From an uncultured Phycisphaerales bacterium (GTDB lineage Bacteria > Planctomycetota > Phycisphaerae > Phycisphaerales > UBA1924), in NCBI GenBank assembly GCA_963976955.1, contig CAXBMD010000003.1, forward strand, positions 147,464-211,463: a stretch of DNA of 64,000 bases. The letters run 5' to 3'. A model generated the notes under the pieces. It searched no databases. It worked only from the letters and a program-made list of their open reading frames with translations, and was not told the origin of the DNA. Of this stretch, positions 1 to 64,000 are shown in pieces (the first letter of the stretch is position 1; the number at the start of each line of letters is the position of its first letter). The position numbers were made by a program, and so were the translations under genes.

Positions 1-26
1 TCGATACCGGAGCCGCTTCAAAGGAA

Positions 27-710
27 ATGGCCAAGGTCCTTGATGTTGATGTCACGCAAAGCGAGAGTGCTGAGGAAATTCTCTCCCGCGCAGATCGGAA
101 ACTCATCGAGATGACCCGCGATCAAGAGATCGAAAGCTACGCGGTCAACGAGCTTGCACTCGAGGATTTCGGAAAAGAATCGATCGATTCATTGACCGGC
201 GTGCTCAACCGCGAGGGGTTCAAGCATGCGATCCGTCAGATCTACTCCGCAGTGAAACCGGGTGAAGTTGAAATCACCGTCATCCAGATCTCGCTCGCAG
301 GGCTCGAAGAAGTCGCGGCGATCATCGGTCCTGAATCCCATGACGATATCGTGATGGGGACATCGGTGATCCTGCTCAAGTTCTTTGAACCGATGGGCGG
401 GGCGATCTGCCGACTGACGGATCACGACTTTGGGGTTGTGCTCCCCGAGGTGGGTCGCTTGACCGCTTCGCGAGCCGCGGCCTCGATCACGGAGCAGTTC
501 AGTCAGGCACTCAGCAGATGGATCCCGGATCTTCCGAATGTCAACGACCTCGTGCGTGTGCACATCGGTCTGGCGACACTCGACGAGACCACCGCGAAGC
601 TGTTTGTGTCACCGGACAAGCTGGTGCTCGCATCGACCAAAGCGGTGCAAGCCGCGAAGGGTTCGCAAGTGTCCGCGATCCGTTCGTTCGTGCCTAAAAA
701 AGCCGCCTAA
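27..710 (+). CDS. GGDEF-like domain protein with a degenerate active site (probably non-catalytic)
   Basis: LTGVLNREGF matches the start of a GGDEF fold. The GG(D/E)EF position reads TDHDF, and the metal-binding DxD position reads QIS. An AAGGAA Shine-Dalgarno (SD) sequence precedes the ATG. Confidence 0.55.
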   Translation: MAKVLDVDVTQSESAEEILSRADRKLIEMTRDQEIESYAVNELALEDFGKESIDSLTGVLNREGFKHAIRQIYSAVKPGEVEITVIQISLAGLEEVAAIIGPESHDDIVMGTSVILLKFFEPMGGAICRLTDHDFGVVLPEVGRLTASRAAASITEQFSQALSRWIPDLPNVNDLVRVHIGLATLDETTAKLFVSPDKLVLASTKAVQAAKGSQVSAIRSFVPKKAA

Positions 711-733
711 ATCATCATCTTCCACACACAGAA

Positions 734-1963
734 TCATTCGCCCGTTTCGGGGATCATCTTTCCGAGTGTGCATTGATCAAGTGGGTACTGGTCGATCAGA
801 TCCTTGATCGCATCGACCGTGATCGAGTTGATCTGTTGGATCTCGTCTTCGAGCGTCTGGTACTTGCCGCATGCGAGCCAGAGGCGCCCAAGCCGCTGCA
901 TGCGTCCCGCGGGTTTCTCGCCGGCGAGGGTGACGGAGGTCAGCATCTTGGCGCGGAGTTTGGCGAGATCGTCCTCGGTAACTGAGTCTTTGAGACCCTT
1001 GATTTCCTTGAGCATCACATCCCAGATCTGATCAAGCGATTCGGGATCACCCGACGCGTACATGAAGTAATCCCCGGTGCCGTCGAGCCCGTCGTACGCC
1101 GCCATCGCTTCTTCTGCGATCCCGGTTTCGATGAGTGCCCAGTGGAGGCGTGAGTTGTCCGCGCCGCCCAGAATCTGCGTCATGAGCGTCGCGGCGTAGC
1201 GGTCATCACTTTCTAACGGTGGCGCATCGCTCAGACCAAGGATGTACCCACGATTCACCCGATCGCTGGTCATCGTGAAGGCTTCGTGCCCGGTTTTGGG
1301 TCGGGTGGTGTTGCGGGAGGGTTTCGAAGTGTTCCAGTCGCCGCAGATGGTGCGGATCTGTTCGACGGTTGCGTCGAAGTCGAGGTTTCCTGCGAGTGAG
1401 ACGATGGTGTTGTCCGCGCTGTATCGGTCGCGGAAGTAGTCGCGCATCTGTCCGCTCTGCATCGCGTCGATGGATTCTGGGGTTCCCAGGACCCGGTGTC
1501 CGAGGCCGTGGGTGTTGTAGTGGTTTTGGACGCACTGCTCGTAGAGGACCCAGAACGGGTTGTCGGCGTACATCGCGATTTCTTCTTGGATGACATTCTT
1601 TTCGGTGTCGAAATCGTCTTGGCGGAGCGCGGGGCGCATCATCTTCGCGAGCATATCGATCGCTTTGGGGGCGCTATCCGGGATGATGTGCGCGTAGAAG
1701 CAGGTTGACTCTCGTGTGGTGTACGCGTTGTTGGACGCGCCGAGGTCGTCGAATGTTTGGTTGAGGACATCGGCGCTGATCTCTTCGGTGCCTTTGAACA
1801 TCATGTGCTCAAGGTAGTGCGAGACCCCCATCAGCGATGTTTCTTCATCGCGTGCACCGGTTTTGACAAAGAACCCCGCGCCCACAGATTGCGCTTTGGG
1901 ATCGATTTCAGCGAGGATGGTGAGCCCGTTGTCGAGCGTCGTTGATTTGAATTCTACAGGCAT
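734..1963 (-). CDS. M16 (pitrilysin/insulinase) family zinc peptidase
   Basis: The HxxEH zinc motif is present in HYLEHMMFKGT, with M16-like architecture over about 410 aa. The ORF track extends to 2026, but the ATG at 1963 (MPVEFKS) avoids overlap with the upstream thiE stop. Confidence 0.85.
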   Translation of the reverse strand: MPVEFKSTTLDNGLTILAEIDPKAQSVGAGFFVKTGARDEETSLMGVSHYLEHMMFKGTEEISADVLNQTFDDLGASNNAYTTRESTCFYAHIIPDSAPKAIDMLAKMMRPALRQDDFDTEKNVIQEEIAMYADNPFWVLYEQCVQNHYNTHGLGHRVLGTPESIDAMQSGQMRDYFRDRYSADNTIVSLAGNLDFDATVEQIRTICGDWNTSKPSRNTTRPKTGHEAFTMTSDRVNRGYILGLSDAPPLESDDRYAATLMTQILGGADNSRLHWALIETGIAEEAMAAYDGLDGTGDYFMYASGDPESLDQIWDVMLKEIKGLKDSVTEDDLAKLRAKMLTSVTLAGEKPAGRMQRLGRLWLACGKYQTLEDEIQQINSITVDAIKDLIDQYPLDQCTLGKMIPETGE

Positions 1964-1976
1964 GGACCAGTGTAGG

Positions 1977-3041
1977 TCAGCATTTGCTGGAACCTGCGGG
2001 CAGTCGCATGGACTCCACAATCGCAAGGCACGCCGCGTATGGGTCCTCGCTACTGCACACCGTACTGCTCACCGCGACCCCTGGGAATCCGGTCGCCGCG
2101 ATCTGATCAATATTCTGTGGCGTGATCCCCGAGATCGCAAGCATGGGTTTGGTTTGAAGCTCTGAGTCTGCCATTGCGTCGGTGAGCATCTGGATGCCGC
2201 CGAGGTTGGATTTCTGCTTGGTGGTCGATGGGAAGACGGGTCCGAGTCCGCAGTAGTCCGCGCCTTGGTCGAACGCTTCGCGGAGCTGGTCGGTGTTCGA
2301 GCAGGATCGGCCGATGATCGCACGCGGCCCGAGGATGGAGCGTGCGGTGCTAATTGGGAGGTCGTGCTGACCGAGGTGAACCCCGTCGGCACGCGACGCG
2401 AGTGCGATGTCGACGCGGTCGTTGATAATCGCGGTCATGCCATGCTCATGCGCACACGCGACCATCGCGGAGGCGTGAGCGAGCAGTTCATCGCTCGGCA
2501 TGTCTTTTTCTCGGATTTGGATGCACTCAGCCCCGGCGCGGGCCGCGTCTTGGATCACGGCTTCCGGGGAGTGATGCAGACACAGCGACTTGGTCAGCAG
2601 CACGCACACGGACCATTTCACGCTTGGCTGATCCAGTTTGAGGATCAGGTCACGGTGGATGTCGTAGAGCGCGTAGCGGATGGACTCGAAGGGAGTTCCA
2701 GAATGCCCAAGGGCTTTCGCGGATTCTTCGAGAACCCGGATGGCTTCTTGCGATCGTTTGGCCGCTGCGGTGGCGATGTCGATCACGCCTTCTTCCCGGC
2801 TTTGTTCGTTGGGAGTGGTAATCAAAGTCCCGACATCGCCTGCGGTGTTTCTTGACGCGAGGAGTGTCGATTGGTTGATGCCGAGGGATTGGACACCGGT
2901 CTGGAGATTGTGGCGGAGGACTTTGAGGGATTCGCTCATCGGTTCGCTGTTGAGCGAGAAGCGAGCGAGGTCTTCGAGCACGCGGATCCCCTCGCTGGCG
3001 CGGTTGGTGTTGGCGTCGATGATCCGGTGCAGGTCGTTCAA
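1977..3041 (-). CDS. thiE: Thiamine-phosphate synthase with an N-terminal ThiD2-like extension
   Basis: The C-terminal half (IQIREKD...INDRVDIA...GVHLGQHD...GLGPVFPSTTK) is ThiE-like. The N-terminal approx 130 aa (IIDANTNRASEGIRVLED) resembles the extension found on some ThiE proteins. Confidence 0.8.
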   Translation of the reverse strand: MNDLHRIIDANTNRASEGIRVLEDLARFSLNSEPMSESLKVLRHNLQTGVQSLGINQSTLLASRNTAGDVGTLITTPNEQSREEGVIDIATAAAKRSQEAIRVLEESAKALGHSGTPFESIRYALYDIHRDLILKLDQPSVKWSVCVLLTKSLCLHHSPEAVIQDAARAGAECIQIREKDMPSDELLAHASAMVACAHEHGMTAIINDRVDIALASRADGVHLGQHDLPISTARSILGPRAIIGRSCSNTDQLREAFDQGADYCGLGPVFPSTTKQKSNLGGIQMLTDAMADSELQTKPMLAISGITPQNIDQIAATGFPGVAVSSTVCSSEDPYAACLAIVESMRLPAGSSKC

Positions 3042-3134
3042 AGTGGGTCCAATTTCGAGGGTTTGGGTGAGAACTCAAGACAATAGCACAATGAGACGCG
3101 ATTCTGCTCACAACCTCCGTACTGACAGGCAATA

Positions 3135-4013
3135 ATGCTTCTCAGCCAAATCGAGCGTACACCGACCCTCCGGTCGAACCAGAGCGAATACACCCCCATG
3201 TCCACACCTACAGGCCCAGTCGAAGCGAACGAACGCATCACCTACCGCACCGCGTATGAGGACGAGCATCTATTGGTCGTTGAAAAACCGACCCGTTTGG
3301 TCTCCACCCCAGGCGTCGGGCACGAGCACGACACGCTGCTCAACGGGCTCATGGCACGATACACAAAGCAGCTCACCAATCTCGGAGCCGTCCGAGATCA
3401 TGGGATGCTGCACCGGTTGGACAAAGAAACCTCCGGTCTCCTCGTCGTCGCGCTCAACCAGAAGAGCTACGACGGGCTGCGCGAGCAGTTTGAGCAACGG
3501 AAGATCAAGAAGTTCTATTGGGCAATCACCCACAAAGCTCCGCGCGACGCCGAAGGCGTGATCCGCAAGTCGATGACCGATGTGGTCAAGCGTGCATCGC
3601 GGTACACCTCGACACGGACGAGCCGGGTTGACCGGAACGGGAAGACCGCGGTCACCGCGTACCGGGTGCTCCACGAGTCCGCACTGGCGGCACTCATCGA
3701 AGCACGCCCGATCACCGGACGCTTGCACCAGATCCGTGTGCATCTGGATTCTGTTGGTGCCGCGGTGCTTGGGGATCGTTTGTATGGTCCCAAGATCATC
3801 CGCGAAGCAGCTCCGCGACTAGCGCTCCATTCGCACCGGTTGTGCTTCGTGCATCCGATCACCGGCGAAGAAGTGGACATCCGCACCCAGTTCCCGCGTG
3901 ATCTCCGCACGACGATGAAGAAGATGAACCTGCCTCGTCCGGAACTCAATCCGATCGAGCCGGCTCCATCTACGCTCCCTGAAGCAATCACCGCGCCCAA
4001 CGATGACGAATAG
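3135..4013 (+). CDS. RluA-family pseudouridine synthase
   Basis: The catalytic HRLDKETSGLLVVA motif and a C-terminal HQIRVHL motif are present. The start codon is uncertain (M1 or M22). Confidence 0.85.
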   Translation: MLLSQIERTPTLRSNQSEYTPMSTPTGPVEANERITYRTAYEDEHLLVVEKPTRLVSTPGVGHEHDTLLNGLMARYTKQLTNLGAVRDHGMLHRLDKETSGLLVVALNQKSYDGLREQFEQRKIKKFYWAITHKAPRDAEGVIRKSMTDVVKRASRYTSTRTSRVDRNGKTAVTAYRVLHESALAALIEARPITGRLHQIRVHLDSVGAAVLGDRLYGPKIIREAAPRLALHSHRLCFVHPITGEEVDIRTQFPRDLRTTMKKMNLPRPELNPIEPAPSTLPEAITAPNDDE

Positions 4014-4021
4014 GACGAAGA

Positions 4022-5302
4022 TTAGTCTTCGATGAGCGCGCCGATGAGTTCTCTCGCAACGCGGTCGGCGAAGTGGTATCCCTCGTTGGTCAGTTTCCAG
4101 CGATTGGTCTCTAGTGAAACCCATCCCTGATCGATGCACAGCAGCATTGCACTTTCGACGCGCTGTCCGCAACCGAATCCCTCGGCTTGAGCAAGCAGCT
4201 CAGTTCGATCCAGACCTTCACTGATGCGGACACTCAGCATCATGCGGTCCATGAGGGAACGCCTTGGATCGGGTGATTCGTGCTCGCAGATCGGTGCGAA
4301 CCCGTCTTCTGAAGTGTTGATGTACTCGTCGAGTCGAGGCGTGTTTTTCCATCGCATGCCATCGAGATGCCCCGAGGCGCTTGGTCCGACCGCGAGCCAG
4401 TTTTTGCCTTGCCAGTACGCGAGGTTGTGTTTGCATTCGCTGCCTTGGGTCGCGTGGTTGGAGACCTCGTAGCGATTGAGACCGTGTGTGCGGATCTGGT
4501 CGAGGGTGTGGTTGTACATCTCGACTTCGAGTTCATCGGGGGTGGGTTCGAACTCGCCCCGCTTGAGCCGAGCGGTCATCGCGGTGTTGGGTTCGTAGGT
4601 GAGTGCATACGCGGAGATGTGGTCGATCGGGAGCTCGAACGCACGCTGGAGATCCTCGGCCCATTCTTCGAGGGTCTGGGTGGGAACGCCATAGATGAGA
4701 TCGAGCGACAACCGCTCAAACCCCGCGGCTTTAGCGCGGAGAATCGAGCGTTCGACGGATTCTGGATCGTGGTGGCGTTCGAGTGCTTTGAGGTGCTTGG
4801 TGTTGAAGGACTGGGCGCCGGTCGAGATCCGGTTGACTCCGGATTCCACAAGCACATCGCAGATTTCTTCCGTAAAGGTCTCGGGGTTGGATTCGATGGT
4901 CCATTCGGTCGTGGGGGTGATCGAGAACTCGCGTTCGATGTTGGACAGAAGGTCTCGGAGGAGATTGGGCGCGAGGAGGGTTGGGGTTCCGCCGCCGATG
5001 AATATGGTGTCAAGGGTTGGGTGTCCTGAAGCGTTGGACTGGGCGCGGAGTTCACGGATCATCCGTTCTACGAATGCTTCTTGTCGATCTTGACGGTCCA
5101 CAATCGAATAAAAATCACAATAATGGCACTTGTGGAAGCAAAACGGGATGTGGACATACAGCGATGAGACGCTGGGGACTGAGGGAAGCGCGGGATTTGC
5201 ATCCGGATCGACAACTCCTGAGCGTGCCCAGTTGGTGATTGGGTCCTTGGAAGTCCCCAACGAGCGTTGCTTTAGGAGTGAAAAGGCGGTATCGTCCTTC
5301 AT
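4022..5302 (-). CDS. hemW: Radical SAM HemW/HemN-like protein (heme chaperone / coproporphyrinogen oxidase-like)
   Basis: A CxxxCxxC cluster occurs in YVHIPFCFHKCHYCDF, with a GGGTPT motif and a HemN_C-like tail. The ORF track runs to 5398, but the ATG at 5302 (MKDDTAF) avoids overlap with the divergent FHA gene. Confidence 0.85.
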   Translation of the reverse strand: MKDDTAFSLLKQRSLGTSKDPITNWARSGVVDPDANPALPSVPSVSSLYVHIPFCFHKCHYCDFYSIVDRQDRQEAFVERMIRELRAQSNASGHPTLDTIFIGGGTPTLLAPNLLRDLLSNIEREFSITPTTEWTIESNPETFTEEICDVLVESGVNRISTGAQSFNTKHLKALERHHDPESVERSILRAKAAGFERLSLDLIYGVPTQTLEEWAEDLQRAFELPIDHISAYALTYEPNTAMTARLKRGEFEPTPDELEVEMYNHTLDQIRTHGLNRYEVSNHATQGSECKHNLAYWQGKNWLAVGPSASGHLDGMRWKNTPRLDEYINTSEDGFAPICEHESPDPRRSLMDRMMLSVRISEGLDRTELLAQAEGFGCGQRVESAMLLCIDQGWVSLETNRWKLTNEGYHFADRVARELIGALIED

Positions 5303-5388
5303 GTCGTATCCAGTTTGGAGTGATGCGATCCCGGGAGTGAGCGTTTTCTTTGCTCGCTTTCGATGGTTCTTGAGAAAGGATAGCCCCT

Positions 5389-5880
5389 GTGCAAGCATTC
5401 TTGATCCGTGTCACAGCAGATGGCAAAGCCCAGCCTGTCCCTGTCAGCAATGAACGAACACTCATCGGCCGTCTGGACGATTGCCAGATCCGCATCCGAT
5501 CCGGAAAGATCTCTCGGCACCACTGCGAGGTCATCTTCGATGACGGGACACTCAAGCTGGTCGATCTCGGATCCAGCAACGGGACTTATCTCAACAAGGA
5601 ACGCGTTGAGGAGTCGGAGCTGAAAGCGGGCGATTTGATCTCGTTTGGCTCGATGGTGTTTCTGGTACAGATTGATGGGGCACCAGAGGAGTTCGAGCCC
5701 GGTCTGCTGTACGAGGATGGGCTCCCTGATCTGCCCCCTCCGAATCCAGAATATGCCGCGGCGCACACACCCAAACCGGTCCACCAGCATGCACCAACCG
5801 CAGCCGGAGATGATTCGAGCATGATGGACTTTAACTTTGAGTTTGATCTCGATGACGACGAAGAGCAGCCACCGCTGTAA
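5389..5880 (+). CDS. FHA domain-containing protein
   Basis: FHA hallmarks are present: IGRLDDCQIRI...SRHHCEV...LVDLGSSNGTYLN. The C-terminus is acidic. Confidence 0.8.
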   Translation: MQAFLIRVTADGKAQPVPVSNERTLIGRLDDCQIRIRSGKISRHHCEVIFDDGTLKLVDLGSSNGTYLNKERVEESELKAGDLISFGSMVFLVQIDGAPEEFEPGLLYEDGLPDLPPPNPEYAAAHTPKPVHQHAPTAAGDDSSMMDFNFEFDLDDDEEQPPL

Positions 5881-5919
5881 GCGATGGCGCGGATCAATCT
5901 GCGTGATATTGCCTGTAGG

Positions 5920-6090
5920 CTATGAGTTTTTAGCCGATTGTGGGTCTTCAGAGCCTTTGGGCTGAGGCACACGGATATTGGTCCCGCACTGCTTGCAGCG
6001 GACGGTCTTTCCTCGCGCGACTTCGGGAACCGACAACAGCTTTCGACAGGTCAGGTTCGGGCACATCATTCTGAGCATTTGTTCTGACAT
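5920..6090 (-). CDS. Small zinc-ribbon protein (56 aa), below the ORF-track length cutoff
   Basis: Hand translation gives MSEQMLRMMCPNLTCRKLLSVPEVARGKTVRCKQCGTNIRVPQPKGSEDPQSAKNS. It contains CxxxxC...CxxC, and a GGAGG lies 10 nt upstream of the ATG. Confidence 0.5.
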   Translation of the reverse strand: MSEQMLRMMCPNLTCRKLLSVPEVARGKTVRCKQCGTNIRVPQPKGSEDPQSAKNS

Positions 6091-6253
6091 GGTTCAGCAG
6101 CCTCCAAGCGAGATCATCGGACATCGCAGGCTCCGGGTTCAGCGATCAATGTCATGAGAAAGCGCCCACTGGTCCGGCTGTATGGGTGAACCGGGCTGTT
6201 CGTCCGTATATCCTTCCTTGAACTCACACCGATTCCAACGGAGGTCAGCGAAC

Positions 6254-7618
6254 ATGGGTCACAACTCTGGTCACGCAGCAGCAGTCGTCGGGCTCCAATG
6301 GGGCGATGAAGGCAAGGGCAAACTGGTCGATCTGCTCGCGGGCAAGTACCGTGCGGTGGTCCGATATAACGGCGGCGCCAACGCGGGACACTCCGTGGTG
6401 GTGGGGGGTGAGCGGTATTCGCTGCACCTGGTCCCGTCCGGGATTCTGTCACCGAACTGTGAAGCGGTCATCGGGAATGGGGTCGTGGTTGATCCGCACC
6501 GGTTGCTCGAAGAAATCAAGACGCTCAACGAACGCGGGGTGGACACCAAGCGGCTCGTGATTTCGGACCGGGCGCATGTGGTGATGCCGTACCACAAAGC
6601 GGAGGATGCGGCACGCGAGGACCTGCTCAGCAGCACGACCGAATCCAGCGAGAGCGATGCGACCAAGAAAGTCATCTCCGCGATCGGGACCACCAAACGC
6701 GGGATTGGTCCCGCGTACGCGGACAAGATTCACCGCTCGACGGCGATCCGGATCGGGGACCTCACGCGTCCCGCGATCCTCCGCACCAAGCTCGAGATGA
6801 TCTGCGGGCTCAAGAACGCGGTCCTCGGCGCGATGATTGGTGAAGGGTTTGAGCCGTTCGATGCGGAGCAGTTGACCAACGAGATGATCGAGTGCGGCAA
6901 GGCACTTGCGCCGATGATCAAGGACACCGCGTACCTGCTTGATGATCTCCGCAAGGAAGGGCAACCGATCCTGTTCGAGGGTGCCAACGCGACGATGCTT
7001 GATGTCGATCACGGGACCTACCCGTTTGTGACCAGTTCGAACTCCTCAGCACTGGGTATAGGTGCAGGATCAGGTGTGCCACCACAATGCATCAGCCAGA
7101 TCATCGGGGTTGTTAAGGCGTACTCCACGCGTGTTGGTGGGGGACCGATGCCGACGGAGTTGTTTGATCAGGTTGGGGACGACATCCGTACTCGCGGACG
7201 CGAGTTTGGGACGACGACCGGGCGCCCGCGCCGGGTCGGATGGTTGGATCTGGTTGCGGTCAAGTATTCCGCGATGATCTCCGGAGCGACCGAGCTGTGC
7301 ATCACGCTGCTCGATGTCCTTGCGGGGGAACCAGAGCTCAAGATCGCGACATCGTACCGCGTGGATGGCAAAGTGACTGATCGGTTCTTGCCCGATGGGT
7401 ATCTGCTGGATCAAGCGGAGCCGGTGTATGAAACTGTTCCGGGTTTTTCCCAAGATATCACCATGGCACGCACCTTTGAAGAACTCCCCCCCGAGGCGCA
7501 GGCGTACATCGAGAAGATCGAGGCGTTTGTTGGTGTGCCGGTCCGGACGGTGTCCGTAGGACCGGATCGCGAGCAGACGATTGTCCGCGATTCGGTGCTC
7601 GCTGAAGCGACCGCGTAG
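6254..7618 (+). CDS. purA: Adenylosuccinate synthetase
   Basis: The QWGDEGKGK P-loop, GTTKRGIGPAY and GTTTGRPRR motifs are present. An ATG at 6254 with a GGAGG SD is preferred over the ORF-track start at 6182. Confidence 0.95.
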   Translation: MGHNSGHAAAVVGLQWGDEGKGKLVDLLAGKYRAVVRYNGGANAGHSVVVGGERYSLHLVPSGILSPNCEAVIGNGVVVDPHRLLEEIKTLNERGVDTKRLVISDRAHVVMPYHKAEDAAREDLLSSTTESSESDATKKVISAIGTTKRGIGPAYADKIHRSTAIRIGDLTRPAILRTKLEMICGLKNAVLGAMIGEGFEPFDAEQLTNEMIECGKALAPMIKDTAYLLDDLRKEGQPILFEGANATMLDVDHGTYPFVTSSNSSALGIGAGSGVPPQCISQIIGVVKAYSTRVGGGPMPTELFDQVGDDIRTRGREFGTTTGRPRRVGWLDLVAVKYSAMISGATELCITLLDVLAGEPELKIATSYRVDGKVTDRFLPDGYLLDQAEPVYETVPGFSQDITMARTFEELPPEAQAYIEKIEAFVGVPVRTVSVGPDREQTIVRDSVLAEATA

Positions 7619-7642
7619 TGCAGACTTGACAACACAGGAACG

Positions 7643-8476
7643 GTGATGAATCAACCCACAACCCAAACGCTTGGAGCGGAATCACGCGCCGCGCTCGAAC
7701 GAATCAAGGCACGCTACCCCGATGCCGATCCGCTCGGATTGTTGGTTGGAGTTGATCCCGCGAAGATCCCCGCTCATATCGCGATGATTATGGATGGCAA
7801 CGGGCGTTGGGCAAAGGAGCGGGGGCTCCCCAGAATCAAGGGTCATCACGAGGGCGCGAAGAATGTCCGCGTGATGCTCGAAGCGTGTGCATCCATTGGG
7901 GTTGAGGTGCTGACGCTGTACTCGTTCTCAACGGAGAACTGGTCGCGTCCGAGCGATGAGATTCAGGGATTGATGGAGATGTGCGTCGCGTACTGCGAGC
8001 ACGAGCGGGAGGCGCTCAAAGCACACAATGTCCGTGTCCGGATTCTGGGTCGGCGTGAGGGGATGCCGGCGCCCGCGCTCCAAGCTTTGGATTCGCTGGT
8101 GGATGCGACCAAGGACTGCACCGGAATAACGATGTGTCTTGCGGTCAACTATGGTGGTCGCGATGAGATCGTGGACGCCGCTCGTTCGCTCGCGGCTCGC
8201 GCGGTCAACGGTGAGATCAAGCCGGAAGACATTGATGCTGGGATGTTTGCCGATGCGTTGACGACCAAGGGGCTTCCTGATCCGGACCTGCTGATCCGCA
8301 CCGGTGGGGACTTCCGCGTGAGCAACTACCTGCTCTGGCAGATCAGCTACGCGGAGATCATGGTGACCGGAGTCCAATGGCCTGATTTCTCGCGGGATGA
8401 GTTGTTTGCGATGATCCAGGATTTCGCGGCTCGCTCAAGACGATTCGGGAATATCGACTCTGAATCCGGAGCGTAG
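7643..8476 (+). CDS. uppS: Isoprenyl transferase (undecaprenyl-diphosphate synthase family)
   Basis: Cis-prenyltransferase motifs IAMIMDGNGRWA, YSFSTENW and LIRTGGDFRVSNYLLWQ are present. Confidence 0.9.
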   Translation: MMNQPTTQTLGAESRAALERIKARYPDADPLGLLVGVDPAKIPAHIAMIMDGNGRWAKERGLPRIKGHHEGAKNVRVMLEACASIGVEVLTLYSFSTENWSRPSDEIQGLMEMCVAYCEHEREALKAHNVRVRILGRREGMPAPALQALDSLVDATKDCTGITMCLAVNYGGRDEIVDAARSLAARAVNGEIKPEDIDAGMFADALTTKGLPDPDLLIRTGGDFRVSNYLLWQISYAEIMVTGVQWPDFSRDELFAMIQDFAARSRRFGNIDSESGA

Positions 8477-8494
8477 AAAGGCTATCCTACAGCC

Positions 8495-9418
8495 GTGTTA
8501 AAGTATCGTCTGACATTCGGCCCCCTCCTGATCGCGGCGATCATCTTGCTCGCGTGGCTCGATGAGTACATCGATGGGTTGTCCGCTCCTGAGTTCTTTC
8601 CGCAGACCACCATGCCTCCCGGGATCATCGTTGCGGTGGTGCTTGGGGTTCTGGGTGTGATGGGATCGCGTGAGGTCGCTCGGATCTTGCGTGCCAAATC
8701 CGTGATGATCCATACCTGGTTTGCCGCGGTTGCTTCGATCTTTGGGATTCTGGTCGTGGGATTGACTCCAACGGGAACCGCTGGATCGACCGGGTTTGCG
8801 ATCGGGGTGTCTTCTGTTGTTGGGTCGTTTGTGCTGGGATTGCTGTACGCGATCCGCTCCAAGCAGGTCGATGGAGCGATCTTTGTCGGCGCGGGGGTGC
8901 TGTTGATCCATGTGTATATGGGGCTGATGCTGGGGTTTTTGTTGTTGATCCGTCGGGAGCATTCGATCTGGATGATGATCTGGGTGCTCGCGTGCGTGAA
9001 GTCGTGCGATATCGGCGCGTTCTTTACCGGGACGGCGATCGGGAAGCACAAGCTCATTGAATGGTTGTCTCCCAAGAAAACTTGGGAAGGATTGTTCGGG
9101 GGGCTCGCAACTTCTGGAGCCGTGGGTGGACTTGGATTCTGGCTGCTCGCGAATGGTGGATACGAGAACTACAACCCGATGTGGGGCGTTGTGCTGGGTG
9201 TGCTTTTCGGTGCAATCGGGCAAGCGGGCGATTTGACCGCGAGTTTGTTCAAACGCGATGCGGGTGTGAAAGACGCTGGGACAAGCATCCCGGGGTTCGG
9301 TGGCATCCTTGATCTGATCGATTCTCCGGTGCTGGTGGCGCCGTTCGCGTACTGGGCAATCCGGATCGTGATGGATCTCTCAAGTTCCGGTGCTGATTTG
9401 GGCATAATCAGTGGCTAA
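8495..9418 (+). CDS. cdsA: Phosphatidate cytidylyltransferase
   Basis: This is a multi-TM protein with a CdsA signature (SPKKTWEG...GD...S..KR..G.KD...IPGFGGILD). It follows uppS, as in many bacteria. The start is GTG. Confidence 0.85.
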   Translation: MLKYRLTFGPLLIAAIILLAWLDEYIDGLSAPEFFPQTTMPPGIIVAVVLGVLGVMGSREVARILRAKSVMIHTWFAAVASIFGILVVGLTPTGTAGSTGFAIGVSSVVGSFVLGLLYAIRSKQVDGAIFVGAGVLLIHVYMGLMLGFLLLIRREHSIWMMIWVLACVKSCDIGAFFTGTAIGKHKLIEWLSPKKTWEGLFGGLATSGAVGGLGFWLLANGGYENYNPMWGVVLGVLFGAIGQAGDLTASLFKRDAGVKDAGTSIPGFGGILDLIDSPVLVAPFAYWAIRIVMDLSSSGADLGIISG

Positions 9419-9427
9419 ACTATCTCC

Positions 9428-10216
9428 ATGACCACAACTGCCAAGCCTCAGGAGGGTTGCATGTCCGTGACCGCCAAGTTGCTCTCTGTCTTCCGCGTAG
9501 ATCAACAGATTCAAGGACTCCAGTCCAGGTTAGAGGGGGCTGAACGCTTCCTCGCTGAACAGACCCGCCAACTCGCGGCTCTTGGGACTGAAAAAGACTC
9601 TGTCGATACCCAACTCCGTCAGCTCCGCGCCAGCGAAGCGAACGCCGAGGGCGAGAGCAAGCGGATCGAAACCCACATCGACGAGCTCCGCGAAAAGATG
9701 AACAACGCGGCAACCAACAAAGAATACAAAGCCTTCCTTAGCGAGGTGAACAACCTCAAAGAGATCCGCTCGACGCATGATGATCAAGCGATCGAGTTCC
9801 TTGAGCAGATCGAAGTGCTCAACACCAAACTCGAAACGATCACCACGGGTGTGACTGATAAAGAAAAAGTGAGAGCACTCGCTGAGGAGCAGCGTCAGCA
9901 GCGTTCGGATGAGATCGCAGAGAAACTCGCTGAACTTAAAGCGCAACGCGAACAGCTCGTGACCGAGGTTCCCCAGGACGCGTTGGCGATTTACACAGAG
10001 CTCCTGGAAATGCGAGGCGAAGACGCGATGGCGCCGCTGGAAGTTGCGGATCGCAAGCGTCACGAGTATGTTTGTGGCTCATCGATGATGTCGGTGCCGG
10101 TCGAGGTCGCTGCATCGTTGATGCAGGGCAAGCTGACACTCTCTCCCAACGACGGATGCATCTTGTACTTGACTCCTGAAGTTCAAGAAGAACTCAGCGA
10201 AGCGTTCAAGAAATAA
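9428..10216 (+). CDS. COG1579-like coiled-coil protein with a degenerate C-terminal zinc ribbon
   Basis: A long heptad-rich region with NKEYKAFLSEV and ALAIYTELLEMRG resembles the C4-type zinc-ribbon coiled-coil family. Only 2 of the 4 expected Cys are present (VCGSS...NDGCILY). The start may instead be the MSVTAKL methionine (approx 9470). Confidence 0.55.
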   Translation: MTTTAKPQEGCMSVTAKLLSVFRVDQQIQGLQSRLEGAERFLAEQTRQLAALGTEKDSVDTQLRQLRASEANAEGESKRIETHIDELREKMNNAATNKEYKAFLSEVNNLKEIRSTHDDQAIEFLEQIEVLNTKLETITTGVTDKEKVRALAEEQRQQRSDEIAEKLAELKAQREQLVTEVPQDALAIYTELLEMRGEDAMAPLEVADRKRHEYVCGSSMMSVPVEVAASLMQGKLTLSPNDGCILYLTPEVQEELSEAFKK

Positions 10217-10232
10217 ATCGTTCAGAGTGCAT

Positions 10233-11291
10233 TCAAAATACAGTTGTAATCGGTTCTCTGATGATCGGTTTGAGCCCAAGGTGTTGACAGCCTTTGGAAG
10301 TGATCTGACGCCCTCGTTTGGTGCGCGCGAGGAATCCGATCTGCAGCAGGTACGGCTCGACGACATCTTCGAGTGTTCCTGAATCCTCGTTCATGGTTGC
10401 GCTGATCGCTTCGAGACCTGCTGGTCCGCCGTTGAAAACTGAGTAGATCGTGGAGAGGTACGAGCGGTCGAGTTCGTCGAGTCCGAGGCGGTCGATGCCT
10501 TCGAGGTTGAGTGCGTCGTCGACGATCTGGGGGTTGATCTCGCTGTTGTGTCGGACCTGCGCGTAGTCGCGGATGCGCCGGAGCAATCGATTGGCGATGC
10601 GTGGGGTGCCGCGGGAGCGTGATGCGATGGTGCCTAGGGTATCGTGGTCGGGGGTTGACATCTGGAGGAGTCCGGAGGATCTCCGGATGATGTGCATCAG
10701 ATCGTCGTCGCTGTAGTATTTGAGGTGGTGGACCAATCCGAAGCGGGATCTCAAGGGTGATGACAGCAATCCGGCGCGGGTAGTTGCGCCGAGGAGTGTG
10801 AAGGGGGCGCACTTGATCTGGACGGTTCGCGCGTTGAGTCCGGTGTCCAGACACACATCGATTTTGAAATCTTCCATCGCGGGATAGATGAACTCTTCGA
10901 CCGCGATGGGGAGACGGTGGATCTCGTCGATGAACAGGACATCTCCGGGGCCGAGCCGGGTTAGCGCGGCGACCAGATCGGTTCCGCGCGCCAGTGCTGG
11001 ACCGGAGGTGACATGGAGGTTTGTTCCCAGTTCGGTCGCGATGACATGCGCGAGGGTGGTCTTCCCGAGACCGGGCGGGCCGTGGAGGAGGACATGCTCG
11101 AGGTGCTCGCGGGGTTGGGAGTCGTCTTTCGCTTCTTGCCGAGCTTGGACCGCTTGGACCGCGATGAGTATCCGCTCGACAAGCTCCGCTTGACCGATGT
11201 ACTCGTCCAAAGACTGCGGCCGCAACGCCCAGTTGGTCTGTTCTTCAATCTCCGACACGGGAGAGGACGAGATGAGGCGTTCGGTGCTCAT
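10233..11291 (-). CDS. ruvB: Holliday junction branch migration ATPase RuvB
   Basis: Walker A LHGPPGLGKTTLA and Walker B LFIDEIHR are present, followed by a RuvB winged-helix C-terminus. Confidence 0.95.
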   Translation of the reverse strand: MSTERLISSSPVSEIEEQTNWALRPQSLDEYIGQAELVERILIAVQAVQARQEAKDDSQPREHLEHVLLHGPPGLGKTTLAHVIATELGTNLHVTSGPALARGTDLVAALTRLGPGDVLFIDEIHRLPIAVEEFIYPAMEDFKIDVCLDTGLNARTVQIKCAPFTLLGATTRAGLLSSPLRSRFGLVHHLKYYSDDDLMHIIRRSSGLLQMSTPDHDTLGTIASRSRGTPRIANRLLRRIRDYAQVRHNSEINPQIVDDALNLEGIDRLGLDELDRSYLSTIYSVFNGGPAGLEAISATMNEDSGTLEDVVEPYLLQIGFLARTKRGRQITSKGCQHLGLKPIIREPITTVF

Positions 11292-11422
11292 AGGTGCTCA
11301 TTGTATCGGCGTTTGTTCGTGCTCGGGGTGAATCGCTCGGTTGGGTCAGGGAAATCGCGCACAAAAACGGGGATCGGTCGAAGCCGATCCCCGTTGTTGG
11401 GTGTTTCAGATGACCGAACGGA

Positions 11423-13519
11423 TCAGTCGTGGCTGTGGTCGTGGATCGACCCGATCGGTTCGAGGTTGCGTTGGATGGACGCTTCGTCGCTGTAGACTTC
11501 GCCATCGCGTGGGAGGAGTGCTGGAGCGTTGGCAAGGTTGAATGCGACGAGCGCCATGTTGGTCGCGGATTGGATCAGGTATTCTTCGATCGCTTGGTCG
11601 AAGGTGTCGTTCTGGGTGTGCCATGCGTAGGAGTAGTTTGCTCGACCGGTTTCATCCCAGAAGAACCCCGGGACACCTTTGCGGTTGAACGATGCGTGGT
11701 CTGATCCGCCGTGGGTGACGATTTTGCCACCGGTTGGACGGATGTTGACATCCAGATATCCTGCGTGCTCGTCGTTGTCTGGGTCTTCGTCGTGCATTGC
11801 GTTGTCGTAGTCGGTTTGAGAGAAGAAAATGCCGTTGGTGTCGGAGCTTGCTCTTGCGAGGTACTCGACCATGAAGTCCGCTGCTGGGATACCACCTTGG
11901 TAGTTGGTCCCGCCGTCATCGACGAATGCTGCGGAGATTTTGGAGAGTTCTTCTTCGGAGAGCGAGTTGACATACGCCTTGGATCCGAGGAGTCCTTGCT
12001 CTTCACCACCCCAGAGCGCGATGCGGATGGTGCGTTTGGGTTTGACACCCGATTCCATGATGATGCGTGCCGCTTCGGTGACGACCGCTGATCCGGTGCC
12101 GTTGTCCACAGCACCCTTTGAACCGGGGCCATCCCATGAATCGATGTGCGCCGAGATGATGATGACCTCGTCGGGGAACTCGGTTCCCGGGATGTCCGCG
12201 ATGACATTGTAAGTTGGGATCGGTCCAGCGGTGAGCTTGTGGTTGAGGTCAAACTCGACTTCGATGTCGAGACCTTCGTGCAATCGAGCGGTGATGAAGT
12301 CGTAGTCGCTCTGGCGGACATTCACTTCTGCGTCAATCGGGTAGTCGCTGATCTCGCGGTTTGCCCAATCGTTTGCTGATGTTGTCCAGACGCGTTCGTC
12401 CTTTGAACTGGAGATGAATCCTGCTGGGTTCTCAGCGAGGACCGCAGTCAACGCGTCGATCTCGTCTTGAGCGGCGAGTTCTTCGTCGGAGATTGCTTTG
12501 GAATCGGCGCGTTTGAACTCGACTGGGTATTCGCTGCCTGAGGAAGTTGAAACGGATTTGCCCGCGGCGTTGTCGCCGTTGATGGTGACGGAGATGTCTG
12601 AGGTTCCCATCGAGTGGGTCCATTGGAAGTTGATTGTGTCGCCATCGCGCGACGCGTCTGCGATTGGTCCTTCTGCGAATCCATCGATGGACATCGAGCC
12701 GGTGATCCCGGCGTCTGTCTCGTCGATGATCATGGTTGCTGGGATCTTTGAGCCGTTGTAGTCGAAGGTGCCCTTCCATTCGACACCTGCAACGGTGTCA
12801 ATTGATTCGGATTCGGCTTGATCATTCTTGTAAGTGCCTTCGCGGATTTCATGGCGTTGTGTCATACGGTCGCGCATCATGTATCCGGTTGAGCGGATGC
12901 CGCCTTTGCCGCCGTAGTTTGGATCGAGCATGACCCACGCGCCTTCGTACATACCTCGGTTGGCTTCGTACTCGGACATGGTGGTGGGGAGGAAGGCGAC
13001 ATGTCCGCTGACGGCACCGTCGGTGCCGGTTGACCACGAGAGCGTTGAGAACTCGATCGTGTGCATGTCCGTGTTTTCTTTGTCAGGATCGTCGGAGATG
13101 CGGACGACCTTGCCGGTCGATGGACCGCGATCAAAGCGGGTTGCGATGGTGTCGTACTCTGAAAGACGGGCGTCTTTGAGTCCCCAGCTTGCGAGCTCGT
13201 CGCGTGCCCAGCGTTGTGCGTTTTCGAGGTTGGTTGAGCCGGTCAGGCGTGGGCCGTACTCCTCGGTGTAGACGCGGAGGATATCCATGACTTGCGAGTT
13301 GTTGCGTCCTTGGTCGATGATCTTCTTGACGCTGCGTGCGTTGGCCATATCGATGTCTGGAACATCAATATGCTCTCCAGCAACCACGGCGTACTGCGAC
13401 GAGTGCGTGTTGAGCGGGCTGGTGATGTTGGATGTTTCACAGCCGCCAAGAGCGATGGCAAGACCTGAGAGCGCGGTCAGTGTGGCGTGTGATCTAGAAC
13501 GGTTTGGATTGAAACGCAT
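11423..13519 (-). CDS. M28-family metallopeptidase lipoprotein
   Basis: A lipobox LAIALGGC follows the MRFNPNRS start (SD AGGAGAAG). The C-terminal region has an M28-like zinc-ligand context (SAHIDSWDGPGSKGAVDNGTGSA...WGGEEQGLLGS). Confidence 0.8.
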   Translation of the reverse strand: MRFNPNRSRSHATLTALSGLAIALGGCETSNITSPLNTHSSQYAVVAGEHIDVPDIDMANARSVKKIIDQGRNNSQVMDILRVYTEEYGPRLTGSTNLENAQRWARDELASWGLKDARLSEYDTIATRFDRGPSTGKVVRISDDPDKENTDMHTIEFSTLSWSTGTDGAVSGHVAFLPTTMSEYEANRGMYEGAWVMLDPNYGGKGGIRSTGYMMRDRMTQRHEIREGTYKNDQAESESIDTVAGVEWKGTFDYNGSKIPATMIIDETDAGITGSMSIDGFAEGPIADASRDGDTINFQWTHSMGTSDISVTINGDNAAGKSVSTSSGSEYPVEFKRADSKAISDEELAAQDEIDALTAVLAENPAGFISSSKDERVWTTSANDWANREISDYPIDAEVNVRQSDYDFITARLHEGLDIEVEFDLNHKLTAGPIPTYNVIADIPGTEFPDEVIIISAHIDSWDGPGSKGAVDNGTGSAVVTEAARIIMESGVKPKRTIRIALWGGEEQGLLGSKAYVNSLSEEELSKISAAFVDDGGTNYQGGIPAADFMVEYLARASSDTNGIFFSQTDYDNAMHDEDPDNDEHAGYLDVNIRPTGGKIVTHGGSDHASFNRKGVPGFFWDETGRANYSYAWHTQNDTFDQAIEEYLIQSATNMALVAFNLANAPALLPRDGEVYSDEASIQRNLEPIGSIHDHSHD

Positions 13520-13661
13520 CAAAACTTCTCCTGAAGTTGCTATGTATTGAGAGCCACCTCGTCGCAGCAGGCGTGGACGGGGACGATTCAGTATCATACC
13601 GGCTCGATTGAAGCTGGATGCGTTGAGCGTGTTCTTCTATCTAGGGTGTTCCACGGAGGGA

Positions 13662-15146
13662 TTAGATCGGCAATCCCTTGCGTTTCCACAGCGCAAGCAG
13701 TCGTTCGAGTTCGATCGGTTCCCAGAGTCTGCCGTTGGTCAAGCGGACGCGCATGAGATCGCCGTGCGCGTCGAAGAGTGCGGTTGTGGGTGGTGTGTCG
13801 GGTGAAGTCTTGGTGGTGACGCTCCACATGCCTGGGGATTGTGCTGGTTGTTCGGAGATGTCCCAGCGGAGTGTGACGGAGTTGGTGACGGGGTTGTATG
13901 CGTATGCCGCGAAATCGCCTTGGAGTTTCTGCTGGGTGATGAGTGCGCCGAGCAAGTAGGATTGGACCTGTGTGATGTAGCCTTCTTCCGGGATGAAGGG
14001 GCTGATTGTGGTGGGGGCGCTGTTGCCGTCAACGGTTGTGATGTTGAGTTTGCCACCGATGCGGGCGCCGGTGATGGCTGAGTCTTGTGAAGTGGGCTTG
14101 CCGTCGCTCCCGAGGTTGTTGGTGTCTTTAACGGTCATGCGGATGGTCCATGTTTCTTCGTTGCCGTCGAGTGACATGTAGAAGAGGGCGCGGGAGTCGA
14201 TGCGGAGACCGGAATCGAGTGCCATGGAATCGATCTGGAGCAGATACCCGAGTTTGCGATCTTCTGAGCTCCATTTGGATTTTTCTTTGTTGCCCAGTTC
14301 GCCTTTGTATCCTGACCATGAGCGGAGCCGGCGGTATCCGTGCTCTTTGGCGTCCATCTCATCGCCCGACTTTGCAGGCGAGTACAGGCGTTCCCATCGT
14401 TCGCCTTTTTTACCGGTGAGGACCGAATCAAGGTCGTCGATGGTGAGCTGGTTGAGCAGGGCGCTGGTCGCTTTGAATCCCGCGGCTCGTTTGAGCGACT
14501 GCGAGGACATTTCCTTGAGATTCATGGTTCCGACTGAGGTTTCGTATAGAACACGCGCGGTATCGAAGGTTTCGTCTGTGCCTTCGTGCGTGAAATCGTA
14601 GATGAGGAAGGTGCGGGGTTTATGGCTGAAAATGGTGACGCCGCGATAGAGTGGTTTGTCGGTGCCGTTGGGGTTTGGGGTGCGTACATAGACGCGGTGA
14701 CCGGTCCAAATCCCGACGCGGAGAGAAGGTTGCTCGGCGATAATTACGGATCCCCGAGCTTTCAAGAGCTGGTCGCGGATGCTGTCTGCGGCTTCCTTAG
14801 CGGTGAGTTCCTCGTTGCTGGTCCGCTGTTCTTTGACGATGATGGTGCCGAGATTTGCTGGAAGTGAGATTCCGGTGCTGGTGGCGTTGCCAATCCGGAC
14901 GGTTTCAGCGGTTGCCCCTTCTGGGAGATTGAGGGTCAATCCGATGGATTCGATGGTGATCGGGTCGGGCTGGAGAGGGGTGACATTCGGTTCTGATCCG
15001 ATCGGGGTAAACTGGGGATTGGATTGGGCATGAGCCAGGGGGCTCAATGCCCCCAGAATGACGAGGATTGGGAGCAGTCTGGAGATGGATGAGGTGAAGG
15101 GCATTGGTTTGGTTTGGATCGTGTGGTGGTGGGGCATATCGTTCAT
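13662..15146 (-). CDS. Secreted hypothetical protein
   Basis: The 494-aa ORF carries an N-terminal signal-peptide-like segment (LLPILVILGALSPLAHAQ). I see no recognisable motifs. Confidence 0.6.
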   Translation of the reverse strand: MNDMPHHHTIQTKPMPFTSSISRLLPILVILGALSPLAHAQSNPQFTPIGSEPNVTPLQPDPITIESIGLTLNLPEGATAETVRIGNATSTGISLPANLGTIIVKEQRTSNEELTAKEAADSIRDQLLKARGSVIIAEQPSLRVGIWTGHRVYVRTPNPNGTDKPLYRGVTIFSHKPRTFLIYDFTHEGTDETFDTARVLYETSVGTMNLKEMSSQSLKRAAGFKATSALLNQLTIDDLDSVLTGKKGERWERLYSPAKSGDEMDAKEHGYRRLRSWSGYKGELGNKEKSKWSSEDRKLGYLLQIDSMALDSGLRIDSRALFYMSLDGNEETWTIRMTVKDTNNLGSDGKPTSQDSAITGARIGGKLNITTVDGNSAPTTISPFIPEEGYITQVQSYLLGALITQQKLQGDFAAYAYNPVTNSVTLRWDISEQPAQSPGMWSVTTKTSPDTPPTTALFDAHGDLMRVRLTNGRLWEPIELERLLALWKRKGLPI

Positions 15147-15267
15147 CTCTTGAGTCGTGGGGCTGGTCGGTCGGGGTGGCCGGGTTGGACGGTCGGATGG
15201 GTTGGTCCAATAGAGTTGATCGGCTGGATGGATGTGTAGTATTCATACGCAGCTCAGGGCATCCGGG

Positions 15268-15295
15268 TTGACCGGGCGGGGGTGGTGGCTATGCT
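15268..15295 (+). promoter_or_regulatory. Candidate sigma70-type promoter for the S10 operon
   Basis: TTGACC, a 16-nt spacer and TATGCT lie about 155 nt upstream of the rpsJ ATG. This is pattern matching only. Confidence 0.2.
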
Positions 15296-15451
15296 TCTCG
15301 TCCCGCTCGGCGTAGTCGACGGGCAGACGAGGCTGGAAGTCAGCCCCGATCTGAAACAAATGAAGAAACGGGCGGCTGATTCTGTGGATCAGTTACCAAG
15401 CAATGATCTGAGCCGATGCGGGCTCATCTCAACGACAGAGGTTTGAACACT

Positions 15452-15760
15452 ATGAGTGCTGGACGAATCAGAATCCGTATGGAAGCTTATGACCACATCG
15501 CCCTTGACGCATCCGCACGCGAGATCGTTGATCACGCGAAGCGCACCAACGCGAAGGTCAAGGGACCAGTGCCCCTGCCAACACGCATCGAGCGATACAC
15601 CGTTCTGCGTGGCCCGTTTGTTGATAAAAAATCACGCGAGCAGTTCGAGATCCGCACGCACAAGCGCATCATCGATATCCACGAGCCAAACGCCCGCACA
15701 GTCGAAGCGCTCAACCGCCTCGTCGTTCCCGCTGGTGTATTCGTGAAGATCAAAGCATAA
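15452..15760 (+). CDS. rpsJ: 30S ribosomal protein S10
   Basis: [15 protein letters not shown]...GPVPLPT...RTHKRIIDI is present. The start is taken at M13 of the ORF-track ORF. Confidence 0.95.
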
Positions 15761-15876
15761 ATGATTCAGGCCTGCATTGAGCGGGCCTGTGTTTGTTTTA
15801 GACTGTATTTGTAGTATCAAACAAGACTTCCCCTGTCTGAGAACCAGACACGAAGCGGTTTCCGCCCGATGCGGAG

Positions 15877-16581
15877 ATGAAGGAATTAGAAATGACCCAC
15901 CCAAGCAAGAGCCCACACCTGATTGGCCAAAAACTCGGTATGACCCGCGTCTACAACGAAGAGGGCATCTCGCTGCCTGTGACGATCATCAAGATCGACA
16001 CGCACACGGTCACGCAGGTCCGCACTCCAGAAGTTGATGGCTACAGCGCGATCCAACTCGGTACCGGTGATATCCAAGCACGCAACTCGACCATGCCTTT
16101 GATCGGTCACGATGCGAAAGCCGGCGTCGCCCCTCAGCGTATCCACAGCGAGACCCGTCTCGAGGATGGCAAAGAGGGCGAGTTTGAACTCGGTCAGCAG
16201 TTGGACATCTCTGTCTTCAATGACATCAAGTTTGTTGATGTCATCGGGAGCAGCAAAGGTAAGGGTTTCCAGGGCGGCATGAAGCGGTGGGGCTTCAAGG
16301 GTCAGCTGGCTACGCACGGTGTTGAACGCAAGCACCGTTCACCGGGTTCGATCGGTGGACACGCGAACAACGCTGGTAAAGCGGGTCGAATCAAAAAAGG
16401 CAAGAAAATGTCAGGGCAGCACGGCAACAAGCAGATCACGGTCCGTTCGTTGGATGTGATCCGAATTGACGCTGAAAACGGCCTTCTGCTCGTCAAGGGA
16501 CCGGTTCCCGGTGCGAACAAGGGTTGGGTCGAAGTGCGTCCTGCAATCAGATTGTACAAATCAAAGGCCTCGAAGGCTTGA
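15877..16581 (+). CDS. rplC: 50S ribosomal protein L3
   Basis: LIGQKLGMTRVYNEEG and FQGGMKRWGF are present. The likely true start is the ATG at 15892, which has better SD spacing. Confidence 0.95.
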   Translation: MKELEMTHPSKSPHLIGQKLGMTRVYNEEGISLPVTIIKIDTHTVTQVRTPEVDGYSAIQLGTGDIQARNSTMPLIGHDAKAGVAPQRIHSETRLEDGKEGEFELGQQLDISVFNDIKFVDVIGSSKGKGFQGGMKRWGFKGQLATHGVERKHRSPGSIGGHANNAGKAGRIKKGKKMSGQHGNKQITVRSLDVIRIDAENGLLLVKGPVPGANKGWVEVRPAIRLYKSKASKA

Positions 16582-16863
16582 TATTGAGTCCGAGGGGGTC
16601 AATGATCCTCTCCCCATCAAGAATCTTCGGATTCTCGGGAATGGTTCGGTAAGTCGTCCGTTGGACGAAACTATCGAAGAAAAGTAAGTCATTGAACCCG
16701 ATCGCAAGATCGGATGCAATGCCGAGTCGAGTTAGCGATCCTGAACTTTCGGCACTTTCGAGTGTCGGATGGCGAAAGCAATCTTCAGCATCCTGGCAAG
16801 GCAAGTGAGCTCTCCGATCGGAATCGAAGAGTTGAACGAAGGCGTGCGGCGAGGTAAAGACCG

Positions 16864-17538
16864 ATGGATGTCCCCGTCTATACAATGAGTGGCGAGTCAG
16901 CTGGCAATATGTCAGTAGACGAAATCGCACTCGGCGAAACAGTTAATGTTGACCTGATCAAGCAAGCGTTTGTGATGTACCACGCCAACCGGCGTCAAGG
17001 TTCCGCACGCTCAAAAACCCGCTCGATGGGTGCTTTGACAGGCAAGAAACTCTACAAGCAAAAGGGCACCGGCAATGCTCGTCACGGCGATAAGAAGGCT
17101 CCGATCTTCCGCGGTGGTGGACACGCCAAGGCCAAGCGTCGTACTCGCGAGGACTTTCACAAGTCCATGCCGATCAAGATGCGTCGCAAAGCAAACCGCA
17201 ACGCGCTGCTTGCCAAACTGATCGATCAAGAAGTGAAGGTCATCGATGGCCTGAAGTTTGAAACCCCTCGCACCAAGGACTTCACACAGTTCCTCGCTGC
17301 GATCGGTATCGATAAGTCCGCTTTGCTCGCCCTCTCGGCTGATGCAGAGAAGAGCAAGAACGCTCGCTTGAGTGCTCGCAATATCGATGGCGTCGTGATG
17401 TGCAAGGCTGATCAGCTGAACACCTACGAAATGCTGAACAATCGTTATTTGGTCATCGATAAAGCTGATCTTGAAGCATGGCTCAACGGGCCAAGCTCGC
17501 AGACCAGCAAGATCGTTAAGAATGAAGAGGTGGCGTAA
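16864..17538 (+). CDS. rplD: 50S ribosomal protein L4
   Basis: KQKGTGNARHG...FRGGG is present, and the position is that of L4 in an S10 operon. Confidence 0.95.
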   Translation: MDVPVYTMSGESAGNMSVDEIALGETVNVDLIKQAFVMYHANRRQGSARSKTRSMGALTGKKLYKQKGTGNARHGDKKAPIFRGGGHAKAKRRTREDFHKSMPIKMRRKANRNALLAKLIDQEVKVIDGLKFETPRTKDFTQFLAAIGIDKSALLALSADAEKSKNARLSARNIDGVVMCKADQLNTYEMLNNRYLVIDKADLEAWLNGPSSQTSKIVKNEEVA

Positions 17539-17819
17539 TGCTAGAAGCTCACTACATCCTTCGTAAGCCATTGTTGACCGAGAAGACTACGCAGAGCATG
17601 GAAGAAGCCAATGTCTATGCGTTCGAGGTTGACCGTCGTGCAACCAAAAACGATATCAAGGCGGCTGTTGAATCCGCGTATGGTGTCAAGGTTGTGAAGA
17701 TCAACACTCAGGTCCGCAAGGGCGGGGCTCGTCGCTTCAAGTACGGCAGCGTTGCTGAGTCGTCTTGGAAGCGTGCTATGGTCCGTATTGCTGAAGGAGA
17801 CGCTATCGAACTCTTCTGA
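17538..17819 (+). CDS. rplW: 50S ribosomal protein L23
   Basis: ILRKPLLTEKT...FEVDRRATKNDIK is present. The start overlaps the rplD stop (TAATG). Confidence 0.95.
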   Translation: MLEAHYILRKPLLTEKTTQSMEEANVYAFEVDRRATKNDIKAAVESAYGVKVVKINTQVRKGGARRFKYGSVAESSWKRAMVRIAEGDAIELF

Positions 17820-17846
17820 GTTCAGGCGTGAAAGGAACCCCGCATT

Positions 17847-18704
17847 ATGGCTATTCGAGTATATAAACCAACCAGTGCCGGTCGTCGCAACGCTTCAGTG
17901 AATACGAACGATGCGATCACCAAGAAGAAGCCTGAGAAGGCGCTTCTGAAGCCACTGAATAAAAAAGGTGGTCGTAACCACCAGGGCAAGATTACCGTTC
18001 GTGGTCGTGGTGGGGGTGCCAAGCGCATGTACCGCCAGATCGACTTCGCTCGCCGTGACCGTGATGGGATTGTTGGCACTGTTGTTGGGATCGAGTACGA
18101 TCCGAACCGCACCTGCCACATCGCTCTGATCGAGTACGCGGATGGCGTCAAGCGTTACATTCTTGCTCCAAACGGTCTCACTGATGGGAACACCGTTGAG
18201 AGTGCTACAGGCGAAGCAATCGAACCGACTGTTGGTTCTTGCATGCAGCTCAAGCACATTCCATCGGGCATGAATGTGCACTGCATCGAGCTTCGTCCTG
18301 ACGGCGGTGGCAAGCTCTGCCGCAGTGCGGGCATGTACGCTCGTTTGACCAATAAGGATGACAAGTACGCGACCTTGGTGATGCCATCAGGCGAAACCCG
18401 TCGTGTACCGGTCGAATGCCGTGCAACCATCGGTACTGTTGGCAACTCCGATCATCAACAGCGTCGTCTCGGTAAGGCGGGTCTTTCCCGTCACCTGGGT
18501 CGTCGTCCCAAGACTCGCGGTGTGGCGATGAGCCACCATGCTCACCCCCTCGGTGGTGGTGACGGTCGCAGTAAGGGTGGTCGTGCTCCGGTCAGTAAGT
18601 CAGGCACCTTGTCAAAGGGTGGCGGCACACGCAACCGGAAGAAACCATCACAGGATCTCATCATCCGTCGTCGCAAGAGCAAACGATACGGGCAGCTGAA
18701 GTAA
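17847..18704 (+). CDS. rplB: 50S ribosomal protein L2
   Basis: GGRNHQGKITVRGRGGG and SHHAHPLGGGDGRS motifs are present. Confidence 0.97.
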   Translation: MAIRVYKPTSAGRRNASVNTNDAITKKKPEKALLKPLNKKGGRNHQGKITVRGRGGGAKRMYRQIDFARRDRDGIVGTVVGIEYDPNRTCHIALIEYADGVKRYILAPNGLTDGNTVESATGEAIEPTVGSCMQLKHIPSGMNVHCIELRPDGGGKLCRSAGMYARLTNKDDKYATLVMPSGETRRVPVECRATIGTVGNSDHQQRRLGKAGLSRHLGRRPKTRGVAMSHHAHPLGGGDGRSKGGRAPVSKSGTLSKGGGTRNRKKPSQDLIIRRRKSKRYGQLK

Positions 18705-18722
18705 GCCCGAAAGGATCTGTAT

Positions 18723-19004
18723 ATGTCTAGAAGTCTGAAAAAAGGCCCATATGTCGACGAGAAGCTCTTCCTCAAGGTAGAGAAGATGGCGGCATCGGGT
18801 GCGAAGAAGCCAATCAAAACATGGGCCCGTGCGTGCACGGTTGTTCCCGAGTTCATCGGGCACACATTCCAGATTCATAACGGTCGCGCATTTCCAGAGG
18901 TGTTCATCACCGAAGACATGGTCGGCCACAAGCTCGGCGAGTTCGCCAACACCCGTACCTTCCGTGGACACACGAACAAGAAGGAAGGCCTCAAGTCACG
19001 CTAA
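18723..19004 (+). CDS. rpsS: 30S ribosomal protein S19
   Basis: [11 protein letters not shown]...HNGR...GHKLGEF is present. Confidence 0.97.
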
Positions 19005-19027
19005 CGCGGTGAACCAGGGATACAGCT

Positions 19028-19573
19028 ATGAAACTCAGATCAAATGAACTAACAAACCGAGCAGCCAAAGTAGGCGTGAGTGTTGAACAACTCGCCGCCG
19101 CGGTCGCTCGTGATGGCCGCAGCGAGAAAGCAGCCAACTCAGCCGTCCGTAACTGGATGTCTGGTCGCGATCATCCTCGCTGCCGTCGTACAGATATTGA
19201 AGCACTCGCAACAGCCGTTGGTTGTTTGCCAAAGGATATCTCGAAGTTCACCTCCGAGGTCCGCAACCACCGTGGTAGCCAGAAGAAGGCGAAGCTCGTG
19301 GTTGACATGATCCGCGGCAAGAACCTCGAAGAAGCGACCCAGATGCTTGCGTTCTCAACCAAGCGTGCTTCAGTCAACATCGGGAAGGCACTGATTGCCG
19401 CAACATCTGACGCTGAACAACTCGGCGCAGATATGAGCGAGCTGTATGTCAGTGAAGCGACCGTCGACCGTTCGACCCACATCAAACGGTTCCGTCCAAA
19501 GGACCGCGGCCGGGCACACCCGATTCTCAAACGAACAAGCCACATCAGCGTATCAGTTCAGGAGCGTAGCTAA
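19028..19573 (+). CDS. rplV: 50S ribosomal protein L22 with an approx 70-aa N-terminal extension
   Basis: The C-terminal 110 aa is L22-like (RGSQKKAKLVVDMIRGK...RFRPKDRGRAHPILKRTSHI). The N-terminal 70 aa is extra and resembles an XRE-type HTH. Confidence 0.9.
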   Translation: MKLRSNELTNRAAKVGVSVEQLAAAVARDGRSEKAANSAVRNWMSGRDHPRCRRTDIEALATAVGCLPKDISKFTSEVRNHRGSQKKAKLVVDMIRGKNLEEATQMLAFSTKRASVNIGKALIAATSDAEQLGADMSELYVSEATVDRSTHIKRFRPKDRGRAHPILKRTSHISVSVQERS

Positions 19574-20274
19574 TGGGTCAAAAAAGCCATCCATTCGGAT
19601 TTAGACTCGGGATCACCGAAGCACACCGCTCACGCTGGTACGCTCCGAAAGCTCTCTACGGCGAACTGCTCGTCGAAGATGAGAAGATCCGTCAGTACCT
19701 CGACAAGCGTCTGAACAAGACCCCGCCAAGCGCGTCGGTCTCGGACATCCACATCGAGCGTACTCGTGAAGAGCTTAAGATCATTGTTCGGACCGCTCGT
19801 CCCGGTATCGTCATCGGACCAAAGGGGTCTGAGATTGATCGCATGACCGAAGAGCTTCGGTACATGACCGGCCGCAAGGTTGCGATCACCGTTGTTGAAA
19901 TCCGTGAGCCAGACCTTGACGCACAGCTTGTCGGTGACGGCATTGCCGAGCAGCTCAAGAAGCGGATGGGTTTCCGTCGCGTCTTGAAGATGCGTGCTGA
20001 AGCGGTGATGGCCGCTGGTGCTCAGGGCGTCAAGATCCAGGTTGCTGGTCGTCTTGGCGGTGCTGAAATGAGTCGTCGTTTGGATGTTCGTTTGGGCTCA
20101 CTGCCACTTTCGACACTCCAGGCAAACATCAACTATGGGTTCTCTGAGAGCCACACAACTTATGGTGTCCTCGGCGTGAAGGTCTGGATCTACAAAGGTC
20201 TGTACACGAATGCTGAAGAAGAGAATCAATCAAACGCTGCCGGTGCTCGCGCCCGTGCTCGTGGTCGTCGCTAA
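19573..20274 (+). CDS. rpsC: 30S ribosomal protein S3
   Basis: MGQKSHPFGFRLG and a KH-domain GPKGSEI motif are present. Confidence 0.97.
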   Translation: MGQKSHPFGFRLGITEAHRSRWYAPKALYGELLVEDEKIRQYLDKRLNKTPPSASVSDIHIERTREELKIIVRTARPGIVIGPKGSEIDRMTEELRYMTGRKVAITVVEIREPDLDAQLVGDGIAEQLKKRMGFRRVLKMRAEAVMAAGAQGVKIQVAGRLGGAEMSRRLDVRLGSLPLSTLQANINYGFSESHTTYGVLGVKVWIYKGLYTNAEEENQSNAAGARARARGRR

Positions 20275-20305
20275 GAAGCGGTCTATTTGAAAGAAGGATT
20301 AGGAT

Positions 20306-20731
20306 ATGCCTCCTTATAAGATTCCAAAGCGTGTCAAGCACCGCAAAGAGTTCCGTCGCGGTCGCGATCGCAAAGCGACCAAGGGCAACTATGTTGCTTT
20401 CGGTGAGTTCGGTCTTCAGGCACTCGAGGGCTGCTGGCTCAAGAGCAACTGTATTGAAGCCGGCCGCGTGACTTGTCAGCACTTCCTGAAGCGCGAAGGC
20501 AAGCTGTTCATTCGTGTGTTCCCCGACAAGCCGATTTCCAAGAAGCCACTTGAAACCCGCATGGGTAAGGGTAAAGCGGAAGTCGATTACTGGGCAGCAC
20601 GCGTAAAGCCAGGCACGATTCTGTATGAGTTGGCTGGTGTGAGCGAGATCCGTGCACGCGGTGCGTTCTTCCGTGTTGCGATGAAGATGCCGGTGAAATG
20701 CCGGATGGTCCACCGTCGGATCGAGGCATAA
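20306..20731 (+). CDS. rplP: 50S ribosomal protein L16
   Basis: KHRKEFRGR...RMGKGKG..YW is present. Confidence 0.97.
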
Positions 20732-20742
20732 GGGGTTTACTG

Positions 20743-20940
20743 ATGACCGGTACAGAAGTACGAGCGTTGAAAGATGAAGAGATCACAGTTGAGCTGGGTC
20801 GCCTGCGGAGTTCACTCCTGGCAATCAAGAGCAAGAGTGTGACTGAAAAGATCGAAGACACCACGCAGTTTGGCAAAGTCCGCAAGGACATCGCCCGGCT
20901 CCTGACCGAGCAGACCGCACGGCAGAACAAAGATTCCTGA
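20743..20940 (+). CDS. rpmC: 50S ribosomal protein L29
   Basis: EVRALKDEEITVELGRLRSSL is present. The start is taken at the internal ATG (M16 of the ORF-track ORF). Confidence 0.9.
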   Translation: MTGTEVRALKDEEITVELGRLRSSLLAIKSKSVTEKIEDTTQFGKVRKDIARLLTEQTARQNKDS

Positions 20941-20948
20941 GGACGACT

Positions 20949-21209
20949 ATGAGCGATACAGAAGTCAAAGGTGCGAAGATTGGTGTTGTGGAAACCGACG
21001 CGCGGGACAAGTCCCGCAAGGTCGTGATCCAATACAAGGCCCCGCACCCAAAGTATGGCAAGTTCGTGAGCAAGCGCACCGTGTTGCATGTTCATGATGA
21101 AAACAATGAATCGCATACAGGCGATGTGGTCGAGATCGTGCAATGTAGCCCGATCTCGAAGACGAAAAGCTGGAAGATCTCCAAGATCATCGAGCAACGA
21201 AGTATTTGA
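20949..21209 (+). CDS. rpsQ: 30S ribosomal protein S17
   Basis: GVVETDARDKSRKVVI...HDENNESHTGDVVEI...PISKTKSW is present. Confidence 0.95.
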   Translation: MSDTEVKGAKIGVVETDARDKSRKVVIQYKAPHPKYGKFVSKRTVLHVHDENNESHTGDVVEIVQCSPISKTKSWKISKIIEQRSI

Positions 21210-21258
21210 CAACACCCCCCAGCAGTGTGCTGGGGTTTAGGAAGAAGGCAGGGCGACC

Positions 21259-21645
21259 ATGCTCCAGCAAGAATCCAGATGTGAAGTAGCGGACAACTCC
21301 GGCGCGAAAATCGCTTATGTTATCCGTGTGTATGGCGGCTCGACTCGTCGTGACGGCCAAACCCGTAAACAGGCGTACATTGGCGATAAGGTCCTGATCA
21401 GTGTCAAGAAGGCACTCCCAGGGTCGGAAGTCAAGAGCGGTGAAAAGTACAAGGCAGTCCTTGTCCGCACAGCCAAGTCTACTCGCAGAAAAGACGGTTC
21501 GTATGTGAAGTTTGACTCGACCGCGGTCGTGCTCATCAACGACGATGGAAATCCAAAGGGCACACGCATCTTTGGCCCTGTCGCTCGTGAACTCCGCGAA
21601 CGAAACTACATGAAAATTGTTTCCCTTGCTCCGGAGGTGGTGTGA
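21259..21645 (+). CDS. rplN: 50S ribosomal protein L14
   Basis: VADNSGAK...[25 protein letters not shown] is present. Confidence 0.97.
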
Positions 21646-21977
21646 TGCCAAGGCATGTACGCAAAGGCGATCAGGTAATAGTCACCTCGGGCGACCATAA
21701 AGGTCAGTCCGGTGAGATCCTTGAGATTCTGACCAAGTCAGACAAGGTTCTTGTCAAGGGTGTGAATGTCAAGTCCCGGCATGTTCGTCCGACACAGATC
21801 AACCCCAAGGGTGGGATCGTGTCCAAAGAGATGCCGATGCATATCTCGAATGTCAGCCCAGTCGTTGATGGTAAGCCCACACGAGTGCGGTTCGAGACTA
21901 AAAAAGACGGCTCAAAGGATCGCGTAGCGGTCCGTGGCGGAAAGTCACTCGGACAGGTCAGCGGGCCAAAGTCGTAA
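21642..21977 (+). CDS. rplX: 50S ribosomal protein L24
   Basis: A KOW motif ([21 protein letters not shown]) is present. The start overlaps the rplN stop by 4 nt. Confidence 0.95.
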
Positions 21978-22030
21978 CCAATACACACAGCTTCGCTGGA
22001 TAATCCAGTGAATCAATCGGCGGATAAGTC

Positions 22031-22657
22031 ATGGCAAAGAAAGACAACTTCGATCAAGCAACGCTCGACGCAGCATCCCAGGCAAGCACGCCTCGGTTGC
22101 AGACGCAGTTCAAGGACACCGTGTGTCCAAAGATCACCGAAGAGTTCGGGATCAAGAACACCATGGCGATGCCGAAACTCGAAAAAATCACGCTCAATGT
22201 GAACATCGGTCGTCACCTCGACGGCACCAAGGTTCCGAACAATGTTCGCGAAGCTGTTCTCCATACCCTGACGACCATCACTGGTCAGAAGCCTGTGAAG
22301 ATCGCTGCGAAGAAGTCGGTATCGAACTTTAAGGTTCGTGAAGGCTACGAGACCGCGTTTAAGGTGACTCTCCGTCGTGACCACATGTGGCACTTCATGG
22401 ATCGCCTGATCAACATCGCGACACCTCGTATGAAGGACTTCCGCGGGTTGAGTGACAAGTCATTCGACCGTCAAGGAAGCTACTCGATGGGCCTGACCGA
22501 GCAGGGTGTATTCCCTGAGATCAATATGGCAGATCAGAACTTCACCCACGGTATGAACATCAACTTCTCGTTCAGCAAGTCTGATCCAAAGCTGAGCCGG
22601 TTCGTCCTTGCCGAACTGGGTATGCCGTTCAAGAAGCCAGAAGAAAAGAAGAAGTGA
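22031..22657 (+). CDS. rplE: 50S ribosomal protein L5
   Basis: PKLEKITLNVNIG...FRGLS..SFDRQGSYSMGL.EQ..FPEI is present. Confidence 0.95.
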   Translation: MAKKDNFDQATLDAASQASTPRLQTQFKDTVCPKITEEFGIKNTMAMPKLEKITLNVNIGRHLDGTKVPNNVREAVLHTLTTITGQKPVKIAAKKSVSNFKVREGYETAFKVTLRRDHMWHFMDRLINIATPRMKDFRGLSDKSFDRQGSYSMGLTEQGVFPEINMADQNFTHGMNINFSFSKSDPKLSRFVLAELGMPFKKPEEKKK

Positions 22658-22672
22658 AAGAGGAACTAACAC

Positions 22673-22858
22673 ATGGCTCGTAAATGTCAAATCGCTAAAA
22701 GCAACCGGACCCCAAAGTATCCGACCCGACATGTTCGCCGTTGTCAACTCACCGGTCGTGCACGAGGCGTCTACCGCAAGTTCCGTATCTCCCGCATTAT
22801 GCTCCGCAAGCTTGCTCTTGAAGGCAAGATCCCCGGGATGCGTAAAGCAAGCTGGTAA
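22673..22858 (+). CDS. rpsN: 30S ribosomal protein S14 (short 61-aa form)
   Basis: [32 protein letters not shown] is present. It lacks the full 4-Cys zinc site of type-Z S14. Confidence 0.93.
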
Positions 22859-22935
22859 GAAGAACACCGCTTTGATGAATGAACTCTCGCGGCATGCCCA
22901 GGCGTGTACCGCACTGACAGAAAAAGGTATATACG

Positions 22936-23334
22936 ATGACGATCAGTGATCCAGTCGCAGACATGTTGACCCGAATCCGCAACGCGACACGCAACCGTGC
23001 CAAGAGCGTGATTTGCCTCAACAACAAAGTGTGCCAGGGTGTAGCCGGAGTGTTGAAGTCCGAGGGCTATATCAATGACTTCGAGGTTGTCTCTGACAAC
23101 AAGCAGGGCACCATCCATATCGATCTCAAGTACGGCCCACGCGGCGAAGTACTGATCCATGAGATCAAGCGGATGAGCAAGCCCGGTTGCCGTGTCTATC
23201 GCGGGAGGGAAAAGATTCCAGCCCCGATGCAGGGTCTCGGTATTACGATTGTTTCCACAAGCAGCGGCGTGCTCTCTGACCGCGTCTGCCGTGAGAAGAA
23301 TGTTGGCGGAGAACTCCTCTGCCGCGTGAGCTAA
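22936..23334 (+). CDS. rpsH: 30S ribosomal protein S8
   Basis: DPVADMLTRIRNA and GGELLCRV are present. Confidence 0.97.
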   Translation: MTISDPVADMLTRIRNATRNRAKSVICLNNKVCQGVAGVLKSEGYINDFEVVSDNKQGTIHIDLKYGPRGEVLIHEIKRMSKPGCRVYRGREKIPAPMQGLGITIVSTSSGVLSDRVCREKNVGGELLCRVS

Positions 23335-23415
23335 CTGAACTGATGGATTGATGCACGGCTGGAATCCCCGGTCCAATGACGACCGGAAGACGACGACAGC
23401 ACGAAAGGAAGAACA

Positions 23416-23970
23416 ATGTCCAGACTCGGTAAAAAACCTGTTCAGATCCCAGCAGGGGTGAAGGTGAACATCTCAGGACGAACGATCACGATTGAGGGTC
23501 CAAAGGGCTCACTCAACTTCGAGCACCGTTCAGAGGTTCAGGTCTCGCATGACGAAGATGGCAAGGTCATCAATGTCGTTGTTGATGAGAAGCTTCTCGC
23601 CAAGGACCGCGCCAACCGCGCGTACTGGGGCACCACCCGTTCGATCATCGACAACATGGTTGTCGGTGTCACCAAGGGGTACGAGAAGAAGCTCAACATC
23701 GTTGGTGTCGGTTGGACCGGCAATGTCAATGGCAACAAGCTCGCACTCAAGGTTGGCTACGCCAACCTGATCGAGATGCCAATCCCCGAAGGCGTCACCG
23801 TCACCGCTGAGAAGCAACTCGTGACCGTCTCCGGTGCTGATAAGCAAGCAGTGGGGCACTTCGCTGCTTCGGTCCGTGCGAAAAAGAAGCCTGAGCCTTA
23901 CAACGGCAAGGGTATCAAGTACCTCGACGAGGTCATCACACGCAAGCAGGGCAAGGCATTCGGTAACTAA
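23416..23970 (+). CDS. rplF: 50S ribosomal protein L6
   Basis: SRLGKKPV.IP.GV and PEPYNGKGIKY are present. Confidence 0.97.
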   Translation: MSRLGKKPVQIPAGVKVNISGRTITIEGPKGSLNFEHRSEVQVSHDEDGKVINVVVDEKLLAKDRANRAYWGTTRSIIDNMVVGVTKGYEKKLNIVGVGWTGNVNGNKLALKVGYANLIEMPIPEGVTVTAEKQLVTVSGADKQAVGHFAASVRAKKKPEPYNGKGIKYLDEVITRKQGKAFGN

Positions 23971-24008
23971 TACGATCGCATACTGATCGCTCAGAGCGAT
24001 CGTGAGGT

Positions 24009-24380
24009 TTGAAAATGAACAAGAACAAAGCAAAAACAGTACGCCGGACTCGCCGCAAGATCGGCATCCGCAAACGGGTCATCGGTACCCCTGAGCGTCC
24101 CCGTCTGGCCATCTTCCGGTCGTTGAACCACACCTACGCCCAGGTCATTGATGACATGGCTGGTGTGACACTGGCGAGCGCTTCAACACGCGACAAGGGT
24201 GTGAAGATCGAGGGTTCAAGCGGCAATGTCGCTTCAGCCAAAGCAGCGGGCAGCGTGCTCGCCGAGCGGGCAAAGAAAGCCGGTATCGAAGCAGTTGTCT
24301 TCGATCGTGGCGGATTCAAGTTCCACGGCCGTGTTAAGGCCTTCGCAGATGCTGCTCGTGAGAGCGGACTCAAGTTCTGA
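24009..24380 (+). CDS. rplR: 50S ribosomal protein L18
   Basis: [19 protein letters not shown] and [24 protein letters not shown] are present. Confidence 0.96.
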
Positions 24381-24397
24381 ACGAAAGAGATACCACA

Positions 24398-25150
24398 ATG
24401 GCAGAAATGCTTGACGAATCAAAATCAATCGAGTCGCATACCGTCGGTATTTTCCGTACGGCAGCGACTGTCAAGGGTGGTCGACGCTTCAACTTCGGCG
24501 CTCTCGTCGTCTGCGGTGACCGGAAGGGCAAGATCGGCTATGGCTACGCCAAGAGCCCTGAAGTCCCAACCGCGATCGAGAAGGCTGAGAAGCACGCCCG
24601 CTTGAACATGATTTCCTTCCCGATGACCGGGACGACCTTGCCGCATGAAACCATCGGCAAGGCATGTGCGAGCCGCGTGATTCTGGTACCGGCTTCGCCT
24701 GGTACCGGTGTTGTTGCGGGCGGCACCATCCGTGCGGTCTTGGAAATGGCGGGCATCACTGACTGCCTGACCAAATCCACCGGGTCCAACTCCAAGATCA
24801 ATGTGGTTCGCGCCGTGTTCGACGGTTTGAGCCAACTCCGCACCCGCGAAGACATCGCGGAGCTGCGTGGTGTTGAGATTGAAACTTCCGATATCGAAGA
24901 ACGCGTGAAGCGCGGACAACGATTCATGCCTGTCCAATCCGAAGGCGAAAAAATGGCTGCACCTGTCAACACCATCGGTCAAGACCGTGGTCGCGGCGGA
25001 CGCGGTGGCGGTCGCGGCGGACGCGGCGGCAATAGTGGTGGTGGCCGAGGTGGACCAGGTGCTGGTCGCGGCGGACCAGCTGAAGGTGCGGCACCAGCTG
25101 CTCCAGCAGCGGACGCACCGAGTGCACCAAGTTCAGAGAGTTCTAGCTAA
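24398..25150 (+). CDS. rpsE: 30S ribosomal protein S5 with a C-terminal RGG-rich tail
   Basis: The S5 core (VKGGRRF.F.ALVV.GD..G..G.G..K) is followed by about 60 aa of GRGGRGGGRGGRGG... and Ala/Pro/Ser-rich sequence. Confidence 0.95.
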   Translation: MAEMLDESKSIESHTVGIFRTAATVKGGRRFNFGALVVCGDRKGKIGYGYAKSPEVPTAIEKAEKHARLNMISFPMTGTTLPHETIGKACASRVILVPASPGTGVVAGGTIRAVLEMAGITDCLTKSTGSNSKINVVRAVFDGLSQLRTREDIAELRGVEIETSDIEERVKRGQRFMPVQSEGEKMAAPVNTIGQDRGRGGRGGGRGGRGGNSGGGRGGPGAGRGGPAEGAAPAAPAADAPSAPSSESSS

Positions 25151-25204
25151 ACAGATTTACGCAAACCGGTCGTACAGTTGTACGACTCCCGGGAGTAACC
25201 GGTC

Positions 25205-25819
25205 ATGATGATTCACGAAGTCACCGCTATGGCGGGTAAGTACAAACAACGCAAACGCATCGGCCGCGGTGTCGGTTCAGGCAACGGCAAGACCTCAGGT
25301 CGCGGTCACAAGGGTGCCGGCTCACGCCGAGGCAACTCGAGACTCGCGCAGTTCGAGGGTGGCCAGATGCCATTCTTCCGCCGCATGCCGAAGTTTGGTT
25401 TCACCAACGCGAACTTTAAGATCCACTTCTGGATCGTCAACCTCGCGGCGATCATCGATCACCCAGACTTCAAGTCCGGTGGCGTGGTCAACCAGGCTTC
25501 GCTCATCAAAGCGGGTTTGGTCCGCGACGAGTCCCGCAACCTCAAGATCCTCGGTGATCTTCCAGAGGGTGTTGATTCGCTCAAAGTGAAGTTCGATGTC
25601 ACCGCCAACCGCATCACCGGTCCAGCCCGCAAGCTGATCGAAGACGCAGGTGGTAAGGTTGACGAACTCGGTACACGCCGAGATCGTGTCCGCGGCATCG
25701 ACCGAAACTCGGACGACCAGACTCCCAAGAACCTCACCAAGAAGCTCAAGAAGCAAGACTGGCACCGCAAGCGTGACGAAGCGTTCGCTCGTGGCGAGGT
25801 TCTTAAACCCAAGAAGTAA
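25205..25819 (+). CDS. rplO: 50S ribosomal protein L15 (extended C-terminus)
   Basis: RIGRGVGSGNGKTSGRGHKG...FEGGQMP..RR.PK.GF is present. At 204 aa it is about 55 aa longer than a typical L15. Confidence 0.93.
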   Translation: MMIHEVTAMAGKYKQRKRIGRGVGSGNGKTSGRGHKGAGSRRGNSRLAQFEGGQMPFFRRMPKFGFTNANFKIHFWIVNLAAIIDHPDFKSGGVVNQASLIKAGLVRDESRNLKILGDLPEGVDSLKVKFDVTANRITGPARKLIEDAGGKVDELGTRRDRVRGIDRNSDDQTPKNLTKKLKKQDWHRKRDEAFARGEVLKPKK

Positions 25820-25966
25820 TCCTCGGATATTCCGATGGCTGATTTACACGCCGGGGTCGATCAACCGCTGAACGATGGGAATACCATCCCCGGTCACGGA
25901 TGATCGGCCCCGTCTTTATTTGTCAGTATTGGGTGCCTTTATCCGGGCACACGGAGTGAATGATTC

Positions 25967-27352
25967 ATGCTCTTTCAGACCATCATCAATGTCTTCCGGA
26001 TTCCGGAACTACGGAACAAGATCCTCTTTACCCTCGGTATGCTCGCAGTGTACCGAATCGGTTTCTGGATCCCGGTTCCGGGTGTTGATCAGGGTGCGTT
26101 GACTTCATTCTTTGAGCAGCAAGCCGCGGCGGGTTCGGCAGCCGGTCGTTTGTCGCAGTATGTCGCGATCTTCTCTGGTGGTTCATTCGGTCAATCCACG
26201 ATCTTTGGTCTTGGGATTATGCCGTACATCACGGCGTCGATTATCTTCCAGCTCTTCCAATCCGTGTCACCACAACTCAAGAAGCTCAAAGACGAAGGGC
26301 CAACGGGGTACGCGAAAATCCAGGAATGGACTCGTTATGCAACCGTTGGTTTGTGTTTGGTTCAAGCGGTCGGATGGTTGACCTATATCACTCGCTCGGG
26401 TCTTGTCTACGAAGCATGGGCTCATAACCCACTCTGGTGGATCATGGGTATCGCGGCTCTGACCGCGGGCACCATCTTCCTGATGTGGCTCGGTGAACAG
26501 ATTGATAGATTCGGTATCGGGAACGGTGTTTCGCTGATTATCATGGCGGGGATCCTCACCGGGATGCCCGGTGCGGTGATGAGTGTCATCGGGAACTTTG
26601 ATGCAGCGGATCCAAACAAGATGGGCTGGATGGGCTTGATCCTCTTGCTCTTCGGCTTCGTCCTCATCGTTGCTGGATCGGTTTTGCTCACGGTTGCTCA
26701 GCGCCGGATCCCTGTACAGCAAGCGAAACATACTCGCGGTAACAGAACTTTCGGTGGTCAGAAAAGCTACCTCCCACTCAAGGTCAACCACGGCGGCGTT
26801 ATGCCCATCATCTTCGCGTCCTCGCTCATGGTCTTCCCATCGGTGGTGTTTAGCGCCCTGATGGATCAGGCGCAGAACGCACATGCGACCGGTACATGGG
26901 TCACCATTGTTGCTTGGCTCAGCCAAAGCTTCCAGATGGGTGCGTTCCCATATGTCTTCTTGTACATCATCATGGTTTACTTCTTCAGCTACTTCTGGAT
27001 CACCGTCCAGTTCAATCCTGAAGAGATGTCCAAGCAGCTCCGCGATCATGGTTCGTTCATTCCCGGGCTCCGTCCTGGACCTCGCACGGCTGAATATCTC
27101 GAAGCGGTTATGGAACGGATCACCTATGTCGGTGCGGCGTTCCTCGCGATCATCGCGGTCCTCCCGATGGTCGTCAACTCACAACTCAAAGTGGATTTCG
27201 TAGTCTCCCAGTTCTTGGGTGGTACGGGTCTGCTCATCGTGGTTTCCGTTGCACTCGACTTCCTCCAGCGTGTGGAAGCCAACCTGCTGATGCGGAACTA
27301 CGACGGATTCCTCGGCGACAGCGATACCGGGGAAGGTAGATCACGCTCGTAA
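25967..27352 (+). CDS. secY: Preprotein translocase subunit SecY
   Basis: The protein has ten TM segments and motifs LGIMPYITASII and GNGVSLIIMAGI, and it sits after rplO. Confidence 0.97.
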   Translation: MLFQTIINVFRIPELRNKILFTLGMLAVYRIGFWIPVPGVDQGALTSFFEQQAAAGSAAGRLSQYVAIFSGGSFGQSTIFGLGIMPYITASIIFQLFQSVSPQLKKLKDEGPTGYAKIQEWTRYATVGLCLVQAVGWLTYITRSGLVYEAWAHNPLWWIMGIAALTAGTIFLMWLGEQIDRFGIGNGVSLIIMAGILTGMPGAVMSVIGNFDAADPNKMGWMGLILLLFGFVLIVAGSVLLTVAQRRIPVQQAKHTRGNRTFGGQKSYLPLKVNHGGVMPIIFASSLMVFPSVVFSALMDQAQNAHATGTWVTIVAWLSQSFQMGAFPYVFLYIIMVYFFSYFWITVQFNPEEMSKQLRDHGSFIPGLRPGPRTAEYLEAVMERITYVGAAFLAIIAVLPMVVNSQLKVDFVVSQFLGGTGLLIVVSVALDFLQRVEANLLMRNYDGFLGDSDTGEGRSRS

Positions 27353-27385
27353 GAGCAACTCGGGTCCTGTTTGGGCCCAAATTTG

Positions 27386-27425
27386 GAGCGTTTCAGTGTC
27401 GAACTGAAGTTTTGAACGCTCTTTT
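27386..27425 (+). terminator. Rho-independent-type hairpin after secY
   Basis: The GAGCGTT...AACGCTC stem contains an inner TCAGT/ACTGA stem and is followed by TTTTG. Confidence 0.4.
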
Positions 27426-27586
27426 GACCGGGTCTGAGAGATCGGTGCATGACTCACCGAACAATCAGGCCTACCATCGTGACCCGAGAAATTGCGTGGA
27501 GCATGATCTCGGATCGACAATATAACAGTACGAATCGGGTTTGCCCGATTGAAGGCTTCGCTCTATGACGGGCGAGGGAGGTTCAG

Positions 27587-27703
27587 ATGAAAGTTTCATC
27601 AAGCGTCAAGCGTCGCTCGAAAGATTGCCAGATTGTCCGCCGCAAGGGCAAGGTATTTGTGATTAACAAGAAAAACCCTCGTTTCAAGCAGCGTCAGGGC
27701 TGA
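27587..27703 (+). CDS. rpmJ: 50S ribosomal protein L36 (38 aa), below the ORF-track cutoff
   Basis: Hand translation gives [38 protein letters not shown]. An SD GGGAGG lies upstream, and the gene sits before rpsM. Confidence 0.9.
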
Positions 27704-27812
27704 AGCCCCGATTGATTTTGAATCGTGTGAACTGATTAACGACCGGCTGCTCCGAGGTGAACTCGTCCGCAGCGCACTGCTTGGCAAATCGCCAAGATGA
27801 CAGGAGATTCCA

Positions 27813-28190
27813 GTGCCCCGTATCGCAGGTGTAGACATTCCAGATCGCAAGAAGATCTATTATTCGTTGCAGTACATCCACGGCATCGGCAACAAGTTTG
27901 CTGGTGACATCCTTACGGAAGCCGGGATCAATCCCGACACCAAGGCGATGGATCTCTCCGAGACCGAGGTTTCGACGCTCAACTCAATCGTTGACAGCGC
28001 GTACCTCGTCGAGGGTGCCCTGCGTCGTCAGGTTCACCAGAACATCGCTCGCCTCCGCGAGATCCGCTCATACCGCGGCGATCGTCACCGTGCGGGTCTT
28101 CCGACCCGTGGCCAACGCACCCGCTGTAACGCACGCACCCGTAAGGGCAAGAAGCGTACCGTTGCAGGCAAGAAGGGCGTGAAGGGCTAA
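27813..28190 (+). CDS. rpsM: 30S ribosomal protein S13
   Basis: PRIAGVDIP..K....L.YI.GIG and RG.RH..GLP.RGQRT are present. The start is GTG. Confidence 0.96.
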   Translation: MPRIAGVDIPDRKKIYYSLQYIHGIGNKFAGDILTEAGINPDTKAMDLSETEVSTLNSIVDSAYLVEGALRRQVHQNIARLREIRSYRGDRHRAGLPTRGQRTRCNARTRKGKKRTVAGKKGVKG

Positions 28191-28317
28191 ACAGCTTTGA
28201 ACAATATTCGGGTGCACCCATGTGGGTGCACCCGGTTTCGTGTACATATCAACATTTCGCAAGGTTCCAGCCCTCATTGAGGGAACCACAAGTGGAACCG
28301 TCAGGAGCGATCGAAGA

Positions 28318-28704
28318 ATGGCAAAGACAGTCAAAAAAGCAAAGAAGGTCCGCAAGGGCGTTACCCGTGGGATCGCGCACATCAAAGCGACGCACAACAA
28401 TACCCTCATCACCATCACCGACACCAACGGCGAAGCGCTCGGTTGGGACTCGGCTGGAACCATCGGCTTCAAGGGTGCTCGCAAGGCTACCCCGTTCGCC
28501 GCGACCCGTGCTGGTGAGCAGCTCGGTCAGAAGGTCCGCAAGATGGGCATGAGCGAGATCGAAGTCAAGATCACCGGCGCTGGTGCTGGTCGCGAGAACG
28601 CTGTGTCGGGTCTCGCATCCACCGGCCTCCGCGTCACCGCAATCGAGGACCACACCCCGGTTCCTCACAACGGTTGCCGTCCCAAGAAGAAACGCCGCGT
28701 CTAG
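28318..28704 (+). CDS. rpsK: 30S ribosomal protein S11
   Basis: [19 protein letters not shown] and [13 protein letters not shown] are present. The ATG at 28318 (M33 of the ORF-track ORF) is used. Confidence 0.96.
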
Positions 28705-28864
28705 TCGACCGGCTTAAAGCCCCGTCATGCATCGCATCTCGGGGTTTGTCATTGAAACAGTCTTTCGTGGAAAGAAAGAGCGACGCCGACAGCAGCAGGG
28801 CGTCAATCTGTGAACCACGCGAGTGTTTGGACCCTTGAATGTCCCTGCTGCGGAGAAATAAACT

Positions 28865-29866
28865 ATGCGTGTACGCTGGCGCGGGCTTGAACTGCCCTCC
28901 CGGGTGACCCCGGACGAAAAATTTACCGCCGATACCTTCGGTCGCTTCACCGTCGAGCCTTTCGAGCGCGGCATGGGTACGACCATTGGTAACTCGCTGC
29001 GTCGGATCCTGCTTTCCTCACTCGAAGGCGCATCCGTCACCGCTGTCAAAATCAAGGGTGCTGAGCACGAGTTCACCTCGATCGCTGGCGTCCTCGAAGA
29101 CACCACCGACATCATCCTGAACATCAAGAACCTGATCGTCAAGTCCGAAGGCGATGGCCCCCGCGTCATGAAGCTCGCGGCACAAGGACCAGGCGAAGTC
29201 ACCGCTGACCTCATTGAAGCTGACAGCAATGTCACCATCGTGAACAAGGACCTCGTCATCGCGACGCTCACCGAGCCAATCGCGTTCGAGATGGAAATCC
29301 ATATCGATAAGGGCCGGGGATACATACCTGTTTCCGAGCAGGACCTCCGCAACGACGAGCAAGAGATCGGGATTATTCCGGTCGACGCGATCTACTCACC
29401 TGTTCAGCGTGTTCGCTACCAGGTCGAGAACACCCGCGTGGGGCAGAAGACCAACTACGACAAGCTGATCATGGAAATCTGGACCGACGGCACTGTCACC
29501 CCAGAGATGGCACTCGTCGAGTCGGGCAAGATCCTCCGCAAGCACCTCAACCCATTCGTTCAGTACTTCGAGCTCGGCGACGACCGTGTTTCGGAGAATG
29601 CCGCTGCTGCAGCTGGTGTGGACGAAGAGTTGATCCGCAAGCTCAACATGCCAACCGAGCAGCTTGATCTGTCGGTTCGTGCGAGCAACTGTTTGGAATC
29701 CGCACGCTTGGACACCGTTGCTCAGCTGGTCATCATGACCGAGCCAGAGCTTCTCAAGCTGCGTTCGTTTGGTCGCACATCGTTGCGTGAAGTGAAGCGT
29801 AAGCTTCTTGATATTGATCTCGATCTCGGGATGGAACTTCCCGAAGGATACACCATTCATCAGTGA
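28865..29866 (+). CDS. rpoA: DNA-directed RNA polymerase subunit alpha
   Basis: GTTIGNSLRRILLSSL is present, and the C-terminal domain has LDLSVRASNCLE...L..RSFG..SL.E. Confidence 0.97.
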   Translation: MRVRWRGLELPSRVTPDEKFTADTFGRFTVEPFERGMGTTIGNSLRRILLSSLEGASVTAVKIKGAEHEFTSIAGVLEDTTDIILNIKNLIVKSEGDGPRVMKLAAQGPGEVTADLIEADSNVTIVNKDLVIATLTEPIAFEMEIHIDKGRGYIPVSEQDLRNDEQEIGIIPVDAIYSPVQRVRYQVENTRVGQKTNYDKLIMEIWTDGTVTPEMALVESGKILRKHLNPFVQYFELGDDRVSENAAAAAGVDEELIRKLNMPTEQLDLSVRASNCLESARLDTVAQLVIMTEPELLKLRSFGRTSLREVKRKLLDIDLDLGMELPEGYTIHQ

Positions 29867-29942
29867 TTTGAGTTTGACTCACTGTTTGATATACACCAAT
29901 GCGACGCGGTGAGCGCGTCGTAGAGAAAGAAGGAACCGAGTC

Positions 29943-30611
29943 ATGCGTCACCGCAAAGCCGGATTCAAGTTGGGCCGCACCACAGCGCATCGCCAAGCGA
30001 TGCTCCGTAACATGGCGGCAAGTCTCTTTGAGCATGGTCAGATCACCACGACCATCCCAAAGGCCAAGGCACTCAAGCCGTTCGTTGAGAAGATCATCAC
30101 CAAAGCCAAGCGCGGTGACCTTCACTCACGCCGTCTTGTGATCTCGATGCTCGGTCAAGACCGACGCGCGTTTGCATGGGCGCATATCCCTAAGGGAGCG
30201 ACCGAAGAGCAACGCGAGTCGATCCAAGAGCAACGCGAGTTTGTTGAGGGGTTCTTTGATATCCCTGACTCAGACCAGATCGAGCGCAACCGCTACGGCG
30301 AGCTTCGCAAGGCACCACGCATCGTCAAGCACATCTTTGACAATGTTGCTCCACGCTTCGAAGATCGCGCCGGTGGATACACCCGCATCGTCAAGCTCGG
30401 ACAGCACCGTCTCGGTGACGCCGCTCCGCTTTGCGTGATCCAGTTTGTCGGGAACGAAGAAGGCCCCGAGATCGGTGGCTCACCAAGCTCCCGTCGTCGG
30501 ACCGCTGATCGTCGCACCGCATTCGCTGCCAAGCTCCGCAAGGACGCTCCGAAGGCTGAAGCACCAGTCGCAGCCGCTCCAGAAGCGGATGCTCCTGAAG
30601 CCGAATCCTGA
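29943..30611 (+). CDS. rplQ: 50S ribosomal protein L17 (expanded to 222 aa)
   Basis: MRHRKAGFKLGRTTAHR.AMLRN and GGYTRIVKLG are present. There is an internal insertion and an Ala/Pro/Glu-rich tail. Confidence 0.93.
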   Translation: MRHRKAGFKLGRTTAHRQAMLRNMAASLFEHGQITTTIPKAKALKPFVEKIITKAKRGDLHSRRLVISMLGQDRRAFAWAHIPKGATEEQRESIQEQREFVEGFFDIPDSDQIERNRYGELRKAPRIVKHIFDNVAPRFEDRAGGYTRIVKLGQHRLGDAAPLCVIQFVGNEEGPEIGGSPSSRRRTADRRTAFAAKLRKDAPKAEAPVAAAPEADAPEAES

Positions 30612-30640
30612 GCGAACCAGTCATCCTTTGACTATCCTTA

Positions 30641-30670
30641 CACTGTCCGTCCAGCGGGCAGTGTTTTTTA
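30641..30670 (+). terminator. Rho-independent terminator after rplQ
   Basis: The hairpin CACTGTCCG-TCCAG-CGGGCAGTG is followed by TTTTTTATT. Confidence 0.7.
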
Positions 30671-30704
30671 TTGAAACTGACCACGAATACGCGATCCAAT
30701 ACCC

Positions 30705-31742
30705 ATGCTTGAAACCCTCAATGAGATCGAAACCACCGCACTGAACGACCTGGGTGCCATCAATGACGCTCCGGGTCTTGAATCTTGGCGGATTACCTAC
30801 ATCGGCACCAAGGGGCGTATGCGGGCCGTGATGCCCATGATGAAGGATGTTCCCAAGGACCAGAAGGGACCGGTCGGGAAGCGTCTCAATGAGGTGAAGA
30901 CCGCGCTGGAAGCCGCGTTTGAAACCAAGCAGGCGTCGCTCGGTGACTCGGGTGTGTCGGCGCCGTCTGGGCCGATGATCGACATGACCGAGCCTGGGTT
31001 GGTGGAATCGAGCCATGTGGGTCGTCGTCACATCATCTCGCGGGTCCGCGATGAGCTTGTTGAGATCTACGCTCGCATGGGATTCGATGTCGCTCAGGGT
31101 CCTGAACTCGAGGACGACGAGCACAACTTCATCAAGCTCAATATCCCTCCTGCGCACCCGGCGCGCGATCCGATCGACAACTTCTACATTGATAATCCCA
31201 ACGAGGTGGAGACGCCTCGGATGCTGCGGTCTCAGACCTCGACGGTGCAGATCCGGACGATGTCCAAGATGGTCGCAGAGGGCAAAGAGCCACCGATCAA
31301 GATCGTCTCACCGGGGCGGGTGTACCGTCCGGACACGGTGGATGCGACGCACTCGTTCATGTTCCACCAGATCGAGGGTCTGTATGTCGATCGCGGCGTT
31401 TCGATGGCGGACTTGAAGACGACGCTCCTGCAGTTCGCGCACGCGTACTTCGGGGATGATGCGGAGATTCGGCTCCGTCCGAGCTTCTTCCCGTTCACCG
31501 AACCCAGCGCGGAGTTTGACATGATGATCGCGCTCAAGCCGGGGGAAGACCCGAAATGGATCGAGCTTGGTGGGTGCGGGATGGTCGATCCGAATGTACT
31601 GAAAGCATGTGGCCTGGATCCCGAAGAATGGTCCGGATTCGCGTTCGGTTTTGGGATCGAACGCATCGCGATGGGCAAGTACGGCATCCCGGATATCCGG
31701 ATGCTCTTTGAGAACGATGTCCGCTTCCTCCAGCGGGTCTAG
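30705..31742 (+). CDS. pheS: Phenylalanine--tRNA ligase alpha subunit
   Basis: Class II aaRS motifs are present: HPARD, FRPSFFPFTEPS and GFAFGFGIERIAM. Confidence 0.95.
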   Translation: MLETLNEIETTALNDLGAINDAPGLESWRITYIGTKGRMRAVMPMMKDVPKDQKGPVGKRLNEVKTALEAAFETKQASLGDSGVSAPSGPMIDMTEPGLVESSHVGRRHIISRVRDELVEIYARMGFDVAQGPELEDDEHNFIKLNIPPAHPARDPIDNFYIDNPNEVETPRMLRSQTSTVQIRTMSKMVAEGKEPPIKIVSPGRVYRPDTVDATHSFMFHQIEGLYVDRGVSMADLKTTLLQFAHAYFGDDAEIRLRPSFFPFTEPSAEFDMMIALKPGEDPKWIELGGCGMVDPNVLKACGLDPEEWSGFAFGFGIERIAMGKYGIPDIRMLFENDVRFLQRV

Positions 31743-31778
31743 TTGCTCGGATAAATCACAACAGAAGGGGTCTCCGCA

Positions 31779-32384
31779 ATGAACGATCAACTCACCGAAC
31801 CAATCGATTCCCACGACGAGGACCTGTTCGCGGGACCCGCACCGGCGTGGCCCAAATGGATCGGCGGGTTTGCGATCGGCTGGGGCGGACTGATGCTGAC
31901 CTGCACCGGGATTATGAGTGCGTACATCCTGTATCTTCCCAAGATGATGGAACCGATGCTGGAAGGTGCTCCGCTACCCGAAGCAATGCAGTTGGGGCTG
32001 TTGGACTGGTCACTGATGGCGGTAGGCATACTGGCTTTATTGCTCCTAATCGTGGGGGGCGTGTTGTGTGTGATGCGGAATCCGTTGAGTCGAGTCTTGA
32101 TCCTGATCTGGGGAATTTCCTCGATTCCGTTTTCGCTGGTGAACTATGTTCGTCAGATGGATGCACAGGAATCGATGCGGGCGTGGGCGCAACAGTATCC
32201 TGACAACACGATCGCTCAAAACATGACGGCTGGCGGTCAGTCTGCACAGCAGATCGGCGAGGTCGTCGGGCTTGCGATGACCATCGTCCTCGGGATCATC
32301 GTCCCGGCATTCTTTGTGGTCTGGTTCGGCTTCATCAAAACCAAACCCGCACAGATGCTCGGGGCCGAAGAAGAAATCATCTAA
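31779..32384 (+). CDS. Hypothetical membrane protein (about 4 TM segments)
   Basis: Four hydrophobic segments are visible. There are no recognisable motifs. Confidence 0.6.
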   Translation: MNDQLTEPIDSHDEDLFAGPAPAWPKWIGGFAIGWGGLMLTCTGIMSAYILYLPKMMEPMLEGAPLPEAMQLGLLDWSLMAVGILALLLLIVGGVLCVMRNPLSRVLILIWGISSIPFSLVNYVRQMDAQESMRAWAQQYPDNTIAQNMTAGGQSAQQIGEVVGLAMTIVLGIIVPAFFVVWFGFIKTKPAQMLGAEEEII

Positions 32385-32484
32385 CGGGATTGCCTTCACA
32401 ATTCCGATCTGATCTCTAGCGACCTTTGCCGAGTTGAGGCAGATGGGCGGTGGCTTTGGTATCATCTTGGGTAAGGAGACCTGT

Positions 32485-33675
32485 ATGTCGGTGGTTCGTA
32501 TCCTCATCGCGTTGTGCGTGCTTACGGTGTCGGGTTGTGTCCTTACGGGGCAGGGGAGACTTGACGATTCGCCGCAGATCATGCCGACCGAGCATGGGTT
32601 GTGGATCACGCGCTGGGACTATCAATCGCCGGAGGGTGTGCGGAAAGCGATCGCGGACGCTGCGGCAATCGGGATGACGGATATCTACTGGCAGGTCCGT
32701 GGGCAAGCGGACGCGTACTACCCATCGAAGCTTGAGCCTTGGGGGTTTGAGTTGCTCAAGTACAACCCGAACCCGCCGAGCTTTGATCCATTGGAAATAG
32801 CGGTGCGTGAAAGCAAAGCACGGAAGATGAAGATCCACGCGTGGATCAATGTGATGCCGATGTGGAAGGGGAAGGACGCACCGAGGGATCGGTCGCATAT
32901 GTTCAACGCCCATCCAGAGTGGCGGCTCCGCGATCAGGACGGCAACATGCAGCGACTGCAGGAGGGGTATGTCGTCGTCAACCCGGTGCTTGATGCGGTG
33001 CAGGACCACATCGTCGCGGTCATTCGCGAGATCGTGGACAACTACGACATTGATGGCGTGCATCTGGATTACATCCGGTACCTCGCTGACGAGATTGGTG
33101 CGGATCAGTTGATGCCTGGGGATCCGATCAGCCGAGCGTTGTACGCGAAGCAGACTACATCCAGCGATGTTCCTTCGCAGATCGACCGCACGAAATACAG
33201 ACGCTGGATCAGTTCGCGGATCGATCATCTGGTTGAGCGGATTGATACTGAATCGATCCGTTCCAAGCGGGGCGTGCGATTGAGCGCTGCGGTCTGGAGA
33301 CGGCCGGACATCGCGAGCGATCGGTACTTGCAGAATGCGGTCAAGTGGGTCGACGATGGGCACATGGATGCGGTGATGCCGATGATTTACACCGACAAGA
33401 ACGAGCAGTACCAGTCCGATCTCGCGGCGTGGCAAGGCGTGGTGAAGCAGGACAAGGTCATACCCGGGATCGGTGCGTACAAGCACACCAACCCGGCACA
33501 GACCTCGTACCAGGTTGCGATCGGTGATCCCAAGCGGTTTGCGATCTTTGCGTATTCGACGATCTTCGAGTCACCGAATCCAGAACAGAAGAAGGACGCG
33601 GCGTCTGTTCTTGAGCGGAAGCACAAACGCGAGGCGCTCGCGGATGTGATCAAACGGGTGGGGTCTTCAGGATGA
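32485..33675 (+). CDS. GHL10-type (glycosyl-hydrolase-like family 10, YngK-like) lipoprotein
   Basis: The lipobox LTVSGC follows an ATG at 32485 with SD AAGGAG. WITRWDY...YWQVRG.ADAYYPS..EPW and DGVHLDYIRY resemble the GHL10 family. Confidence 0.7.
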   Translation: MSVVRILIALCVLTVSGCVLTGQGRLDDSPQIMPTEHGLWITRWDYQSPEGVRKAIADAAAIGMTDIYWQVRGQADAYYPSKLEPWGFELLKYNPNPPSFDPLEIAVRESKARKMKIHAWINVMPMWKGKDAPRDRSHMFNAHPEWRLRDQDGNMQRLQEGYVVVNPVLDAVQDHIVAVIREIVDNYDIDGVHLDYIRYLADEIGADQLMPGDPISRALYAKQTTSSDVPSQIDRTKYRRWISSRIDHLVERIDTESIRSKRGVRLSAAVWRRPDIASDRYLQNAVKWVDDGHMDAVMPMIYTDKNEQYQSDLAAWQGVVKQDKVIPGIGAYKHTNPAQTSYQVAIGDPKRFAIFAYSTIFESPNPEQKKDAASVLERKHKREALADVIKRVGSSG

Positions 33676-34526
33676 CTGCGCTGGGGATCGACATCGGGGG
33701 GTCTTCGGTCAAAGCCGCGGCGATGGACAGTGGGGGGCATTGGAAGGTTGCGAGCAGCGATCCATACACCAGTGCAGATCGAGCGGGAATCCAAGCTGCG
33801 ATTCGTTCGTGCATAAATGCACTGGAAGTGTCCAAGCCCGCATCGGTCGGGCTGTGTCTCCCGGGACGGATGAACCCAGAGCAATCAGCAATCGAGTTCT
33901 CCGTCAATCTTCCGGTCCTCAACAGCTGGCGATTTGAGGACTTGATTGGATCAGTGCTGGATGGATCTCCTGATCGGTTGCGGGTTGTGTCCGATGCCGC
34001 CGCGGCCGGGTATGACTTTGCAACGCATGCTCCAATCGAAGGACGAACCGCGGGGATCTCGATCGGGACGGGTGTCGGGTTGTGCGTACTCGATAGGGAT
34101 GCGATGGTTTCGATTGGAAACAAAGGCATCGGTCATCTCGGCTTGATGGACATGGGGCGGATCGGGAACGCCGACCGTGTTGATCCATGCGGTGCGGTGA
34201 ACACGCTGGAATCCTTTGTTGGTGCGGCGTCGCTTGAGTCTTGGATGGGGGATTCGGGATTGAATCTCGATTCGCTCACGGCAACGGAGCCGCCGATGGT
34301 TGCTCTTGTGCGTGCGCTGCGTGTGGTACATGCGATCTATTTGCCGGAGCGGATCGCGTTGCTTGGTGGGGTCGGGTTGGCGCTTCGATCACAGCTTCAG
34401 ACGATCAAGACACTTGTCGATGACGGCTTGACTCCACTTGCGTGTCAAGGATGGACAATCGATTCGGGAACCACAACACACCACGCGGCTCGCGGAGCCG
34501 CAAAGCTCGGGGCTCAATCGGATTGA
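33672..34526 (+). CDS. ROK/ASKHA-family sugar kinase-like protein
   Basis: An N-terminal phosphate-1 motif LGIDIGGSSVK and GISIGTGVG are present. The start overlaps the upstream gene by 4 nt. Confidence 0.65.
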   Translation: MTALGIDIGGSSVKAAAMDSGGHWKVASSDPYTSADRAGIQAAIRSCINALEVSKPASVGLCLPGRMNPEQSAIEFSVNLPVLNSWRFEDLIGSVLDGSPDRLRVVSDAAAAGYDFATHAPIEGRTAGISIGTGVGLCVLDRDAMVSIGNKGIGHLGLMDMGRIGNADRVDPCGAVNTLESFVGAASLESWMGDSGLNLDSLTATEPPMVALVRALRVVHAIYLPERIALLGGVGLALRSQLQTIKTLVDDGLTPLACQGWTIDSGTTTHHAARGAAKLGAQSD

Positions 34527-36127
34527 CTCAGCAGTCTCGATTTGCCGAGCATGCAGACTGCGGAAGAGATCAATACGCCCAGCGTGAGTTTCCATGTGTG
34601 GTGGATTGACGCGTAGGTGTTTAGGAATGACTCAGGCTGATCGTGATCGGTCAGTGTTGCGAGCAAGAAGGGCTGCGAGCCGAGCATCCACAGGAATCCG
34701 ATGATCAACGCGGCGATCGCGCTCAGGTCGTTACCCCGTCTGGTGAAGATCGCGGTGAAGAACACCCCGACGAGTCCCGCGTAGGCGAACCCCATGACAC
34801 TGAGCGCGAAGTCGATCAGCGTGTACCCGTTCGCGTCTTTCCAGTAGATGCACACGCATGCGAACCCTCCAAGCACAACACCCGCGACGATGACGGAGAT
34901 ACGCCCGAACTTCACATAATGCTTCTCTTCACGATTGGGAACCAGCGGTCTGTACAAGTCAGCGATAAACGCGGCACCCATCGCGTTGATCGCGCTGTTC
35001 ATGCTTGAGAGTCCCGCGGCAAAGAGTCCCGCCATCATCAAGCCGCGGAATCCCGGTGGGACCTGCGTGAGGATGTATTCCAAGAACACTCGGAGGTTGT
35101 TGCCATCGTCGCTGACGCGGGCGATGGGTTCACTCGTCAACTCCGGATGCTGATACGCGATCCAGAGCATCAATCCAACCGTGAGGAAGATCGCAACGGT
35201 GGGGACCCCGAGGATGATCCCCATGATGACGGATCGGGCACCGGACTTTGCGTCTTTGCAGGTGAGCATGCGTTGTGCGAGGTCTTGGTCGGTGCCGTAG
35301 GAACCGATCCCGAGGAGTGTGTATCCGATGAGGCACGCGGGAATCGCGAATGGATGCGTGAGATCGAACGACCAGTCGAAAGCGGTGAGCTTGGAACCGA
35401 GCGGCATACCCGATTCGTCTACTGGATTTCTGAGTGTGTCGAGGACTTCGCTCATCGGTGCGTTGATGGTTTGTCCGATCAGCACGATCGCCGCGATCGC
35501 GGCGCCGATGAGAACGATGTACTGCAACACATCCGACCAGATGACCGAGGAGATCCCGCCCCAGAGCGTGTACACGATTGCGACGATGGAGAGTGCTCCG
35601 ATCGACATGATGAGGGCGTCGGGTTCGAGTCCTCGATCGATCCCGAAGATGACCATCGAGAGCGGGATCGCCGCGGCAAAGACGCGCGCGCCAGACGCGA
35701 GCACTCGTCCGATCAGGAATGCGATCGACGCTGCTTTCCGAGTACGGATCCCGATCCGTCGCTCGAGGAACTCGTAGATCGACGCGCTCTGTGTTTGGTA
35801 GAAGCGGGGGATGAAGTAGAACGCGATGATGAGTGCCGCGAGGACCATCCCGATGTTGGTCGCGAGGTAAGTGAGGTTCCCGCCGAAGGAGAGTTCGGGT
35901 GCGCCGATGAAGGTCGCGGCGGAGAGGGAGGTGGCAACGATTGAGATCGCGACCGCCCACACGGGCATCTTTCGACCACCAAGAAAGTAGTCCGAGGCAT
36001 CCCGCTGCTCCCGTCGAGCGAACCACATGCCTGTGAGGCCGAGGATGGCGAAATACCCCCCGAGCACAGCCCAGTCCGTCGCCCCAAAGCCCCCTTGTAT
36101 TTGACCGATCTGCAATGCGTGCTCCAT
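34514..36127 (-). CDS. Sodium:solute symporter (SSS) family transporter
   Basis: The protein has about 13 TM segments and SDYFLGGRKMP near the N-terminus. The ATG at 36127 (MEHALQ) is preferred to the TTG at 36187. Confidence 0.85.
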   Translation of the reverse strand: MEHALQIGQIQGGFGATDWAVLGGYFAILGLTGMWFARREQRDASDYFLGGRKMPVWAVAISIVATSLSAATFIGAPELSFGGNLTYLATNIGMVLAALIIAFYFIPRFYQTQSASIYEFLERRIGIRTRKAASIAFLIGRVLASGARVFAAAIPLSMVIFGIDRGLEPDALIMSIGALSIVAIVYTLWGGISSVIWSDVLQYIVLIGAAIAAIVLIGQTINAPMSEVLDTLRNPVDESGMPLGSKLTAFDWSFDLTHPFAIPACLIGYTLLGIGSYGTDQDLAQRMLTCKDAKSGARSVIMGIILGVPTVAIFLTVGLMLWIAYQHPELTSEPIARVSDDGNNLRVFLEYILTQVPPGFRGLMMAGLFAAGLSSMNSAINAMGAAFIADLYRPLVPNREEKHYVKFGRISVIVAGVVLGGFACVCIYWKDANGYTLIDFALSVMGFAYAGLVGVFFTAIFTRRGNDLSAIAALIIGFLWMLGSQPFLLATLTDHDQPESFLNTYASIHHTWKLTLGVLISSAVCMLGKSRLLSQSD

Positions 36128-36228
36128 ACCCAGTTGTCGACATCCAGGCGGCACAGACACCAAAAACTCCCCCTGAGCGTCGCTCAACGCCTGTGGCGAG
36201 GTCTATAGTCATGCTCAGTTTTTCCACT

Positions 36229-36315
36229 GGAGCGGTGGCAGAGCGGTTGAATGCGCCGGATTCGAAATCCGGTTCGGCTTTCGGGTCGACGGGGGTTCGA
36301 ATCCCCCCTGCTCCG
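36229..36315 (+). tRNA. tRNA-Ser (anticodon CGA), class II with a long variable arm
   Basis: The sequence folds by hand. The acceptor is GGAGCGG/CTGCTCC (one G-U pair). The anticodon stem is CCGGA/TCCGG with loop TTCGAAA. The variable arm is TTCGGCTTTCGGGTCGAC. The T arm is GGGGG-TTCGAAT-CCCCC. No CCA is encoded. Confidence 0.9.
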
Positions 36316-36333
36316 TTGACTTCAAAGGTATAC

Positions 36334-36363
36334 GAAACGGCGTCCCTGATAAGACGCCGTTTC
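36334..36363 (+). terminator. 11-bp hairpin immediately after tRNA-Ser
   Basis: GAAACGGCGTC-(8 nt)-GACGCCGTTTC is followed by GCCCGTTTT. Confidence 0.45.
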
Positions 36364-36498
36364 GCCCGTTTTGGAGCGAGCTACGCGGTTCGGCGCGTCT
36401 CCGAGATTTCCCACTCTGACCATATCAGCCAATATTCGTCCAAGTTGCCGCGAGTGTCTCTCGTGGCGATGTTAGGGATGTCCCCATGTACAGTTTCA

Positions 36499-36660
36499 GT
36501 TCCCTGTTCGAGGGGTATTAACAGGGACTCTGAGCAAAATCAGGGAGCAAAGCGTCACTCATCCCCGAGATGACCCCCATTCATCGCATGGGAAAGGCAT
36601 CAATTGGCGTGGAATGTCCGGATTTCCCTGCGCGAGCGAACAGGGAATGAGCAGGGAATC
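36499..36660. repeat. Cluster of CAGGGA/TCCCTG motifs forming two imperfect palindromes next to the recombinase 3' end
   Basis: TCCCTG occurs at 36501 and 36625; CAGGGA occurs at 36522, 36541, 36641 and 36652. The palindromes are AGTTCCCTGTT..AACAGGGACT and ATTTCCCTG..CAGGGAAT. Confidence 0.6.
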
Positions 36661-36670
36661 GGCTCGTCGA

Positions 36671-38395
36671 TTACGCCGTTTGGAGATGGCGGGGCGCGGC
36701 GTTGATCCCGAGTTCAGCGGCTTGCCGATCCCAATCGAGTTGCTTGGATGCGGTGAGCAGATCATCGAGCGTGATGCTGCTGGGGAGTGTCCCGGAGAGG
36801 ACATACCTCAGGACTTCTGGGCTGAGTTGAGTCAGCGGGAGCAACTGTAAAATTCGCGAGCGAGCGATGCCCTGCTCCTTGGCGAAGACTCGGATCTGGA
36901 GTCCAGACTTGATGAGTGCATCGTGCCATCGATACGCCAGACCGATCGCCTCGACGAAGTGTTGTCTAGCCTCGGGCTTCGACGGGATGATCAGGTCATG
37001 GCCATCGGGGCAGAGGAGCAACCGTCGACCATCGAGCTTCTTGATCTGGAGTTGAAGCTTCAGCAGCATGTGCTCGCCACGGTCATCGACCTCGGGCGAT
37101 CGCAAGCAGACGGGGCGAGATGGCATCTCTTTCGATTGTGCTCTGAAGGTGTGACGATGGAGCTGTTCGATCTTCTTGGTCTCAAGCTGGACCGCGATGG
37201 AGTTGGGCGCAAGCGTGACCTCGTGGATGGCTTTCCGGATCCAGCGGTCCCGGACTTCCGTGGACTGCTGATCGAGATCGTGGTGGTCGAGATGTCCAAG
37301 GACCAGCCCTCGGACAAGCTCATCAAGGTGCTCCGCATTGATAGTTTTGATCGGGCAGTTCTTGAAGCCGTGCTTGATCGCCTTCTGGCTGATGTAGTAC
37401 CGCACGAGCCGTTTCTGTTTGGTCTCGTTCTTCTTGGTCAGTGGTCGTTGCGTGGAGGTCGGACTCATCGCGAATCCATCGCTCGTGCGCAGCTTCCCCT
37501 TGAGCAGGTGCGGGTGCGTCCATCGGTGCAGGTTCTTGCGGTCCTGCTTGGTCATCAGATCCTGCGCGGTGTCCCATGTCGCCTGATCGATGATGGCTTC
37601 ATGCAGCCCTTCGTAGATCTCGGTGTGGTCACCACGGGTGTGCGTGATCTTGCCGATGTACAGCATGTTGGTCAGCACGCTGTGGATGTATTTCTGGGAG
37701 AGCGGTTTGCCGCCGTGAACAGTTCCGTTCTTGCTCGTCCATTGTTTCGTCGTATGACCGGCTTCGTTGAGTTCGTTGGCGACGGCAACCGGTGAAGACA
37801 ACTCGATGTATCGATCAAAGATCGTGCGAACGAGATCCGCCTGCTCGGGGATGATGAAGAGGCCCTTGGTTTCCTCGCCCGTCTGGAGCCGGTATCCCAG
37901 CGGGGGTTGACCACCCACCCAGTATCCCTTCTTCTTGGTCGCCGCGAGCTTGTCACGGATGCGCTCACCCGAGACCTCTCGCTCGAACTGGGCGAAGCTC
38001 AGCAGCATGTTGAGTGTCAACCGGCCCATCGAGGTCGTCGTGTTGAACTGCTGCGTCACCGACACAAACGAAACCTGTTTCTCGTCAAAGACCTCCATCA
38101 TCCGCGCGAAGTCACTGAGCGAGCGGCTCAGCCGATCGACTTTATAAACAACCACCACATCGATGCGTCCCCGGTCGATGTTATCAAGCAACCGCTGGAG
38201 CCCCGGCCGTTTCATCGTGCCACCCGAGAAACCGCCGTCGTTGTACTCCTCTTCGACCAGCTGCCAGCCCTCGTGTTTCTGGCTCTTGATGTAATCGATG
38301 CCCGCTTCGCGCTGGGCATCGAGTGAGTTGAAGGCCATGTCGAGTCCTTCCTCGTTGGATTTCCGGGTGTAGATCGCGCAGCGGGTGGTCTTCAT
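36671..38395 (-). CDS. Large serine recombinase (resolvase N-domain, recombinase domain and zinc-ribbon/coiled-coil C-terminus)
   Basis: The start MKTTRCAIYTRKSNEEGLDMAFNSLDAQR carries the catalytic Ser context YTRKS. VVYKVDRLSRS is present, and the protein is 574 aa. The start at 38395 has SD AAGGAG. The 703-aa ORF-track version is rejected because it overlaps the DUF2924 gene. Confidence 0.9.
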   Translation of the reverse strand: MKTTRCAIYTRKSNEEGLDMAFNSLDAQREAGIDYIKSQKHEGWQLVEEEYNDGGFSGGTMKRPGLQRLLDNIDRGRIDVVVVYKVDRLSRSLSDFARMMEVFDEKQVSFVSVTQQFNTTTSMGRLTLNMLLSFAQFEREVSGERIRDKLAATKKKGYWVGGQPPLGYRLQTGEETKGLFIIPEQADLVRTIFDRYIELSSPVAVANELNEAGHTTKQWTSKNGTVHGGKPLSQKYIHSVLTNMLYIGKITHTRGDHTEIYEGLHEAIIDQATWDTAQDLMTKQDRKNLHRWTHPHLLKGKLRTSDGFAMSPTSTQRPLTKKNETKQKRLVRYYISQKAIKHGFKNCPIKTINAEHLDELVRGLVLGHLDHHDLDQQSTEVRDRWIRKAIHEVTLAPNSIAVQLETKKIEQLHRHTFRAQSKEMPSRPVCLRSPEVDDRGEHMLLKLQLQIKKLDGRRLLLCPDGHDLIIPSKPEARQHFVEAIGLAYRWHDALIKSGLQIRVFAKEQGIARSRILQLLPLTQLSPEVLRYVLSGTLPSSITLDDLLTASKQLDWDRQAAELGINAAPRHLQTA

Positions 38396-38405
38396 GGTGT
38401 ACTCC

Positions 38406-38861
38406 TTACGATGCCTGCTTGAGTTTCTTGAGGCCGAAGAATCGAGGACCGGACCAGCGTGCGCCGGTAATCTCGCGGGCGATCTCGGACAAGCTGGCAA
38501 ACTCGGTTTCCCGGTAGCGGAAGCGCTTACCGTCTTCGATGACCGTGACCTCGTGGTGATGTCCCCTCCATGTGCGAACGAGCGTCGTCCCCTCGGCGAG
38601 CTGGACAGGGTCCCGCTGCTTCCGCTGTGTAGCGACGACTTGCTTGGATGCCGGAGTTGGCGCGTTGCGGATCGCGGCCTTGAGCAGGCGGCGTGTGCCC
38701 GCGTCGAGTCCGCCGTGGGTGTGTTTCTGCAAGTGCCATGAGATACCCCGGACCAATGCCTGCTTGAAGTGAGGTGGATCACCCCGGATGCCCAGACTCG
38801 CCCATTCCTGTTGGAGCCGGGTTGTGGTGAAACTTGTGAGGGTTTGGAGTTCGATGGTCAT
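38406..38861 (-). CDS. DUF2924-like protein (recombinase-associated)
   Basis: The C-terminal FASLSEIAREITGARWSGPRFFGL matches my recollection of the DUF2924 signature, which is usually encoded just upstream of large serine recombinases. The stop lies 10 nt before the recombinase start. Confidence 0.7.
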   Translation of the reverse strand: MTIELQTLTSFTTTRLQQEWASLGIRGDPPHFKQALVRGISWHLQKHTHGGLDAGTRRLLKAAIRNAPTPASKQVVATQRKQRDPVQLAEGTTLVRTWRGHHHEVTVIEDGKRFRYRETEFASLSEIAREITGARWSGPRFFGLKKLKQAS

Positions 38862-39098
38862 GCGGGTCTCGTGGTCAAGCCCCTGTCGCCGACCCAGGGA
38901 TCCGCGCACACCGATCGCGCCGCTCAGGTATTGAGAGGGATCGTTGACCCGTGTGCTTGGGTTTCTGGGGCCGGCATCAAGGAGCCGGTCGGGGTGCTGC
39001 GGGAGTCTCCCGCGGTGTGACACATGAAGCCATGGATTGGGAGAGATTGCAAGTCCAAAGGGCCTAGATTCTCGACAAATATGGAAGTCTTTGGAAAA

Positions 39099-40178
39099 TC
39101 AGCCCATCAGGTGCGAAGTGCGCTCACCACCATGCTTATTCACCCACTCTTCAGTACTGAGCCTCGGCGGCGGTCCCGGACGAATGCATGTTCGCTCACC
39201 GAAGATACGGTCAAGCACATAGTGTTCCTCGGGCACCTGCGCAAAGAACACGCAGCTCCGCTTGCATTCCTCTTCGGTCGCGTCGGGATGGGGTGCTCTA
39301 TGGAATGCTCCACCACGCCCCTCGCCCTGCCCGGCGGCGTATGGCTGCTGCTGGTACTGGGACATGAACGCGCGAGCACCCATCCGCTCCATGGCCGCGC
39401 GGAGTTGCTCCCGATCTTCACGCGCCGGATGGAGGGCCTCGCCTTTCTTTCTCGCGAGTTGTCCGCTGATCGACGCGGGGAGGTATTCGTCCTCGGTGGC
39501 AATCGCCGCTAAGCTCAGCACCTCCCAGTCTTCTTGTTTGAGCAGATGCGCCGTGAGATCGTCATCGGCGAGCCGCTGCATGGCCACGATGATCACGCCG
39601 TCGTGCTTGCTGTCCAGACGCTGGTAGATGTTCCGGTCAAACCAGTTGTGAATCGAGATGGTCTTCTGTGGATCGTCCGCTTCGTGGGCCGACTGCGGGT
39701 CATCGATGATGATGAAGTCTGCACCCCTGCCCGTAATAGCCCCCGACGGTGTGAATCCCGCACGAGAGCCGCCCTGCGCAAGCTTCAGGGTGCTGGTCGA
39801 TTCTTGCACACGCACATGCGGGAACAGCGACCGGTATCGTGGATGGTCCATCAGGTTCCGGGTCAGATCATGGTGCTCATTGACCAGCCCTCGGTGCCCG
39901 GCGACGCACATGATCTTGGACTCTGGTCGCACACCAAGCACCCAGGCAGGGAAGGCGATCGATGTGCAGATCGACTTGAGTGATCTCGGCGGCATGTTGA
40001 TGATGAGCCGCTTGGTCTCCCCGCGGTGGCACCGGGCCAGCGCCTCACCCAACACATCGATCGACCAGTTGTGCTGGTACTTGATATGCGGGTGCAACGC
40101 CCTGAACGCCAGCTGGAAGAACATCCGGGGCTCATACTGGTACATATGACGGATCGCTTTGGTTTCTGGGCTACTCAT
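39099..40178 (-). CDS. Terminase-large-subunit-like ATPase with a short or degenerate C-terminal (nuclease) region
   Basis: A Walker A-like MPPRSLKS and a Walker B DFIIIDDPQ are present. MSQYQQQP and HYVLD are typical of TerL-family proteins. At 359 aa it is shorter than the usual size of more than 420 aa. Confidence 0.6.
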   Translation of the reverse strand: MSSPETKAIRHMYQYEPRMFFQLAFRALHPHIKYQHNWSIDVLGEALARCHRGETKRLIINMPPRSLKSICTSIAFPAWVLGVRPESKIMCVAGHRGLVNEHHDLTRNLMDHPRYRSLFPHVRVQESTSTLKLAQGGSRAGFTPSGAITGRGADFIIIDDPQSAHEADDPQKTISIHNWFDRNIYQRLDSKHDGVIIVAMQRLADDDLTAHLLKQEDWEVLSLAAIATEDEYLPASISGQLARKKGEALHPAREDREQLRAAMERMGARAFMSQYQQQPYAAGQGEGRGGAFHRAPHPDATEEECKRSCVFFAQVPEEHYVLDRIFGERTCIRPGPPPRLSTEEWVNKHGGERTSHLMG

Positions 40179-40563
40179 CAGTCGGCTCCTTTGTCTGATT
40201 CTCTTCTGCGGATCCTAACTGACGGGTCAGTTGTTCGAAGGCTTGACGATCTGCGGCGTCGGGTTGGAACCCCTCGACTGAGTGGTGCTTGGCAATAAAC
40301 GGAAGGGCCAACTTCGTGGCCCGCAGATCACCCTTGATCGCGTCGTTCATCAGTCTTTTGATGATCACTTCGCGTTTGGTGAGGGTCACCTGTCGCCCGC
40401 CCTCCGTGATCCGGAGTTCTTTGCTGAGCTCGATATCGATGAGCTTCTCGAAGTCTTTGATCTTCTTCGGTCGTCCGTTCGGGTTTCCTGATTGACCCGC
40501 TTTCCACTGTGTGTGCTTGGGTGGTTTCTGGTATCCGATTTCGTATTGGGGTTGATCATCCAT
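40171..40563 (-). CDS. DUF5681-like small protein
   Basis: The N-terminal GYQKPPKHTQWKAGQSGNPNGRPKK matches the motif I recall for DUF5681. The gene overlaps both neighbours by 8 nt. Confidence 0.6.
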   Translation of the reverse strand: MDDQPQYEIGYQKPPKHTQWKAGQSGNPNGRPKKIKDFEKLIDIELSKELRITEGGRQVTLTKREVIIKRLMNDAIKGDLRATKLALPFIAKHHSVEGFQPDAADRQAFEQLTRQLGSAEENQTKEPTDE

Positions 40564-41935
40564 TTGTCATCTCCTCTAGGTTGTTCGCGTTGGCGCGGGT
40601 TTCTGTGAGTTCGGTGTAGGTCTTGCCGGTCTGCTCGTGGATGGCTTCTTTCCCGGTCCATTGCTGCCAGCGGGCGATCGCGACATCGACATAGCGCGGG
40701 GAGAGTTCCATCCCGGCACACACGCGTTTGGACTTCTCGCAGGCGATGAGCGTCGAGCCGCTGCCGAGGAACGGATCTAAAACAATCTCACCACGTCGCG
40801 AGCAATCAAGGATCGCCTCTTCGATGAGCCGCACCGGTTTGATCGTCGGGTGGAGCTTGAGCACTTCGCGCGACGCGGGGTCTCCCTCGGCGGCATCGAG
40901 CGAGCGTGCCGATGGGAAGCTCCACACATTGCTCCGCATGCGCCCGTGCTCGCCGAGGCCGAAGTTGTTCCGGTGACGATCGGTCCCGTGCTTGAACACA
41001 AAGACCAGTTCGTGCTGGCTGCGATAGAACGTGCCCATCCCGGGGCGGTCCTTAACCCAGATGCAGAGATTCTTGAGCTCGGTGTAGTGGGTGTTGCCCG
41101 CGGCCAGCATCTCGGTGGCGTGCCGCCAGTCCATGAAGTGGTAGTGGATCGAGCCGGGACTGCTTACCTTGCAGAGTTGTTTCATCACGGACCCGAGGAA
41201 CTCCGTGAACTCGGCCGGGGACATCTCCCCTGAACCCATGGCGAAATCGCCGTGCTCACCGGCGCACACCTGTCCGATGGCTTTGGCGGGTAAGTTGTAC
41301 GGGGGATCGGTGAAGATCATTGCGGCCTGCTGATCGCCAAGCAGTTGTTGGTAGGAAGCCGGATCAGTACAGTCGGCGCACAGCACGCGATGTGCATGGT
41401 CTCTATCGCCGAGGATCCAGAGATCACCGGGTCGAGTTACTGGGGCGAGAGCTTGGTCGTCGGGAAGATCATCCGCATCATCGTGCTCGGCGATTCCATC
41501 ACCGGCAAGTGCCTCCTCGATCCCCAAGATCCGCTGCTCGATCTCACCGTAGTCGAAGCCGATGCACTCGATGTCGAAGTTGAGATCCAGATCGGAGAGG
41601 ACCTTGAGGTGCTCACCGAGCAACTGGTCGTCCCAGGTGCTGATCTCGGTGAGCCGGTTGTCGGCGATCATCAGGGCACGGATCTGAGAGTCGTCGAGAT
41701 CGGTCACCCGGATGGCCGGAATCGAGGTCATCTTGAGGAGTTTGCTCGCCTCGACACGGGCATGGCCGCACACCAATCGTGAATCCTGATCGATGATCAC
41801 CGGCATCCGGAAGCCGAAGGCTTCGATGCTCTGGGCGATCTGGCGGATCTGCTTCTTGGGATGCACACGAGGGTTACTGGGGTGGGGGGTGATGTTGGTT
41901 AATTTGATATGTTCGATCTGTAGTTCGGTGTTCAC
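40556..41935 (-). CDS. ParB-like N-terminal domain fused to a DNA methyltransferase (DPPY, N6A/N4C beta class)
   Basis: The ParB-N part reads IEHIKL...HPSNPRVHP...ICGHARVEA. The methyltransferase part has motif IV FTDPPYNL and motif I IVLDPFLGSGSTLIA. The start is a GTG at 41935 with SD AAGGAG. The longer ORF-track N-terminus is rejected. Confidence 0.85.
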   Translation of the reverse strand: MNTELQIEHIKLTNITPHPSNPRVHPKKQIRQIAQSIEAFGFRMPVIIDQDSRLVCGHARVEASKLLKMTSIPAIRVTDLDDSQIRALMIADNRLTEISTWDDQLLGEHLKVLSDLDLNFDIECIGFDYGEIEQRILGIEEALAGDGIAEHDDADDLPDDQALAPVTRPGDLWILGDRDHAHRVLCADCTDPASYQQLLGDQQAAMIFTDPPYNLPAKAIGQVCAGEHGDFAMGSGEMSPAEFTEFLGSVMKQLCKVSSPGSIHYHFMDWRHATEMLAAGNTHYTELKNLCIWVKDRPGMGTFYRSQHELVFVFKHGTDRHRNNFGLGEHGRMRSNVWSFPSARSLDAAEGDPASREVLKLHPTIKPVRLIEEAILDCSRRGEIVLDPFLGSGSTLIACEKSKRVCAGMELSPRYVDVAIARWQQWTGKEAIHEQTGKTYTELTETRANANNLEEMTNG

Positions 41936-42331
41936 GGTGAACTCCTTAGTCAGGGCGATGACACGAAGACACCGCCGCAGGGACAAAGCGACCCGAGCAC
42001 GCACAAGCGGATATGGAGAACGACACCACAACACGCCGGGCATACCGGTAGAACAGGATGAATTTCTGAGTTCTAGTCGCCCGAGCCCCGGCGTCAGAGA
42101 TCGGTCCGGAACCATGTTCCAGTATCCGCTCCGAGACCTGCTGGATTGAATCAATCGCACCAGCGGGAACCTGCCTGGACCATACCAGGCTACGGCCTAA
42201 CTACCCATGCAGCCGGCCGCGGCTGGGCAATCCAACTGCTCCCGATCACATCGACCCATGTCGGGTGGGTTGGGAGGGGATGGATTGCCTAGACAAATTG
42301 TAGCACAAAAATGCAGGGGTCAAGCGTAGAT

Positions 42332-42630
42332 GTAGTGGGCAAAGAAAAAAATTTCTGCATGCAGTGTTCAGACATTAGATAATTGCTCTATTTCGACTTT
42401 CAATTTACTTACATCTGGGAATTGGTAACAAGCCATTCGGCTGGAGAGATTCACAGTGAGCCACGGAGCGCGGATAGGGTTTTTGAACCTCTGAAGGGTG
42501 GGATTTCGGCTGAATTGTAGATGATTCTAGAAAGATTGAAATCCATCCGTTTGGGTACGTTTAGCCGGGTTTCTTCGAGAATGTAAATGACTCCAGAAAG
42601 ACTGAGTGCCTTATGATTGAGTACACTCCG
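42332..42630 (+). repeat. Junction repeat copy R1
   Basis: It contains GTAGTGGGCAAAG (42332), GCGGATAGGGTTTTTGAACC (42470), an internal tandem duplication of a GATTCTAGAAAGA-type unit, and GTGCCTTATGATTGAGTACACTCCG (42604-42630). Confidence 0.7.
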
Positions 42631-42736
42631 TCTCAAATTTGTGACGATGGAGCTTATGTGGTACAAATTTCGGTTCCCAAGGGGGGCGACCAACAATCAA
42701 CTTCAACTCGCTATAATCTGTTAGTAGGAGGTATGC

Positions 42737-42910
42737 ATGCCCTGGCTCACTGAGATTCTCGCGTTCATCGGCGGCGTCATTGCCACACTTACTGCAAAGC
42801 CGCTTCTAGGACGGTTCATGATCCGTATGAATTCAAACCGCGTAAATCAGTCCAATGCCAAAGCGTCCGGCGACATTGTTGGCCGTGACAAGATCGGACG
42901 GGATGCCTGA
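42737..42910 (+). CDS. Small membrane-anchored protein (57 aa), the first ORF of the ABC-3C-like operon
   Basis: Hand translation gives MPWLTEILAFIGGVIATLTAKPLLGRFMIRMNSNRVNQSNAKASGDIVGRDKIGRDA. It has one TM helix and a GDIVGRD-type motif. An SD GGAGG lies upstream. Its stop overlaps the next ATG (ATGCCTGA). Confidence 0.5.
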   Translation: MPWLTEILAFIGGVIATLTAKPLLGRFMIRMNSNRVNQSNAKASGDIVGRDKIGRDA

Positions 42911-43481
42911 GTTGGGCAATAACCGCACCAATCAGTCAGGGTCACAGGCTGGCGGCCATATAGCCGGTAGAGATATTCATATTGTTAATGAACAGCAGCA
43001 CATCTCGCCGCTTCGATCACTACTAGCTCGTATTGATCAAGCACGCGAAGATGATCCAGAGCTCAATGAGTTGATTGATCAGCTTCAGCACTTCTCAAAT
43101 CCTGCTGGGGACGGCCCGCCAATCGGCCTTGAGAAGAAACTCATGGATGGCAATCGCGAGGAATTAGTTCGGCAAGCCACTCGTGAGAAGGAGATGTTTG
43201 CCAAGCTCCTCGCCCAAAATCAGCTCTCGTACAGCGCGCAGAAGGTATATGCATATTTACTGGGCAGCGTACGAGATCGTTTCAAGCGATATATTACACC
43301 ACTTCTTTGCGACAATGCTACAGCGGATCAAGTCGACGCAGCCATTGTTGAGCACATCGTCGAGCCGTGTGTGCAAGACCTCGAGCACAACCCGCTCGAT
43401 ATCAGCACAACTCATATCCACGGCATGGTGTATTTTCTGACCGGCAACTGCTATTTGCTATGGACAGGGAGGGATGTATGA
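42903..43481 (+). CDS. ABC-3C C-terminal-domain (CTD)-like component
   Basis: The sequence runs MPELGNN...AGGHIAGRDIHIV and then helical...HGMVYFLTGNCYLLW. It resembles my recollection of ABC-three-component CTD proteins. The ORF-track start at 42855 is also possible. Confidence 0.55.
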   Translation: MPELGNNRTNQSGSQAGGHIAGRDIHIVNEQQHISPLRSLLARIDQAREDDPELNELIDQLQHFSNPAGDGPPIGLEKKLMDGNREELVRQATREKEMFAKLLAQNQLSYSAQKVYAYLLGSVRDRFKRYITPLLCDNATADQVDAAIVEHIVEPCVQDLEHNPLDISTTHIHGMVYFLTGNCYLLWTGRDV

Positions 43482-43984
43482 TCCTTTATCACCCCGTTCA
43501 CGATCCGCATCATGCGGCCTTTCGTATGCTCCGCTTGCTATTGGCCCATCCCGATCACGCGATACCTCACATCGCTCTTAGAATTTTGGATTTCTATTTA
43601 CTTTTCCCTGCGGAGATCGAGGATATTCAGATGCCCGCCGCACTGCGTACGTGGAAAACGATGTTCCGCTCACACCAGAACAAGTACTTCTCGAACGTCT
43701 CGAAACACTCAGTCTTCAGGCAGCTAGCGGGACCACAGGTGCTGGGTCTCCGTCTACTGCAGTCTCGCGGCCTCATCTCTGATATCGCTGGCGACGCCAA
43801 TCCAATCTCAGCGCATGTGGAAGAGATCCCATCCGGACTTGCCGATATGCTGCGGCGTGTGGATGATTCAGAGCGACAGCTGATTAACTTCCTCGCACGC
43901 GATCTTGGAGCGACCGAGTTGAATGGCCAGATGGGCTTGAAAAAAAGAACAGGGCTTGCTGAGTTCCGCTATGACATCGCATAA
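43478..43984 (+). CDS. ABC-3C middle-component-like protein
   Basis: The 168-aa helical protein reads MILYHPVHDPHHAAFRMLRLL...LRILDFYLLFP. It overlaps the upstream gene by ATGA and the downstream gene by 14 nt. Confidence 0.55.
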   Translation: MILYHPVHDPHHAAFRMLRLLLAHPDHAIPHIALRILDFYLLFPAEIEDIQMPAALRTWKTMFRSHQNKYFSNVSKHSVFRQLAGPQVLGLRLLQSRGLISDIAGDANPISAHVEEIPSGLADMLRRVDDSERQLINFLARDLGATELNGQMGLKKRTGLAEFRYDIA

Positions 43985-45977
43985 TCCCAGCTTGTTTGTG
44001 AGACGATTCGTGATTTCCGCGGGGGAACATCGTGGTTATGACGAAACATTTAAACTTGGGCTTAACTTTATCACCGGCGAGAGCAATGCCGTAGGCAAGT
44101 CAACGGTTGTCAATCTGCTCGCGTTTGCGCTTGGCAGTGATCTGACTGATTGGACGCCAGAGACGCTTCGGTTTGACAGTACTCTTGTAGAAGTAAGTCT
44201 GAACGGAGCAACGCTCACACTGAGGCGAGAGATATCTGAAGATCGTGGCCGGCCAATGGACGTCTACTGGGGCTCGCTTGATGACGCGCTCAAGGCCACG
44301 ATCACCGATTGGGAACGATACGGTTACAAGCGATCTGATCACAAAGAAAGCTTCTCATCGCTGCTGTTCAAACTACTTGGCTTGCCGGAAATTCACAATG
44401 AGCTGGGCGGTAAGCTCACGATGCACCAAATTTTACGACTCATCTTCGTCGATCAACTGACTCCGTCCGACGAGATGTTTGGCTCCGAGGACTTTGATTC
44501 ACCTGCAGTGAAGCGTGAAGTTGGCGCAATTCTCTGCGGATACTATAGCGATGCGGAGTACAGGCTCCGTGCTGATCTTCGGACCGCAGCAGATGAGCTT
44601 CAAGAGCTGAAGGCACGGCAGAAGATACTCGACGAATTCGTCCTAGATACAGAGCAAGATATCTCGGTACTGTCCGTGCAAACACAGTTAGATAATGCTC
44701 GCTTCAAGCTTACGGAGGCAGAAGCCTCAGTGCGAACCGTCTTGGAAAATCCACGTTCTCGACGTGAGATCACTACTGAGTACAAGCGGCAACTGAAGGC
44801 GGCCCAGAAGGATGTTGAAAATGCTGCCCACGATCTAGGGCGTTCCGAACGAGAGCTCGTTTCAACACGGTTTGCTATCGAGGATAGCCAGTTATTTGTA
44901 GACTCCCTTGATCGGACGCTCGCAGCGCTGGAACAGTCCGCGTCAATTCGTGATGCACTTGGCGAGTTGCCTATACGTAGTTGCCCAGTGTGCCACCATC
45001 CAGTCGCTTTGGTGGCAGATGAGTCCAACTGCCCTCTATGCAAAGAGACGCGAAGCCCCGGAGCTGATGAGACACAGCTACTGCGAATGCGCAGCGAACT
45101 CACCCTACAACGGGAGGAATCCCTTCGCTTGCAAGATGAGCGGCAAGAACAGATGCTTCGTTTGGAAGTTGTAGTCCCACAGCAAAAAGTAGCTCTCAAA
45201 ACTACAAGAATGAAGCTTGGTCGCCTTCAGGAGAGCATCGATCCGGCCATTGATGCAACGATTGGAACTGCTTATCGTGAGGCGGGCTACTTGCAGGGTG
45301 TTGTCGAAGATCTTGAACGGCAGCTTCGAATGGTGCAGGAGCTAGAGGCAGCAAGGGAGCGTCGCTCCCGGCTGGACGCAGAAATCAACCGCATGAAGTC
45401 CGAGCTTGCTGCAGCCGAAGATAAAACTGAAGAACGACGCTCTGAGGCCCGGCGGCTCATATCTGAACACACTGTGGAATTGCTTCGACGAGATGAATGT
45501 AATGCGCAGGGTGAGCCAGTAGAACGCGGACTATCTGAGTGTCACAGCGTTGATTTCAGCTTTTCAAAGGGACAAGTGCGAGTAGATGGCCGGCGGACGT
45601 TCTCGGCAAGCTCGATGGTAATCCTTAAGAACTCATTTCATACAGCGATGCTGCTCGCTTCTCTTGATGATCCTGATTTTCGGTATCCACGCCTGCTCAT
45701 TTTAGATAACATTGAAGACAAGGGAATGCAGCCATCCCGAAGCCATAATTTTCAGCATCTGCTACTAGATGTGTCCAAGAACACGGAAGTAGACCACCAG
45801 ATTATCGCCACAACTTCTATGATTGCTGAGGATCTCAGAGGCTCTGAGCATATTGTCGGGCAATACTATACATCGACACGGAAGTCTCTCGTACTCCCCA
45901 GTCATACCTCGGCGGACGGAGAAGGCATAACGACGAGTAAACCTGCGGCCGAGCCAAATGAACCGGACGCAGATTAA
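43971..45977 (+). CDS. Rad50/SMC-like ABC ATPase with a coiled-coil insert and a central 4-Cys zinc ribbon
   Basis: Motifs present are Walker A GESNAVGKST, a signature-like FSASSM and Walker B RLLILDNIED. About 300 aa of heptad-rich sequence contains CPVCHH...CPLC. Confidence 0.8.
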   Translation: MTSHNPSLFVRRFVISAGEHRGYDETFKLGLNFITGESNAVGKSTVVNLLAFALGSDLTDWTPETLRFDSTLVEVSLNGATLTLRREISEDRGRPMDVYWGSLDDALKATITDWERYGYKRSDHKESFSSLLFKLLGLPEIHNELGGKLTMHQILRLIFVDQLTPSDEMFGSEDFDSPAVKREVGAILCGYYSDAEYRLRADLRTAADELQELKARQKILDEFVLDTEQDISVLSVQTQLDNARFKLTEAEASVRTVLENPRSRREITTEYKRQLKAAQKDVENAAHDLGRSERELVSTRFAIEDSQLFVDSLDRTLAALEQSASIRDALGELPIRSCPVCHHPVALVADESNCPLCKETRSPGADETQLLRMRSELTLQREESLRLQDERQEQMLRLEVVVPQQKVALKTTRMKLGRLQESIDPAIDATIGTAYREAGYLQGVVEDLERQLRMVQELEAARERRSRLDAEINRMKSELAAAEDKTEERRSEARRLISEHTVELLRRDECNAQGEPVERGLSECHSVDFSFSKGQVRVDGRRTFSASSMVILKNSFHTAMLLASLDDPDFRYPRLLILDNIEDKGMQPSRSHNFQHLLLDVSKNTEVDHQIIATTSMIAEDLRGSEHIVGQYYTSTRKSLVLPSHTSADGEGITTSKPAAEPNEPDAD

Positions 45978-46026
45978 CCACGCACATGATTCGCGAATCA
46001 ATGATTGCCACGCACTGTCATATGAC

Positions 46027-46382
46027 GTAGTGGGCAAAAACGAATCGACGGGTATGGTGGCTGATAGTTATTGGATTTGCAGAGGAATGGATGTGCTTGG
46101 GGATCAAAAACCCTATCCGCGCCCATCGTCGATGCGACAGCTGGAATTTGGCAGTTTGTTAGAGCAGCCCGAGTCTTTGAATCACTCAATGGCATCACTT
46201 CGTGTGCTATCGTGCAATCGACCCATCGGCTCTACCCAATGCCAGCATTTTGGGTGACCGTGCGGCATTGATCTTGTATCAAAGGTGCGGATAGGGTTTT
46301 TGAACCCCTGGAGGGCGGGGGGTCTGCAAAAAATATAGTTGATTCTAGAGAAACTGTATGCCATATGTTTGAACACACTCCG
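46027..46382 (+). repeat. Junction repeat copy R2 (most complete; contains a 17-25 nt inverted-repeat pair)
   Basis: It contains GTAGTGGGCAAAAA (46027), TCAAAAACCCTATCCGC (46104-46120), GTCGATGCGACAGCTGGAATTTGGC (46128), GCGGATAGGGTTTTTGA (46287-46303) and GTATGCCATATGTTTGAACACACTCCG (46356-46382). Confidence 0.75.
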
Positions 46383-46760
46383 GGTAGAAGTTGAACGGTT
46401 CAAGGTCTGCAGTGAAGACAGGCAATACGAAACCACCATCATTGTCAGGCAAACCATGATTCTAGCCCCTAGCAAGGAAGACCCTGCCGGGGTAGTTCCA
46501 GGACTAAAGGAAGCCCGGACAATTGAAGGTAAGCCATGCAATCGCCTCGACGAGACGCGATTTGAGATTGTTGGATCCAATACTGTTCTTATTCGGGTAT
46601 AGTGATTATCAGGTGGAGCAACTAGACTACAATGTTCGTCCGCTTCATTCCATATTGCAGGTGCCGGCTCCTGACTAGCTTACCAATAGCTTGCCCATTT
46701 TTTATGCGAGATAACTCTTGAAAAAGATGGAATTCGCAGATTGTCCAAACATGACGAACT

Positions 46761-49700
46761 TCAGGCATCCAACAATGTATCTGGATAGCAGATTTTAACT
46801 TGTGCAATGGCATCATCTTCAATGAACTCAATCGGTACGCGATTCTGAAACAGGAGGACTGATTCAATGGTCGTTTCCTCCATGCCAACAAATCTAGCCA
46901 ACGCCTGTTGGTTGTCACAAAGTAAATTAACCCGTTGCAAATGACGCAACAGCCGATCGGGTTTTCCACGGTTATCTACTTGACCACGAAACTCCACCAG
47001 TTGCCTTGCAACTTCTCCAGGGGTCTTCGCAACAAATAAATTTTTACACTCGATGACAAGCGTGCGCGATAGTTTCGGATTCCATGCGAGAATATCTACA
47101 TCACCATAGTCTCGTTCGAGCTTTCTTCCGAGAATCTCTGGAAGTTCACGCTCGAGCTTAACTTTCCACCCATCCTTTCGGAGCAATGCTGCCATAGATT
47201 TGGTGAACTTGTGTCCAAGTTGATTACGGCGTGATCCAGCCCAGGCACGCATCCGCTGAGATGTGAAAATCTGATCCTCAAATTCACCATTAAATGCGCG
47301 CGACAAGCGAAGTGCGAGTCCTATCCGCACCAGTTCTGGGCTACATATGCATAGGCTCTCATCCGAATTGGTCAGTTGAACGATTGGGCGGTAAACCAGC
47401 GACAATCGACGCTTGAATCGCCACGGGACAATATCTTTGTCGGTATACCCTTCGGAAGGTATATCCCATGAAGCCCTATGCCTGATGATTAGTTCATTGA
47501 TAAACCGGTTGGATGAGTCTTCCGACATAGACTTTGCTGCGAGTTGGAAATATCGGGATCGTTTCCAGCATACGACTGGGCTGTGCTCTTGAAGAGCTTG
47601 GTCATCCAGCTCGTCAAGGAACTTCCGTGCTTCGTCAATATCGAATCCGAACTCTTCTTTCCAAATCTCAGGAAACTCGGCACCTACTGTCTCGGCTATA
47701 GGATCGCTTCGGATATCCTGCTCAAACATATTTTCGTATGAATCTGAGTAGCTCTGGAGGCGGATAGATTCCGTACCGAAACCATATGGTTCGAGAATAC
47801 CATCGTGAAAATCACTCGAGATATGAAGGAGCCCAAGTGTAGATACTTCAATTCTGTCAGTGATCACTTCGCACTGAATGCCATCAGACCAACCGCCGTA
47901 TTGGCAGATAAGCTGAATCAGTGCTATAAGTCGCGATAACTCAAATTCCCCTGGCATTTCGCCATCGCTCTCGGGGCACTCGCAAATCGCCATCTCGATA
48001 GCGTATCGACTTGCACTACTTGCGATGTTATTACGAAAAATATGATCTGCTGCAGTTCGTAGTGTGTTGTCTTTACCATCTTGTAAAGCAAGGACAGCAC
48101 GAATCGTTCTCTGCCACTGTTGATTGCTGCGATGAGTCGCCATCGTATTGAGCATCAGTTTCTCGATAGTTGACTTTCGATCAAGCCGCTTGAGCAACTT
48201 CCGTACATCCTCCCATAGGGAATCTACGACTTGGTTCAGTGTGGAAGTACACCGCTTGACCCCATCAATGACATCTCCAGGAGACAATCCTTTCACCCGA
48301 AACGCTATGCCCAAACGACTAAGCGTGTCGTCAAACGGTTCGAATAAAATCGGATGACGGGGTATCTTGTCAGCTACGAAATCAGCAAATTCTCTCGCTT
48401 CGAACAAATGAAAATGGCGAGCGTATTCACTACCGACCGCCTGCTTGGCAGTCTGGATGGGATCAAGATCAGTGTTGAGTATCTGATTGACACCGTCTAC
48501 GAGCGACATCAGTATGGCCTGTTCAGCGGAGTTCTTTGGTTGGTGAAAGCCAATGTACACGGATCTTGGCAAATAGGAAGTGATACTTTTTTTCGAAATG
48601 TTAACTCGTGTCTCAATTTTCGAAAACAACTGATCGGCCGATTCGGGTTGATCAATATTGAGATCCGCGGGATCAGATGTAGTTTCGTACTCAATATGCC
48701 ATGCAATTTCGGTCATGGATGAGATTCCGATCGCCGATTCGAGTGCTGGGACAATCGTCGCGATCCATTTAGTAGCTGCATCCCAGAATCTAAACAGACC
48801 ATCACGATCTTCGGGGTCTGCAGTATGGCTGGTGAGCCACACACTCATCCAGGCCCCTTCGTACACTGATTTGAGCGTGCCCAAGGCAATATCGGTTATA
48901 GATCCATAAAGCGGCAAGTCGAATTCGGAACTAAAATAGGAACCTATATGGTACCGACGAACTAGCACTGGCATTGATTCGGGTGGAGTAGCAAGATGAA
49001 GATCATGTAGTTGAGCAACGCAACGGCGCATATCGAAGATTGAGTTTAAGGGGATTGAGAGCATCAGCGGACCACCGTCCTTGACCATGTCCGGCTCGAG
49101 GGCACTATGGGGTGCGAGATGGAAACCTTGACTGGAAACAAATTCGAAGAGATTCAATAGCCCATTTGCATTTCGAATCAGGACATTTCTTCGCTCAAGT
49201 TCCCGGACATGGTCTAGCAGGCGAAACATGTGAAGCGGCTGCATTCCCTTTGACCAACTCAAGGTGACAAGTTGCTCGATTGATGTCACTTCGATACGCC
49301 AGTCATCTCTTCCTGTTTCAAACGCAGGTATTGCAATTCCACGCCCCCATCCGCAACCAACCACGATTGTGATACCCTCTTTGTAGTTCGGCTGTGATGC
49401 CGCACGACTCATTGCAGCATCTAGGCAGCTTTGGCATAAGTCGCCAGCGTTGTCGAAAGAAGGACTTACGCTTGTGAAATTGTGATAATTGAACTGCTCG
49501 AAATCATCCAAGAGGAATAGGAAATGGATGAAACGACCCGAGTCGACCTCCTTTATGACTTCACCTGTGACAATGGGATTGTCAAAACGCCATAAAAGTG
49601 GGGCACCGAACGATTCTCCAAGTATTGGGGTTCCTTTGATGAGATCCGTATACTCGAGTGCTAAACGACTACCCAGCATGCTTTTCATGCCATACTGATC

Positions 49701-50537
49701 AGCAAACATGATTACACGAAATCGAATTGCTGTTGAAATATTGGCTGGTACTGCGATCAGCACACCACTTGAGTACCTAACCAGTGGTTTCAGAAAAAGA
49801 TCAGAACGACCTTCTTCCTGCCGAGTTTTACGGAGAAGTTGTACTGATGTTGAAAAGGCTATAATGTCATCTGGTTTGACCCCAAGTTGTGCAAGCTCAG
49901 CATTTGTGAATAAGACAGCCTTGCTCAACTCGGAGGCTTGTGAAGCGACTTCCGGTTGAAGCCTTGGCACCGGATACTCCTCGCCACAGCTGTATCGCGT
50001 GAGACCACGGCGCTCTGCAACCGCCTCGGATAGTATTAGCATGCTCTTGACTTCATCTTTGAGGAGGATAAATGGCTGCTTGTCTGGCATTGATTCGATA
50101 GCATTAAGAAATCTTTGGAGATGAAATGCGCTCGCTTCCCAAAGCCCTTCAAAGATGCGAAAATTCTGGCCACGAAAGTAAACAAGCGAGACAAAAACAT
50201 CCTCGGCAGGGTCTTCCATTGAGCCATGCCCTAGATCGCCAAATATTTTGAACAGTTGTATCAGCTGATTTGTGTTTAATCGCTTTTTGCCATTTGCATT
50301 GCAAAGGACATCTTCAATCATCTTTTCCAGACGGTGAGCATTTGAGGCAACTTCTGGGCAAGTCAGTAAACCAGCAATCTGAGCGGTTGAATTTATGGGA
50401 TCCAAGTTTTTGATAACTCGATCAGCCTCTGTTGATTTATTCTGAAACTGTCGGCGATCATGTTCGGGTATCTTGGGCGCACCAAGCTTATCGAGCTTAG
50501 CCTGGTATTTTTCTTGATCAAACTCTGCAGGTTCCAT
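46761..50537 (-). CDS. Giant (1258 aa) protein of unknown function with a C-terminal PD-(D/E)xK (Mrr-cat/restriction-endonuclease-like) domain
   Basis: The C-terminus reads GHKFTKSMAALLRKDGWKV...YGDVDILAW...LVIECK, a D...ExK pattern at about residues 1146-1165 by my count. I found no Walker A or helicase motif anywhere. The coding sequence is low in GC. Confidence 0.75.
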   Translation of the reverse strand: MEPAEFDQEKYQAKLDKLGAPKIPEHDRRQFQNKSTEADRVIKNLDPINSTAQIAGLLTCPEVASNAHRLEKMIEDVLCNANGKKRLNTNQLIQLFKIFGDLGHGSMEDPAEDVFVSLVYFRGQNFRIFEGLWEASAFHLQRFLNAIESMPDKQPFILLKDEVKSMLILSEAVAERRGLTRYSCGEEYPVPRLQPEVASQASELSKAVLFTNAELAQLGVKPDDIIAFSTSVQLLRKTRQEEGRSDLFLKPLVRYSSGVLIAVPANISTAIRFRVIMFADQYGMKSMLGSRLALEYTDLIKGTPILGESFGAPLLWRFDNPIVTGEVIKEVDSGRFIHFLFLLDDFEQFNYHNFTSVSPSFDNAGDLCQSCLDAAMSRAASQPNYKEGITIVVGCGWGRGIAIPAFETGRDDWRIEVTSIEQLVTLSWSKGMQPLHMFRLLDHVRELERRNVLIRNANGLLNLFEFVSSQGFHLAPHSALEPDMVKDGGPLMLSIPLNSIFDMRRCVAQLHDLHLATPPESMPVLVRRYHIGSYFSSEFDLPLYGSITDIALGTLKSVYEGAWMSVWLTSHTADPEDRDGLFRFWDAATKWIATIVPALESAIGISSMTEIAWHIEYETTSDPADLNIDQPESADQLFSKIETRVNISKKSITSYLPRSVYIGFHQPKNSAEQAILMSLVDGVNQILNTDLDPIQTAKQAVGSEYARHFHLFEAREFADFVADKIPRHPILFEPFDDTLSRLGIAFRVKGLSPGDVIDGVKRCTSTLNQVVDSLWEDVRKLLKRLDRKSTIEKLMLNTMATHRSNQQWQRTIRAVLALQDGKDNTLRTAADHIFRNNIASSASRYAIEMAICECPESDGEMPGEFELSRLIALIQLICQYGGWSDGIQCEVITDRIEVSTLGLLHISSDFHDGILEPYGFGTESIRLQSYSDSYENMFEQDIRSDPIAETVGAEFPEIWKEEFGFDIDEARKFLDELDDQALQEHSPVVCWKRSRYFQLAAKSMSEDSSNRFINELIIRHRASWDIPSEGYTDKDIVPWRFKRRLSLVYRPIVQLTNSDESLCICSPELVRIGLALRLSRAFNGEFEDQIFTSQRMRAWAGSRRNQLGHKFTKSMAALLRKDGWKVKLERELPEILGRKLERDYGDVDILAWNPKLSRTLVIECKNLFVAKTPGEVARQLVEFRGQVDNRGKPDRLLRHLQRVNLLCDNQQALARFVGMEETTIESVLLFQNRVPIEFIEDDAIAQVKICYPDTLLDA

Positions 50538-50699
50538 CTAGACTCCAGTTGCAACAATCGTAGCCGGGAAAATCCAATCTTGATTATCGGGAAATAATGA
50601 TCCAGCGAGATTGTGGGTTCGCGGTGGTATAGCAGATGACGACACCCTCTCGCGTATACCTAAATAGCATGTGAGCTTTATGTAACGGCTTCGTATTGG

Positions 50700-50800
50700 G
50701 CGGTATGGGGAGACTGGAAATTGGGAGGCTGCTTACCCCGGGGTTTCTTTAAAACGAGGCAATTATTGAGAAACCTAATGCCATGTGTCTAAACACGCTC
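50700..50800 (+). repeat. Junction repeat copy R3 (partial)
   Basis: GAGAAACCTAATGCCATGTGTCTAAACACGCTC (50768-50800) aligns with the 3' end of R2. The upstream part is only weakly similar. Confidence 0.5.
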
Positions 50801-50808
50801 TAAGACTA

Positions 50809-53800
50809 TTACTTGCCAGATCCAATCAACGCCTCTGCTTCGGTGAGGAGGGATTGGGCGATTCGGTCTTCGGCCCAGGGGGTGCCGTCGGGGTTGAGGG
50901 CTTGGGGGTCGGCCATGATGGCACGGGCGAGATCGAACGCGTATCGAGCCCGTGCTTCATCTGATTCTCCACCGAGGCCAGGAAGTTCGGAAGGCGGCAT
51001 CAGTATCGCAGAGTCAGAATCCCCCCAGATCTGAGCCAGTCCGAGGGCGAATACCAGCCGATCGATCGGATTTGGAGGGCCTCCCGCGTCCGAACGAGCA
51101 CGCCATGCAAAGGCACTCTCCGCAACGGCAATGTCAAAGTTACCAGCAGTGAGTTCAGCCTGGGCGGCAATCCGAAATGTTGCTTCGTGCTCTGCCCCGA
51201 ACTGAACCCCGTTATTCACAGCCGTGCGGAGTACTTCGAGAGTAAGTGAACTATCGATTCCCGCCAACTCGATACAGGTCTGCACGGCCTCCGTCATGTC
51301 CGAATGCCATTGCTCCCAGTGAACTGCAGGCGCCCCTGCATCTCCTGATCTCGCCACGGCGACTGCCTCCGCAAGTCGCCGTTGCTTGGTTTGTTCGGCT
51401 AGCTGCTCTTTTTCCGTAACCCGGGGTGGTGTGTATTCCCACACCTCGGCTTTGGCGAGGACTTGTTCCTTTACCCTCACAGGCAGGTCCGCGGCGTTGG
51501 CAGCGGAGAGGACCTCGGTCTTGTTGGTCTGGTCTTTGGTGATGGTCTCGAATGCACGCTTTGCTTCATTGTCGATGTCGCCGAGGCGTTCTCCGAGCAA
51601 CTCGGCGGCGGCTAGGCGGCGGAGGGGGGTGAGCGCGGGGGATGTTTCGATGGCGGGCATCAAATCATCGGTTGGGGTCGGCCCGGCCATGAGGGTGTCA
51701 AGGTACGCTCCCGCAGGAATACGCTCGGCCCAGCGGCGCTGGACATCGGCGGCCTGATCCTCGGCGGATCGGGTGTCTAAGATTCTGGCTGAGCCGTCGT
51801 CGAGTTCGATGACCAGGCGTGTGCCATCGGGCGTGAAGGTCAGGTTGGTGACGCCGGCGTCCATGGGGATCGACGCGAGTTCGTTCTCGGTTTCGGGGTC
51901 CCAGAAGCGGACTGTGTTGTCGGCGGCTGCGGTGACGATTCGGGTGCCGGTGGGGTGGGTGGCGATGACTGTCGTATTGAGAGTAAAGGGTACAGATTGA
52001 AGCTTCATCTCATGAACATCTTTTCCAATACCATCAGGATCGATCTCAGCTTCGATCGCAAGCAATAGGTGTTTGCTCTGATGCAGCAAGCGGTCAGACT
52101 CGTAAAGACTATTTGTTTTCATCAAAACTGATTTACTACGGCCTTGACGATCAAAGCCATTGATAAAGACCGTGTCGTTGTCGACGAATTCCGCAATCCC
52201 ATTGTCACTTGATTTAACAGGGGCATGAAAGAGAGGTCCAATCAGATTGCCCTGCATATCAAATAGACCAGCTCGACCTTCGGACGACCAACTATTGATG
52301 AGAATCTGGCTGCTATCGTTAGATATTAACACAAAAGAGAGATGGTTTCCAGCAAGCCCAAAATCATTGATATGCGACCCATCTCTGTTCCAGAGGTGAA
52401 TCAAACTCGTCTTTCGAATCAATACAACTGAACTATCCGGGCTGAAACGGATTCTTGGTGAGTTGCTGCTGTGCGTTGCCTGAGCTAGTACAGGACCAAC
52501 CCGGTTGCCGTCAATGTCCCACATCCGGACACTGTGATCGCCACTCTCGATCAGGACCCGTTGCCCATCCGGGCTGATCGTGATTGATTCGGCTCTGCTA
52601 TCGAGTTGTATGAACATGCCGTGTTCGGATCCATCCAAATTCCACATCTGCACGCGACCATCTTCTGTTGCAGTGATAAGCATTTGCCCGTCGGGGCTGA
52701 ACTTGGCGATACTCACCGTACCGCTGTGGATCATTGGCGAACCTACTGATGAGCCGTCGAGATTCAATAATTGTACAGTTTGATCCGCATAAACCACGAG
52801 TAACATCGAATCATCCGGACTAAATATTGGCTCCCATATCCAATCTGTTTCATGGAGTTCACGAGTTACTATTCCTGAAAAATCCAATTGGCGAATGGTT
52901 CGATCTTTCAAAATTATCGACATTCTTTGGTTATCATGGCTAAAGCGAACATCATTTGTCCATGCATAATATGGAATTGGCTCTCCGACCGGTTGCCCAT
53001 CTAAGTTCCAGAGTTGCAAAATCTTTTGAGGAATATGATCATCAGATTTGTACCCACCAAGGCTAACTGTGCTTAAATAATTTCCGTCAGGGCTGAGCTT
53101 GACAGAGACCAGGGAACCCTCAGTTGACATTGAAACGCCGATTTGATTTCCTTCTGTGTCCATGAACTTCATGCGTTGGCTGTAGAATTCCCATGACAAT
53201 ACAATTTTTCCATTAGGACTGACCAACAATTCTCCTGAAAATTCTTTGAAATAGCTATTCGCTCTTTTTGACAAGTACTCCCACTCCCACCCGCGTTTGC
53301 TTTGGGGGCAGGCGGCGATGCGGTCGCGGGCTTCGGGCCAGTTGCTGTTGTCCATCGCCATCTGTGCCAGCGCTAGGTTGGCTGTGTACGAGTTCCACTC
53401 GACTTCATCTGTTCGCACAAGCAACTTCTCATTTGTGTCTTTCAGATCGTCTCGCGCAGATTGAGCGATAGTGGCGTTATTCAGCGCCGCATCGGCGTTG
53501 TATTGCGCGATCACCAGCCCCACAGTTGTCCCAGCAATTCCTAGCAGCAGAGTCGCCGCGACTGCACCTCCGGCGATCACCGGTCCTCGATTCCTTTTCA
53601 CAAATTTCCGAAGCTTGTACCCTCGGCTCACCGGAGCAGCAATAACCGCATCTCCGTCGAGATGCCGCTGGACATCGGCTGCCAATGCGCTGGGGGTTTC
53701 GTATCGCCGCGACCGATCTTTGTCGAGCGCCTTTATGGCGATCCAGTCGAGTTCGCCCTTGAGAAGAGCGCTGAGTTTGGTTGGCTCGGATTTTCGCGAT

Positions 53801-54801
53801 GCAGCGATCGCGGCGAGTTTGAATACATCTCGTGACAGCCGTTGGCTGGGGGCGGGTGGTTCTTCTTCTTTGATGATCCGGCGAATCTCGTTGTAAGCGG
53901 CGCTGCGTAGACGTTTGGCGTCGAGGGGGGTTTGCCCGGTGAGCAGTTCGTAGAGCAGCACACCAAGCGCGTAGACATCGGTGCGGGTATCGATGTCCGG
54001 CAGCCCCTCGGCCTGCTCGGGGCTCATGTATTCGAGCGTGCCGATAAGTTGGTGGTGCTCGGTGAAGAGTGTCTTGTCGGTGAGTTGCGAGGCGGTTGCT
54101 TTGGCGATTCCGAAGTCAATGACTTTGGCCAAGGGCTTGCCATCGGTCATCGACACAAGAATATTGTTTGGTTTGATGTCGCGGTGGATGATGCCTTTGG
54201 TGTGCGCGTGCTGAACGGCGGCACACGCTTGATTGAAGATCGCTAGTCGCTCGCGGACGCTGAGCTTGTGGGCATCGGCGAACTCGGTGATTGAGTCACC
54301 CACGACATACTCCATCACGAAATATGGGCGTCCCGATTCGGTCGCACCCGCATCGAGTACGCGGGCGATGTTTGGGTGGTCCATGAGCGCGAGGGCTTGG
54401 CGTTCGGCTTCGAAGCGGGCGATGACCTGCTTGGTGTCCATGCCGAGCTTGATGATTTTGAGAGCGACGCGCCGACGGATTGGCTTTGATTGCTCAGCGA
54501 GGAATACCGTCCCGAATCCGCCCTCACCGATCTGTTGGAGCAGTTTGTAGGGGCCGATCACTGTCCCCGCTTTTTCGGTGATGGCGACAAATTGGCTTGG
54601 TGAAGCGGTGGGTGCGGTCGGGCTCCCCATGAATCCACCGGCGTCTTCGTGTGCCATCAGGAGTGTCAAAACATCGTGTTGAAGTTGGGCGTCGTTCGCA
54701 CAGAGCGAATCGAGCTTTGCTTGGCGTTCGTCTTCTGGGAGGTCGATGATTTCCAAAAAGATATCGCGTGCTTGAAATTTGCGTTCGTTTTCCATGATCA
54801 A
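50809..54801 (-). CDS. Membrane Ser/Thr protein kinase with a WD40-type beta-propeller and a C-terminal helical region
   Basis: Hanks kinase motifs are present (GEGGFGTV, VALK, HRDIKPNNILV, DFGIAK, SPEQ). One TM segment follows (VIAGGAVAATLLLGIAGTTVGLVIA), then many SPDG...LWNLDG repeats. Confidence 0.9.
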   Translation of the reverse strand: MIMENERKFQARDIFLEIIDLPEDERQAKLDSLCANDAQLQHDVLTLLMAHEDAGGFMGSPTAPTASPSQFVAITEKAGTVIGPYKLLQQIGEGGFGTVFLAEQSKPIRRRVALKIIKLGMDTKQVIARFEAERQALALMDHPNIARVLDAGATESGRPYFVMEYVVGDSITEFADAHKLSVRERLAIFNQACAAVQHAHTKGIIHRDIKPNNILVSMTDGKPLAKVIDFGIAKATASQLTDKTLFTEHHQLIGTLEYMSPEQAEGLPDIDTRTDVYALGVLLYELLTGQTPLDAKRLRSAAYNEIRRIIKEEEPPAPSQRLSRDVFKLAAIAASRKSEPTKLSALLKGELDWIAIKALDKDRSRRYETPSALAADVQRHLDGDAVIAAPVSRGYKLRKFVKRNRGPVIAGGAVAATLLLGIAGTTVGLVIAQYNADAALNNATIAQSARDDLKDTNEKLLVRTDEVEWNSYTANLALAQMAMDNSNWPEARDRIAACPQSKRGWEWEYLSKRANSYFKEFSGELLVSPNGKIVLSWEFYSQRMKFMDTEGNQIGVSMSTEGSLVSVKLSPDGNYLSTVSLGGYKSDDHIPQKILQLWNLDGQPVGEPIPYYAWTNDVRFSHDNQRMSIILKDRTIRQLDFSGIVTRELHETDWIWEPIFSPDDSMLLVVYADQTVQLLNLDGSSVGSPMIHSGTVSIAKFSPDGQMLITATEDGRVQMWNLDGSEHGMFIQLDSRAESITISPDGQRVLIESGDHSVRMWDIDGNRVGPVLAQATHSSNSPRIRFSPDSSVVLIRKTSLIHLWNRDGSHINDFGLAGNHLSFVLISNDSSQILINSWSSEGRAGLFDMQGNLIGPLFHAPVKSSDNGIAEFVDNDTVFINGFDRQGRSKSVLMKTNSLYESDRLLHQSKHLLLAIEAEIDPDGIGKDVHEMKLQSVPFTLNTTVIATHPTGTRIVTAAADNTVRFWDPETENELASIPMDAGVTNLTFTPDGTRLVIELDDGSARILDTRSAEDQAADVQRRWAERIPAGAYLDTLMAGPTPTDDLMPAIETSPALTPLRRLAAAELLGERLGDIDNEAKRAFETITKDQTNKTEVLSAANAADLPVRVKEQVLAKAEVWEYTPPRVTEKEQLAEQTKQRRLAEAVAVARSGDAGAPAVHWEQWHSDMTEAVQTCIELAGIDSSLTLEVLRTAVNNGVQFGAEHEATFRIAAQAELTAGNFDIAVAESAFAWRARSDAGGPPNPIDRLVFALGLAQIWGDSDSAILMPPSELPGLGGESDEARARYAFDLARAIMADPQALNPDGTPWAEDRIAQSLLTEAEALIGSGK

Positions 54802-55373
54802 ACCTCATTTTGCCCGTTCAAACTGCGATACAGCACCGCCCGAGCATATGACCAGAGCCGGGCGCAGGTCCTTGGTGAGATTCCGAGGACCGCGGCGGTC
54901 TGGTCGACACTGAGACCCGCGTAGAAGCGCAGCCTTACAACGGCCGCCGCATCCGGGTCTTCAGTCTCCAAGCGTATGACGGCGGCATCGACTGCCAAGA
55001 TTTCTTCTGGATCTTGTAAAATAAGTGCTGCCGCGTCTGGAAACTCGGTAAGTTTGTGATGATTCCCGCCGCGGGCTCTGTGGGCGCGGGCGTGGTCGAT
55101 GAGGATCCGCCGCATGGCCTGGGCAGCTGCGGCATAGAAATGAGCCCGGTTCTGCCAGGGCAACTCGCGAGGTCCAGCAAGCCGCAAATATGCTTCATGG
55201 ACCAACGCGGTTGCTTGGAGTGTGTGCCCGGGGCGTTCGGAGGCGATCGCCTGCTGGGCCGCAGCCCGGAGCTGGGCATAGACCAACTCCATCAGTTCAG
55301 CGGCCGAAGCTTGATCGCCCTGCAACGCACTCTTGGTCAGTTGTTCTAGTCTCTCTGAACTGCTGCTTGACAT
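54798..55373 (-). CDS. ECF-type sigma-70 family factor (kinase-associated type)
   Basis: Region 2 (LVHEAYLRL) and region 4 (RLRFYAGLSVDQTAAVLGISPRT) are present. The stop overlaps the kinase start by 4 nt. Confidence 0.85.
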   Translation of the reverse strand: MSSSSSERLEQLTKSALQGDQASAAELMELVYAQLRAAAQQAIASERPGHTLQATALVHEAYLRLAGPRELPWQNRAHFYAAAAQAMRRILIDHARAHRARGGNHHKLTEFPDAAALILQDPEEILAVDAAVIRLETEDPDAAAVVRLRFYAGLSVDQTAAVLGISPRTCARLWSYARAVLYRSLNGQNEV

Positions 55374-55422
55374 TGTTTCTATTCTAGGTTCGACGCGGAG
55401 AGGGCAGAATTACACTGGTGCG

Positions 55423-55762
55423 GTGTGGGCAAAAGCTAATCGAGGACAAGGGGCTCAGATCATTGATGGATTTGAGGGAAAATTTATTGTCTATGGCCTC
55501 AGAAACCCTAATCCGAAATTCGGGTCGATGCGACAGTTGGATTTGGCCATCAGGCTATGTGCTGAGGGGTGCGGCAGCAGATTGTGGCACCCTCTTGGTT
55601 ATGCTTTCCGTGTATTCGAGCTTTACAGAACCGCTTCTTCTCGGGCTGAGTCCAGTGAGAGTGCTAACTGACACAAATTACACCTGTCAGGGGAATATTT
55701 TGACGGATCTGCTTGTTGCCAGGGGTTCAGGAGTACTAGATGCCATTTGATTTGTGTACTGC
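55423..55762 (+). repeat. Junction repeat copy R4
   Basis: It contains GTGTGGGCAAAAGC (55423), CAGAAACCCTAATCCG (55500), GTCGATGCGACAGTTGGATTTGGCC (55524) and ATGCCATTTGATTTGTGTACTGC (55740). These segments are collinear with R2. Confidence 0.65.
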
Positions 55763-55782
55763 ATACAGTTAGAGTTTCCAGA

Positions 55783-56208
55783 ATGATCCGCCTACTGACC
55801 ATCTTGATCCTCATGCTCGCGGGAATCCCGCGGGTTGGTGTCGGGATGATCGGTGGACCGGTTGGGGCTGGTTGCAGTGATATGGTCTGCCAGCAGGTTA
55901 TGGACGAATCAAGTTGCTGCGAAGAATCAGCACCTGTTCTTGATATGGACGAGTTTTGTCCGATGTCGGGCGGACCTTGCCGGTGCGGGATCACTCCTGG
56001 TGATAATCGCAATCCATCTCCGAAGGCTCCGCTGCAACGAAGTGAAACTCAGATCACTCTCGGGCTCTTTGCTGAACCACGCCAACTCTGCATCTGGACA
56101 GTGGCCAGTGATGAGCATCCCGCGCCCATGATCGGGCTTGTCGGGAACCTTCACGCACTACGAACACATTCCGAAACACAAGCCATTCTGGGTATCTGGA
56201 GAACTTAG
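55783..56208 (+). CDS. Cys-rich secreted hypothetical protein
   Basis: A signal-like N-terminus MIRLLTILILMLAGIP is followed by CSDMVCQQVMDESSCCEE...CPMSGGPCRCG. The function is unknown. Confidence 0.5.
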   Translation: MIRLLTILILMLAGIPRVGVGMIGGPVGAGCSDMVCQQVMDESSCCEESAPVLDMDEFCPMSGGPCRCGITPGDNRNPSPKAPLQRSETQITLGLFAEPRQLCIWTVASDEHPAPMIGLVGNLHALRTHSETQAILGIWRT

Positions 56209-56581
56209 ATCGGGGTCTCTTCGGGGCAGTACGCGCTGAGCGTGTGCAGTTCCGCCGTGATCCATCGTTCTTGTTCACCTTGATATCAAGGAGAGTGCTA
56301 TGGCCTTTCGCCAATACGCGGACGCATTGAGTGCCGCCTTGGGGTATGTGTCCCCTGCCGAATATCCACAAATCCGGACCACGCTTTCAAGTTTCTACCT
56401 GAGGCGTTGGGCACAGGCAGTGGATATGGCCTCATGATCACGATCGATCCCAATCTTTGGCGGGTTGGCTAAGCCGTCACCCACTTGGTTCATCGTTTCC
56501 ATCCTGTACTGCTGGGCGCAGGAACGGAAACTTCGCGTATCAACACCGCCCACACTAGTTACCAAAATGAAGGAGATTCAT

Positions 56582-57562
56582 ATGAATCGTTTACCAATCA
56601 CAGTTGCATGCGCTTGCTGCGCTTTCCTCTCAACCCCTGCTCTTGCTCAATCCGGACACGCGGATCATGGCGATCACGCCCACGGGGAACCAGAGGCTTC
56701 AAAGCCGGTCAATGCGATGTGCCCCATCGGGAATGAACCAGTCGAAGCAGACGGGGGAAGCACTGTGTATAAAGGCAAGACCATCGGATTCTGCTGTCCT
56801 GGTTGCATCGACAAGTTCAATGCTTGGGACGAATCCAAGAAGGATGAGTTTGTTTCGATGTCAATGATGGGTGCCCATGCGGCGATGCAAGACCACAAAG
56901 AACCCAAAACCGACATGCACGCATCGAAAACCACAGAGCGCGTTGGTGATCCGTACATGCTCAACACCTGCCCGATCTCCGGCGAAGAACTCGGGTGGAT
57001 GGGAGATCCGATTGTCAAGCTGTATGACGGGCGCGAGGTCAAGTTCTGCTGCGAGATGTGCGTGCCCAAGTTTGAGAAGGATCTCAAAGCCTCGTTCGCC
57101 AACCTCGATCAACAGATCATTGATTCACAACTCCCGTTCTACCCAACAACCACCTGCATCGTCTCGGGTGAACAACTCAACGGAACCAATGAGTCCGGCG
57201 AGGTTATGGAACCGATCAACTATGTGTACAACAACCGATTAGTCCAGTTCTGCTGCAAGATGTGCAAGGGCGATTTCAAGAAAGATCCCCAGGCGTACAT
57301 CGCCAAGCTCGACGCCGCGGTCATCGCGCAGCAGAGCGAGCAATACCCATTGACGACTTGTCCGATCTCGGGTGAAGAACTCGGAGGCGAGATGGGCGAA
57401 TCAATCGACATCGTTTATGGTGGCCGATTGGTCAAGTTCTGCTGCACCAAGTGTGTAGAAAAATTTGAAGCCAACCCCATGCCAACCATCGAGAAGATTG
57501 ATGCTGCGTGGATGTCGATGCACGGCAACGATCACGGCAAAGATGCTCATCACGACGGCTAA
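56582..57562 (+). CDS. Secreted protein with four tandem YHS/TRASH-like Cys motifs and His-rich termini
   Basis: A signal peptide is followed by HADHGDHAHGE and then four copies of the pattern C(P/I)(I/V)...(F)CC..C..(K)F. The C-terminus is HGNDHGKDAHHDG. An SD AAGGAG precedes the ATG at 56582. Confidence 0.75.
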   Translation: MNRLPITVACACCAFLSTPALAQSGHADHGDHAHGEPEASKPVNAMCPIGNEPVEADGGSTVYKGKTIGFCCPGCIDKFNAWDESKKDEFVSMSMMGAHAAMQDHKEPKTDMHASKTTERVGDPYMLNTCPISGEELGWMGDPIVKLYDGREVKFCCEMCVPKFEKDLKASFANLDQQIIDSQLPFYPTTTCIVSGEQLNGTNESGEVMEPINYVYNNRLVQFCCKMCKGDFKKDPQAYIAKLDAAVIAQQSEQYPLTTCPISGEELGGEMGESIDIVYGGRLVKFCCTKCVEKFEANPMPTIEKIDAAWMSMHGNDHGKDAHHDG

Positions 57563-57578
57563 CTCAAGGAGGTTTCCG

Positions 57579-58457
57579 ATGATCCGTTTGAACAACATCA
57601 AGTTTTTCGGCGCGATGGGATCGCTGGTTCTGGTCTTCTCTGTGCCCAATGCACTTGCTCAACACGAGCACGATGCTCCGGATTCAGTACAAACTGCTGT
57701 GGCCGGGGAACCGATCAACACGATGTGTCCTGTAACAACCGATGAAGACGTCGATCCGGCGTTTACGGTTGTGTATGAAGGGCAAACCATTGGGTTCTGT
57801 TGTCGAAAATGTCGAACGCGGTTTGAAAAAGATCCCAAAGCGTATCTCTCTGAGTTACCGATGTTGCAAGCTGTTTCGCAAGTTGTTCAAACGGATCCGA
57901 TGCATGAAGATCTCGATGGGCATGATCATGCCCACGAGGAGATCGTTGAAGACGCTCACGAACATGCTGAGGGCGAGCAACACGATCACGCGACGGATCA
58001 CGACAAGGGTGATTCGGGGTTGTCCAAGTTGATTGCATGGATCGGAAAATTTCATCCACCGGCCACGCACCTCCCGATCGGCTTACTGATCGGGGCGGCG
58101 TTGGCCGAGGGATTATTTATCGTCACCAAACGGGAAGCATTTATGAACGCCACCGCGTTCTGTGTTGGATTTGGTGTTGTTGGTGTGCTTACTGCGGCGA
58201 CTCTTGGCTGGTTCAACGGCGGGTTCGTGCTTGTCGATGACGACTGGGTGCAACTCACGCATCGTTGGCTTGGGACCGGAACGACGCTGATGACCTTGGT
58301 CGCAGCCACACTCTTGCTCAAAGCTTCACGCAAAGGTACTGGAACAGGTTCTCGGAAAGGTTTTCGAGTTGCGTTATTCACAACCACAATCCTTGTTGGC
58401 GCTACCGGATTCTTCGGTGGCGCCCTTGTCTATGGGATCAATCATTATGCATGGTAA
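57579..58457 (+). CDS. YHS/TRASH-like domain protein fused to a DUF2231-like membrane domain
   Basis: A signal peptide is followed by MCPV...IGFCCRKCRTRFEKDP, a His/Asp/Glu-rich linker, and TM helices beginning FHPPATHLPIGLL. Confidence 0.7.
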   Translation: MIRLNNIKFFGAMGSLVLVFSVPNALAQHEHDAPDSVQTAVAGEPINTMCPVTTDEDVDPAFTVVYEGQTIGFCCRKCRTRFEKDPKAYLSELPMLQAVSQVVQTDPMHEDLDGHDHAHEEIVEDAHEHAEGEQHDHATDHDKGDSGLSKLIAWIGKFHPPATHLPIGLLIGAALAEGLFIVTKREAFMNATAFCVGFGVVGVLTAATLGWFNGGFVLVDDDWVQLTHRWLGTGTTLMTLVAATLLLKASRKGTGTGSRKGFRVALFTTTILVGATGFFGGALVYGINHYAW

Positions 58458-58857
58458 TAACACGACCAGCACCCGCCGGCTGGCTTATCAAGCCCCTGTT
58501 TTTCTCGGCTTGGTCACCCTGTTGGTGAGCGGATGTGTGCGGACGCGAACCATTGCTCCCGTTGGAGTCGGTCACTCCGCGTCACCACAAAGCGCATCAG
58601 TGGTGTTTATCAAACCGGAGAATCCATTCCTTCAACCAATCGGTCCATCAACGGGGCCTGCAGCAAATGATTCGTCAATGGATTCGATGCCTGGGATGGG
58701 GCAGAGCAGCTCCGGACTCATCATTTATTCGTGTCCGATGCACGCAGATGTGAGATCAGATCGCCCTGGGAACTGCCCAAAGTGTGGCATGACCCTCAAG
58801 CCAATGGAGATTCCATCCAGCGAGAAGCCGCAACATAGACATGGAGATATGCCATGA
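58447..58857 (+). CDS. Lipoprotein with a C-terminal heavy-metal-binding CPMH...CPKCGM domain
   Basis: A lipobox LLVSGC and YSCPMHADVRSDRPGNCPKCGMTL are present. The start overlaps the upstream stop. Confidence 0.65.
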   Translation: MHGNNTTSTRRLAYQAPVFLGLVTLLVSGCVRTRTIAPVGVGHSASPQSASVVFIKPENPFLQPIGPSTGPAANDSSMDSMPGMGQSSSGLIIYSCPMHADVRSDRPGNCPKCGMTLKPMEIPSSEKPQHRHGDMP

Positions 58858-60308
58858 GAAGAGTACTATGTGCAATCGGCTTGTACCCAGTGATTATCAC
58901 GCTCTCAGGGTGTTCAACAGTACCGGTAGATCGGAATATCGGAGTTGTGCAAGATGAGGTGTCCGTCCGAACAGGTGCATCACCGGCATGGCCAACGACC
59001 CCCGAGGCGAGAGCGAAGATTGATCGACGAGTCGCGGAGTTGCTGCAGGAGCCGATTGATTCCGATCGTGCCGTCACGATCGCATTGCTCAATAACCGGA
59101 TGCTCCGGGTCGAGCTCGCACGACTCGGCTTTGCCGAATCGGATTATATCAAAGCGGGTCTACTCGAAAATCCCAGCCTCACGGCAGGGTTTGGCTTCCC
59201 GGATCGACCACCAAGCGCGACCGAACTCGATTTCGGATTGACGATGAACCTGCTGAGGGTGCTCGTGATGCCCGCGAGTAAAGAGATTGCTCAGGTTAGA
59301 CTGGATTCTGAGACACTCAATGTTGCCGACGCAGCGATGCAGACCGTTGCCGAGACACGCGGTCTCTTTCTCGAGTTGCAAGCCTCAACGAACATGATGG
59401 CGGTTCTGAGAGAGATCGCAATGGCGGCGGAGGTCTCTGCGGAGTTTGCTCAGCGGACCTACAAGGCGGGGAATCTGAGTGAACTCGCACTTGCCAACGA
59501 GAAGGCGCTCTATGAACAAACCCGAATGGAGTACGCGAGGAGCCTTGCAGAGGTTGCCGAGAACCGGGAACGACTCAATGTCCAACTCGGTCTTTGGGGC
59601 GAGCAAACAGCTTGGACGATCGTGGATCGACTTCCAGAACTCCCACAGAACGAACCCAATCTCGAAGAACTCGAGAGTTTGGCGGTACACCAACGGCTGG
59701 ACCTCGCCGCGGCGGCCAAAGAAGTGGAAATGATCGCAAAGGCCGCGGGGCTCCAACGGGATTGGCGATACTTGCTTACGAGTGAAGTTGGATTCAATGC
59801 GGTTCGATCCTCGGATAGCCAGTGGGTGTATGGGCCAGCAATATCAGTTGAGATTCCTCTCTTTGATCAACGGCAATCCGAAATCATGAGGCTTGATACC
59901 GTTCTACTTGAATCAGAGGCAAAGCTCGAAGCAATCGCGATCAAAGCGAGGTCTGATGTTCGTAGACTCAGAGATAAGCTGTACGCGACACGCTACCAAG
60001 CAGAACATCTTCGTGACACAATCATCCCACTTCGGGAACAGATCACGGAGCTGACTCAACAGCAATACAACTTCATGTTGTCGGATACATTTGATCTGCT
60101 TGCCGCCAAGCGCGACGGGATCGCGGCGTACCGAGACTACCTGAGCAGCGTTCGAGATTACTGGGCGGTGCGCGTAGATCTCGAGCGTGCAGTCGGAGGC
60201 CGACTCCCATCCATTGAAGGTGAATCGGATATGTCAAAGCCACAAATGGAACCCCAAACACAACCAACCGAGATGAATCAACCATCGCACGATCATGGAG
60301 GTCACTGA
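58854..60308 (+). CDS. TolC-family outer-membrane efflux protein
   Basis: A lipobox LSGC is present, and the length and two-repeat helical pattern are typical of CusC/TolC-like proteins. Confidence 0.75.
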   Translation: MRRVLCAIGLYPVIITLSGCSTVPVDRNIGVVQDEVSVRTGASPAWPTTPEARAKIDRRVAELLQEPIDSDRAVTIALLNNRMLRVELARLGFAESDYIKAGLLENPSLTAGFGFPDRPPSATELDFGLTMNLLRVLVMPASKEIAQVRLDSETLNVADAAMQTVAETRGLFLELQASTNMMAVLREIAMAAEVSAEFAQRTYKAGNLSELALANEKALYEQTRMEYARSLAEVAENRERLNVQLGLWGEQTAWTIVDRLPELPQNEPNLEELESLAVHQRLDLAAAAKEVEMIAKAAGLQRDWRYLLTSEVGFNAVRSSDSQWVYGPAISVEIPLFDQRQSEIMRLDTVLLESEAKLEAIAIKARSDVRRLRDKLYATRYQAEHLRDTIIPLREQITELTQQQYNFMLSDTFDLLAAKRDGIAAYRDYLSSVRDYWAVRVDLERAVGGRLPSIEGESDMSKPQMEPQTQPTEMNQPSHDHGGH

Positions 60309-60309
60309 A

Positions 60310-61587
60310 ATGCTTACTCGACGAGAAATTTTAGCTTCGGGAGCCGCCGTAGGCGCGAGTGCCTTTCTCATTCGTCGAGCGAGAGCGGGTGAAGCACCCC
60401 CAATAATGCGGCCAAAGCTGGATGCTCCTAGACCGACGAATCACTCGGGAGGTCACGCACCCATCATCACACCCAATGGATCCTCGATGCCATTCCGTGC
60501 CGTTGATGGTGTCAAGGAGTTTCATCTCGTTGCTGAACCCGTCGAGCGTGAGTTTGCAGATGGGATGACGGTCAAGTGCTGGGGATACAACGGTCAGACC
60601 CCAGGGCCGACAATCGAGGTGACGCAGGGTGATCGAGTACGGCTGTTTGTCACCAACCGCCTTCCTGAACGCACTAGTGTTCATTGGCATGGACTCTTCA
60701 TCCCGTGCGGGATGGACGGGGTAACGGGATTGACACAACCCGGGATTCAGGTTGGTGAAACCTGGGTCTACGAGTTTACGATTCCAGATCAGCACGGCAC
60801 TTTCATGTACCACCCCCATGCAGACGAGATGACCCAGATGGCGTTTGGGATGATGGGGTTCTTCATCGTTCATCCCAAGGAAGCGAGATCAAACCCGATC
60901 GATCGTGATTTCGCGATCATGCTTCACAACTGGGCGGTCCATCCTGGCACCTATCGACCTGATCCAGCGGTCATGGTTGACTTTAACATGTGGACCTTTA
61001 ATAGCCGAGTATTCCCAGGGACCGAGCACCTTGTTGTACGGACAGGGGATCGGGTCCGCGTTCGATTCGGGAACCTGAGTATGTGGAATCACCCCATCCA
61101 TGTTCATGGACACGCATGGAAAGTGGTCGCAACCGATGGCGGGCAAATCCATGAACACGGCCAATGGCCCGAGACCACAGTCCTCGTCCCCGTTGGTACA
61201 ACACGCGATGTCGAGTTCATCGCCGACAATCCGGGAGACTGGGCACTCCACTGCCATATGTCCCACCACACAATGAACGCCATGGCTCACGACATCGTGA
61301 ACACGGTCGGGGTTGATCAGGCTGGCGTTGAAGACAAAATCCGATCACTGCTCCCCGGCTACATGGCAATGGGACGCGATGGGATGGAAGAAATGCAAGA
61401 CATGGCCGCCAACATGCCCGGCCCAGAAAACACCCTACCAATGATGATGGGTGACGGACAGTTTGGCAACATCGAAATGGGTGGGATGTTCACGGTTCTC
61501 AAAGTACGCGACGATGTCGAGAACTATGAAGATCCAGGGTGGTACAAGTTCCCAGATGGTTCGATCGCTCGAAAAACTGACATCTGA
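60310..61587 (+). CDS. Multicopper oxidase (CopA/CueO-like) with a Tat signal
   Basis: The Tat-type N-terminus is TRREILASGAAVGA. Copper-ligand motifs HWHG, HPHADEMTQ, HPIHVHGH and HCHMSHH are present. Confidence 0.9.
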   Translation: MLTRREILASGAAVGASAFLIRRARAGEAPPIMRPKLDAPRPTNHSGGHAPIITPNGSSMPFRAVDGVKEFHLVAEPVEREFADGMTVKCWGYNGQTPGPTIEVTQGDRVRLFVTNRLPERTSVHWHGLFIPCGMDGVTGLTQPGIQVGETWVYEFTIPDQHGTFMYHPHADEMTQMAFGMMGFFIVHPKEARSNPIDRDFAIMLHNWAVHPGTYRPDPAVMVDFNMWTFNSRVFPGTEHLVVRTGDRVRVRFGNLSMWNHPIHVHGHAWKVVATDGGQIHEHGQWPETTVLVPVGTTRDVEFIADNPGDWALHCHMSHHTMNAMAHDIVNTVGVDQAGVEDKIRSLLPGYMAMGRDGMEEMQDMAANMPGPENTLPMMMGDGQFGNIEMGGMFTVLKVRDDVENYEDPGWYKFPDGSIARKTDI

Positions 61588-61616
61588 TCTGAAGCGATTC
61601 ATGTATCTCTGTAAAG

Positions 61617-63146
61617 ATGCCGAACAGTGAGTCCGGGTACAAGTCCATGAACTATGCTATTGGAGTCTCAAAGCCGATGATTCGACAAACCATTCATACA
61701 GTGAGATCACGCTTCCAACGGGCGCGTCTTCGGACTCAACTGATAATTACGATCAATATCTTTGTTGCGGTGCTGTTGGCAGGGTACCTGTATACAGATT
61801 ATAACGAGAGTGTTCGTTCTCGTCTTGCGGATAAAGCTGTTTCCCTGAGCGACGAAGCAAGGACAATTCAAGCGGCTGTTCAAGAACTTCGTGAATTTGG
61901 CGATGAGGTCATCCAGCGGCATATTGACACTGTGTGTGCGACGATGAACTCTGGAGATTCACCTGGGCACATTATTGAAGTCACCGTTGATGATGTCCGA
62001 ATTTTCTCAGATGCTACAGAGCATTCACATGATCATTCATCACCCTGGTCAGAGCTCGTTATAGGGTCGTTCTCGATCGGTGATGTAGCGGTTCGAGTTG
62101 GTGAGAGAAGGAAACCTCTGGTTGCAAAGGTTCGGGGTGAATCACTGGAAGGCCTTGGAGTGTTGGTGAGCGTATCGGCTCTCGGCGCCTTGATATTGAA
62201 CTTGCTTTTAGTCAGGCTTGTGACTCGGCCGCTTGAGTACGCCGTCGCTGCCGTGCGTGATGTAGGGCGTGGAAAACTGGGTACCACCGTGGGCGTGAAT
62301 GCGAATTTCGAGTTGTCACAGTTGGCAAATGAAGTGTCACAGATGAGCCTAGAACTTGCTCGAAGAGACGGTGATCGGAATGCTCAGCTTGATCGTGCTC
62401 GACGGCTACAGACTCACCTTGTCCCAAATATTTTAAGCAAGGCTGGTATTGCAATTGCTATTGAGTTTCACCCAGCAGAAGAGATTGCCGGTGATTATGT
62501 TGATGTCATCGAATGTCCAAATGGTGACATTTTGTTCTGTGTTGCGGATGTTGTAGGGCATGGCATCCATGCCGCGATGGGCTCATCTGTACTCAAGGCT
62601 CTGCTGCTTGCTGTTGATATTGTGGATTTGTCGCCATCAGCGATGCTCGATTGGATCAATCAACGATTCTGTTCAGCCAGCCTCCCAGAGGACTTCGCAA
62701 CCATGATGTTGCTACGGCTTTCAGCGGACAGAAAGCGACTGGTATACGCCAGTGCTGGCCATGAACTTGGATATCTTCGGCACGCAGATGGAAAGATTCA
62801 GGAGCTGAACTCAACAGGTATGGTGCTGGGTATATCAAATGATGCTGAATTCGATGACATAGAGTATCAGCTCTATCTGGATGATTTCGTAGTGCTACTT
62901 TCAGATGGTGTCAGCGAGACATTCGATTCTAGTCGTACGATTCTGGGTCGAGATAAAGTCGTTTCGGTGATCCGGGATCCAGCTCACTCAGAAGCAAATG
63001 GTATGGCTAGTGAAATCATATCGGTGGCTTCCAAGCATCGGTGTGAGTCGCCAGCGCTCGATGATATGACGGTGCTCATTGTGAACATAACGCATCAAGC
63101 TGAGGTTTCGGTGCAGCCCGTCCAACGAAGCTCAATTCTGGCATAA
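61617..63146 (+). CDS. Membrane HAMP-domain PP2C/SpoIIE-family phosphatase
   Basis: Two TM segments flank a periplasmic segment. A HAMP-like LVRLVTRPLEYAVAAVRDVG is followed by the SpoIIE core AGDYVDV...VADVVGHG...GHELGY...LSDGV. Confidence 0.8.
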   Translation: MPNSESGYKSMNYAIGVSKPMIRQTIHTVRSRFQRARLRTQLIITINIFVAVLLAGYLYTDYNESVRSRLADKAVSLSDEARTIQAAVQELREFGDEVIQRHIDTVCATMNSGDSPGHIIEVTVDDVRIFSDATEHSHDHSSPWSELVIGSFSIGDVAVRVGERRKPLVAKVRGESLEGLGVLVSVSALGALILNLLLVRLVTRPLEYAVAAVRDVGRGKLGTTVGVNANFELSQLANEVSQMSLELARRDGDRNAQLDRARRLQTHLVPNILSKAGIAIAIEFHPAEEIAGDYVDVIECPNGDILFCVADVVGHGIHAAMGSSVLKALLLAVDIVDLSPSAMLDWINQRFCSASLPEDFATMMLLRLSADRKRLVYASAGHELGYLRHADGKIQELNSTGMVLGISNDAEFDDIEYQLYLDDFVVLLSDGVSETFDSSRTILGRDKVVSVIRDPAHSEANGMASEIISVASKHRCESPALDDMTVLIVNITHQAEVSVQPVQRSSILA

Positions 63147-63190
63147 TCACTTCTGCCACCGTGAACAAAGAAGAAATAGGGGATGTCGCC

Positions 63191-64000
63191 ATGAAGGAAC
63201 ACTCAAATAATAATACTCATCAATCGGATATTCGTGTTGTTGATCCCGTCTGTGGTATGAAGATAGATCCAGATGATGCTGCTGATGTTGTTGACTATCA
63301 GTCACGCCAGTACCATTTTTGCAGCTCATCATGCGCACAAAAATTCAAGAACGACCCGAATGAGTACCTACTGCCATTAATGAATCGTGCTGCTCCAGAT
63401 GCAGCGAAAGACGCGATCTACACCTGCCCTATGCATCCGGAGATCCAGCAGGTAGGCCCGGGCTCATGTCCCAAATGCGGGATGGCGCTTGAGCCGATGG
63501 ATTCAAGTGTCGAGCAGGATGATGGTGAACTACGAGATATGACTCGGAGATTCTTTGTTTCTGCGATACTCACATTGCCATTGCTTTTTATCGCAATGGG
63601 GAATCTGATCCCCGGACAACCAGTTGGCAAACTCATGGGTCACACAGCCGCACGATGGGCGGAGCTACTGCTCGCTACCCCGGTGATCGTGTATTGCGCT
63701 TGGCCATTCTTTGAACGGGCTGTGCAATCAGTGAAAAACAAGAGCCCGAACATGTTCACGCTCGTCGGGATGGGTGTGGGTGTGGCCTATGTATTTAGTA
63801 TGGTTGCCACATTAACACCTGGAATATTTCCTGAGGCATTCCGAAATGAATCAGGATTCGTCGCGGTGTACTTTGAAGCAGCAGCATTCATCACAATGCT
63901 CGTTCTTCTTGGACAGGTCCTCGAACTACGAGCAAGATCGCAGACAGGATCAGCAATACGCGAACTCTTAGAACTAGCTCCACCAACAGCATTACTCATC
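63191..64000 (+). CDS. Copper/silver-type P1B ATPase, 5' part (runs off the window)
   Basis: Hand translation is open through 64000. It shows a YHS/TRASH motif VDPVCGMKID...YHFCSSSCAQKF, then YTCPMHPEIQQVGPGSCPKCGMALEP, then TM helices and ...LGQVLELRARSQTGSAIRELLELAP. Confidence 0.85.
   Translation, partial: MKEHSNNNTHQSDIRVVDPVCGMKIDPDDAADVVDYQSRQYHFCSSSCAQKFKNDPNEYLLPLMNRAAPDAAKDAIYTCPMHPEIQQVGPGSCPKCGMALEPMDSSVEQDDGELRDMTRRFFVSAILTLPLLFIAMGNLIPGQPVGKLMGHTAARWAELLLATPVIVYCAWPFFERAVQSVKNKSPNMFTLVGMGVGVAYVFSMVATLTPGIFPEAFRNESGFVAVYFEAAAFITMLVLLGQVLELRARSQTGSAIRELLELAPPTALLI

Follow-up and report, generated by a model that had tools for sequence, protein, structure and literature searches.

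Probable insertion-sequence relics at the cassette junctions of a variable defence locus in a marine Phycisphaerales bacterium

Four non-coding repeats (R1-R4) that divide the accessory genes of an uncultured marine Phycisphaerales bacterium are very probably old, transposase-less copies (MITE-like relics) of a single insertion-sequence (IS) family of marine Phycisphaerales. We analysed a 64,000-nucleotide stretch of DNA (the window), on which an earlier note had reported the repeats as shared blocks, and found that these blocks are the ends and core of an IS/MITE family. What had looked like an enigmatic repeat at junctions can thereby be annotated as a mobile element.

The repeats occupy a variable defence locus that adjoins a conserved tRNA-Ser/serine-recombinase backbone, with cargo assigned from Pfam matches:

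36228-42160, conserved backbone overall
36228-36316, plus strand, tRNA-Ser(cga)
36317-36516, the ~200 nt that follow tRNA-Ser
36671-38395, minus strand, large serine recombinase (574 aa in homologues) with Resolvase, Recombinase and Zn-ribbon domains
between the recombinase and the 39099-40178 ORF as listed, minus strand, DUF2924-like ORF of the backbone
39099-40178, minus strand, ~360-aa ORF of the backbone
40171-40563, minus strand, DUF5681 gene of the backbone
40556-42160, minus strand, ParB_N/N6_N4 methylase of the backbone
42737-55373, variable cargo, split by R1-R4
42855-45977, plus strand, ABC-3C operon
46761-50537, minus strand, Upx-like anti-phage gene (PF28173; the name Upx is taken from sources)
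50809-54801, minus strand, Ser/Thr kinase-WD40 gene
54798-55373, minus strand, ECF sigma factor gene
from 55783, copper-resistance genes

This neighbourhood is as previously described, apart from the supposed giant nuclease, which is the Upx-like protein. Six other Phycisphaerales assemblies have backbone modules that are 85-95% identical, and the cargo that follows differs from one to the next. ABC-3C and Upx occupy the locus in the window, and NACHT, nSTAND with helicase, AAA/HEAT or type I RM genes occupy it in relatives. G+C content is 0.47-0.52 in the cargo versus ~0.58 in the backbone.

Pairwise blastn among R1-R4 yielded only collinear, plus-strand matches: R1-R2 (85 nt, 75%, E 2e-13, plus the 3' block again, in tandem, in R1), R2-R4 (126 nt, 69%, E 2e-12), R2-R3 (39 nt, 77%, E 3e-5) and R3-R4 (71 nt, 66%, E 2e-6), the last through a block missing from the earlier note. 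Neither blastn nor nhmmer of each repeat against the whole 64-kb window detected a copy beyond the four junctions, all of which carry one. Profile HMMs built solely from copies in other genomes had as their only window matches the six intervals that are given with HMM E values below:

R1, 42331-42630, plus strand, non-autonomous copy of ~300 nt
R1 L terminus, 42331-42345, plus strand, of which only TGTAGTGGGCAAAG is left
R1 R module, 42449-42554, plus strand, HMM E 3e-17, 81% identical to the R consensus over 103 nt
R1 tandem repeat of the last ~67 nt of the R module, 42564-42630, plus strand, 66-nt period, ending in ...GAGTACACTCCG, HMM E 1e-10
R2, 46026-46382, plus strand, complete 357-nt MITE
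R2 L module, 46026-46124, plus strand, HMM E 4e-19
R2 MITE-specific core, 46125-46224, plus strand, beginning GTCGATGCGACAGCTGGAATTTGG...
R2 R module, 46225-46382, plus strand, HMM E 1e-38
R2 subterminal 25-nt inverted repeat, arms at 46099-46123 and 46284-46308
R3, 50559-50800, plus strand, short relic of ~242 nt
R3 tentative L terminus CGTAGCCGGGAAAATCCAATC, 50559-50579, plus strand, 21 nt from the Upx start codon (50537)
R3 block C, common to R4, 50631-50701, plus strand, the R3-R4 blastn match
R3 R terminus, 50738-50800, plus strand, HMM E 1e-6, 8 nt from the kinase stop codon
R4, 55396-55768, plus strand, in four pieces
R4 L-terminus stub CGGAGAGGGCAGAAT (15 nt), 55396-55410, plus strand, 22 nt from the ECF sigma start (55373)
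R4 L module, 55422-55525, plus strand, HMM E 1e-9, 71% identical over 94 nt
R4 MITE core GTCGATGCGACAGTTGGATTTGGCC, 55524-55549, plus strand
R4 block C with GCAGATTGTGGCACCCT, 55576-55646, plus strand
R4 degenerate R terminus ACTAGATGCCATTTGATTTG..., 55735-~55768, plus strand, 15 nt before the ATG at 55783

R2 is an intact MITE, having both L and R ends and no transposase; the other three copies have decayed further or lost internal segments. Similarity was far above that of shuffled sequence, with scores of 57 for the R1 R module (shuffle maximum 17), 34 for the R3 R terminus (81% over 62 nt; maximum 17) and 32 for the R4 L module (maximum 22). Three termini (L of R1, L of R3 and R of R4) are so short or degenerate that none reaches significance by itself. 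Because the window copies are only 46-70% identical to one another, they are old and differ in age. The previously listed blocks are present where they had been placed, with two corrections of spelling. The 5' motif reads GTAGTGGGCAAA(G/A) in R1 (42332) and R2 (46027) and GTGTGGGCAAAA in R4 (55423), the noted GT(A/G)TGGGCAAA being one base short for R1 and R2. The 3' pattern contained one N too many and matched nothing; its corrected form, ACTNNRTGCCWTNTGNTT, matches only R1, R2 and R4 (0.07 expected), and the block is recognizable in R3 by alignment. In addition, GCGGATAGGGTTTTTGAACC recurs inverted within R2 at 46101-46120 (chance expectation 0.01).

The identity of the family emerged from other genomes. 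A 20-mer from R1/R2 matched 15 loci, 11 of them in Phycisphaerales metagenome-assembled genomes (MAGs), and nhmmer with R2 recovered full-length MITEs as well as separate L and R modules. Across Phycisphaerales genomes, these modules flank a single 352-aa ORF for an rve-type DDE transposase with an N-terminal HTH, together forming an autonomous element of ~1.42 kb. The ORF scored 40.9 bits for rve_3 (cut-off 26.5), fell just under the cut-off for rve (30.5 versus 32.6) and matched HTH_32. Against NCBIfam it passed neither curated threshold, with IS481 as best match (98.3 bits; cut-off 224 for the equivalog) and IS3 second (81.8; cut-off 160), and identity to the nearest annotated plasmid homologues is only 29-36%. 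We found no existing name for the family in the resources that we searched. Transposase copies are 73-85% identical between genomes, some intact and others frameshifted.

The autonomous element ends in imperfect terminal inverted repeats of ~100 nt (one end CGTAGTGGGCAGAAAC..., the other ...ATGCCATATGTTTGAACACACTCCG; CGTAGTGGGCAGAAAC and CGGAGTGTGTTCAAAC agree at 11 of 16 positions), with the subterminal motif AAAAACYCTATCCG at each end. Conservation among copies starts sharply at CGTAGTGGG and stops sharply at ...CACACTCCG. The MITE derivative, ~355 nt long, places both IS ends around a ~100-nt core for which no counterpart was detectable in the full-length elements sampled. Besides R2, this architecture is found at L008 5421-5066 and L014 6739-6379 (both ~70% identity), L038 2585-2940 (78% to R2 over 357 nt) and L045 9952-10304. 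A tblastn search with the transposase revealed neither gene nor remnant in the 64-kb window; full-length copies were seen in other assemblies only, with the window covering 64 kb of the 3.04-Mb scaffold of its own genome.

These element boundaries bear on a reading in which a family of conserved non-coding RNAs or small-protein genes recurs between operons. Small ORFs do begin in the 3' block (in R1 from the ATG at 42610, in R2 at 46339-46602), and a 48-aa gene is called at 46456-46602. However, conservation stops exactly at the element terminus rather than at an ORF end, indels between R2 and R4, read directly, are not multiples of three, no Rfam match was obtained at E<=1, and in full elements the opposite strand of this DNA carries the transposase start, all of which make the idea highly improbable. 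Dedicated recombination sites, either attC-like or the att sites of the neighbouring serine recombinase, would account for a repeat at every junction, in one orientation, beside a large serine recombinase. Yet the repeats are the termini of a DDE transposon that encodes its own transposase, no tyrosine integrase occurs among the backbone and cargo genes scanned, attC sites do not have this 240-360-nt length or 100-nt arms, both strands carry cassette genes, and blastn of 36180-36700 against the window found no second copy of the tRNA end. Moreover, a syntenic island with other cargo and a homologous recombinase (L023) has no repeats. This capture model is largely refuted, and we consider it very improbable.

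The recurrent integration site or dedicated leader proposed in the earlier note gives way to the termini and core of an rve-transposase IS and its MITE. Spacers in L023 and at other Upx loci measure 131-138 nt and those at the ECF/kinase orthologue (L032) 55 and 29 nt, without module matches (E<=1 for the former), so the elements are not part of the island's own cassette machinery.

As IS relics, the repeats could be passive litter, each MITE having entered, independently of the others, one of the few spacers that tolerate insertion in an island already built, with no part in turnover or expression. Consistent with this, the same kinds of cargo occur in relatives without elements, spacers are large only at element positions, and the copies are decayed. 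Elsewhere, some IS copies also adjoin housekeeping genes (L015). Alternatively, each cassette may have arrived with one element, placed beside a resident copy in fixed orientation and without duplication, in the style of a translocatable unit; either end-targeted transposition or recombination between copies would then yield an alternating element-cargo array built by the elements themselves.

The distribution of copies is at odds with the high-copy, genome-wide dispersal of REP/BIME sequences, as the other 50 kb of the window contain none and an exact-seed scan of MAG_29 was clustered. In that genome, a 48-kb segment of a 1.57-Mb contig holds all six exact seed matches and lies to the cargo side of the corresponding recombinase backbone; at least 11 elements lie at 960-1008 kb, all on one strand and 22-70 kb from the orthologous recombinase, again on the cargo side. 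For the window's own genome, island enrichment is based on 64 kb of 3.04 Mb. Across 16 multi-element loci with 41 elements, no orientation was discordant (25 of 25 independent comparisons concordant), and GC skew accounts for orientation only weakly (20:10). Copies often abut one another, with short L-terminus stubs next to complete ends. Target-site duplications were absent from a first set of 10 complete copies and appeared among further copies at L051 alone (TTGAC), or 1 of ~18 in total. Such near-absence is unusual for an rve-type transposase.

Accretion is favoured by this concordance, the abutting copies and the scarcity of duplications, whereas passive insertion leaves the strict co-orientation and abutment unexplained. 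The same is true of rearrangement boundaries. In at least three lineages whose cargo differs (the window, L028/L029/L030 and L034), the junction between backbone and cargo lies at the R1 element. The 94% synteny with L028 falls off at the L terminus of R1, where blastn ends at 42339, continues at 62% over 42346-42482, an R1 segment equally similar to relics in L028/L030, and is gone past ~42482, within R1. L034 has an R module at the equivalent place and different cargo beyond its R end, and L025 retains an R-module relic between two cargo genes. IS ends also mark rearrangement junctions around tRNA-Ser in L006, L048 and L051, with R ends fused to the sequence following tRNA-Ser in L006 and L051.

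Against accretion, no cassette was found elsewhere between the same elements, Upx homologues (L021-L024) and the ECF/kinase genes of L032 occur without elements, and the window copies are old and of unequal age. IS26, of the IS6 family, is known for the translocatable-unit pathway, and IS911 and IS30 for insertion targeted to inverted repeats; we know of neither in IS481-like elements. Overall, we regard accretion as unlikely and passive litter as somewhat less so, a possible reading but still a doubtful one.

The reading that we prefer is that a transposase supplied in trans would have inserted R1-R4, with copies persisting only in spacers because insertions into genes would be lost. Copies would build up in the low-G+C variable cargo region beside the tRNA-Ser/serine-recombinase backbone, where new ones may land next to residents in the same orientation. 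Since co-oriented copies provide portable homology and IS ends mark cargo differences between relatives, a part for the elements in cargo turnover is probable. There is some evidence, from the boundary and junction coincidences, that may sustain an IS-mediated version of the serial cassette insertion or exchange suggested earlier.

The earlier suggestion of a portable promoter is plausible on the geometry of the Upx and ECF sigma starts, 21 and 22 nt from element termini. R3 and R4 would have to contain, or be crossed by, promoters of Upx and of the ECF-kinase operon, respectively; with the ECF sigma start 22 nt from element DNA and a divergent neighbour 15 nt from the other end, the ECF promoter would fall within R4, which also speaks against passive litter. 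The basis of both the exchange and the promoter roles is geometry and the coincidence of breakpoints.

A broader conjecture, which we think decidedly unlikely, is that this rve-type IS family preferentially targets sites next to resident ends of its own, in fixed orientation and without duplication, and that, with recombination between the resulting co-oriented copies, it would build and reshuffle defence and accessory cargo at this backbone in marine Phycisphaerales, as an IS26-like array builder outside IS6 whose relics would now carry the ECF-kinase and Upx promoters. If co-orientation, abutting copies and missing duplications do reflect targeted insertion, the family would offer a tractable case of an IS building and remodelling defence islands beyond the well-studied Proteobacteria. 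If not, these are ordinary IS debris, useful mainly in annotation and as an explanation of assembly breaks in these MAGs.

Compared with known systems, the repeats resemble integron attC arrays in occurring at every cassette junction in one orientation, but they belong to a transposon, are unlike attC (57-141 nt with paired core sites) in size and symmetry, separate genes on both strands and adjoin a large serine recombinase, not IntI. Unlike tRNA-linked islands, the locus shows no direct repeat of the tRNA 3' end at its distal junctions in the blastn comparison above. Bacterial MITEs such as the Correia elements of Neisseria are likewise short, non-coding, bounded by ends of an autonomous IS, situated in spacers near gene starts where they could supply promoters, and present in several copies with one internal deletion architecture; they are dispersed, whereas the present family is low copy, regionally clustered and strictly co-oriented, lacks visible duplications and has a core whose source was not detected in the full-length elements sampled. 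IS481 shares the single-ORF DDE transposase with rve core and N-terminal HTH, the terminal inverted repeats and a length of little over 1 kb, and differs in sequence, in the ~100-nt repeats with subterminal motif and in the rarity of duplications here. IS3 elements such as IS911 have no single ORF of this kind but a frameshifted OrfAB; they share the rve core and a leucine-zipper-like N-terminus, and copies of the present family adjoin resident ends, as is reported for IS911 and IS30, an arrangement that may reflect targeting of its own ends. Finally, IS26 arrays and translocatable units differ in their IS6 transposase, which contrasts with the rve type and the transposase-less window copies seen here, where no unit shared by two contexts was found, but they too alternate directly oriented copies with accessory segments and have internal copies without duplications.

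The window derives from a 3.04-Mb TARA Oceans scaffold with Phycisphaerales MAGs as its close relatives. Its island combines a recombinase backbone with cargo genes that are separated by four related non-coding repeats (R1 to R4), with G+C reduced from about 0.58 to 0.47-0.52 over the 42-51 kb stretch. The genes are, in order:

36228-36316: tRNA-Ser(cga)
after tRNA-Ser, minus strand: backbone (large serine recombinase, ~360-aa ORF, DUF5681, ParB_N/N6_N4 methylase)
42855-45977, plus strand: ABC-3C operon (cargo)
between R2 and R3: Upx-like anti-phage gene, 1258 aa, PF28173 (cargo)
between R3 and R4, both minus strand: Ser/Thr kinase-WD40 gene and ECF sigma factor (cargo)
from 55783: copper-resistance genes (cargo)

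A 57-codon ORF at 42737-42910 is predicted to encode a membrane helix (MPWLTEILAFIGGVIATL...). In a different frame, it runs into the beginning of the CTD9 (ABC-3C) gene (42855-43481), and it may represent either a small gene of its own or an N-terminus displaced by a frameshift. The right end of R2 is separated from the Upx stop codon by about 380 nt (46383-46760), where the annotation of a sister assembly (L031) has a 48-aa gene (46456-46602, plus strand).

The repeat family proposed in the earlier note is real. Pairwise blastn of the spacers gave the following matches, all on the plus strand and collinear:

R1-R2: 85 nt, 75% identity, E = 2e-13
R2-R4: 126 nt, 69% identity, E = 2e-12
R3-R4: 71 nt, 66% identity, E = 2e-6
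R2-R3: 39 nt, 77% identity, E = 3e-5

Chance similarity is excluded by the blastn and nhmmer E-values together with HMMs made solely from other genomes' copies, which matched the window at R1 to R4 only; neither blastn nor nhmmer found further copies in the remaining 50 kb. The motifs described earlier occur as stated, apart from two minor errors in their transcription. Three other origins were considered and rejected: a known RNA family (Rfam at E<=1 matched the tRNA region only), a coding repeat (frames differ between R2 and R4, and conservation stops at the element terminus) and a viral origin (a 17-mer had three matches in IMG/VR, with similarity confined to the seed).

A 20-mer common to R1 and R2, searched against one genome per species, identified 15 loci, of which 11 belong to Phycisphaerales MAGs and the remaining 4 equal the number expected by chance. 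Within these loci, nhmmer with R2 revealed complete copies of ~360 nt, as well as many separate 'left' modules (window 46026-46124) and many separate 'right' modules (window 46225-46382). Element ends were sharp in alignments, with conservation starting at CGTAGTGGGCAGAAAC and ceasing at ...ATGCCATATGTTTGAACACACTCCG. Between right and left modules spaced about 1.42 kb apart sits a 352-aa ORF on the opposite strand, with rve_3, rve and HTH_32 domains and with IS481 and IS3 as its best NCBIfam matches, both under curated cut-offs. Copies of this transposase are 73-85% identical between genomes and include both intact and frameshifted ones. The two modules, each about 100 nt, are imperfect inverted repeats of one another (termini alike at 11/16 positions) with a common subterminal motif, AAAAACYCTATCCG, which also forms the inverted repeat within R2 (25 nt, arms 160 nt apart). 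The family is thus an insertion sequence (IS) with long terminal inverted repeats, and the ~355-nt form is its MITE, a short transposase-less derivative that keeps both ends around a ~100-nt core without detectable counterpart in full-length copies. Other MITE copies occur at L008, L014, L038 and L045, loci from other genomes, with that at L038 78% identical to R2 across its whole length. No transposase remnant was found in the window by tblastn. In a plasmid collection, the transposase matched only distant 'integrase core domain' proteins (nearest annotated, 29-36% identical) and the MITE had no match; nothing relevant on IS481-type MITEs in Planctomycetes emerged from a literature search.

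The four window copies differ in how much of the element they retain:

42331-42630: R1, left terminus reduced to its first ~13 nt; right module with duplicated end
46026-46382: R2, complete MITE
50559-50800: R3, short; right terminus significant, left terminus tentative
55396 to ~55768: R4, stub of the left terminus, complete left module, MITE core and degenerate right terminus

In R1, the 3' block is tandemly duplicated internally (66 nt). Mutual identity among R1 to R4 is only 46-70%, and the right module of R2 reaches 83-87% with copies elsewhere, in other genomes, so that the four are insertions of differing age rather than local duplications. R4 is perhaps not a decayed orthologue of the full IS beside the ECF sigma gene at L006: it carries the MITE-specific core, and the flanks have only AC(A/C)CTGGT in common. 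A further short motif, GCAGATTGTGRCACCC(T), in many cases with ...GAGCTT after it, is found repeatedly and in one orientation where island segments meet in several genomes (R4, 55577-55593; L006, 2920; L034, 5433 and 5201; L035, 153), with a degenerate form in R3 (50631-50650); its position at L034 is immediately external to the element.

Six other assemblies share the recombinase backbone at 85-95% identity, with cargo that is different in each (NACHT; nSTAND and helicase; AAA/HEAT; another methylase and a 1661-aa protein). Comparison of window 42161-64000 with L023, L025, L026, L028-L030 and L034 identifies this region beside the tRNA-Ser/serine-recombinase/ParB-methylase backbone as a variable defence and accessory locus. 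By blastn, the window and its closest relatives cease to be syntenic at 42339, where R1 has its left terminus: they agree at 89-92% of positions as far as 42330 and at 62% over 42346-42482, with unrelated sequence past that, as against 76-82% at third codon positions of flanking genes. The closest relatives have a still more decayed relic at the R1 position, L034 has a clear right module there in the same orientation with unrelated cargo beyond the module end, and at L025 a right-module relic separates two cargo genes. The cargo boundary falls at R1, and elements sit at cargo boundaries in this clade. Defence cargo comprises ABC-3C and Upx in the window and, in relatives, NACHT, nSTAND with AAA_11/12 helicase, AAA/HEAT with DEAD helicase, or type I RM with Upx.

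This junction association had been read in the earlier note as serial cassette insertion or exchange at a recurrent site, or as a portable promoter/leader module; that interpretation is supported in part. The repeats and their association hold, but the integration-site reading fails, as Upx and ECF/kinase relatives occur without elements. In a syntenic island (L023), copper genes, Upx, type I RM, DUF2924 and serine recombinase follow one another with spacers of 131-138 nt, and an ECF/kinase orthologue (L032; 82% nucleotide identity) has element-free spacers of 55 and 29 nt. Upx homologues in four other contexts, of which L023 is one, had no module match at E<=1. Elements are optional in this island type. 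The repeats have no Rfam family or attC-like structure, and a tRNA-Ser att repeat was rejected, the tRNA end having no second copy in the window.

Elements are clustered and co-oriented in this clade. In one Phycisphaerales assembly (MAG_29), all six seed matches fall within 960-1008 kb, on one strand and to the cargo side of the orthologous recombinase (1030.8 kb); they correspond to 11 or more elements, among them five IS and two MITEs, the others being solo ends. Across 16 loci with at least two elements (41 elements), there were 0 discordant pairs. Replication-strand bias seemed to fit when GC skew was taken over whole loci (11/12), but with elements masked and more loci the ratio was 20:10, so that flank GC skew accounts for co-orientation only weakly. 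The junction association is not trivial. Copies often abut, with short left-terminus stubs next to complete ends, a pattern suggesting that new copies repeatedly inserted into or beside a resident terminus. Such partial copies (7-33 nt) lie directly outside complete left ends in the window (55396-55410, 42324-42330) and in other genomes (L018, 3973/4006; L020, 1736/1708/1617; L013, ~5984-5990). A target-site duplication was present in 1 of about 18 complete copies compared (L051, TTGAC).

IS ends also occur at rearrangement junctions near tRNA-Ser (L006, L051 and L048). At L006 and L051, the IS right end joins directly onto the sequence found after tRNA-Ser in the window; at L048, tRNA-Ser and 5 further nt run into an internal piece of the IS, beyond which lie ECF/kinase homologues. 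The ~200-nt sequence after tRNA-Ser (window 36311-36516) is itself repeated (L006, 2701-2876 and 4937-5119; L051, 655-860), includes a hairpin resembling a terminator and could be an att arm or an end of the island. It starts exactly at an IS right end at L006 and L051 and is present as two direct copies around a Peptidase_S74-domain ORF at L006; at L051, a second IS adjoins it directly with its left end. ECF sigma (PF07638) and Ser/Thr kinase pairs adjoin this IS in four genomes in varying relative orientations (L013, 821-3843; L048, 6-1030; L006, 1-1382; window 50809-55373), which may be chance, such pairs being numerous in these genomes. Large RHS-repeat (polymorphic toxin) genes adjoin IS copies in three other assemblies (L014, 1-4608; L018, 257-3502; L020, 2459-6397).

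R1 to R4 are IS/MITE copies. We propose that a transposase acting in trans inserted the window copies, that new copies would tend to insert beside resident ends, and that the direct repeats so formed may have served as substrates for cargo deletion and exchange. The elements also lie close to gene starts: 21 nt separate the R3 left terminus from the Upx start codon, 22 nt separate the R4 stub from that of the ECF sigma gene, and at the opposite end of R4 the divergent neighbour begins after 15 nt, a geometry that places the predicted promoter of the ECF-kinase operon within element-derived DNA. A sigma-70-type promoter scan showed no enrichment in the region; its best site, TAGACA-18-AATAAT in the right module of R3, faces Upx and is suggestive only as a candidate promoter.

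The element works in the manner of insertion sequences of the IS481/IS3 type and has a MITE derivative: it has the domains and inverted repeats of that type, whereas it scores below the curated family thresholds and departs from the type in target-site duplication. Its co-oriented, duplication-free arrays call to mind those of IS26, and its proposed insertion beside resident ends would resemble the IR-targeted insertion of IS911 and IS30.

Follow-up and report, generated by a model that had tools for sequence, protein, structure and literature searches.

A short Lamassu operon of the CTD9/MC5 type with a conserved membrane miniprotein as candidate effector

Lamassu is among the commonest bacterial defence families. 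Its short form (Type II Lamassu, which includes DdmABC of Vibrio cholerae and is known also as ABC-3C) has three core components in the order LmuA, LmuC, LmuB. LmuA carries an N-terminal enzyme (Cap4, Mrr, Sir2, protease, lipase etc.) and a family-specific CTD, LmuC is the middle component, and LmuB is a short SMC/Rad50-like protein with Walker A, Walker B, signature motif and zinc hook. The systems are carried in defence islands or prophages. Lamassu has been validated in experiments (bioRxiv 10.1101/2022.05.11.491447), and cryo-EM structures exist for it (PMC12663957; bioRxiv 10.1101/2025.06.23.660979). ABC-3C being Lamassu, the view in an initial annotation of the present locus that the class lacks experimental characterisation was mistaken. 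Sequestered LmuA is monomeric and becomes active when it is released and tetramerises via its CTD (PMC12663957; bioRxiv 10.1101/2025.06.23.660979); such CTD-driven oligomerisation of LmuA has been documented in proteins with CTD7 and CTD12 (bioRxiv 10.1101/2025.06.23.660979). In ‘Clade O’ of the short systems described by Haudiquet et al., represented by over 100 sequences in over 40 species, the effector domain of LmuA seems to be lost and LmuC and LmuB are full-length (PMC12663957). The subtype with an effector-less LmuA has so far been noted only as a clade that "seemingly lost the effector domain" (PMC12663957); the main text of that paper has no fourth gene, and its preprint version does not contain the words ‘membrane’ or ‘transmembrane’.

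A different kind of precedent is found in the Bab/Agp and BASS pairs, encoded by adjacent collinear genes, in which a C-terminal motif of the effector matches an N-terminal motif of the sensor (bioRxiv 10.1101/2024.11.07.622273; 10.1101/2020.01.06.895854).

The operon described here lies in a window of 64,000 nucleotides, the whole stretch of DNA that was analysed, from an uncultured Phycisphaerales bacterium. It comprises four + strand ORFs at 42737-45977 (3.2 kb in total) that overlap at every junction, in order by ATGCCTGA (8 nt), ATGA (4 nt) and 14 nt. ORF1 (42737..42910, +) encodes a 57-aa single-pass membrane miniprotein, as judged from an AlphaFold2 helix, profile search and synteny; a Shine-Dalgarno GGAGG can be read at 42727..42731 (+), 6 nt 5′ of its ATG. 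ORF2 (42903..43481, +) encodes a 192-aa LmuA-like protein in which a helical linker joins an N-terminal motif to a CTD9 domain, and ends in ...HGMVYFLTGNCYLLWTGRDV. ORF3 (43478..43984, +; 168 aa) is LmuC and ORF4 (43971..45977, +; 668 aa) is LmuB, a short SMC/Rad50-like ABC ATPase whose two halves are parted by a coiled coil. All four co-oriented frames, with their overlapping junctions, exist as first annotated. They are not chance reading frames, because three of the products match CTD9, MC5 and LmuB and the fourth has 445 homologous clusters. The 192-aa start of ORF2 is supported by homologues spanning 181-202 aa, and the short start of ORF3 is right, since the MC5 model spans residues 3-166 of 168.

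The middle component matches Pfam MC5 (PF20291) with E=1.6e-34 over model positions 2-167 of 167, scoring 119.5 bits against a cut-off of 25. LmuB matches the PADLOC profile PDLC03862 with E=5.2e-42 over residues 4-581, and has no RecN, SbcC or RecF match in NCBIfam; in PHROGs it has no more than a weak SbcC-like hit, within the coiled coil. A search of PDB with the LmuB family profile found Rad50, SMC and a DUF3732 protein, in the P-loop region only. Walker A (GESNAVGKST, 44076..44105, +, with lysine K43) carries one inserted residue that the family consensus lacks; the signature-like motif FSASS falls at 45600..45614 (+) and the Walker B region PRLLILDNIED at 45687..45719 (+), all placed by family alignments. 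The motif assignments of the first reading, including K43, thus stand. Between them is a zinc-hook region (CPVC...CPLC, 44982..45041, +) with two CxxC at C338/C341 and C354/C357; these cysteines are invariant in alignment A5, and 71 of the 72 LmuB family members have two CxxC motifs, the other LmuB motifs being kept in this family as well.

ORF2 matches Pfam CTD9 (PF20285) over the full model (E=9.3e-37, residues 75-187, model positions 1-113 of 113; 126.4 bits, cut-off 27.9). The 74 residues before CTD9 have no Pfam, PADLOC or NCBIfam match, and neither Pfam search nor AlphaFold2 model gives the protein a recognisable catalytic or membrane-active part. In that model residues 1-32 have pLDDT <50 (disordered) and residues 36-181 are confidently helical. 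A profile search collected 678 representative proteins, nearly all of 180-200 aa. LmuA therefore appears short by design rather than truncated, given this uniform length and the combination of a disordered N-terminus with a confident helical CTD. Foldseek of the CTD9 model against PDB returned nothing at E<=0.001; the top probability, which is not significant, was 0.41 for V. cholerae LmuACB chain 9uxl_C (TM-score 0.40), and the LmuA entry 9nxx_D had a probability of 0.14.

With both ORF2 and ORF3 far above the gathering cut-offs of ABC-3C profiles, and the ATPase giving a near full-length LmuB match rather than a RecN, SbcC or RecF one, profile matches confirm the operon as a short Lamassu (ABC-3C) of the CTD9/MC5 type, in line with the architecture proposed by the initial annotation. 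That annotation had also seen that the enzymatic effector domain is missing and that the tiny membrane ORF was the only candidate left; the empty 74 residues agree with the former, and the latter is extended below by conservation, linkage and a shared motif. The operon differs from other short Lamassu in that its LmuA has a short disordered motif in place of the N-terminal enzyme and in that it has a fourth conserved gene, for a membrane miniprotein carrying the same motif as LmuA; its CTD9 also sets it apart from the solved systems, which have CTD7 or CTD12. At the level of description, the features of Clade O match those of the operon.

ORF1 has no match in Pfam, NCBIfam or PADLOC. A family profile search found 445 homologous clusters at E<=0.01, of 49-92 aa and without any Pfam domain. 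An ORF for a hydrophobic-helix miniprotein lies directly upstream of the CTD9 gene in 72 of 82 genome loci; before other long ORFs of the same loci the figure is 19/357 (5%). In nine of the ten apparent exceptions the same miniprotein is present with a weaker helix. The linkage was replicated in metagenome and viral loci (66/71). Gene callers annotated the miniprotein ORF in the three closest relatives. The family, conserved, linked to CTD9 genes and having no Pfam entry, is new here. Among 136 members, 58 begin M[ED]x[ILVF][STNI], a start reminiscent of the ‘MEPIS’ N-terminus in Bell/Hell domains and offered as a lead only.

The AlphaFold2 model of ORF1 has a helix at residues 2-19, the rest being coil, and the 17-residue Kyte-Doolittle maximum is 1.82. 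The net charge is -0.79 in the N-terminal flank and +2.56 in the C-terminal flank, the latter being the more positive in 77 of 81 miniproteins. These flanking charges obey the positive-inside rule, from which an N-out/C-in topology follows. ORF1 is thus predicted to be a single-pass inner-membrane miniprotein with its motif-bearing tail in the cytoplasm.

A G/N/D-rich motif of ~20-25 residues (…VGGDxAGRDI…) is common to this tail and to the disordered N-terminus of LmuA. In ORF1 the motif (NSNRVNQSNAKASGDIVGRDKIGRD) occupies 42830..42904 (+), with a motif HMM match at 42830-42892 (E=4e-6); Q38, G49 and D51 are invariant in the ORF1 family. In ORF2 it (LGNNRTNQSGSQAGGHIAGRDIHIVN...) occupies 42912..43010 (+), with E=4e-8. 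A 24-residue alignment of the two copies scores 63 with BLOSUM62. Over the loci, the mean score of tail against N-terminus was 55.5 for pairs from one locus, dropping to 32.2 for pairs from different loci and to 20.1 when the tails were shuffled; no permutation out of 2000 reached the observed within-locus mean, and the own partner had a median rank of 3 out of 81. By these alignment scores, the motif copies co-vary within loci. Six-frame translations of all loci and of the whole window have motif HMM matches only in these two places. The adjacent collinear genes that share the motif are mostly separated by gaps of -11 to +12 nt.

In composition the motif is enriched in G (2.6-fold), N (2.4-fold), D (1.8-fold) and V (1.6-fold) and depleted in L (0.26-fold) and P (0.45-fold). 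Amyloid motifs are enriched in Q/N/G/V/I and depleted in K/P/L, a pattern from which Q (1.0), I (0.9) and K (1.2) depart here; the motif is highly charged and fits published amyloid signalling motifs only in part. In one locus (L069) the membrane miniprotein is replaced by a 450-aa metallophosphoesterase with two C-terminal copies of the motif. Elsewhere a CTD9 protein (P0139) is fused to a restriction-endonuclease-like domain, and there the motif is absent. To judge by the L069 swap and the missing motif in this fusion, the slot upstream of LmuA behaves like one for effectors.

The reading that we favour, with a probability of about 0.55, is that of a four-gene short Lamassu abortive-infection system with a split effector, in which the ORF1 miniprotein is the probable killing component. 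LmuB and LmuC would form a DNA-sensing SMC-like complex that holds LmuA via its CTD9 domain and senses DNA ends or structures of phage or plasmid. LmuA would then be set free and oligomerise via its CTD, a step demonstrated in other Lamassu systems; tetramerisation of CTD9 is extrapolated from the CTD7 and CTD12 proteins. Oligomerisation would bring several N-terminal motifs together, which would pair with the miniprotein tails, possibly templating them into a cross-beta (amyloid-like) form. The transmembrane helices would cluster, the membrane would be permeabilised and the infected cell would die. We infer that the motifs physically pair, that the miniprotein acts as the effector and that the membrane is damaged, and likewise any amyloid character; the pairing may be amyloid-like, as in Bab/Agp. 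The fullest form of the idea, in which such ‘effector-less’ Lamassu use the N-termini of tetramerised LmuA to nucleate a cross-beta assembly that recruits, by prion-like templating, the tails of a minimal pore-forming peptide, is proposed tentatively and is rather doubtful.

The parallel with Bab/Agp, BASS/Bell-NLR and fungal HET-S/NWD2 lies in a small upstream protein that has a hydrophobic helix at its N-terminus and a motif of ~20-25 residues at its C-terminus. As in Bab/Agp and BASS, the same motif is found at the N-terminus of a downstream sensor-side protein encoded by a collinear neighbour, it is G/N-rich, P/L-poor and disordered in the monomer, and the sensor side oligomerises, which for CTD9 LmuA would hold by extrapolation. 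Here, though, the partner is the CTD of an LmuA bound to an SMC-like complex and not an NLR or TPR-PIN protein, the miniprotein is a bare transmembrane helix plus tail without a Bell/HeLo/Babybell globular domain, and the motif sequence is different and more charged, its amyloid character being putative. In other abortive-infection systems with small transmembrane effectors, for instance CBASS, Pycsar and type III CRISPR with Cam1, a sensor signal likewise makes a small membrane protein oligomerise, with membrane damage and death as the outcome. These effectors are activated by nucleotide second messengers that bind a cytoplasmic domain, whereas the operon here has neither a second-messenger-binding domain nor a signal synthase, and coupling would run through the shared peptide motif.

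ORF1 has no sheath domain of the type that keeps Bell/HeLo helices inactive. This counts against the split effector, whose toxicity would have to be checked in some other way until activation, and, together with the very small size of ORF1, makes constitutive membrane insertion likely, which would suit a membrane tether rather than a killer. Such a tether would use motif pairing to hold LmuA-LmuB-LmuC at the inner membrane, where the complex could, for instance, survey DNA that enters or replicates; the defence output would come from elsewhere, be it a host factor or LmuB binding or entrapping DNA. A shared co-varying motif and a cytoplasmic tail are as compatible with tethering as with killing. 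The conserved four-gene module encodes no other effector, however; mutation of the LmuA effector domain abolished defence in tested Lamassu (bioRxiv 10.1101/2022.05.11.491447); and a soluble motif-bearing metallophosphoesterase filling the slot in L069 is sensible for an effector but not for an anchor. We regard the tether as unlikely.

Motif sharing is compatible also with competitive binding, in which ORF1 would be an antitoxin-like negative regulator or decoy whose tail occupies the N-terminal motif of LmuA, the freed oligomeric CTD9 protein being the toxic agent. The strongest ribosome-binding site of the operon is that of ORF1, so that an excess of its product is possible. But the CTD9 protein would then have to kill with no recognisable catalytic or membrane-active part, and a decoy would need no transmembrane helix conserved across phyla and would not be replaceable by a phosphoesterase; we judge it improbable. 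That the operon is a degenerate Lamassu which has lost its effector, non-functional or acting as a DNA-binding module only, beside a fortuitous or unrelated ORF1, would be consistent with the empty database searches for ORF1. It is nevertheless very improbable: the miniprotein is kept in sequence, position and topology across many phyla, against the 5% background, the catalytic motifs and zinc hook of LmuB are all intact and conserved, and the short LmuA proteins form a large family of uniform length.

The split-effector reading offers a testable answer for the effector-less clade, in the proposal that its effector is encoded separately as a ~57-residue membrane protein, which standard annotation misses or mislabels and which is tied to LmuA by a co-evolving peptide motif. 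If it is true, the release-then-oligomerisation logic of Lamassu would be connected to membrane killing, the miniproteins would be a new effector family, and effectors could be attached in trans by a modular motif tag, possibly a second case of amyloid-like signalling in phage defence. Amyloid templating, if real, would extend amyloid signalling from NLR-type to SMC-based DNA sensors and across many unicellular phyla, including Bacteroidota, Pseudomonadota, Verrucomicrobiota, Acidobacteriota and Planctomycetota, and would make the motif a portable tag able to carry enzymes such as metallophosphoesterase as well.

The operon is in a low-GC mobile island adjoining a tRNA-Ser gene, with GC down to 0.47-0.52. 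The left part of the island (36228..42160) holds tRNA-Ser(CGA), a serine integrase and DUF2924, together with a terminase large-subunit fragment, DUF5681 and a ParB-methyltransferase fusion, and prophage remnants lie beside the operon. The neighbour on the other side, outside the operon, is Upx, a single-gene anti-phage system (46761..50537, -), with a PADLOC Upx match of E=1.9e-241; against NCBIfam Upx_antiphage it scores 912 bits, under the curated cut-off of 1900. With tRNA-Ser, serine integrase, low GC and Upx around it, the context is a mobile one and not that of a core-genome locus. Relatives are found in unrelated genomic contexts, and occur also on eight IMG/VR viral contigs.

The new element of this Lamassu-like operon is its first gene, which encodes a conserved membrane miniprotein linked by a shared motif to the product of the second. 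Four co-oriented ORFs lie on the + strand at 42737-45977, exactly as the initial annotation described: ORF1 (42737-42910, 57 aa), ORF2 (42903-43481, 192 aa), ORF3 (43478-43984, 168 aa) and ORF4 (43971-45977, 668 aa). Neighbouring ORFs overlap, in order, at ATGCCTGA, at ATGA and over 14 nt, and a ribosome-binding site (GGAGG) precedes ORF1. Scanning for promoters and terminators gave none above shuffled expectation. A 46-aa ORF (42613-42753, +) overlaps the ORF1 start, and some assemblies of the locus annotate it as a gene; it had no match in a Pfam search and may be spurious.

The earlier reading as an ABC-three-component (ABC-3C) system holds. ORF2 matches Pfam CTD9 (PF20285, E=9.3e-37) and ORF3 matches MC5 (PF20291, E=1.6e-34), each over the entire model; both families were set up for ABC-3C systems, which are one superfamily with Lamassu (PMC10586767; bioRxiv 10.1101/2025.06.23.660979). 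ORF4 residues 4-581 match PADLOC LmuB models (E=5.2e-42), while no NCBIfam or PADLOC model matched ORF1-3. The peptide strings previously read from the translations, including Walker A (K43), FSASS and LLILDNIED, were all found. NCBIfam family models for RecN, RecF and SbcC do not match ORF4, and its sole SbcC-like match in PHROGs is weak and falls in the coiled coil. In the PDB, a profile built from ORF4 with 18 relatives matched Rad50, SMC and a DUF3732 protein solely over the P-loop region, and ORF4 as a single sequence matched nothing. PDB searches gave only spurious matches for a CTD9 profile and nothing significant for MC5; Foldseek found no significant match to the CTD9 model.

Across 72 LmuB family members (median length 636 aa) the Walker A (RGxNSSGKST), the FSASS signature and the Walker B region (hhhhDNxEDKGM) are conserved, and two CxxC motifs, present also in the middle of ORF4, occur in 71. 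These features match the ‘short Lamassu with zinc hook’ class of PMC12663957. ORF4 departs from the family by a one-residue P-loop insertion at residues 36-45 (44076-44105), TGESNAVGKST against the consensus, with spacing G-x5-GKST rather than G-x4-GKST; since the three closest relatives (loci L091, L092 and L094) share it, it is not a sequencing error. The operon is almost certainly a Lamassu. Three of the four architectural features of Lamassu/ABC-3C systems are present, and the fourth, an enzymatic N-domain on LmuA, is absent throughout the family. The earlier statement that the class lacks experimental characterization is out of date, as several Lamassu systems confer phage defence through abortive infection (bioRxiv 10.1101/2022.05.11.491447) and cryo-EM work has been published.

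The short LmuA is the norm for its family. ORF2 homologues have 181-202 aa, and an ORF2 profile searched against 1.84 billion representatives gave 678 matches (320 below 1e-30), nearly all of 180-200 aa. This uniform length rules out a truncated pseudogene. Among the best 150 representatives, long matches were mis-called starts or a restriction-endonuclease fusion, and no transmembrane-CTD9 fusion was found. A frameshifted or split ORF1/ORF2 gene was likewise ruled out, because homologues retain two separate genes, whose spacing runs from -71 to +86 nt and whose relative frame varies. AlphaFold2, run with a 10-sequence alignment, gave ORF2 a confident all-helical body at residues 36-181 (pLDDT about 90) and a disordered N-terminus at residues 1-32 (pLDDT below 50) that is nonetheless conserved as Q-x-G-x(3)-AGG[DH]IAGRDI. 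By description, the family fits Clade O, short Lamassu that have seemingly lost the LmuA effector domain (PMC12663957).

Loci for comparison came from a survey of 185,579 species' genomes that gave 213 CTD9 matches; the best 80, with earlier metagenome loci and copies of the window locus, made 83 non-redundant loci. An upstream ORF with an N-terminal hydrophobic helix (median 58 aa), ending a few bases from the CTD9 start, was found in 72 of the 82 having upstream DNA. Nine of the other 10, the window copy among them (Kyte-Doolittle 1.82), encode a version of this protein whose helix is weaker. As a control, the search was repeated ahead of other long ORFs from these loci and succeeded for 5% (19/357). 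The result was replicated independently in 71 non-redundant metagenome and viral loci, with a membrane ORF in 66 and an upstream ORF matching the motif HMM in 64. All of the closest relatives (LmuA 54-61% identical) have a called gene of 52-57 aa at the ORF1 position.

A profile of 16 miniproteins collected 445 clusters of 49-92 aa, none with a Pfam domain and most annotated as hypothetical or under spurious names. Residues Q38, G49 and D51 are invariant in the family. AlphaFold2 models ORF1 as helical at residues 2-19 and as coil from there on. In the miniproteins the flank preceding the helix has a charge of -0.79 and the flank following it +2.56; 77 of 81 have their more positive flank on the C-terminal side, which places the tail in the cytoplasm. 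Longer database matches were considered as two-repeat miniproteins and proved to be mis-called starts only. A start of the form M[ED]x[ILVF][STNI], such as MEFIT or MEFIS, occurs in 58 of 136 miniproteins (alignments A3 and A4; loci L011-L090) and resembles, as a lead only, the ‘MEPIS’ N-terminus described for the helix that lines the pore in Bell/Hell/HeLo cell-death domains; the window ORF1 begins MPWLTE.

The motif shared by the miniprotein, in its last ~25 residues, and LmuA, in its first ~30, has a rough family consensus of N-K-V-x-Q-x-G-N-x-V-G-G-D-x-A-G-R-D-I-x-K. The window copies, NSNRVNQSNAKASGDIVGRD and GNNRTNQSGSQAGGHIAGRD, align locally with a score of 63 over 24 residues. Over 81 loci the mean score of tail against N-terminus was 55.5 within loci, 32.2 between loci and 20.1 for shuffled tails; 94% of pairs exceeded the 95th percentile of shuffles, none of 2000 partner permutations reached the observed mean, and the median rank of a protein's own partner was 3 of 81. 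Lineage variants shift jointly: VGGDFVGRDK occurs with IGGKFTGRDD, INGDIVFGDK with AVMGDKN, and VHGSVRAGND with IQGGVRVGDD. The motif HMM, run on six-frame translations of every locus and of the entire 64-kb window, matches nowhere but these two positions. ORF1 is very probably a functionally coupled fourth component.

One locus, L069 from a Riflebacteria MAG, lacks the membrane miniprotein upstream of its CTD9 gene. In its place (2632-3984, + strand of that locus) is a gene for a calcineurin-like metallophosphoesterase of 450 aa (Pfam E=2.9e-10). This gene shares 8 nt with the CTD9 gene, and its product has two motif copies at the C-terminus. Phosphoesterase domains are listed among LmuA effector domains (bioRxiv 10.1101/2025.06.23.660979). 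The opposite arrangement to the split form occurs in a rare 349-aa protein from the representative library (P0139), where a restriction-endonuclease-like N-terminal domain of ~190 aa is fused in cis to CTD9 and the G/N/D-rich motif is missing. With one case each, the motif is thus present where the effector is separate and absent where it is fused. From sequence comparison the upstream slot appears to behave like an effector slot, and the single case of L069 suggests that the motif may be a portable tag for trans-acting effectors.

Combining the conserved ORF1 and motif with the published scheme for Lamassu activation, the best-supported reading is that the miniprotein is a membrane effector, to which as a whole we give a probability of about 0.55. 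In that scheme LmuA is kept as an inactive monomer on LmuB2-LmuC until sensed DNA ends lead to its release and to activation by CTD-mediated tetramerization (PMC12663957; bioRxiv 10.1101/2025.06.23.660979). Here CTD9 would be the handle by which LmuB-LmuC hold LmuA, and DNA ends or structures arising in phage or plasmid replication would release it. Oligomerization driven by its CTD would gather several N-terminal motifs, which would bind the cytoplasmic tails of miniproteins and cluster their transmembrane helices, breaching the membrane and aborting the infection. On this reading the ‘effector-less’ clade, with the miniprotein counted in, becomes a four-gene variant with a split effector.

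ORF1 could instead serve as a membrane tether or as a decoy. Both roles are less likely, as neither explains the phosphoesterase replacement in L069 or the lack of any other effector. That the operon is a degenerate system is also less likely, since decay would leave unexplained both the conservation of ORF1 and that of the LmuB catalytic motifs. Within the membrane-effector reading, the layout of ORF1/ORF2 is the hallmark of BASS/Bell-NLR amyloid signalling pairs: a C-terminal motif of the effector matches an N-terminal motif on the sensor side, the genes are adjacent and collinear, and the effector has an N-terminal hydrophobic helix (bioRxiv 10.1101/2020.01.06.895854); the Bab/Agp antiphage system has the same gene-pair layout (bioRxiv 10.1101/2024.11.07.622273). 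Motif composition fits only partly, with G, N, D, S, V and T abundant and L, M, F, Y, E and P scarce, and we consider amyloid-type coupling less likely than not. No paper in the literature searched ties the amyloid-pair mechanism to Lamassu.

The operon is mobile defence cargo and not core genome. The island starts at a tRNA-Ser(CGA) gene (36228-36316), the sole match in an Rfam scan, which adjoins a prophage-like remnant (36228-42160). Island genes encode a large serine integrase, a DUF2924 protein, a DUF5681 protein, a fusion of ParB_N with an N6/N4 DNA methyltransferase, and a 359-aa terminase large-subunit fragment matching phrog_38 positions 280-525 of 760. An att search found no exact repeat of at least 14 nt linking the tRNA-Ser region to downstream DNA, which is not unexpected for a serine integrase. 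The prophage-like genes are followed by the Lamassu operon and then by a convergent Upx anti-phage gene (46761-50537, -; 1258 aa; PADLOC E=1.9e-241), whose 912 bits on NCBIfam Upx_antiphage, well under the curated cut-off of 1900, mark it as divergent. Across 42-51 kb the GC content is down to 0.47-0.52 from about 0.59, and the flanks are ordinary chromosomal genes. The identical locus is also found on a 3.04-Mb Tara Oceans scaffold. Relatives lie in unrelated neighbourhoods, next to a type I restriction-modification system, next to a tyrosine integrase, or with a sigma factor on one side and DnaJ on the other, and the system occurs on eight IMG/VR viral contigs.

Between the LmuB and Upx stops, about 780 nt (45978-46760) hold only unsupported ORFs of 99 aa (+) and 132 aa (-), neither with a Pfam match, and the interval has no Rfam match. 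Where the low-GC stretch ends on the right (50809-55373, -), a gene for a Ser/Thr protein kinase of 1330 aa that has WD40 beta-propeller repeats precedes one for an ECF sigma factor.

Follow-up and report, generated by a model that had tools for sequence, protein, structure and literature searches.

A divergent full-length Upx family protein with an intact nuclease site on a mosaic mobile island of a marine Phycisphaerales-like planctomycete

Introduction

Upx was reportedly first described as a single-gene defence system by Gao et al., in Science, in 2020. It is a stand-alone, monomeric anti-phage protein, and two mechanism papers from 2026 (PMC13099982, PMC13601566) both characterise SeUpx, the protein of Salmonella enterica NCTC6026 (SQI81149.1, PDB 9wuf). 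According to the 2026 work, Upx is a Mg-dependent nuclease of the PD-(D/E)xK type, and its large N-terminal region acts as a sensor for the ATPase domain of the phage large terminase. Its in vitro substrate is single-stranded DNA, degraded 3' to 5' and including replication intermediates, and SeUpx does not cut double-stranded DNA in vitro (PMC13099982, PMC13601566). Evans et al. (2026) showed that diverse terminase ATPase domains activate three Upx homologues, of which one pair shares only 16% identity, and that the ATPase domain by itself is a sufficient trigger; terminase-induced, nuclease-dependent toxicity and anti-phage activity are published for all three (SeUpx, HpUpx and PbUpx). The published terminase-binding mode comes from AlphaFold 3 models rather than from a solved complex, and the two published mechanisms conflict in the trigger (gp16 versus terminase) and in the outcome (direct immunity versus toxicity or abortive infection). 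Some Upx genes are associated with Avs1 (Evans et al.).

Results and discussion

A lone gene in a low-GC block

In the window (the whole 64,000-nucleotide stretch of DNA analysed here), the Upx gene lies at 46761..50537 on the minus strand (ATG start, 1258 aa plus stop) and represents a single-gene anti-phage system by family match. The open reading frame and the motifs quoted in the initial annotation (LGHKFTKSMAALLRKDGWKV, YGDVDILAW and LVIECK) are present in the sequence, and its low-GC setting holds as well, with GC contents of 0.469 for the gene and 0.489 for the block 42161-50808 versus 0.59 for the island backbone described below and 0.566 for positions 1-36000 of the window. A motif scan of the 1258-aa protein found no Walker A (P-loop), DEAD/H helicase or methyltransferase motif. 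The gene also stands alone, with no ATPase or methylase partner, and is flanked by a kinase-WD40 gene that is unrelated to it and by an ABC-3C operon in convergent orientation. The upstream intergenic region (50538..50808, minus strand, 271 nt) carries GGAG at 50543-50546, 6 nt 5' of the ATG, and a promoter-like site, TAGACA-18-AATAAT, at 50791-50762, found by a consensus scan with 10/12 consensus matches; since such sites are no commoner here than in shuffles, it is weak evidence.

Family assignment

It is virtually certain that the 1258-aa protein belongs to the Upx family, as a divergent member of full length. The PADLOC Upx model PDLC02221 matches residues 35-1256 against positions 34-1269 of its 1271 (E=1.9e-241, 802 bits), and the NCBIfam model NF042954 (Upx_antiphage) matches residues 42-1254 against 26-1238 of 1240 (E=2.7e-274), with a score of 912.6 bits that does not reach the equivalog cut-off of 1900 bits, which is the NCBI rule for the name 'anti-phage protein Upx'. 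The protein therefore gets no automatic Upx name by this rule and is to be called 'Upx family', not 'equivalog of SeUpx'; the cut-off serves naming, is set for close relatives and is no biological criterion. Pfam PF28173 ('Upx-like') has a precomputed match for the identical protein and for all 74 homologues, and the identical protein is found on 9 Tara Oceans/Logan contigs, where it is labelled PF28173 Upx-like. The sequence match to the cryo-EM structure of the Salmonella protein (9wuf) is colinear over residues 44-1256 (E=6.7e-155), and an exhaustive search returned 2,226 representative homologues, of which 729 have E<=1e-30.

Structure comparison leads to the same family. The AF2 model of the protein (pLDDT 92.4, pTM 0.90) is predicted to have the NTD-MD-CTD architecture and the fold of the solved Upx structure, and Foldseek aligned it to 9wuf over 1233 columns (E=1.3e-78, TM 0.82/0.81). 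9wuf was the only significant match, the next one having E=0.13, so that the AlphaFold and Foldseek check proposed with the initial annotation speaks against novelty.

The initial annotation had taken the protein for an orphan matching no defence family, i.e. for a new family of giant defence nucleases with a novel sensor region. If newer libraries are left out, the protein indeed resembles an orphan: local Pfam-A gives a sub-threshold Mrr_cat match alone (residues 1108-1171, E=0.14), which explains why the remainder appeared 'unrecognisable', and PHROGs gives no match. However, residues ~35-1256 fall in Upx by PADLOC, NCBIfam, Pfam and 9wuf, so profile searches put the whole protein in a characterised family, and the full-length model matches, the solved Upx structure and the 2,226 homologues leave the orphan-family reading hardly any probability. 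The PADLOC scan at E<=1 returned the Upx model alone; Shedu and the other catalogued nuclease systems were rejected as their marker profiles were unmatched. The words 'orphan' and 'unrecognisable' were interpretation rather than observation, and nothing else among the observations fails; the guess of defence cargo was right and the claim of novelty wrong.

The C-terminal nuclease site

A PD-(D/E)xK nuclease at the C-terminus of a huge non-catalytic N-terminal region, as first read from the motifs, is borne out. The nuclease core (aa 1104-1258; 46764..47228, minus strand) aligns to 9wuf 1103-1270 (E=6e-28), with GDVDILAW...VIECK of the window protein opposite GDIDLLAW...VIECK of SeUpx. D1148 (codon 47094-47096), E1163 (47049-47051) and K1165 (47043-47045), all encoded on the minus strand, correspond in this alignment to the experimentally validated SeUpx residues D1161, E1176 and K1178, and are invariant in 69/69 homologues and 198/198 full-length family members. 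SeUpx with E1176A or E1176A/K1178A no longer defends and shows no terminase-induced toxicity (PMC13099982, PMC13601566). The numbering given for the three residues was exact, and they are the correct control residues.

Domain layout and the proposed second nuclease site

Using the SeUpx limits transferred through the family alignment, we were able to delimit three domains, all encoded on the minus strand. The NTD (aa 1-513, equivalent to SeUpx 1-515; 48999..50537) is a putative terminase-sensing domain with 27% identity to the SeUpx-like protein P0049, and we infer its sensor role from Evans et al. The middle domain (MD; aa 514-711, SeUpx 516-714; 48405..48998) is the least conserved at 22% identity, and the CTD (aa 712-1258, SeUpx 715-1272; 46764..48404) has 31%.

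A different role for the NTD follows from the model of Zhou et al., in which NTD and CTD are both 3'-5' ssDNA exonucleases, the MD auto-inhibits the NTD, and a gp16-like ejection protein relieves this inhibition early, whereupon phage ssDNA replication intermediates are degraded and the cell survives. The model is backed by biochemistry, cryo-EM and in vivo data for SeUpx: the isolated NTD cuts ssDNA, gp16 relieves the MD inhibition, D127A/R129A abolishes defence in vivo, and cultures grow at MOI 3 (Zhou et al.). The window protein shares the three-domain fold and retains R127, E171 and the EDPAED motif. However, the equivalents of the proposed second site (aa 120-171; 50025..50180, minus strand), located by phmmer alignment to 9wuf and by family columns, read Y120/N125/R127/N145/E171 where SeUpx has D122/D127/R129/E147/D173. 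Three of the four acidic positions are thus Y, N and N, and the pattern of a second, 'minimal PD-(D/E)xK' site is absent from the window protein; with one acidic residue kept, its NTD is unlikely to be a second nuclease.

The same holds across the family. The complete acid-acid-basic-acid-acid pattern is found in 0/198 full-length members and the column of SeUpx position 122 is hypervariable, so the NTD site is no family-wide catalytic centre and would be restricted to SeUpx or, at most, its subclade. Further, Evans et al. identified the terminase (gp19), not gp16, as the sole PhiV-1 activator and observed defence also against T4, a phage without gp16; gp16 is confined to PhiV-1-like coliphages and probably has no bearing on a marine planctomycete. 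Taking both sides together, we consider dual-nuclease, direct immunity an unlikely account of the window protein. The invariant C-terminal triad, set beside proposed NTD nuclease residues that are not conserved, favours a sensor role of the NTD in most Upx proteins. We note a nearly invariant acidic motif in the NTD, E108-D109-P110-A-E112-D113 (50199..50216, minus strand), each of whose five conserved positions is kept in 92-97% of the 198 full-length members; as it adjoins the degenerate site, a metal or catalytic site is conceivable, and the NTD may hold one.

The mobile island and neighbouring genes

The mobile-element module noticed earlier at 36.7-42.2 kb is present next to a tRNA-Ser gene. 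According to profile and sequence matches, this island backbone (36671..42160, minus strand) has five components, all on the minus strand: a large serine recombinase (36671-38782), DUF2924 (38406-39023), a truncated terminase large subunit with the ATPase domain only (39099-40178), DUF5681 (40171-40563), and a ParB_N plus N6/N4 methylase protein (40556-42160). The tRNA-Ser(CGA) gene next to the recombinase (36228..36316, plus strand; ARAGORN, Rfam) is the probable island boundary; a search of the rest of the window for direct repeats derived from the tRNA gave none. As first described, an ABC-3C-like operon is convergent with upx: its three genes (CTD9, MC5 and ABC ATPase; 42855..45977, plus strand) match Pfam CTD9 (E=1.2e-36), MC5 (E=3.2e-34) and AAA_23 and the PADLOC LmuB-like ATPase (E=5.1e-42), and by these matches they are a separate candidate defence system and no part of Upx.

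The upx gene is the distal cargo of this recombinase-bearing mosaic island, beside another candidate defence operon, which together with the Upx match upholds the earlier reading of anti-phage cargo on a mobile island. Homologues at 58-60% identity are likewise end-cargo of recombinase or integrase elements (one adjoins a type I R-M system), and the Upx homologue is alone in 4/4 related genomic contexts examined. The island cargo is swapped in a related genome, with ABC-3C here and type I R-M there.

On a rival reading, the gene would serve mainly in contests among mobile elements, or to maintain the island, rather than to protect the host from lytic phage: by sensing terminases, Upx could abort packaging by competing prophages or satellites, or form an addiction-like or decoy pair with the terminase-ATPase fragment of the island. 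Prophage-like or integrative elements bear Upx both in this window and in its closest relatives, the island keeps a TerL reading frame with the ATPase domain alone, which suffices to trigger Upx (Evans et al.), and in another element (L005) a full TerL lies immediately upstream of the Upx gene. Yet terminase-like genes lie beside Upx in 2/5 loci examined, the two terminases are unrelated to each other beyond motifs, and their presence next to Upx is explained by defective prophages as carriers, with no need of a functional link; we regard this role as very improbable. Equally slim is the chance that the fragment at 39099-40178 is functionally coupled to upx 6.6 kb away, either tuning Upx as a decoy or regulator or serving as a latent trigger by which loss or induction of the element would become lethal; alternatively, the fragment is a dead prophage remnant. 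If expressed and recognised by Upx, the ATPase-domain fragment should be toxic, and this counts against the terminase-sensor reading.

Relics of insertion sequence ends

Judging from their sequence, the 'junction repeats' of the initial annotation are what remains of an IS left end; the IS, which is common in Phycisphaerales, encodes an IS481-like transposase. Downstream of Upx, a unit of ~135 nt (46245..46385, plus strand) includes, on the minus strand, the start of the transposase gene (~16 codons), with an N-terminal transposase remnant at 46272-46225; in Phycisphaerales MAGs, full copies of the unit are followed by a 350-aa HTH+rve transposase. A partial 39-nt copy in the Upx upstream region (50762..50800, plus strand) is 30/39 identical to 46342-46380 (local alignment score 33 versus a shuffle maximum of 31, 0/500). 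These two copies do bracket Upx, as claimed, whereas the strongest copies (42470, 46101 and 46287) bracket the ABC-3C operon instead. They include a relic upstream of that operon (42430..42630, plus strand; core 42470-42489, distal box duplicated; score 63 versus a shuffle maximum of 32) and an inverted, diverged unit (46030..46152, minus strand; core 46101-46120; score 58 versus 33, 0/500), of which a ~70% identical copy lies at 55425-55547. An island-specific att site was rejected, as the IS-end relic is dispersed in Phycisphaerales genomes.

Proposed mechanism and significance

In our judgement the best explanation, and a probable one, is a divergent full-length Upx with an intact nuclease site, carried as distal cargo of a mosaic island and working as an SeUpx-like, auto-inhibited terminase sensor. 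For the sensor mechanism taken separately, analogy with the characterised proteins makes it somewhat likely that it holds for the window protein. By that analogy (SeUpx, HpUpx and PbUpx), the NTD, the MD and the helical portion of the CTD, together the first ~1100 residues, would form the auto-inhibited sensor, which would bind the phage large-terminase ATPase domain and possibly further phage proteins. Recognition would release the Mg-dependent C-terminal nuclease, nucleic acid would be degraded, and phage production would be halted, probably with the loss of the infected cell.

With Upx already named in 2020, its structure released in 2026 and a terminase-sensing mechanism proposed, this is a routine find and no new family, and any current DefenseFinder or PADLOC run would label the window protein. 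It adds marine Phycisphaerales (Planctomycetota) to the range of Upx, with the gene on a mosaic island that carries a recombinase. Published views differ on whether the N-terminus holds a second nuclease, and comparison across the family is relevant to this ongoing dispute; the presence of a terminase sensor and a terminase ATPase-domain fragment on one element bears on how element-borne Upx avoids self-activation.

Comparison with known systems

With Mrr and the type IV restriction endonucleases (PF04471, Mrr_cat), the C-terminal ~150 aa of the window protein share the PD-(D/E)xK fold and motif order. However, the Mrr_cat match scores 12.8 bits against a cut-off of 21 and covers 64/1258 residues, and the Mrr N-terminal DNA-binding domain is lacking. 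An Mrr-type or type IV enzyme was rejected, as Mrr_cat is sub-threshold and no other restriction-enzyme model matched in Pfam, NCBIfam or PADLOC. The likeness to Avs1-3 (antiviral STAND NTPases) is functional only, in that sensing of the phage large terminase by a large domain switches on a nuclease effector fused to it; a STAND NTPase and a Walker A motif are both absent from the window protein. No Avs-like or STAND fold is among its Foldseek matches and no Avs gene is adjacent to upx in the window; membership in Avs was rejected on the missing Walker A, the PADLOC result (Upx only, E<=1) and the lack of a STAND fold match.

SeUpx is similar in length class (1272 versus 1258 aa), colinear over 44-1256, and alike in the NTD-MD-CTD fold (TM 0.82), the identical D...ExK triad, the conserved H1199 and R1202, and a single gene without NTPase motif in a mobile or defence context. 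The differences are an identity of ~27-28%, four of the five proposed NTD catalytic residues (Y120, N125, N145 and E171 versus D, D, E and D in SeUpx), and a marine Phycisphaerales-like planctomycete rather than an enterobacterial host. HpUpx (Hydrobacter penzbergensis) and PbUpx (Pyrinomonadaceae) are divergent homologues tested by Evans et al. (2026), who found terminase-triggered, nuclease-dependent toxicity kept among Upx proteins at 16% identity; relative to SeUpx, the window protein lies well within the divergence range of the tested Upx proteins.

The 1258-aa protein is a full-length member of the Upx family

Using profile, homology and fold searches, we were able to assign the 1258-aa protein encoded at 46761–50537 on the minus strand to Upx ('uncharacterized PD-(D/E)xK defense protein'), a single-gene defence system listed by both DefenseFinder and PADLOC. 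The PADLOC Upx model matches residues 35–1256 (profile positions 34–1269 of 1271, E=1.9e-241, 802 bits), and residues 42–1254 are covered by the NCBIfam model 'anti-phage protein Upx' (E=2.7e-274, 912.6 bits, below an equivalog cut-off of 1900 bits that is tuned to close relatives). The 1272-aa chain of PDB 9wuf ('Cryo-EM structure of Upx', the Salmonella enterica protein, SeUpx) is colinear with residues 44–1256 (E=6.7e-155). Exhaustive phmmer searching of 1.84 billion representative proteins returned 2,226 homologues at E≤1e-3, of which 729 reach E≤1e-30; almost all are full-length (~1250 aa). An identical protein is found on nine public contigs from the Tara Oceans metagenome and Logan assemblies (the longest is a 3.04-Mb scaffold), and the precomputed Pfam family PF28173 'Upx-like' is assigned to it and to all 74 homologues found; a protein-pattern scan of GTDB genomes gave no close relative. 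The AlphaFold2 model, built from a 69-sequence alignment and covering residues 59–1258, is very confident (pLDDT 92.4, pTM 0.90), and its sole significant PDB fold match is again 9wuf (E=1.3e-78, TM 0.82/0.81, 1233 aligned columns, 27% identity; next match E=0.13).

The profile and PADLOC searches called for in the initial annotation therefore place the whole protein in a known family, and the AlphaFold model and fold search that it also proposed single out the solved Upx structure. It had presented the protein as an orphan of unknown family, which these full-length matches and homologues show to be wrong; the reading as a new orphan defence family is refuted. Blanks in two libraries had left room for that reading: PHROGs gave no match, and in local Pfam-A the sole match, to Mrr_cat (residues 1108–1171), fell below threshold (12.8 bits, cut-off 21; E=0.14). 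They say nothing against Upx membership, because neither library contains a Upx model. The observation itself is confirmed and its interpretation partly supported: the protein is defence nuclease cargo, as had been proposed from sequence, and is a further member of the already known family Upx.

The ORF opens with an ATG preceded, 6 nt ahead, by GGAG. A regular-expression scan for Walker A, DEAD/H and methyltransferase motifs found none in the protein, bearing out the earlier statement that it lacks P-loop, helicase and methyltransferase motifs. The low-GC setting described before also holds, the gene being AT-rich relative to its surroundings (GC 0.469, versus 0.51–0.53 for the ABC-3C genes, 0.59 for the recombinase and ParB-methylase backbone and 0.566 for window positions 1–36000). 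Upx has its own upstream region of 271 nt with one promoter-like site, which is weak evidence, and promoter-like matches show no enrichment over shuffles. No intrinsic terminator was found downstream.

Conservation of the C-terminal nuclease site and the proposed N-terminal site

SeUpx is a monomer with an N-terminal domain (NTD, 1–515), a middle domain (MD, 516–714) and a C-terminal domain (CTD, 715–1272), acts as a Mg-dependent 3'-5' exonuclease on ssDNA and not on dsDNA, and has a canonical active site D1161/E1176/K1178 (Zhou et al., PMC13099982); its monomeric state is confirmed by the Ragucci preprint. Catalytic residues were placed by aligning the protein directly with the 9wuf chain. 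The homologue P0049 (1272 aa), considered as SeUpx itself, was rejected for this purpose: it is a close relative and no more (1690 bits to 9wuf), and its C-terminal numbering is shifted by 2. In the last 173 aa, GDVDILAW...VIECK pairs with GDIDLLAW...VIECK, and D1148, E1163 and K1165 therefore correspond to D1161, E1176 and K1178 of SeUpx. The C-terminal motifs quoted in the initial annotation (LGHKFTKSMAALLRKDGWKV, YGDVDILAW and LVIECK) are all present, and its residue count for this triad is exact. The triad is invariant in 69/69 homologues and in 198/198 full-length family members; among the latter, R1202 is likewise found in all 198, H1199 in 196 and D1146 in 194.

The five positions of the nuclease site proposed in the SeUpx NTD (D122, D127, R129, E147 and D173) are occupied by Y120, N125, R127, N145 and E171 in the window Upx. 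Among the 198 members, the residue at position 122 is hypervariable; at position 127, 119 members have Asn and 38 have Asp; and at position 147, 85 have Asp, 72 Asn and 13 Glu. Most members (147/198) retain the arginine, and the complete acid-acid-basic-acid-acid pattern occurs in 0/198. We infer from these alignments that the NTD of the window Upx, and of most of the family, would not act as a nuclease in the manner reported for SeUpx; the lack of conservation fits a sensor reading of the NTD. A dual-nuclease, gp16-triggered model of direct immunity is thus unlikely for the window Upx, given that the NTD site is not conserved and that gp16 has a narrow distribution. That the proposed N-terminal nuclease site is not conserved family-wide is a point to carry forward.

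The motif E108-D109-P110-x-E112-D113 (window 50199–50216, minus strand) is kept at 92–97% in the 198 members, far above the neighboring residues of the published NTD active site. This acidic motif may be another metal or ligand site, part of the sensor core or a structural element. We note that the mutants K111A/K134A and D135A/N138A in a legend of Zhou et al. (PMC13099982) do not match the aligned 9wuf chain, which has D111, V134, W135 and A138 (D122, D127, R129, E147 and D173 of the same paper do agree); the residues may have been misnumbered or mislabelled.

Genomic neighborhood of Upx

In window order, tRNA-Ser(CGA) (36228–36316), a probable island boundary, is followed by a large serine recombinase (36671–38782), a DUF2924 gene, a 359-aa ORF (39099–40178, minus strand), a DUF5681 gene, a ParB_N plus N6/N4 methylase (40556–42160) and a three-gene ABC-3C operon on the plus strand (CTD9, MC5 and ABC ATPase; 42855–45977). 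As described in the initial annotation, Upx is convergent with this operon and downstream of a mobile-element module. Beyond it, on the Upx strand, are a Ser/Thr kinase-WD40 gene (50809–54801) and an ECF sigma factor gene (54798–55373), followed by copper-resistance genes. The right-hand boundary of the island is approximate (50.54–50.81 kb, from a GC step and an insertion sequence (IS) relic), and no tRNA-Ser-derived direct repeat marking the far end was found.

Some Upx genes are accompanied by Avs1 or a second Upx (Evans et al., PMC13601566); neither is found among the neighbors scanned here (40.5–55.4 kb). No partner gene recurs with Upx in other genomes, and the earlier view of a single gene lacking a methyltransferase or ATPase partner is supported. 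The kinase-WD40/ECF-sigma pair was rejected as a functional partner because none of the four related Upx loci has it. The kinase (1330 aa, WD40 beta-propellers) overlaps the upstream sigma factor gene (PF07638; the pair spans 50809–55373), and its gene is strongly mosaic in GC (0.608 at 51–52 kb, 0.461 at 52–53 kb). Further along, a 39-nt unit occurs three times, spaced 186–204 nt (56954–57382, plus strand), inside an ORF (56465–57562) that is the gene annotated with TRASH/YHS matches in Upx locus L001; the cause is probably a series of metal-binding domains in the encoded protein, not a repeat element of the DNA itself. In the ABC-3C operon, PADLOC recognises the ATPase only, as LmuB-like, and no LmuA-type effector was found. 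The ABC-3C class is a computational prediction and is not known to have been characterised by experiment.

The initial annotation also described a 'junction repeat' around Upx. The repeats are real: three copies of the 20-mer GCGGATAGGGTTTTTGAACC are present in the window (42470 plus, 46101 minus, 46287 plus), a count reached in 0/100 shuffles, and a longer unit of ~100–135 nt is shared by 42430–42630 and 46245–46385 (score 63, shuffle maximum 32, 0/500). A 39-nt partial copy does lie in the Upx upstream region (50762–50800; score 33, shuffle maximum 31, 0/500), but the full 20-mer copies bracket the ABC-3C operon, not Upx. A diverged inverted unit at 46030–46152 recurs at 55425–55547 (score 58, shuffle maximum 33, 0/500). 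In GTDB genomes, 10/13 stretches matching the 20-mer come from Phycisphaerales, where it is dispersed in marine MAGs, and one contig has six copies in five separate stretches. From this distribution, the host would be a Phycisphaerales-like planctomycete. The ~135-nt unit is highly conserved in Phycisphaerales MAGs (loci L010–L022), where it directly precedes, and includes the start codon of, a transposase gene (~350 aa, HTH+rve (DDE)) that looks IS481-like from its domain architecture. A ~1.4-kb multi-copy IS has this unit as its left end and 5' UTR. Only ~16 N-terminal codons of transposase coding are found in the window (46272–46225), and the repeats are therefore relics of the IS left end at cargo-module boundaries. 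An island-specific att site was rejected on the same grounds, and a structured RNA was rejected as well (no Rfam match; folding no better than shuffles, z=0.58).

For the 359-aa ORF, the PHROGs matches are families of the phage terminase large subunit (phrog_38, E=3.6e-51; phrog_4758, E=1.3e-40). Its Walker A is deviant (PPRSLKS), its Walker B reads FIIIDDP, and residues 61–267 weakly match Terminase_6N. A nuclease domain would not fit, since DUF2924 begins 76 nt downstream, and the ORF is therefore a terminase fragment with the ATPase domain only. The co-residence of Upx with such a fragment is a second point to carry forward, as the terminase ATPase domain alone is reported to trigger Upx (Evans et al., PMC13601566). 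The simplest reading is that Upx is carried on defective prophage material. Functional coupling of Upx with the fragment is a slim and unsupported possibility, and it is very improbable that Upx serves in mobile-element conflict or forms an addiction-like pair with the fragment. The fragment has only motifs in common with the terminase at related locus L005.

That locus (homologue P0003, 58% identical Upx) is a Prim-Pol/ParB-methylase/terminase/integrase element, in which a full-length GpA-type TerL (764 aa, 7367–9661, plus strand) is directly upstream of and co-oriented with Upx (10001–13780). Locus L007 (P0004, 60% identical Upx; 13693–23561 compared with window 36671–46000) shares its frame with the window: a serine recombinase with 57% identity, DUF2924, cargo, Upx, and copper and TRASH genes. 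The L007 cargo comprises HsdR, HsdS and two HsdM of a type I R-M system, in place of the terminase fragment, DUF5681, ParB-methylase and ABC-3C genes of the window. Elsewhere, Upx is found between two tyrosine integrases (P0007) or among housekeeping genes (P0006). These contexts, together with the window layout, support the defence-island and mobile-cargo setting suggested before.

Proposed mechanism and comparison with characterized Upx proteins

The large terminase is the sole PhiV-1 activator of SeUpx and of the divergent HpUpx (Hydrobacter penzbergensis), and three Upx homologues, down to 16% identity, are activated by diverse terminase ATPase domains (Evans et al., PMC13601566). In the AlphaFold 3 models of that study, a partly unfolded terminase ATPase domain is held in the N-terminal sensor via beta-augmentation; E1176A in SeUpx abolishes both defence and toxicity, and the authors argue for a cell-death-type outcome. 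By analogy, the window Upx would be a stand-alone sensor-nuclease, whose large N-terminal region may sense a protein of the phage, the ATPase domain of the large terminase being the likeliest candidate. Sensing would release the invariant C-terminal PD-(D/E)xK nuclease, which would then block phage production, probably with host toxicity. We infer this trigger and outcome from SeUpx, HpUpx and PbUpx (Pyrinomonadaceae). Compared with the SeUpx-like P0049, the window Upx is 27% identical in the NTD, 22% in the MD and 31% in the CTD, and 38% in the nuclease core.
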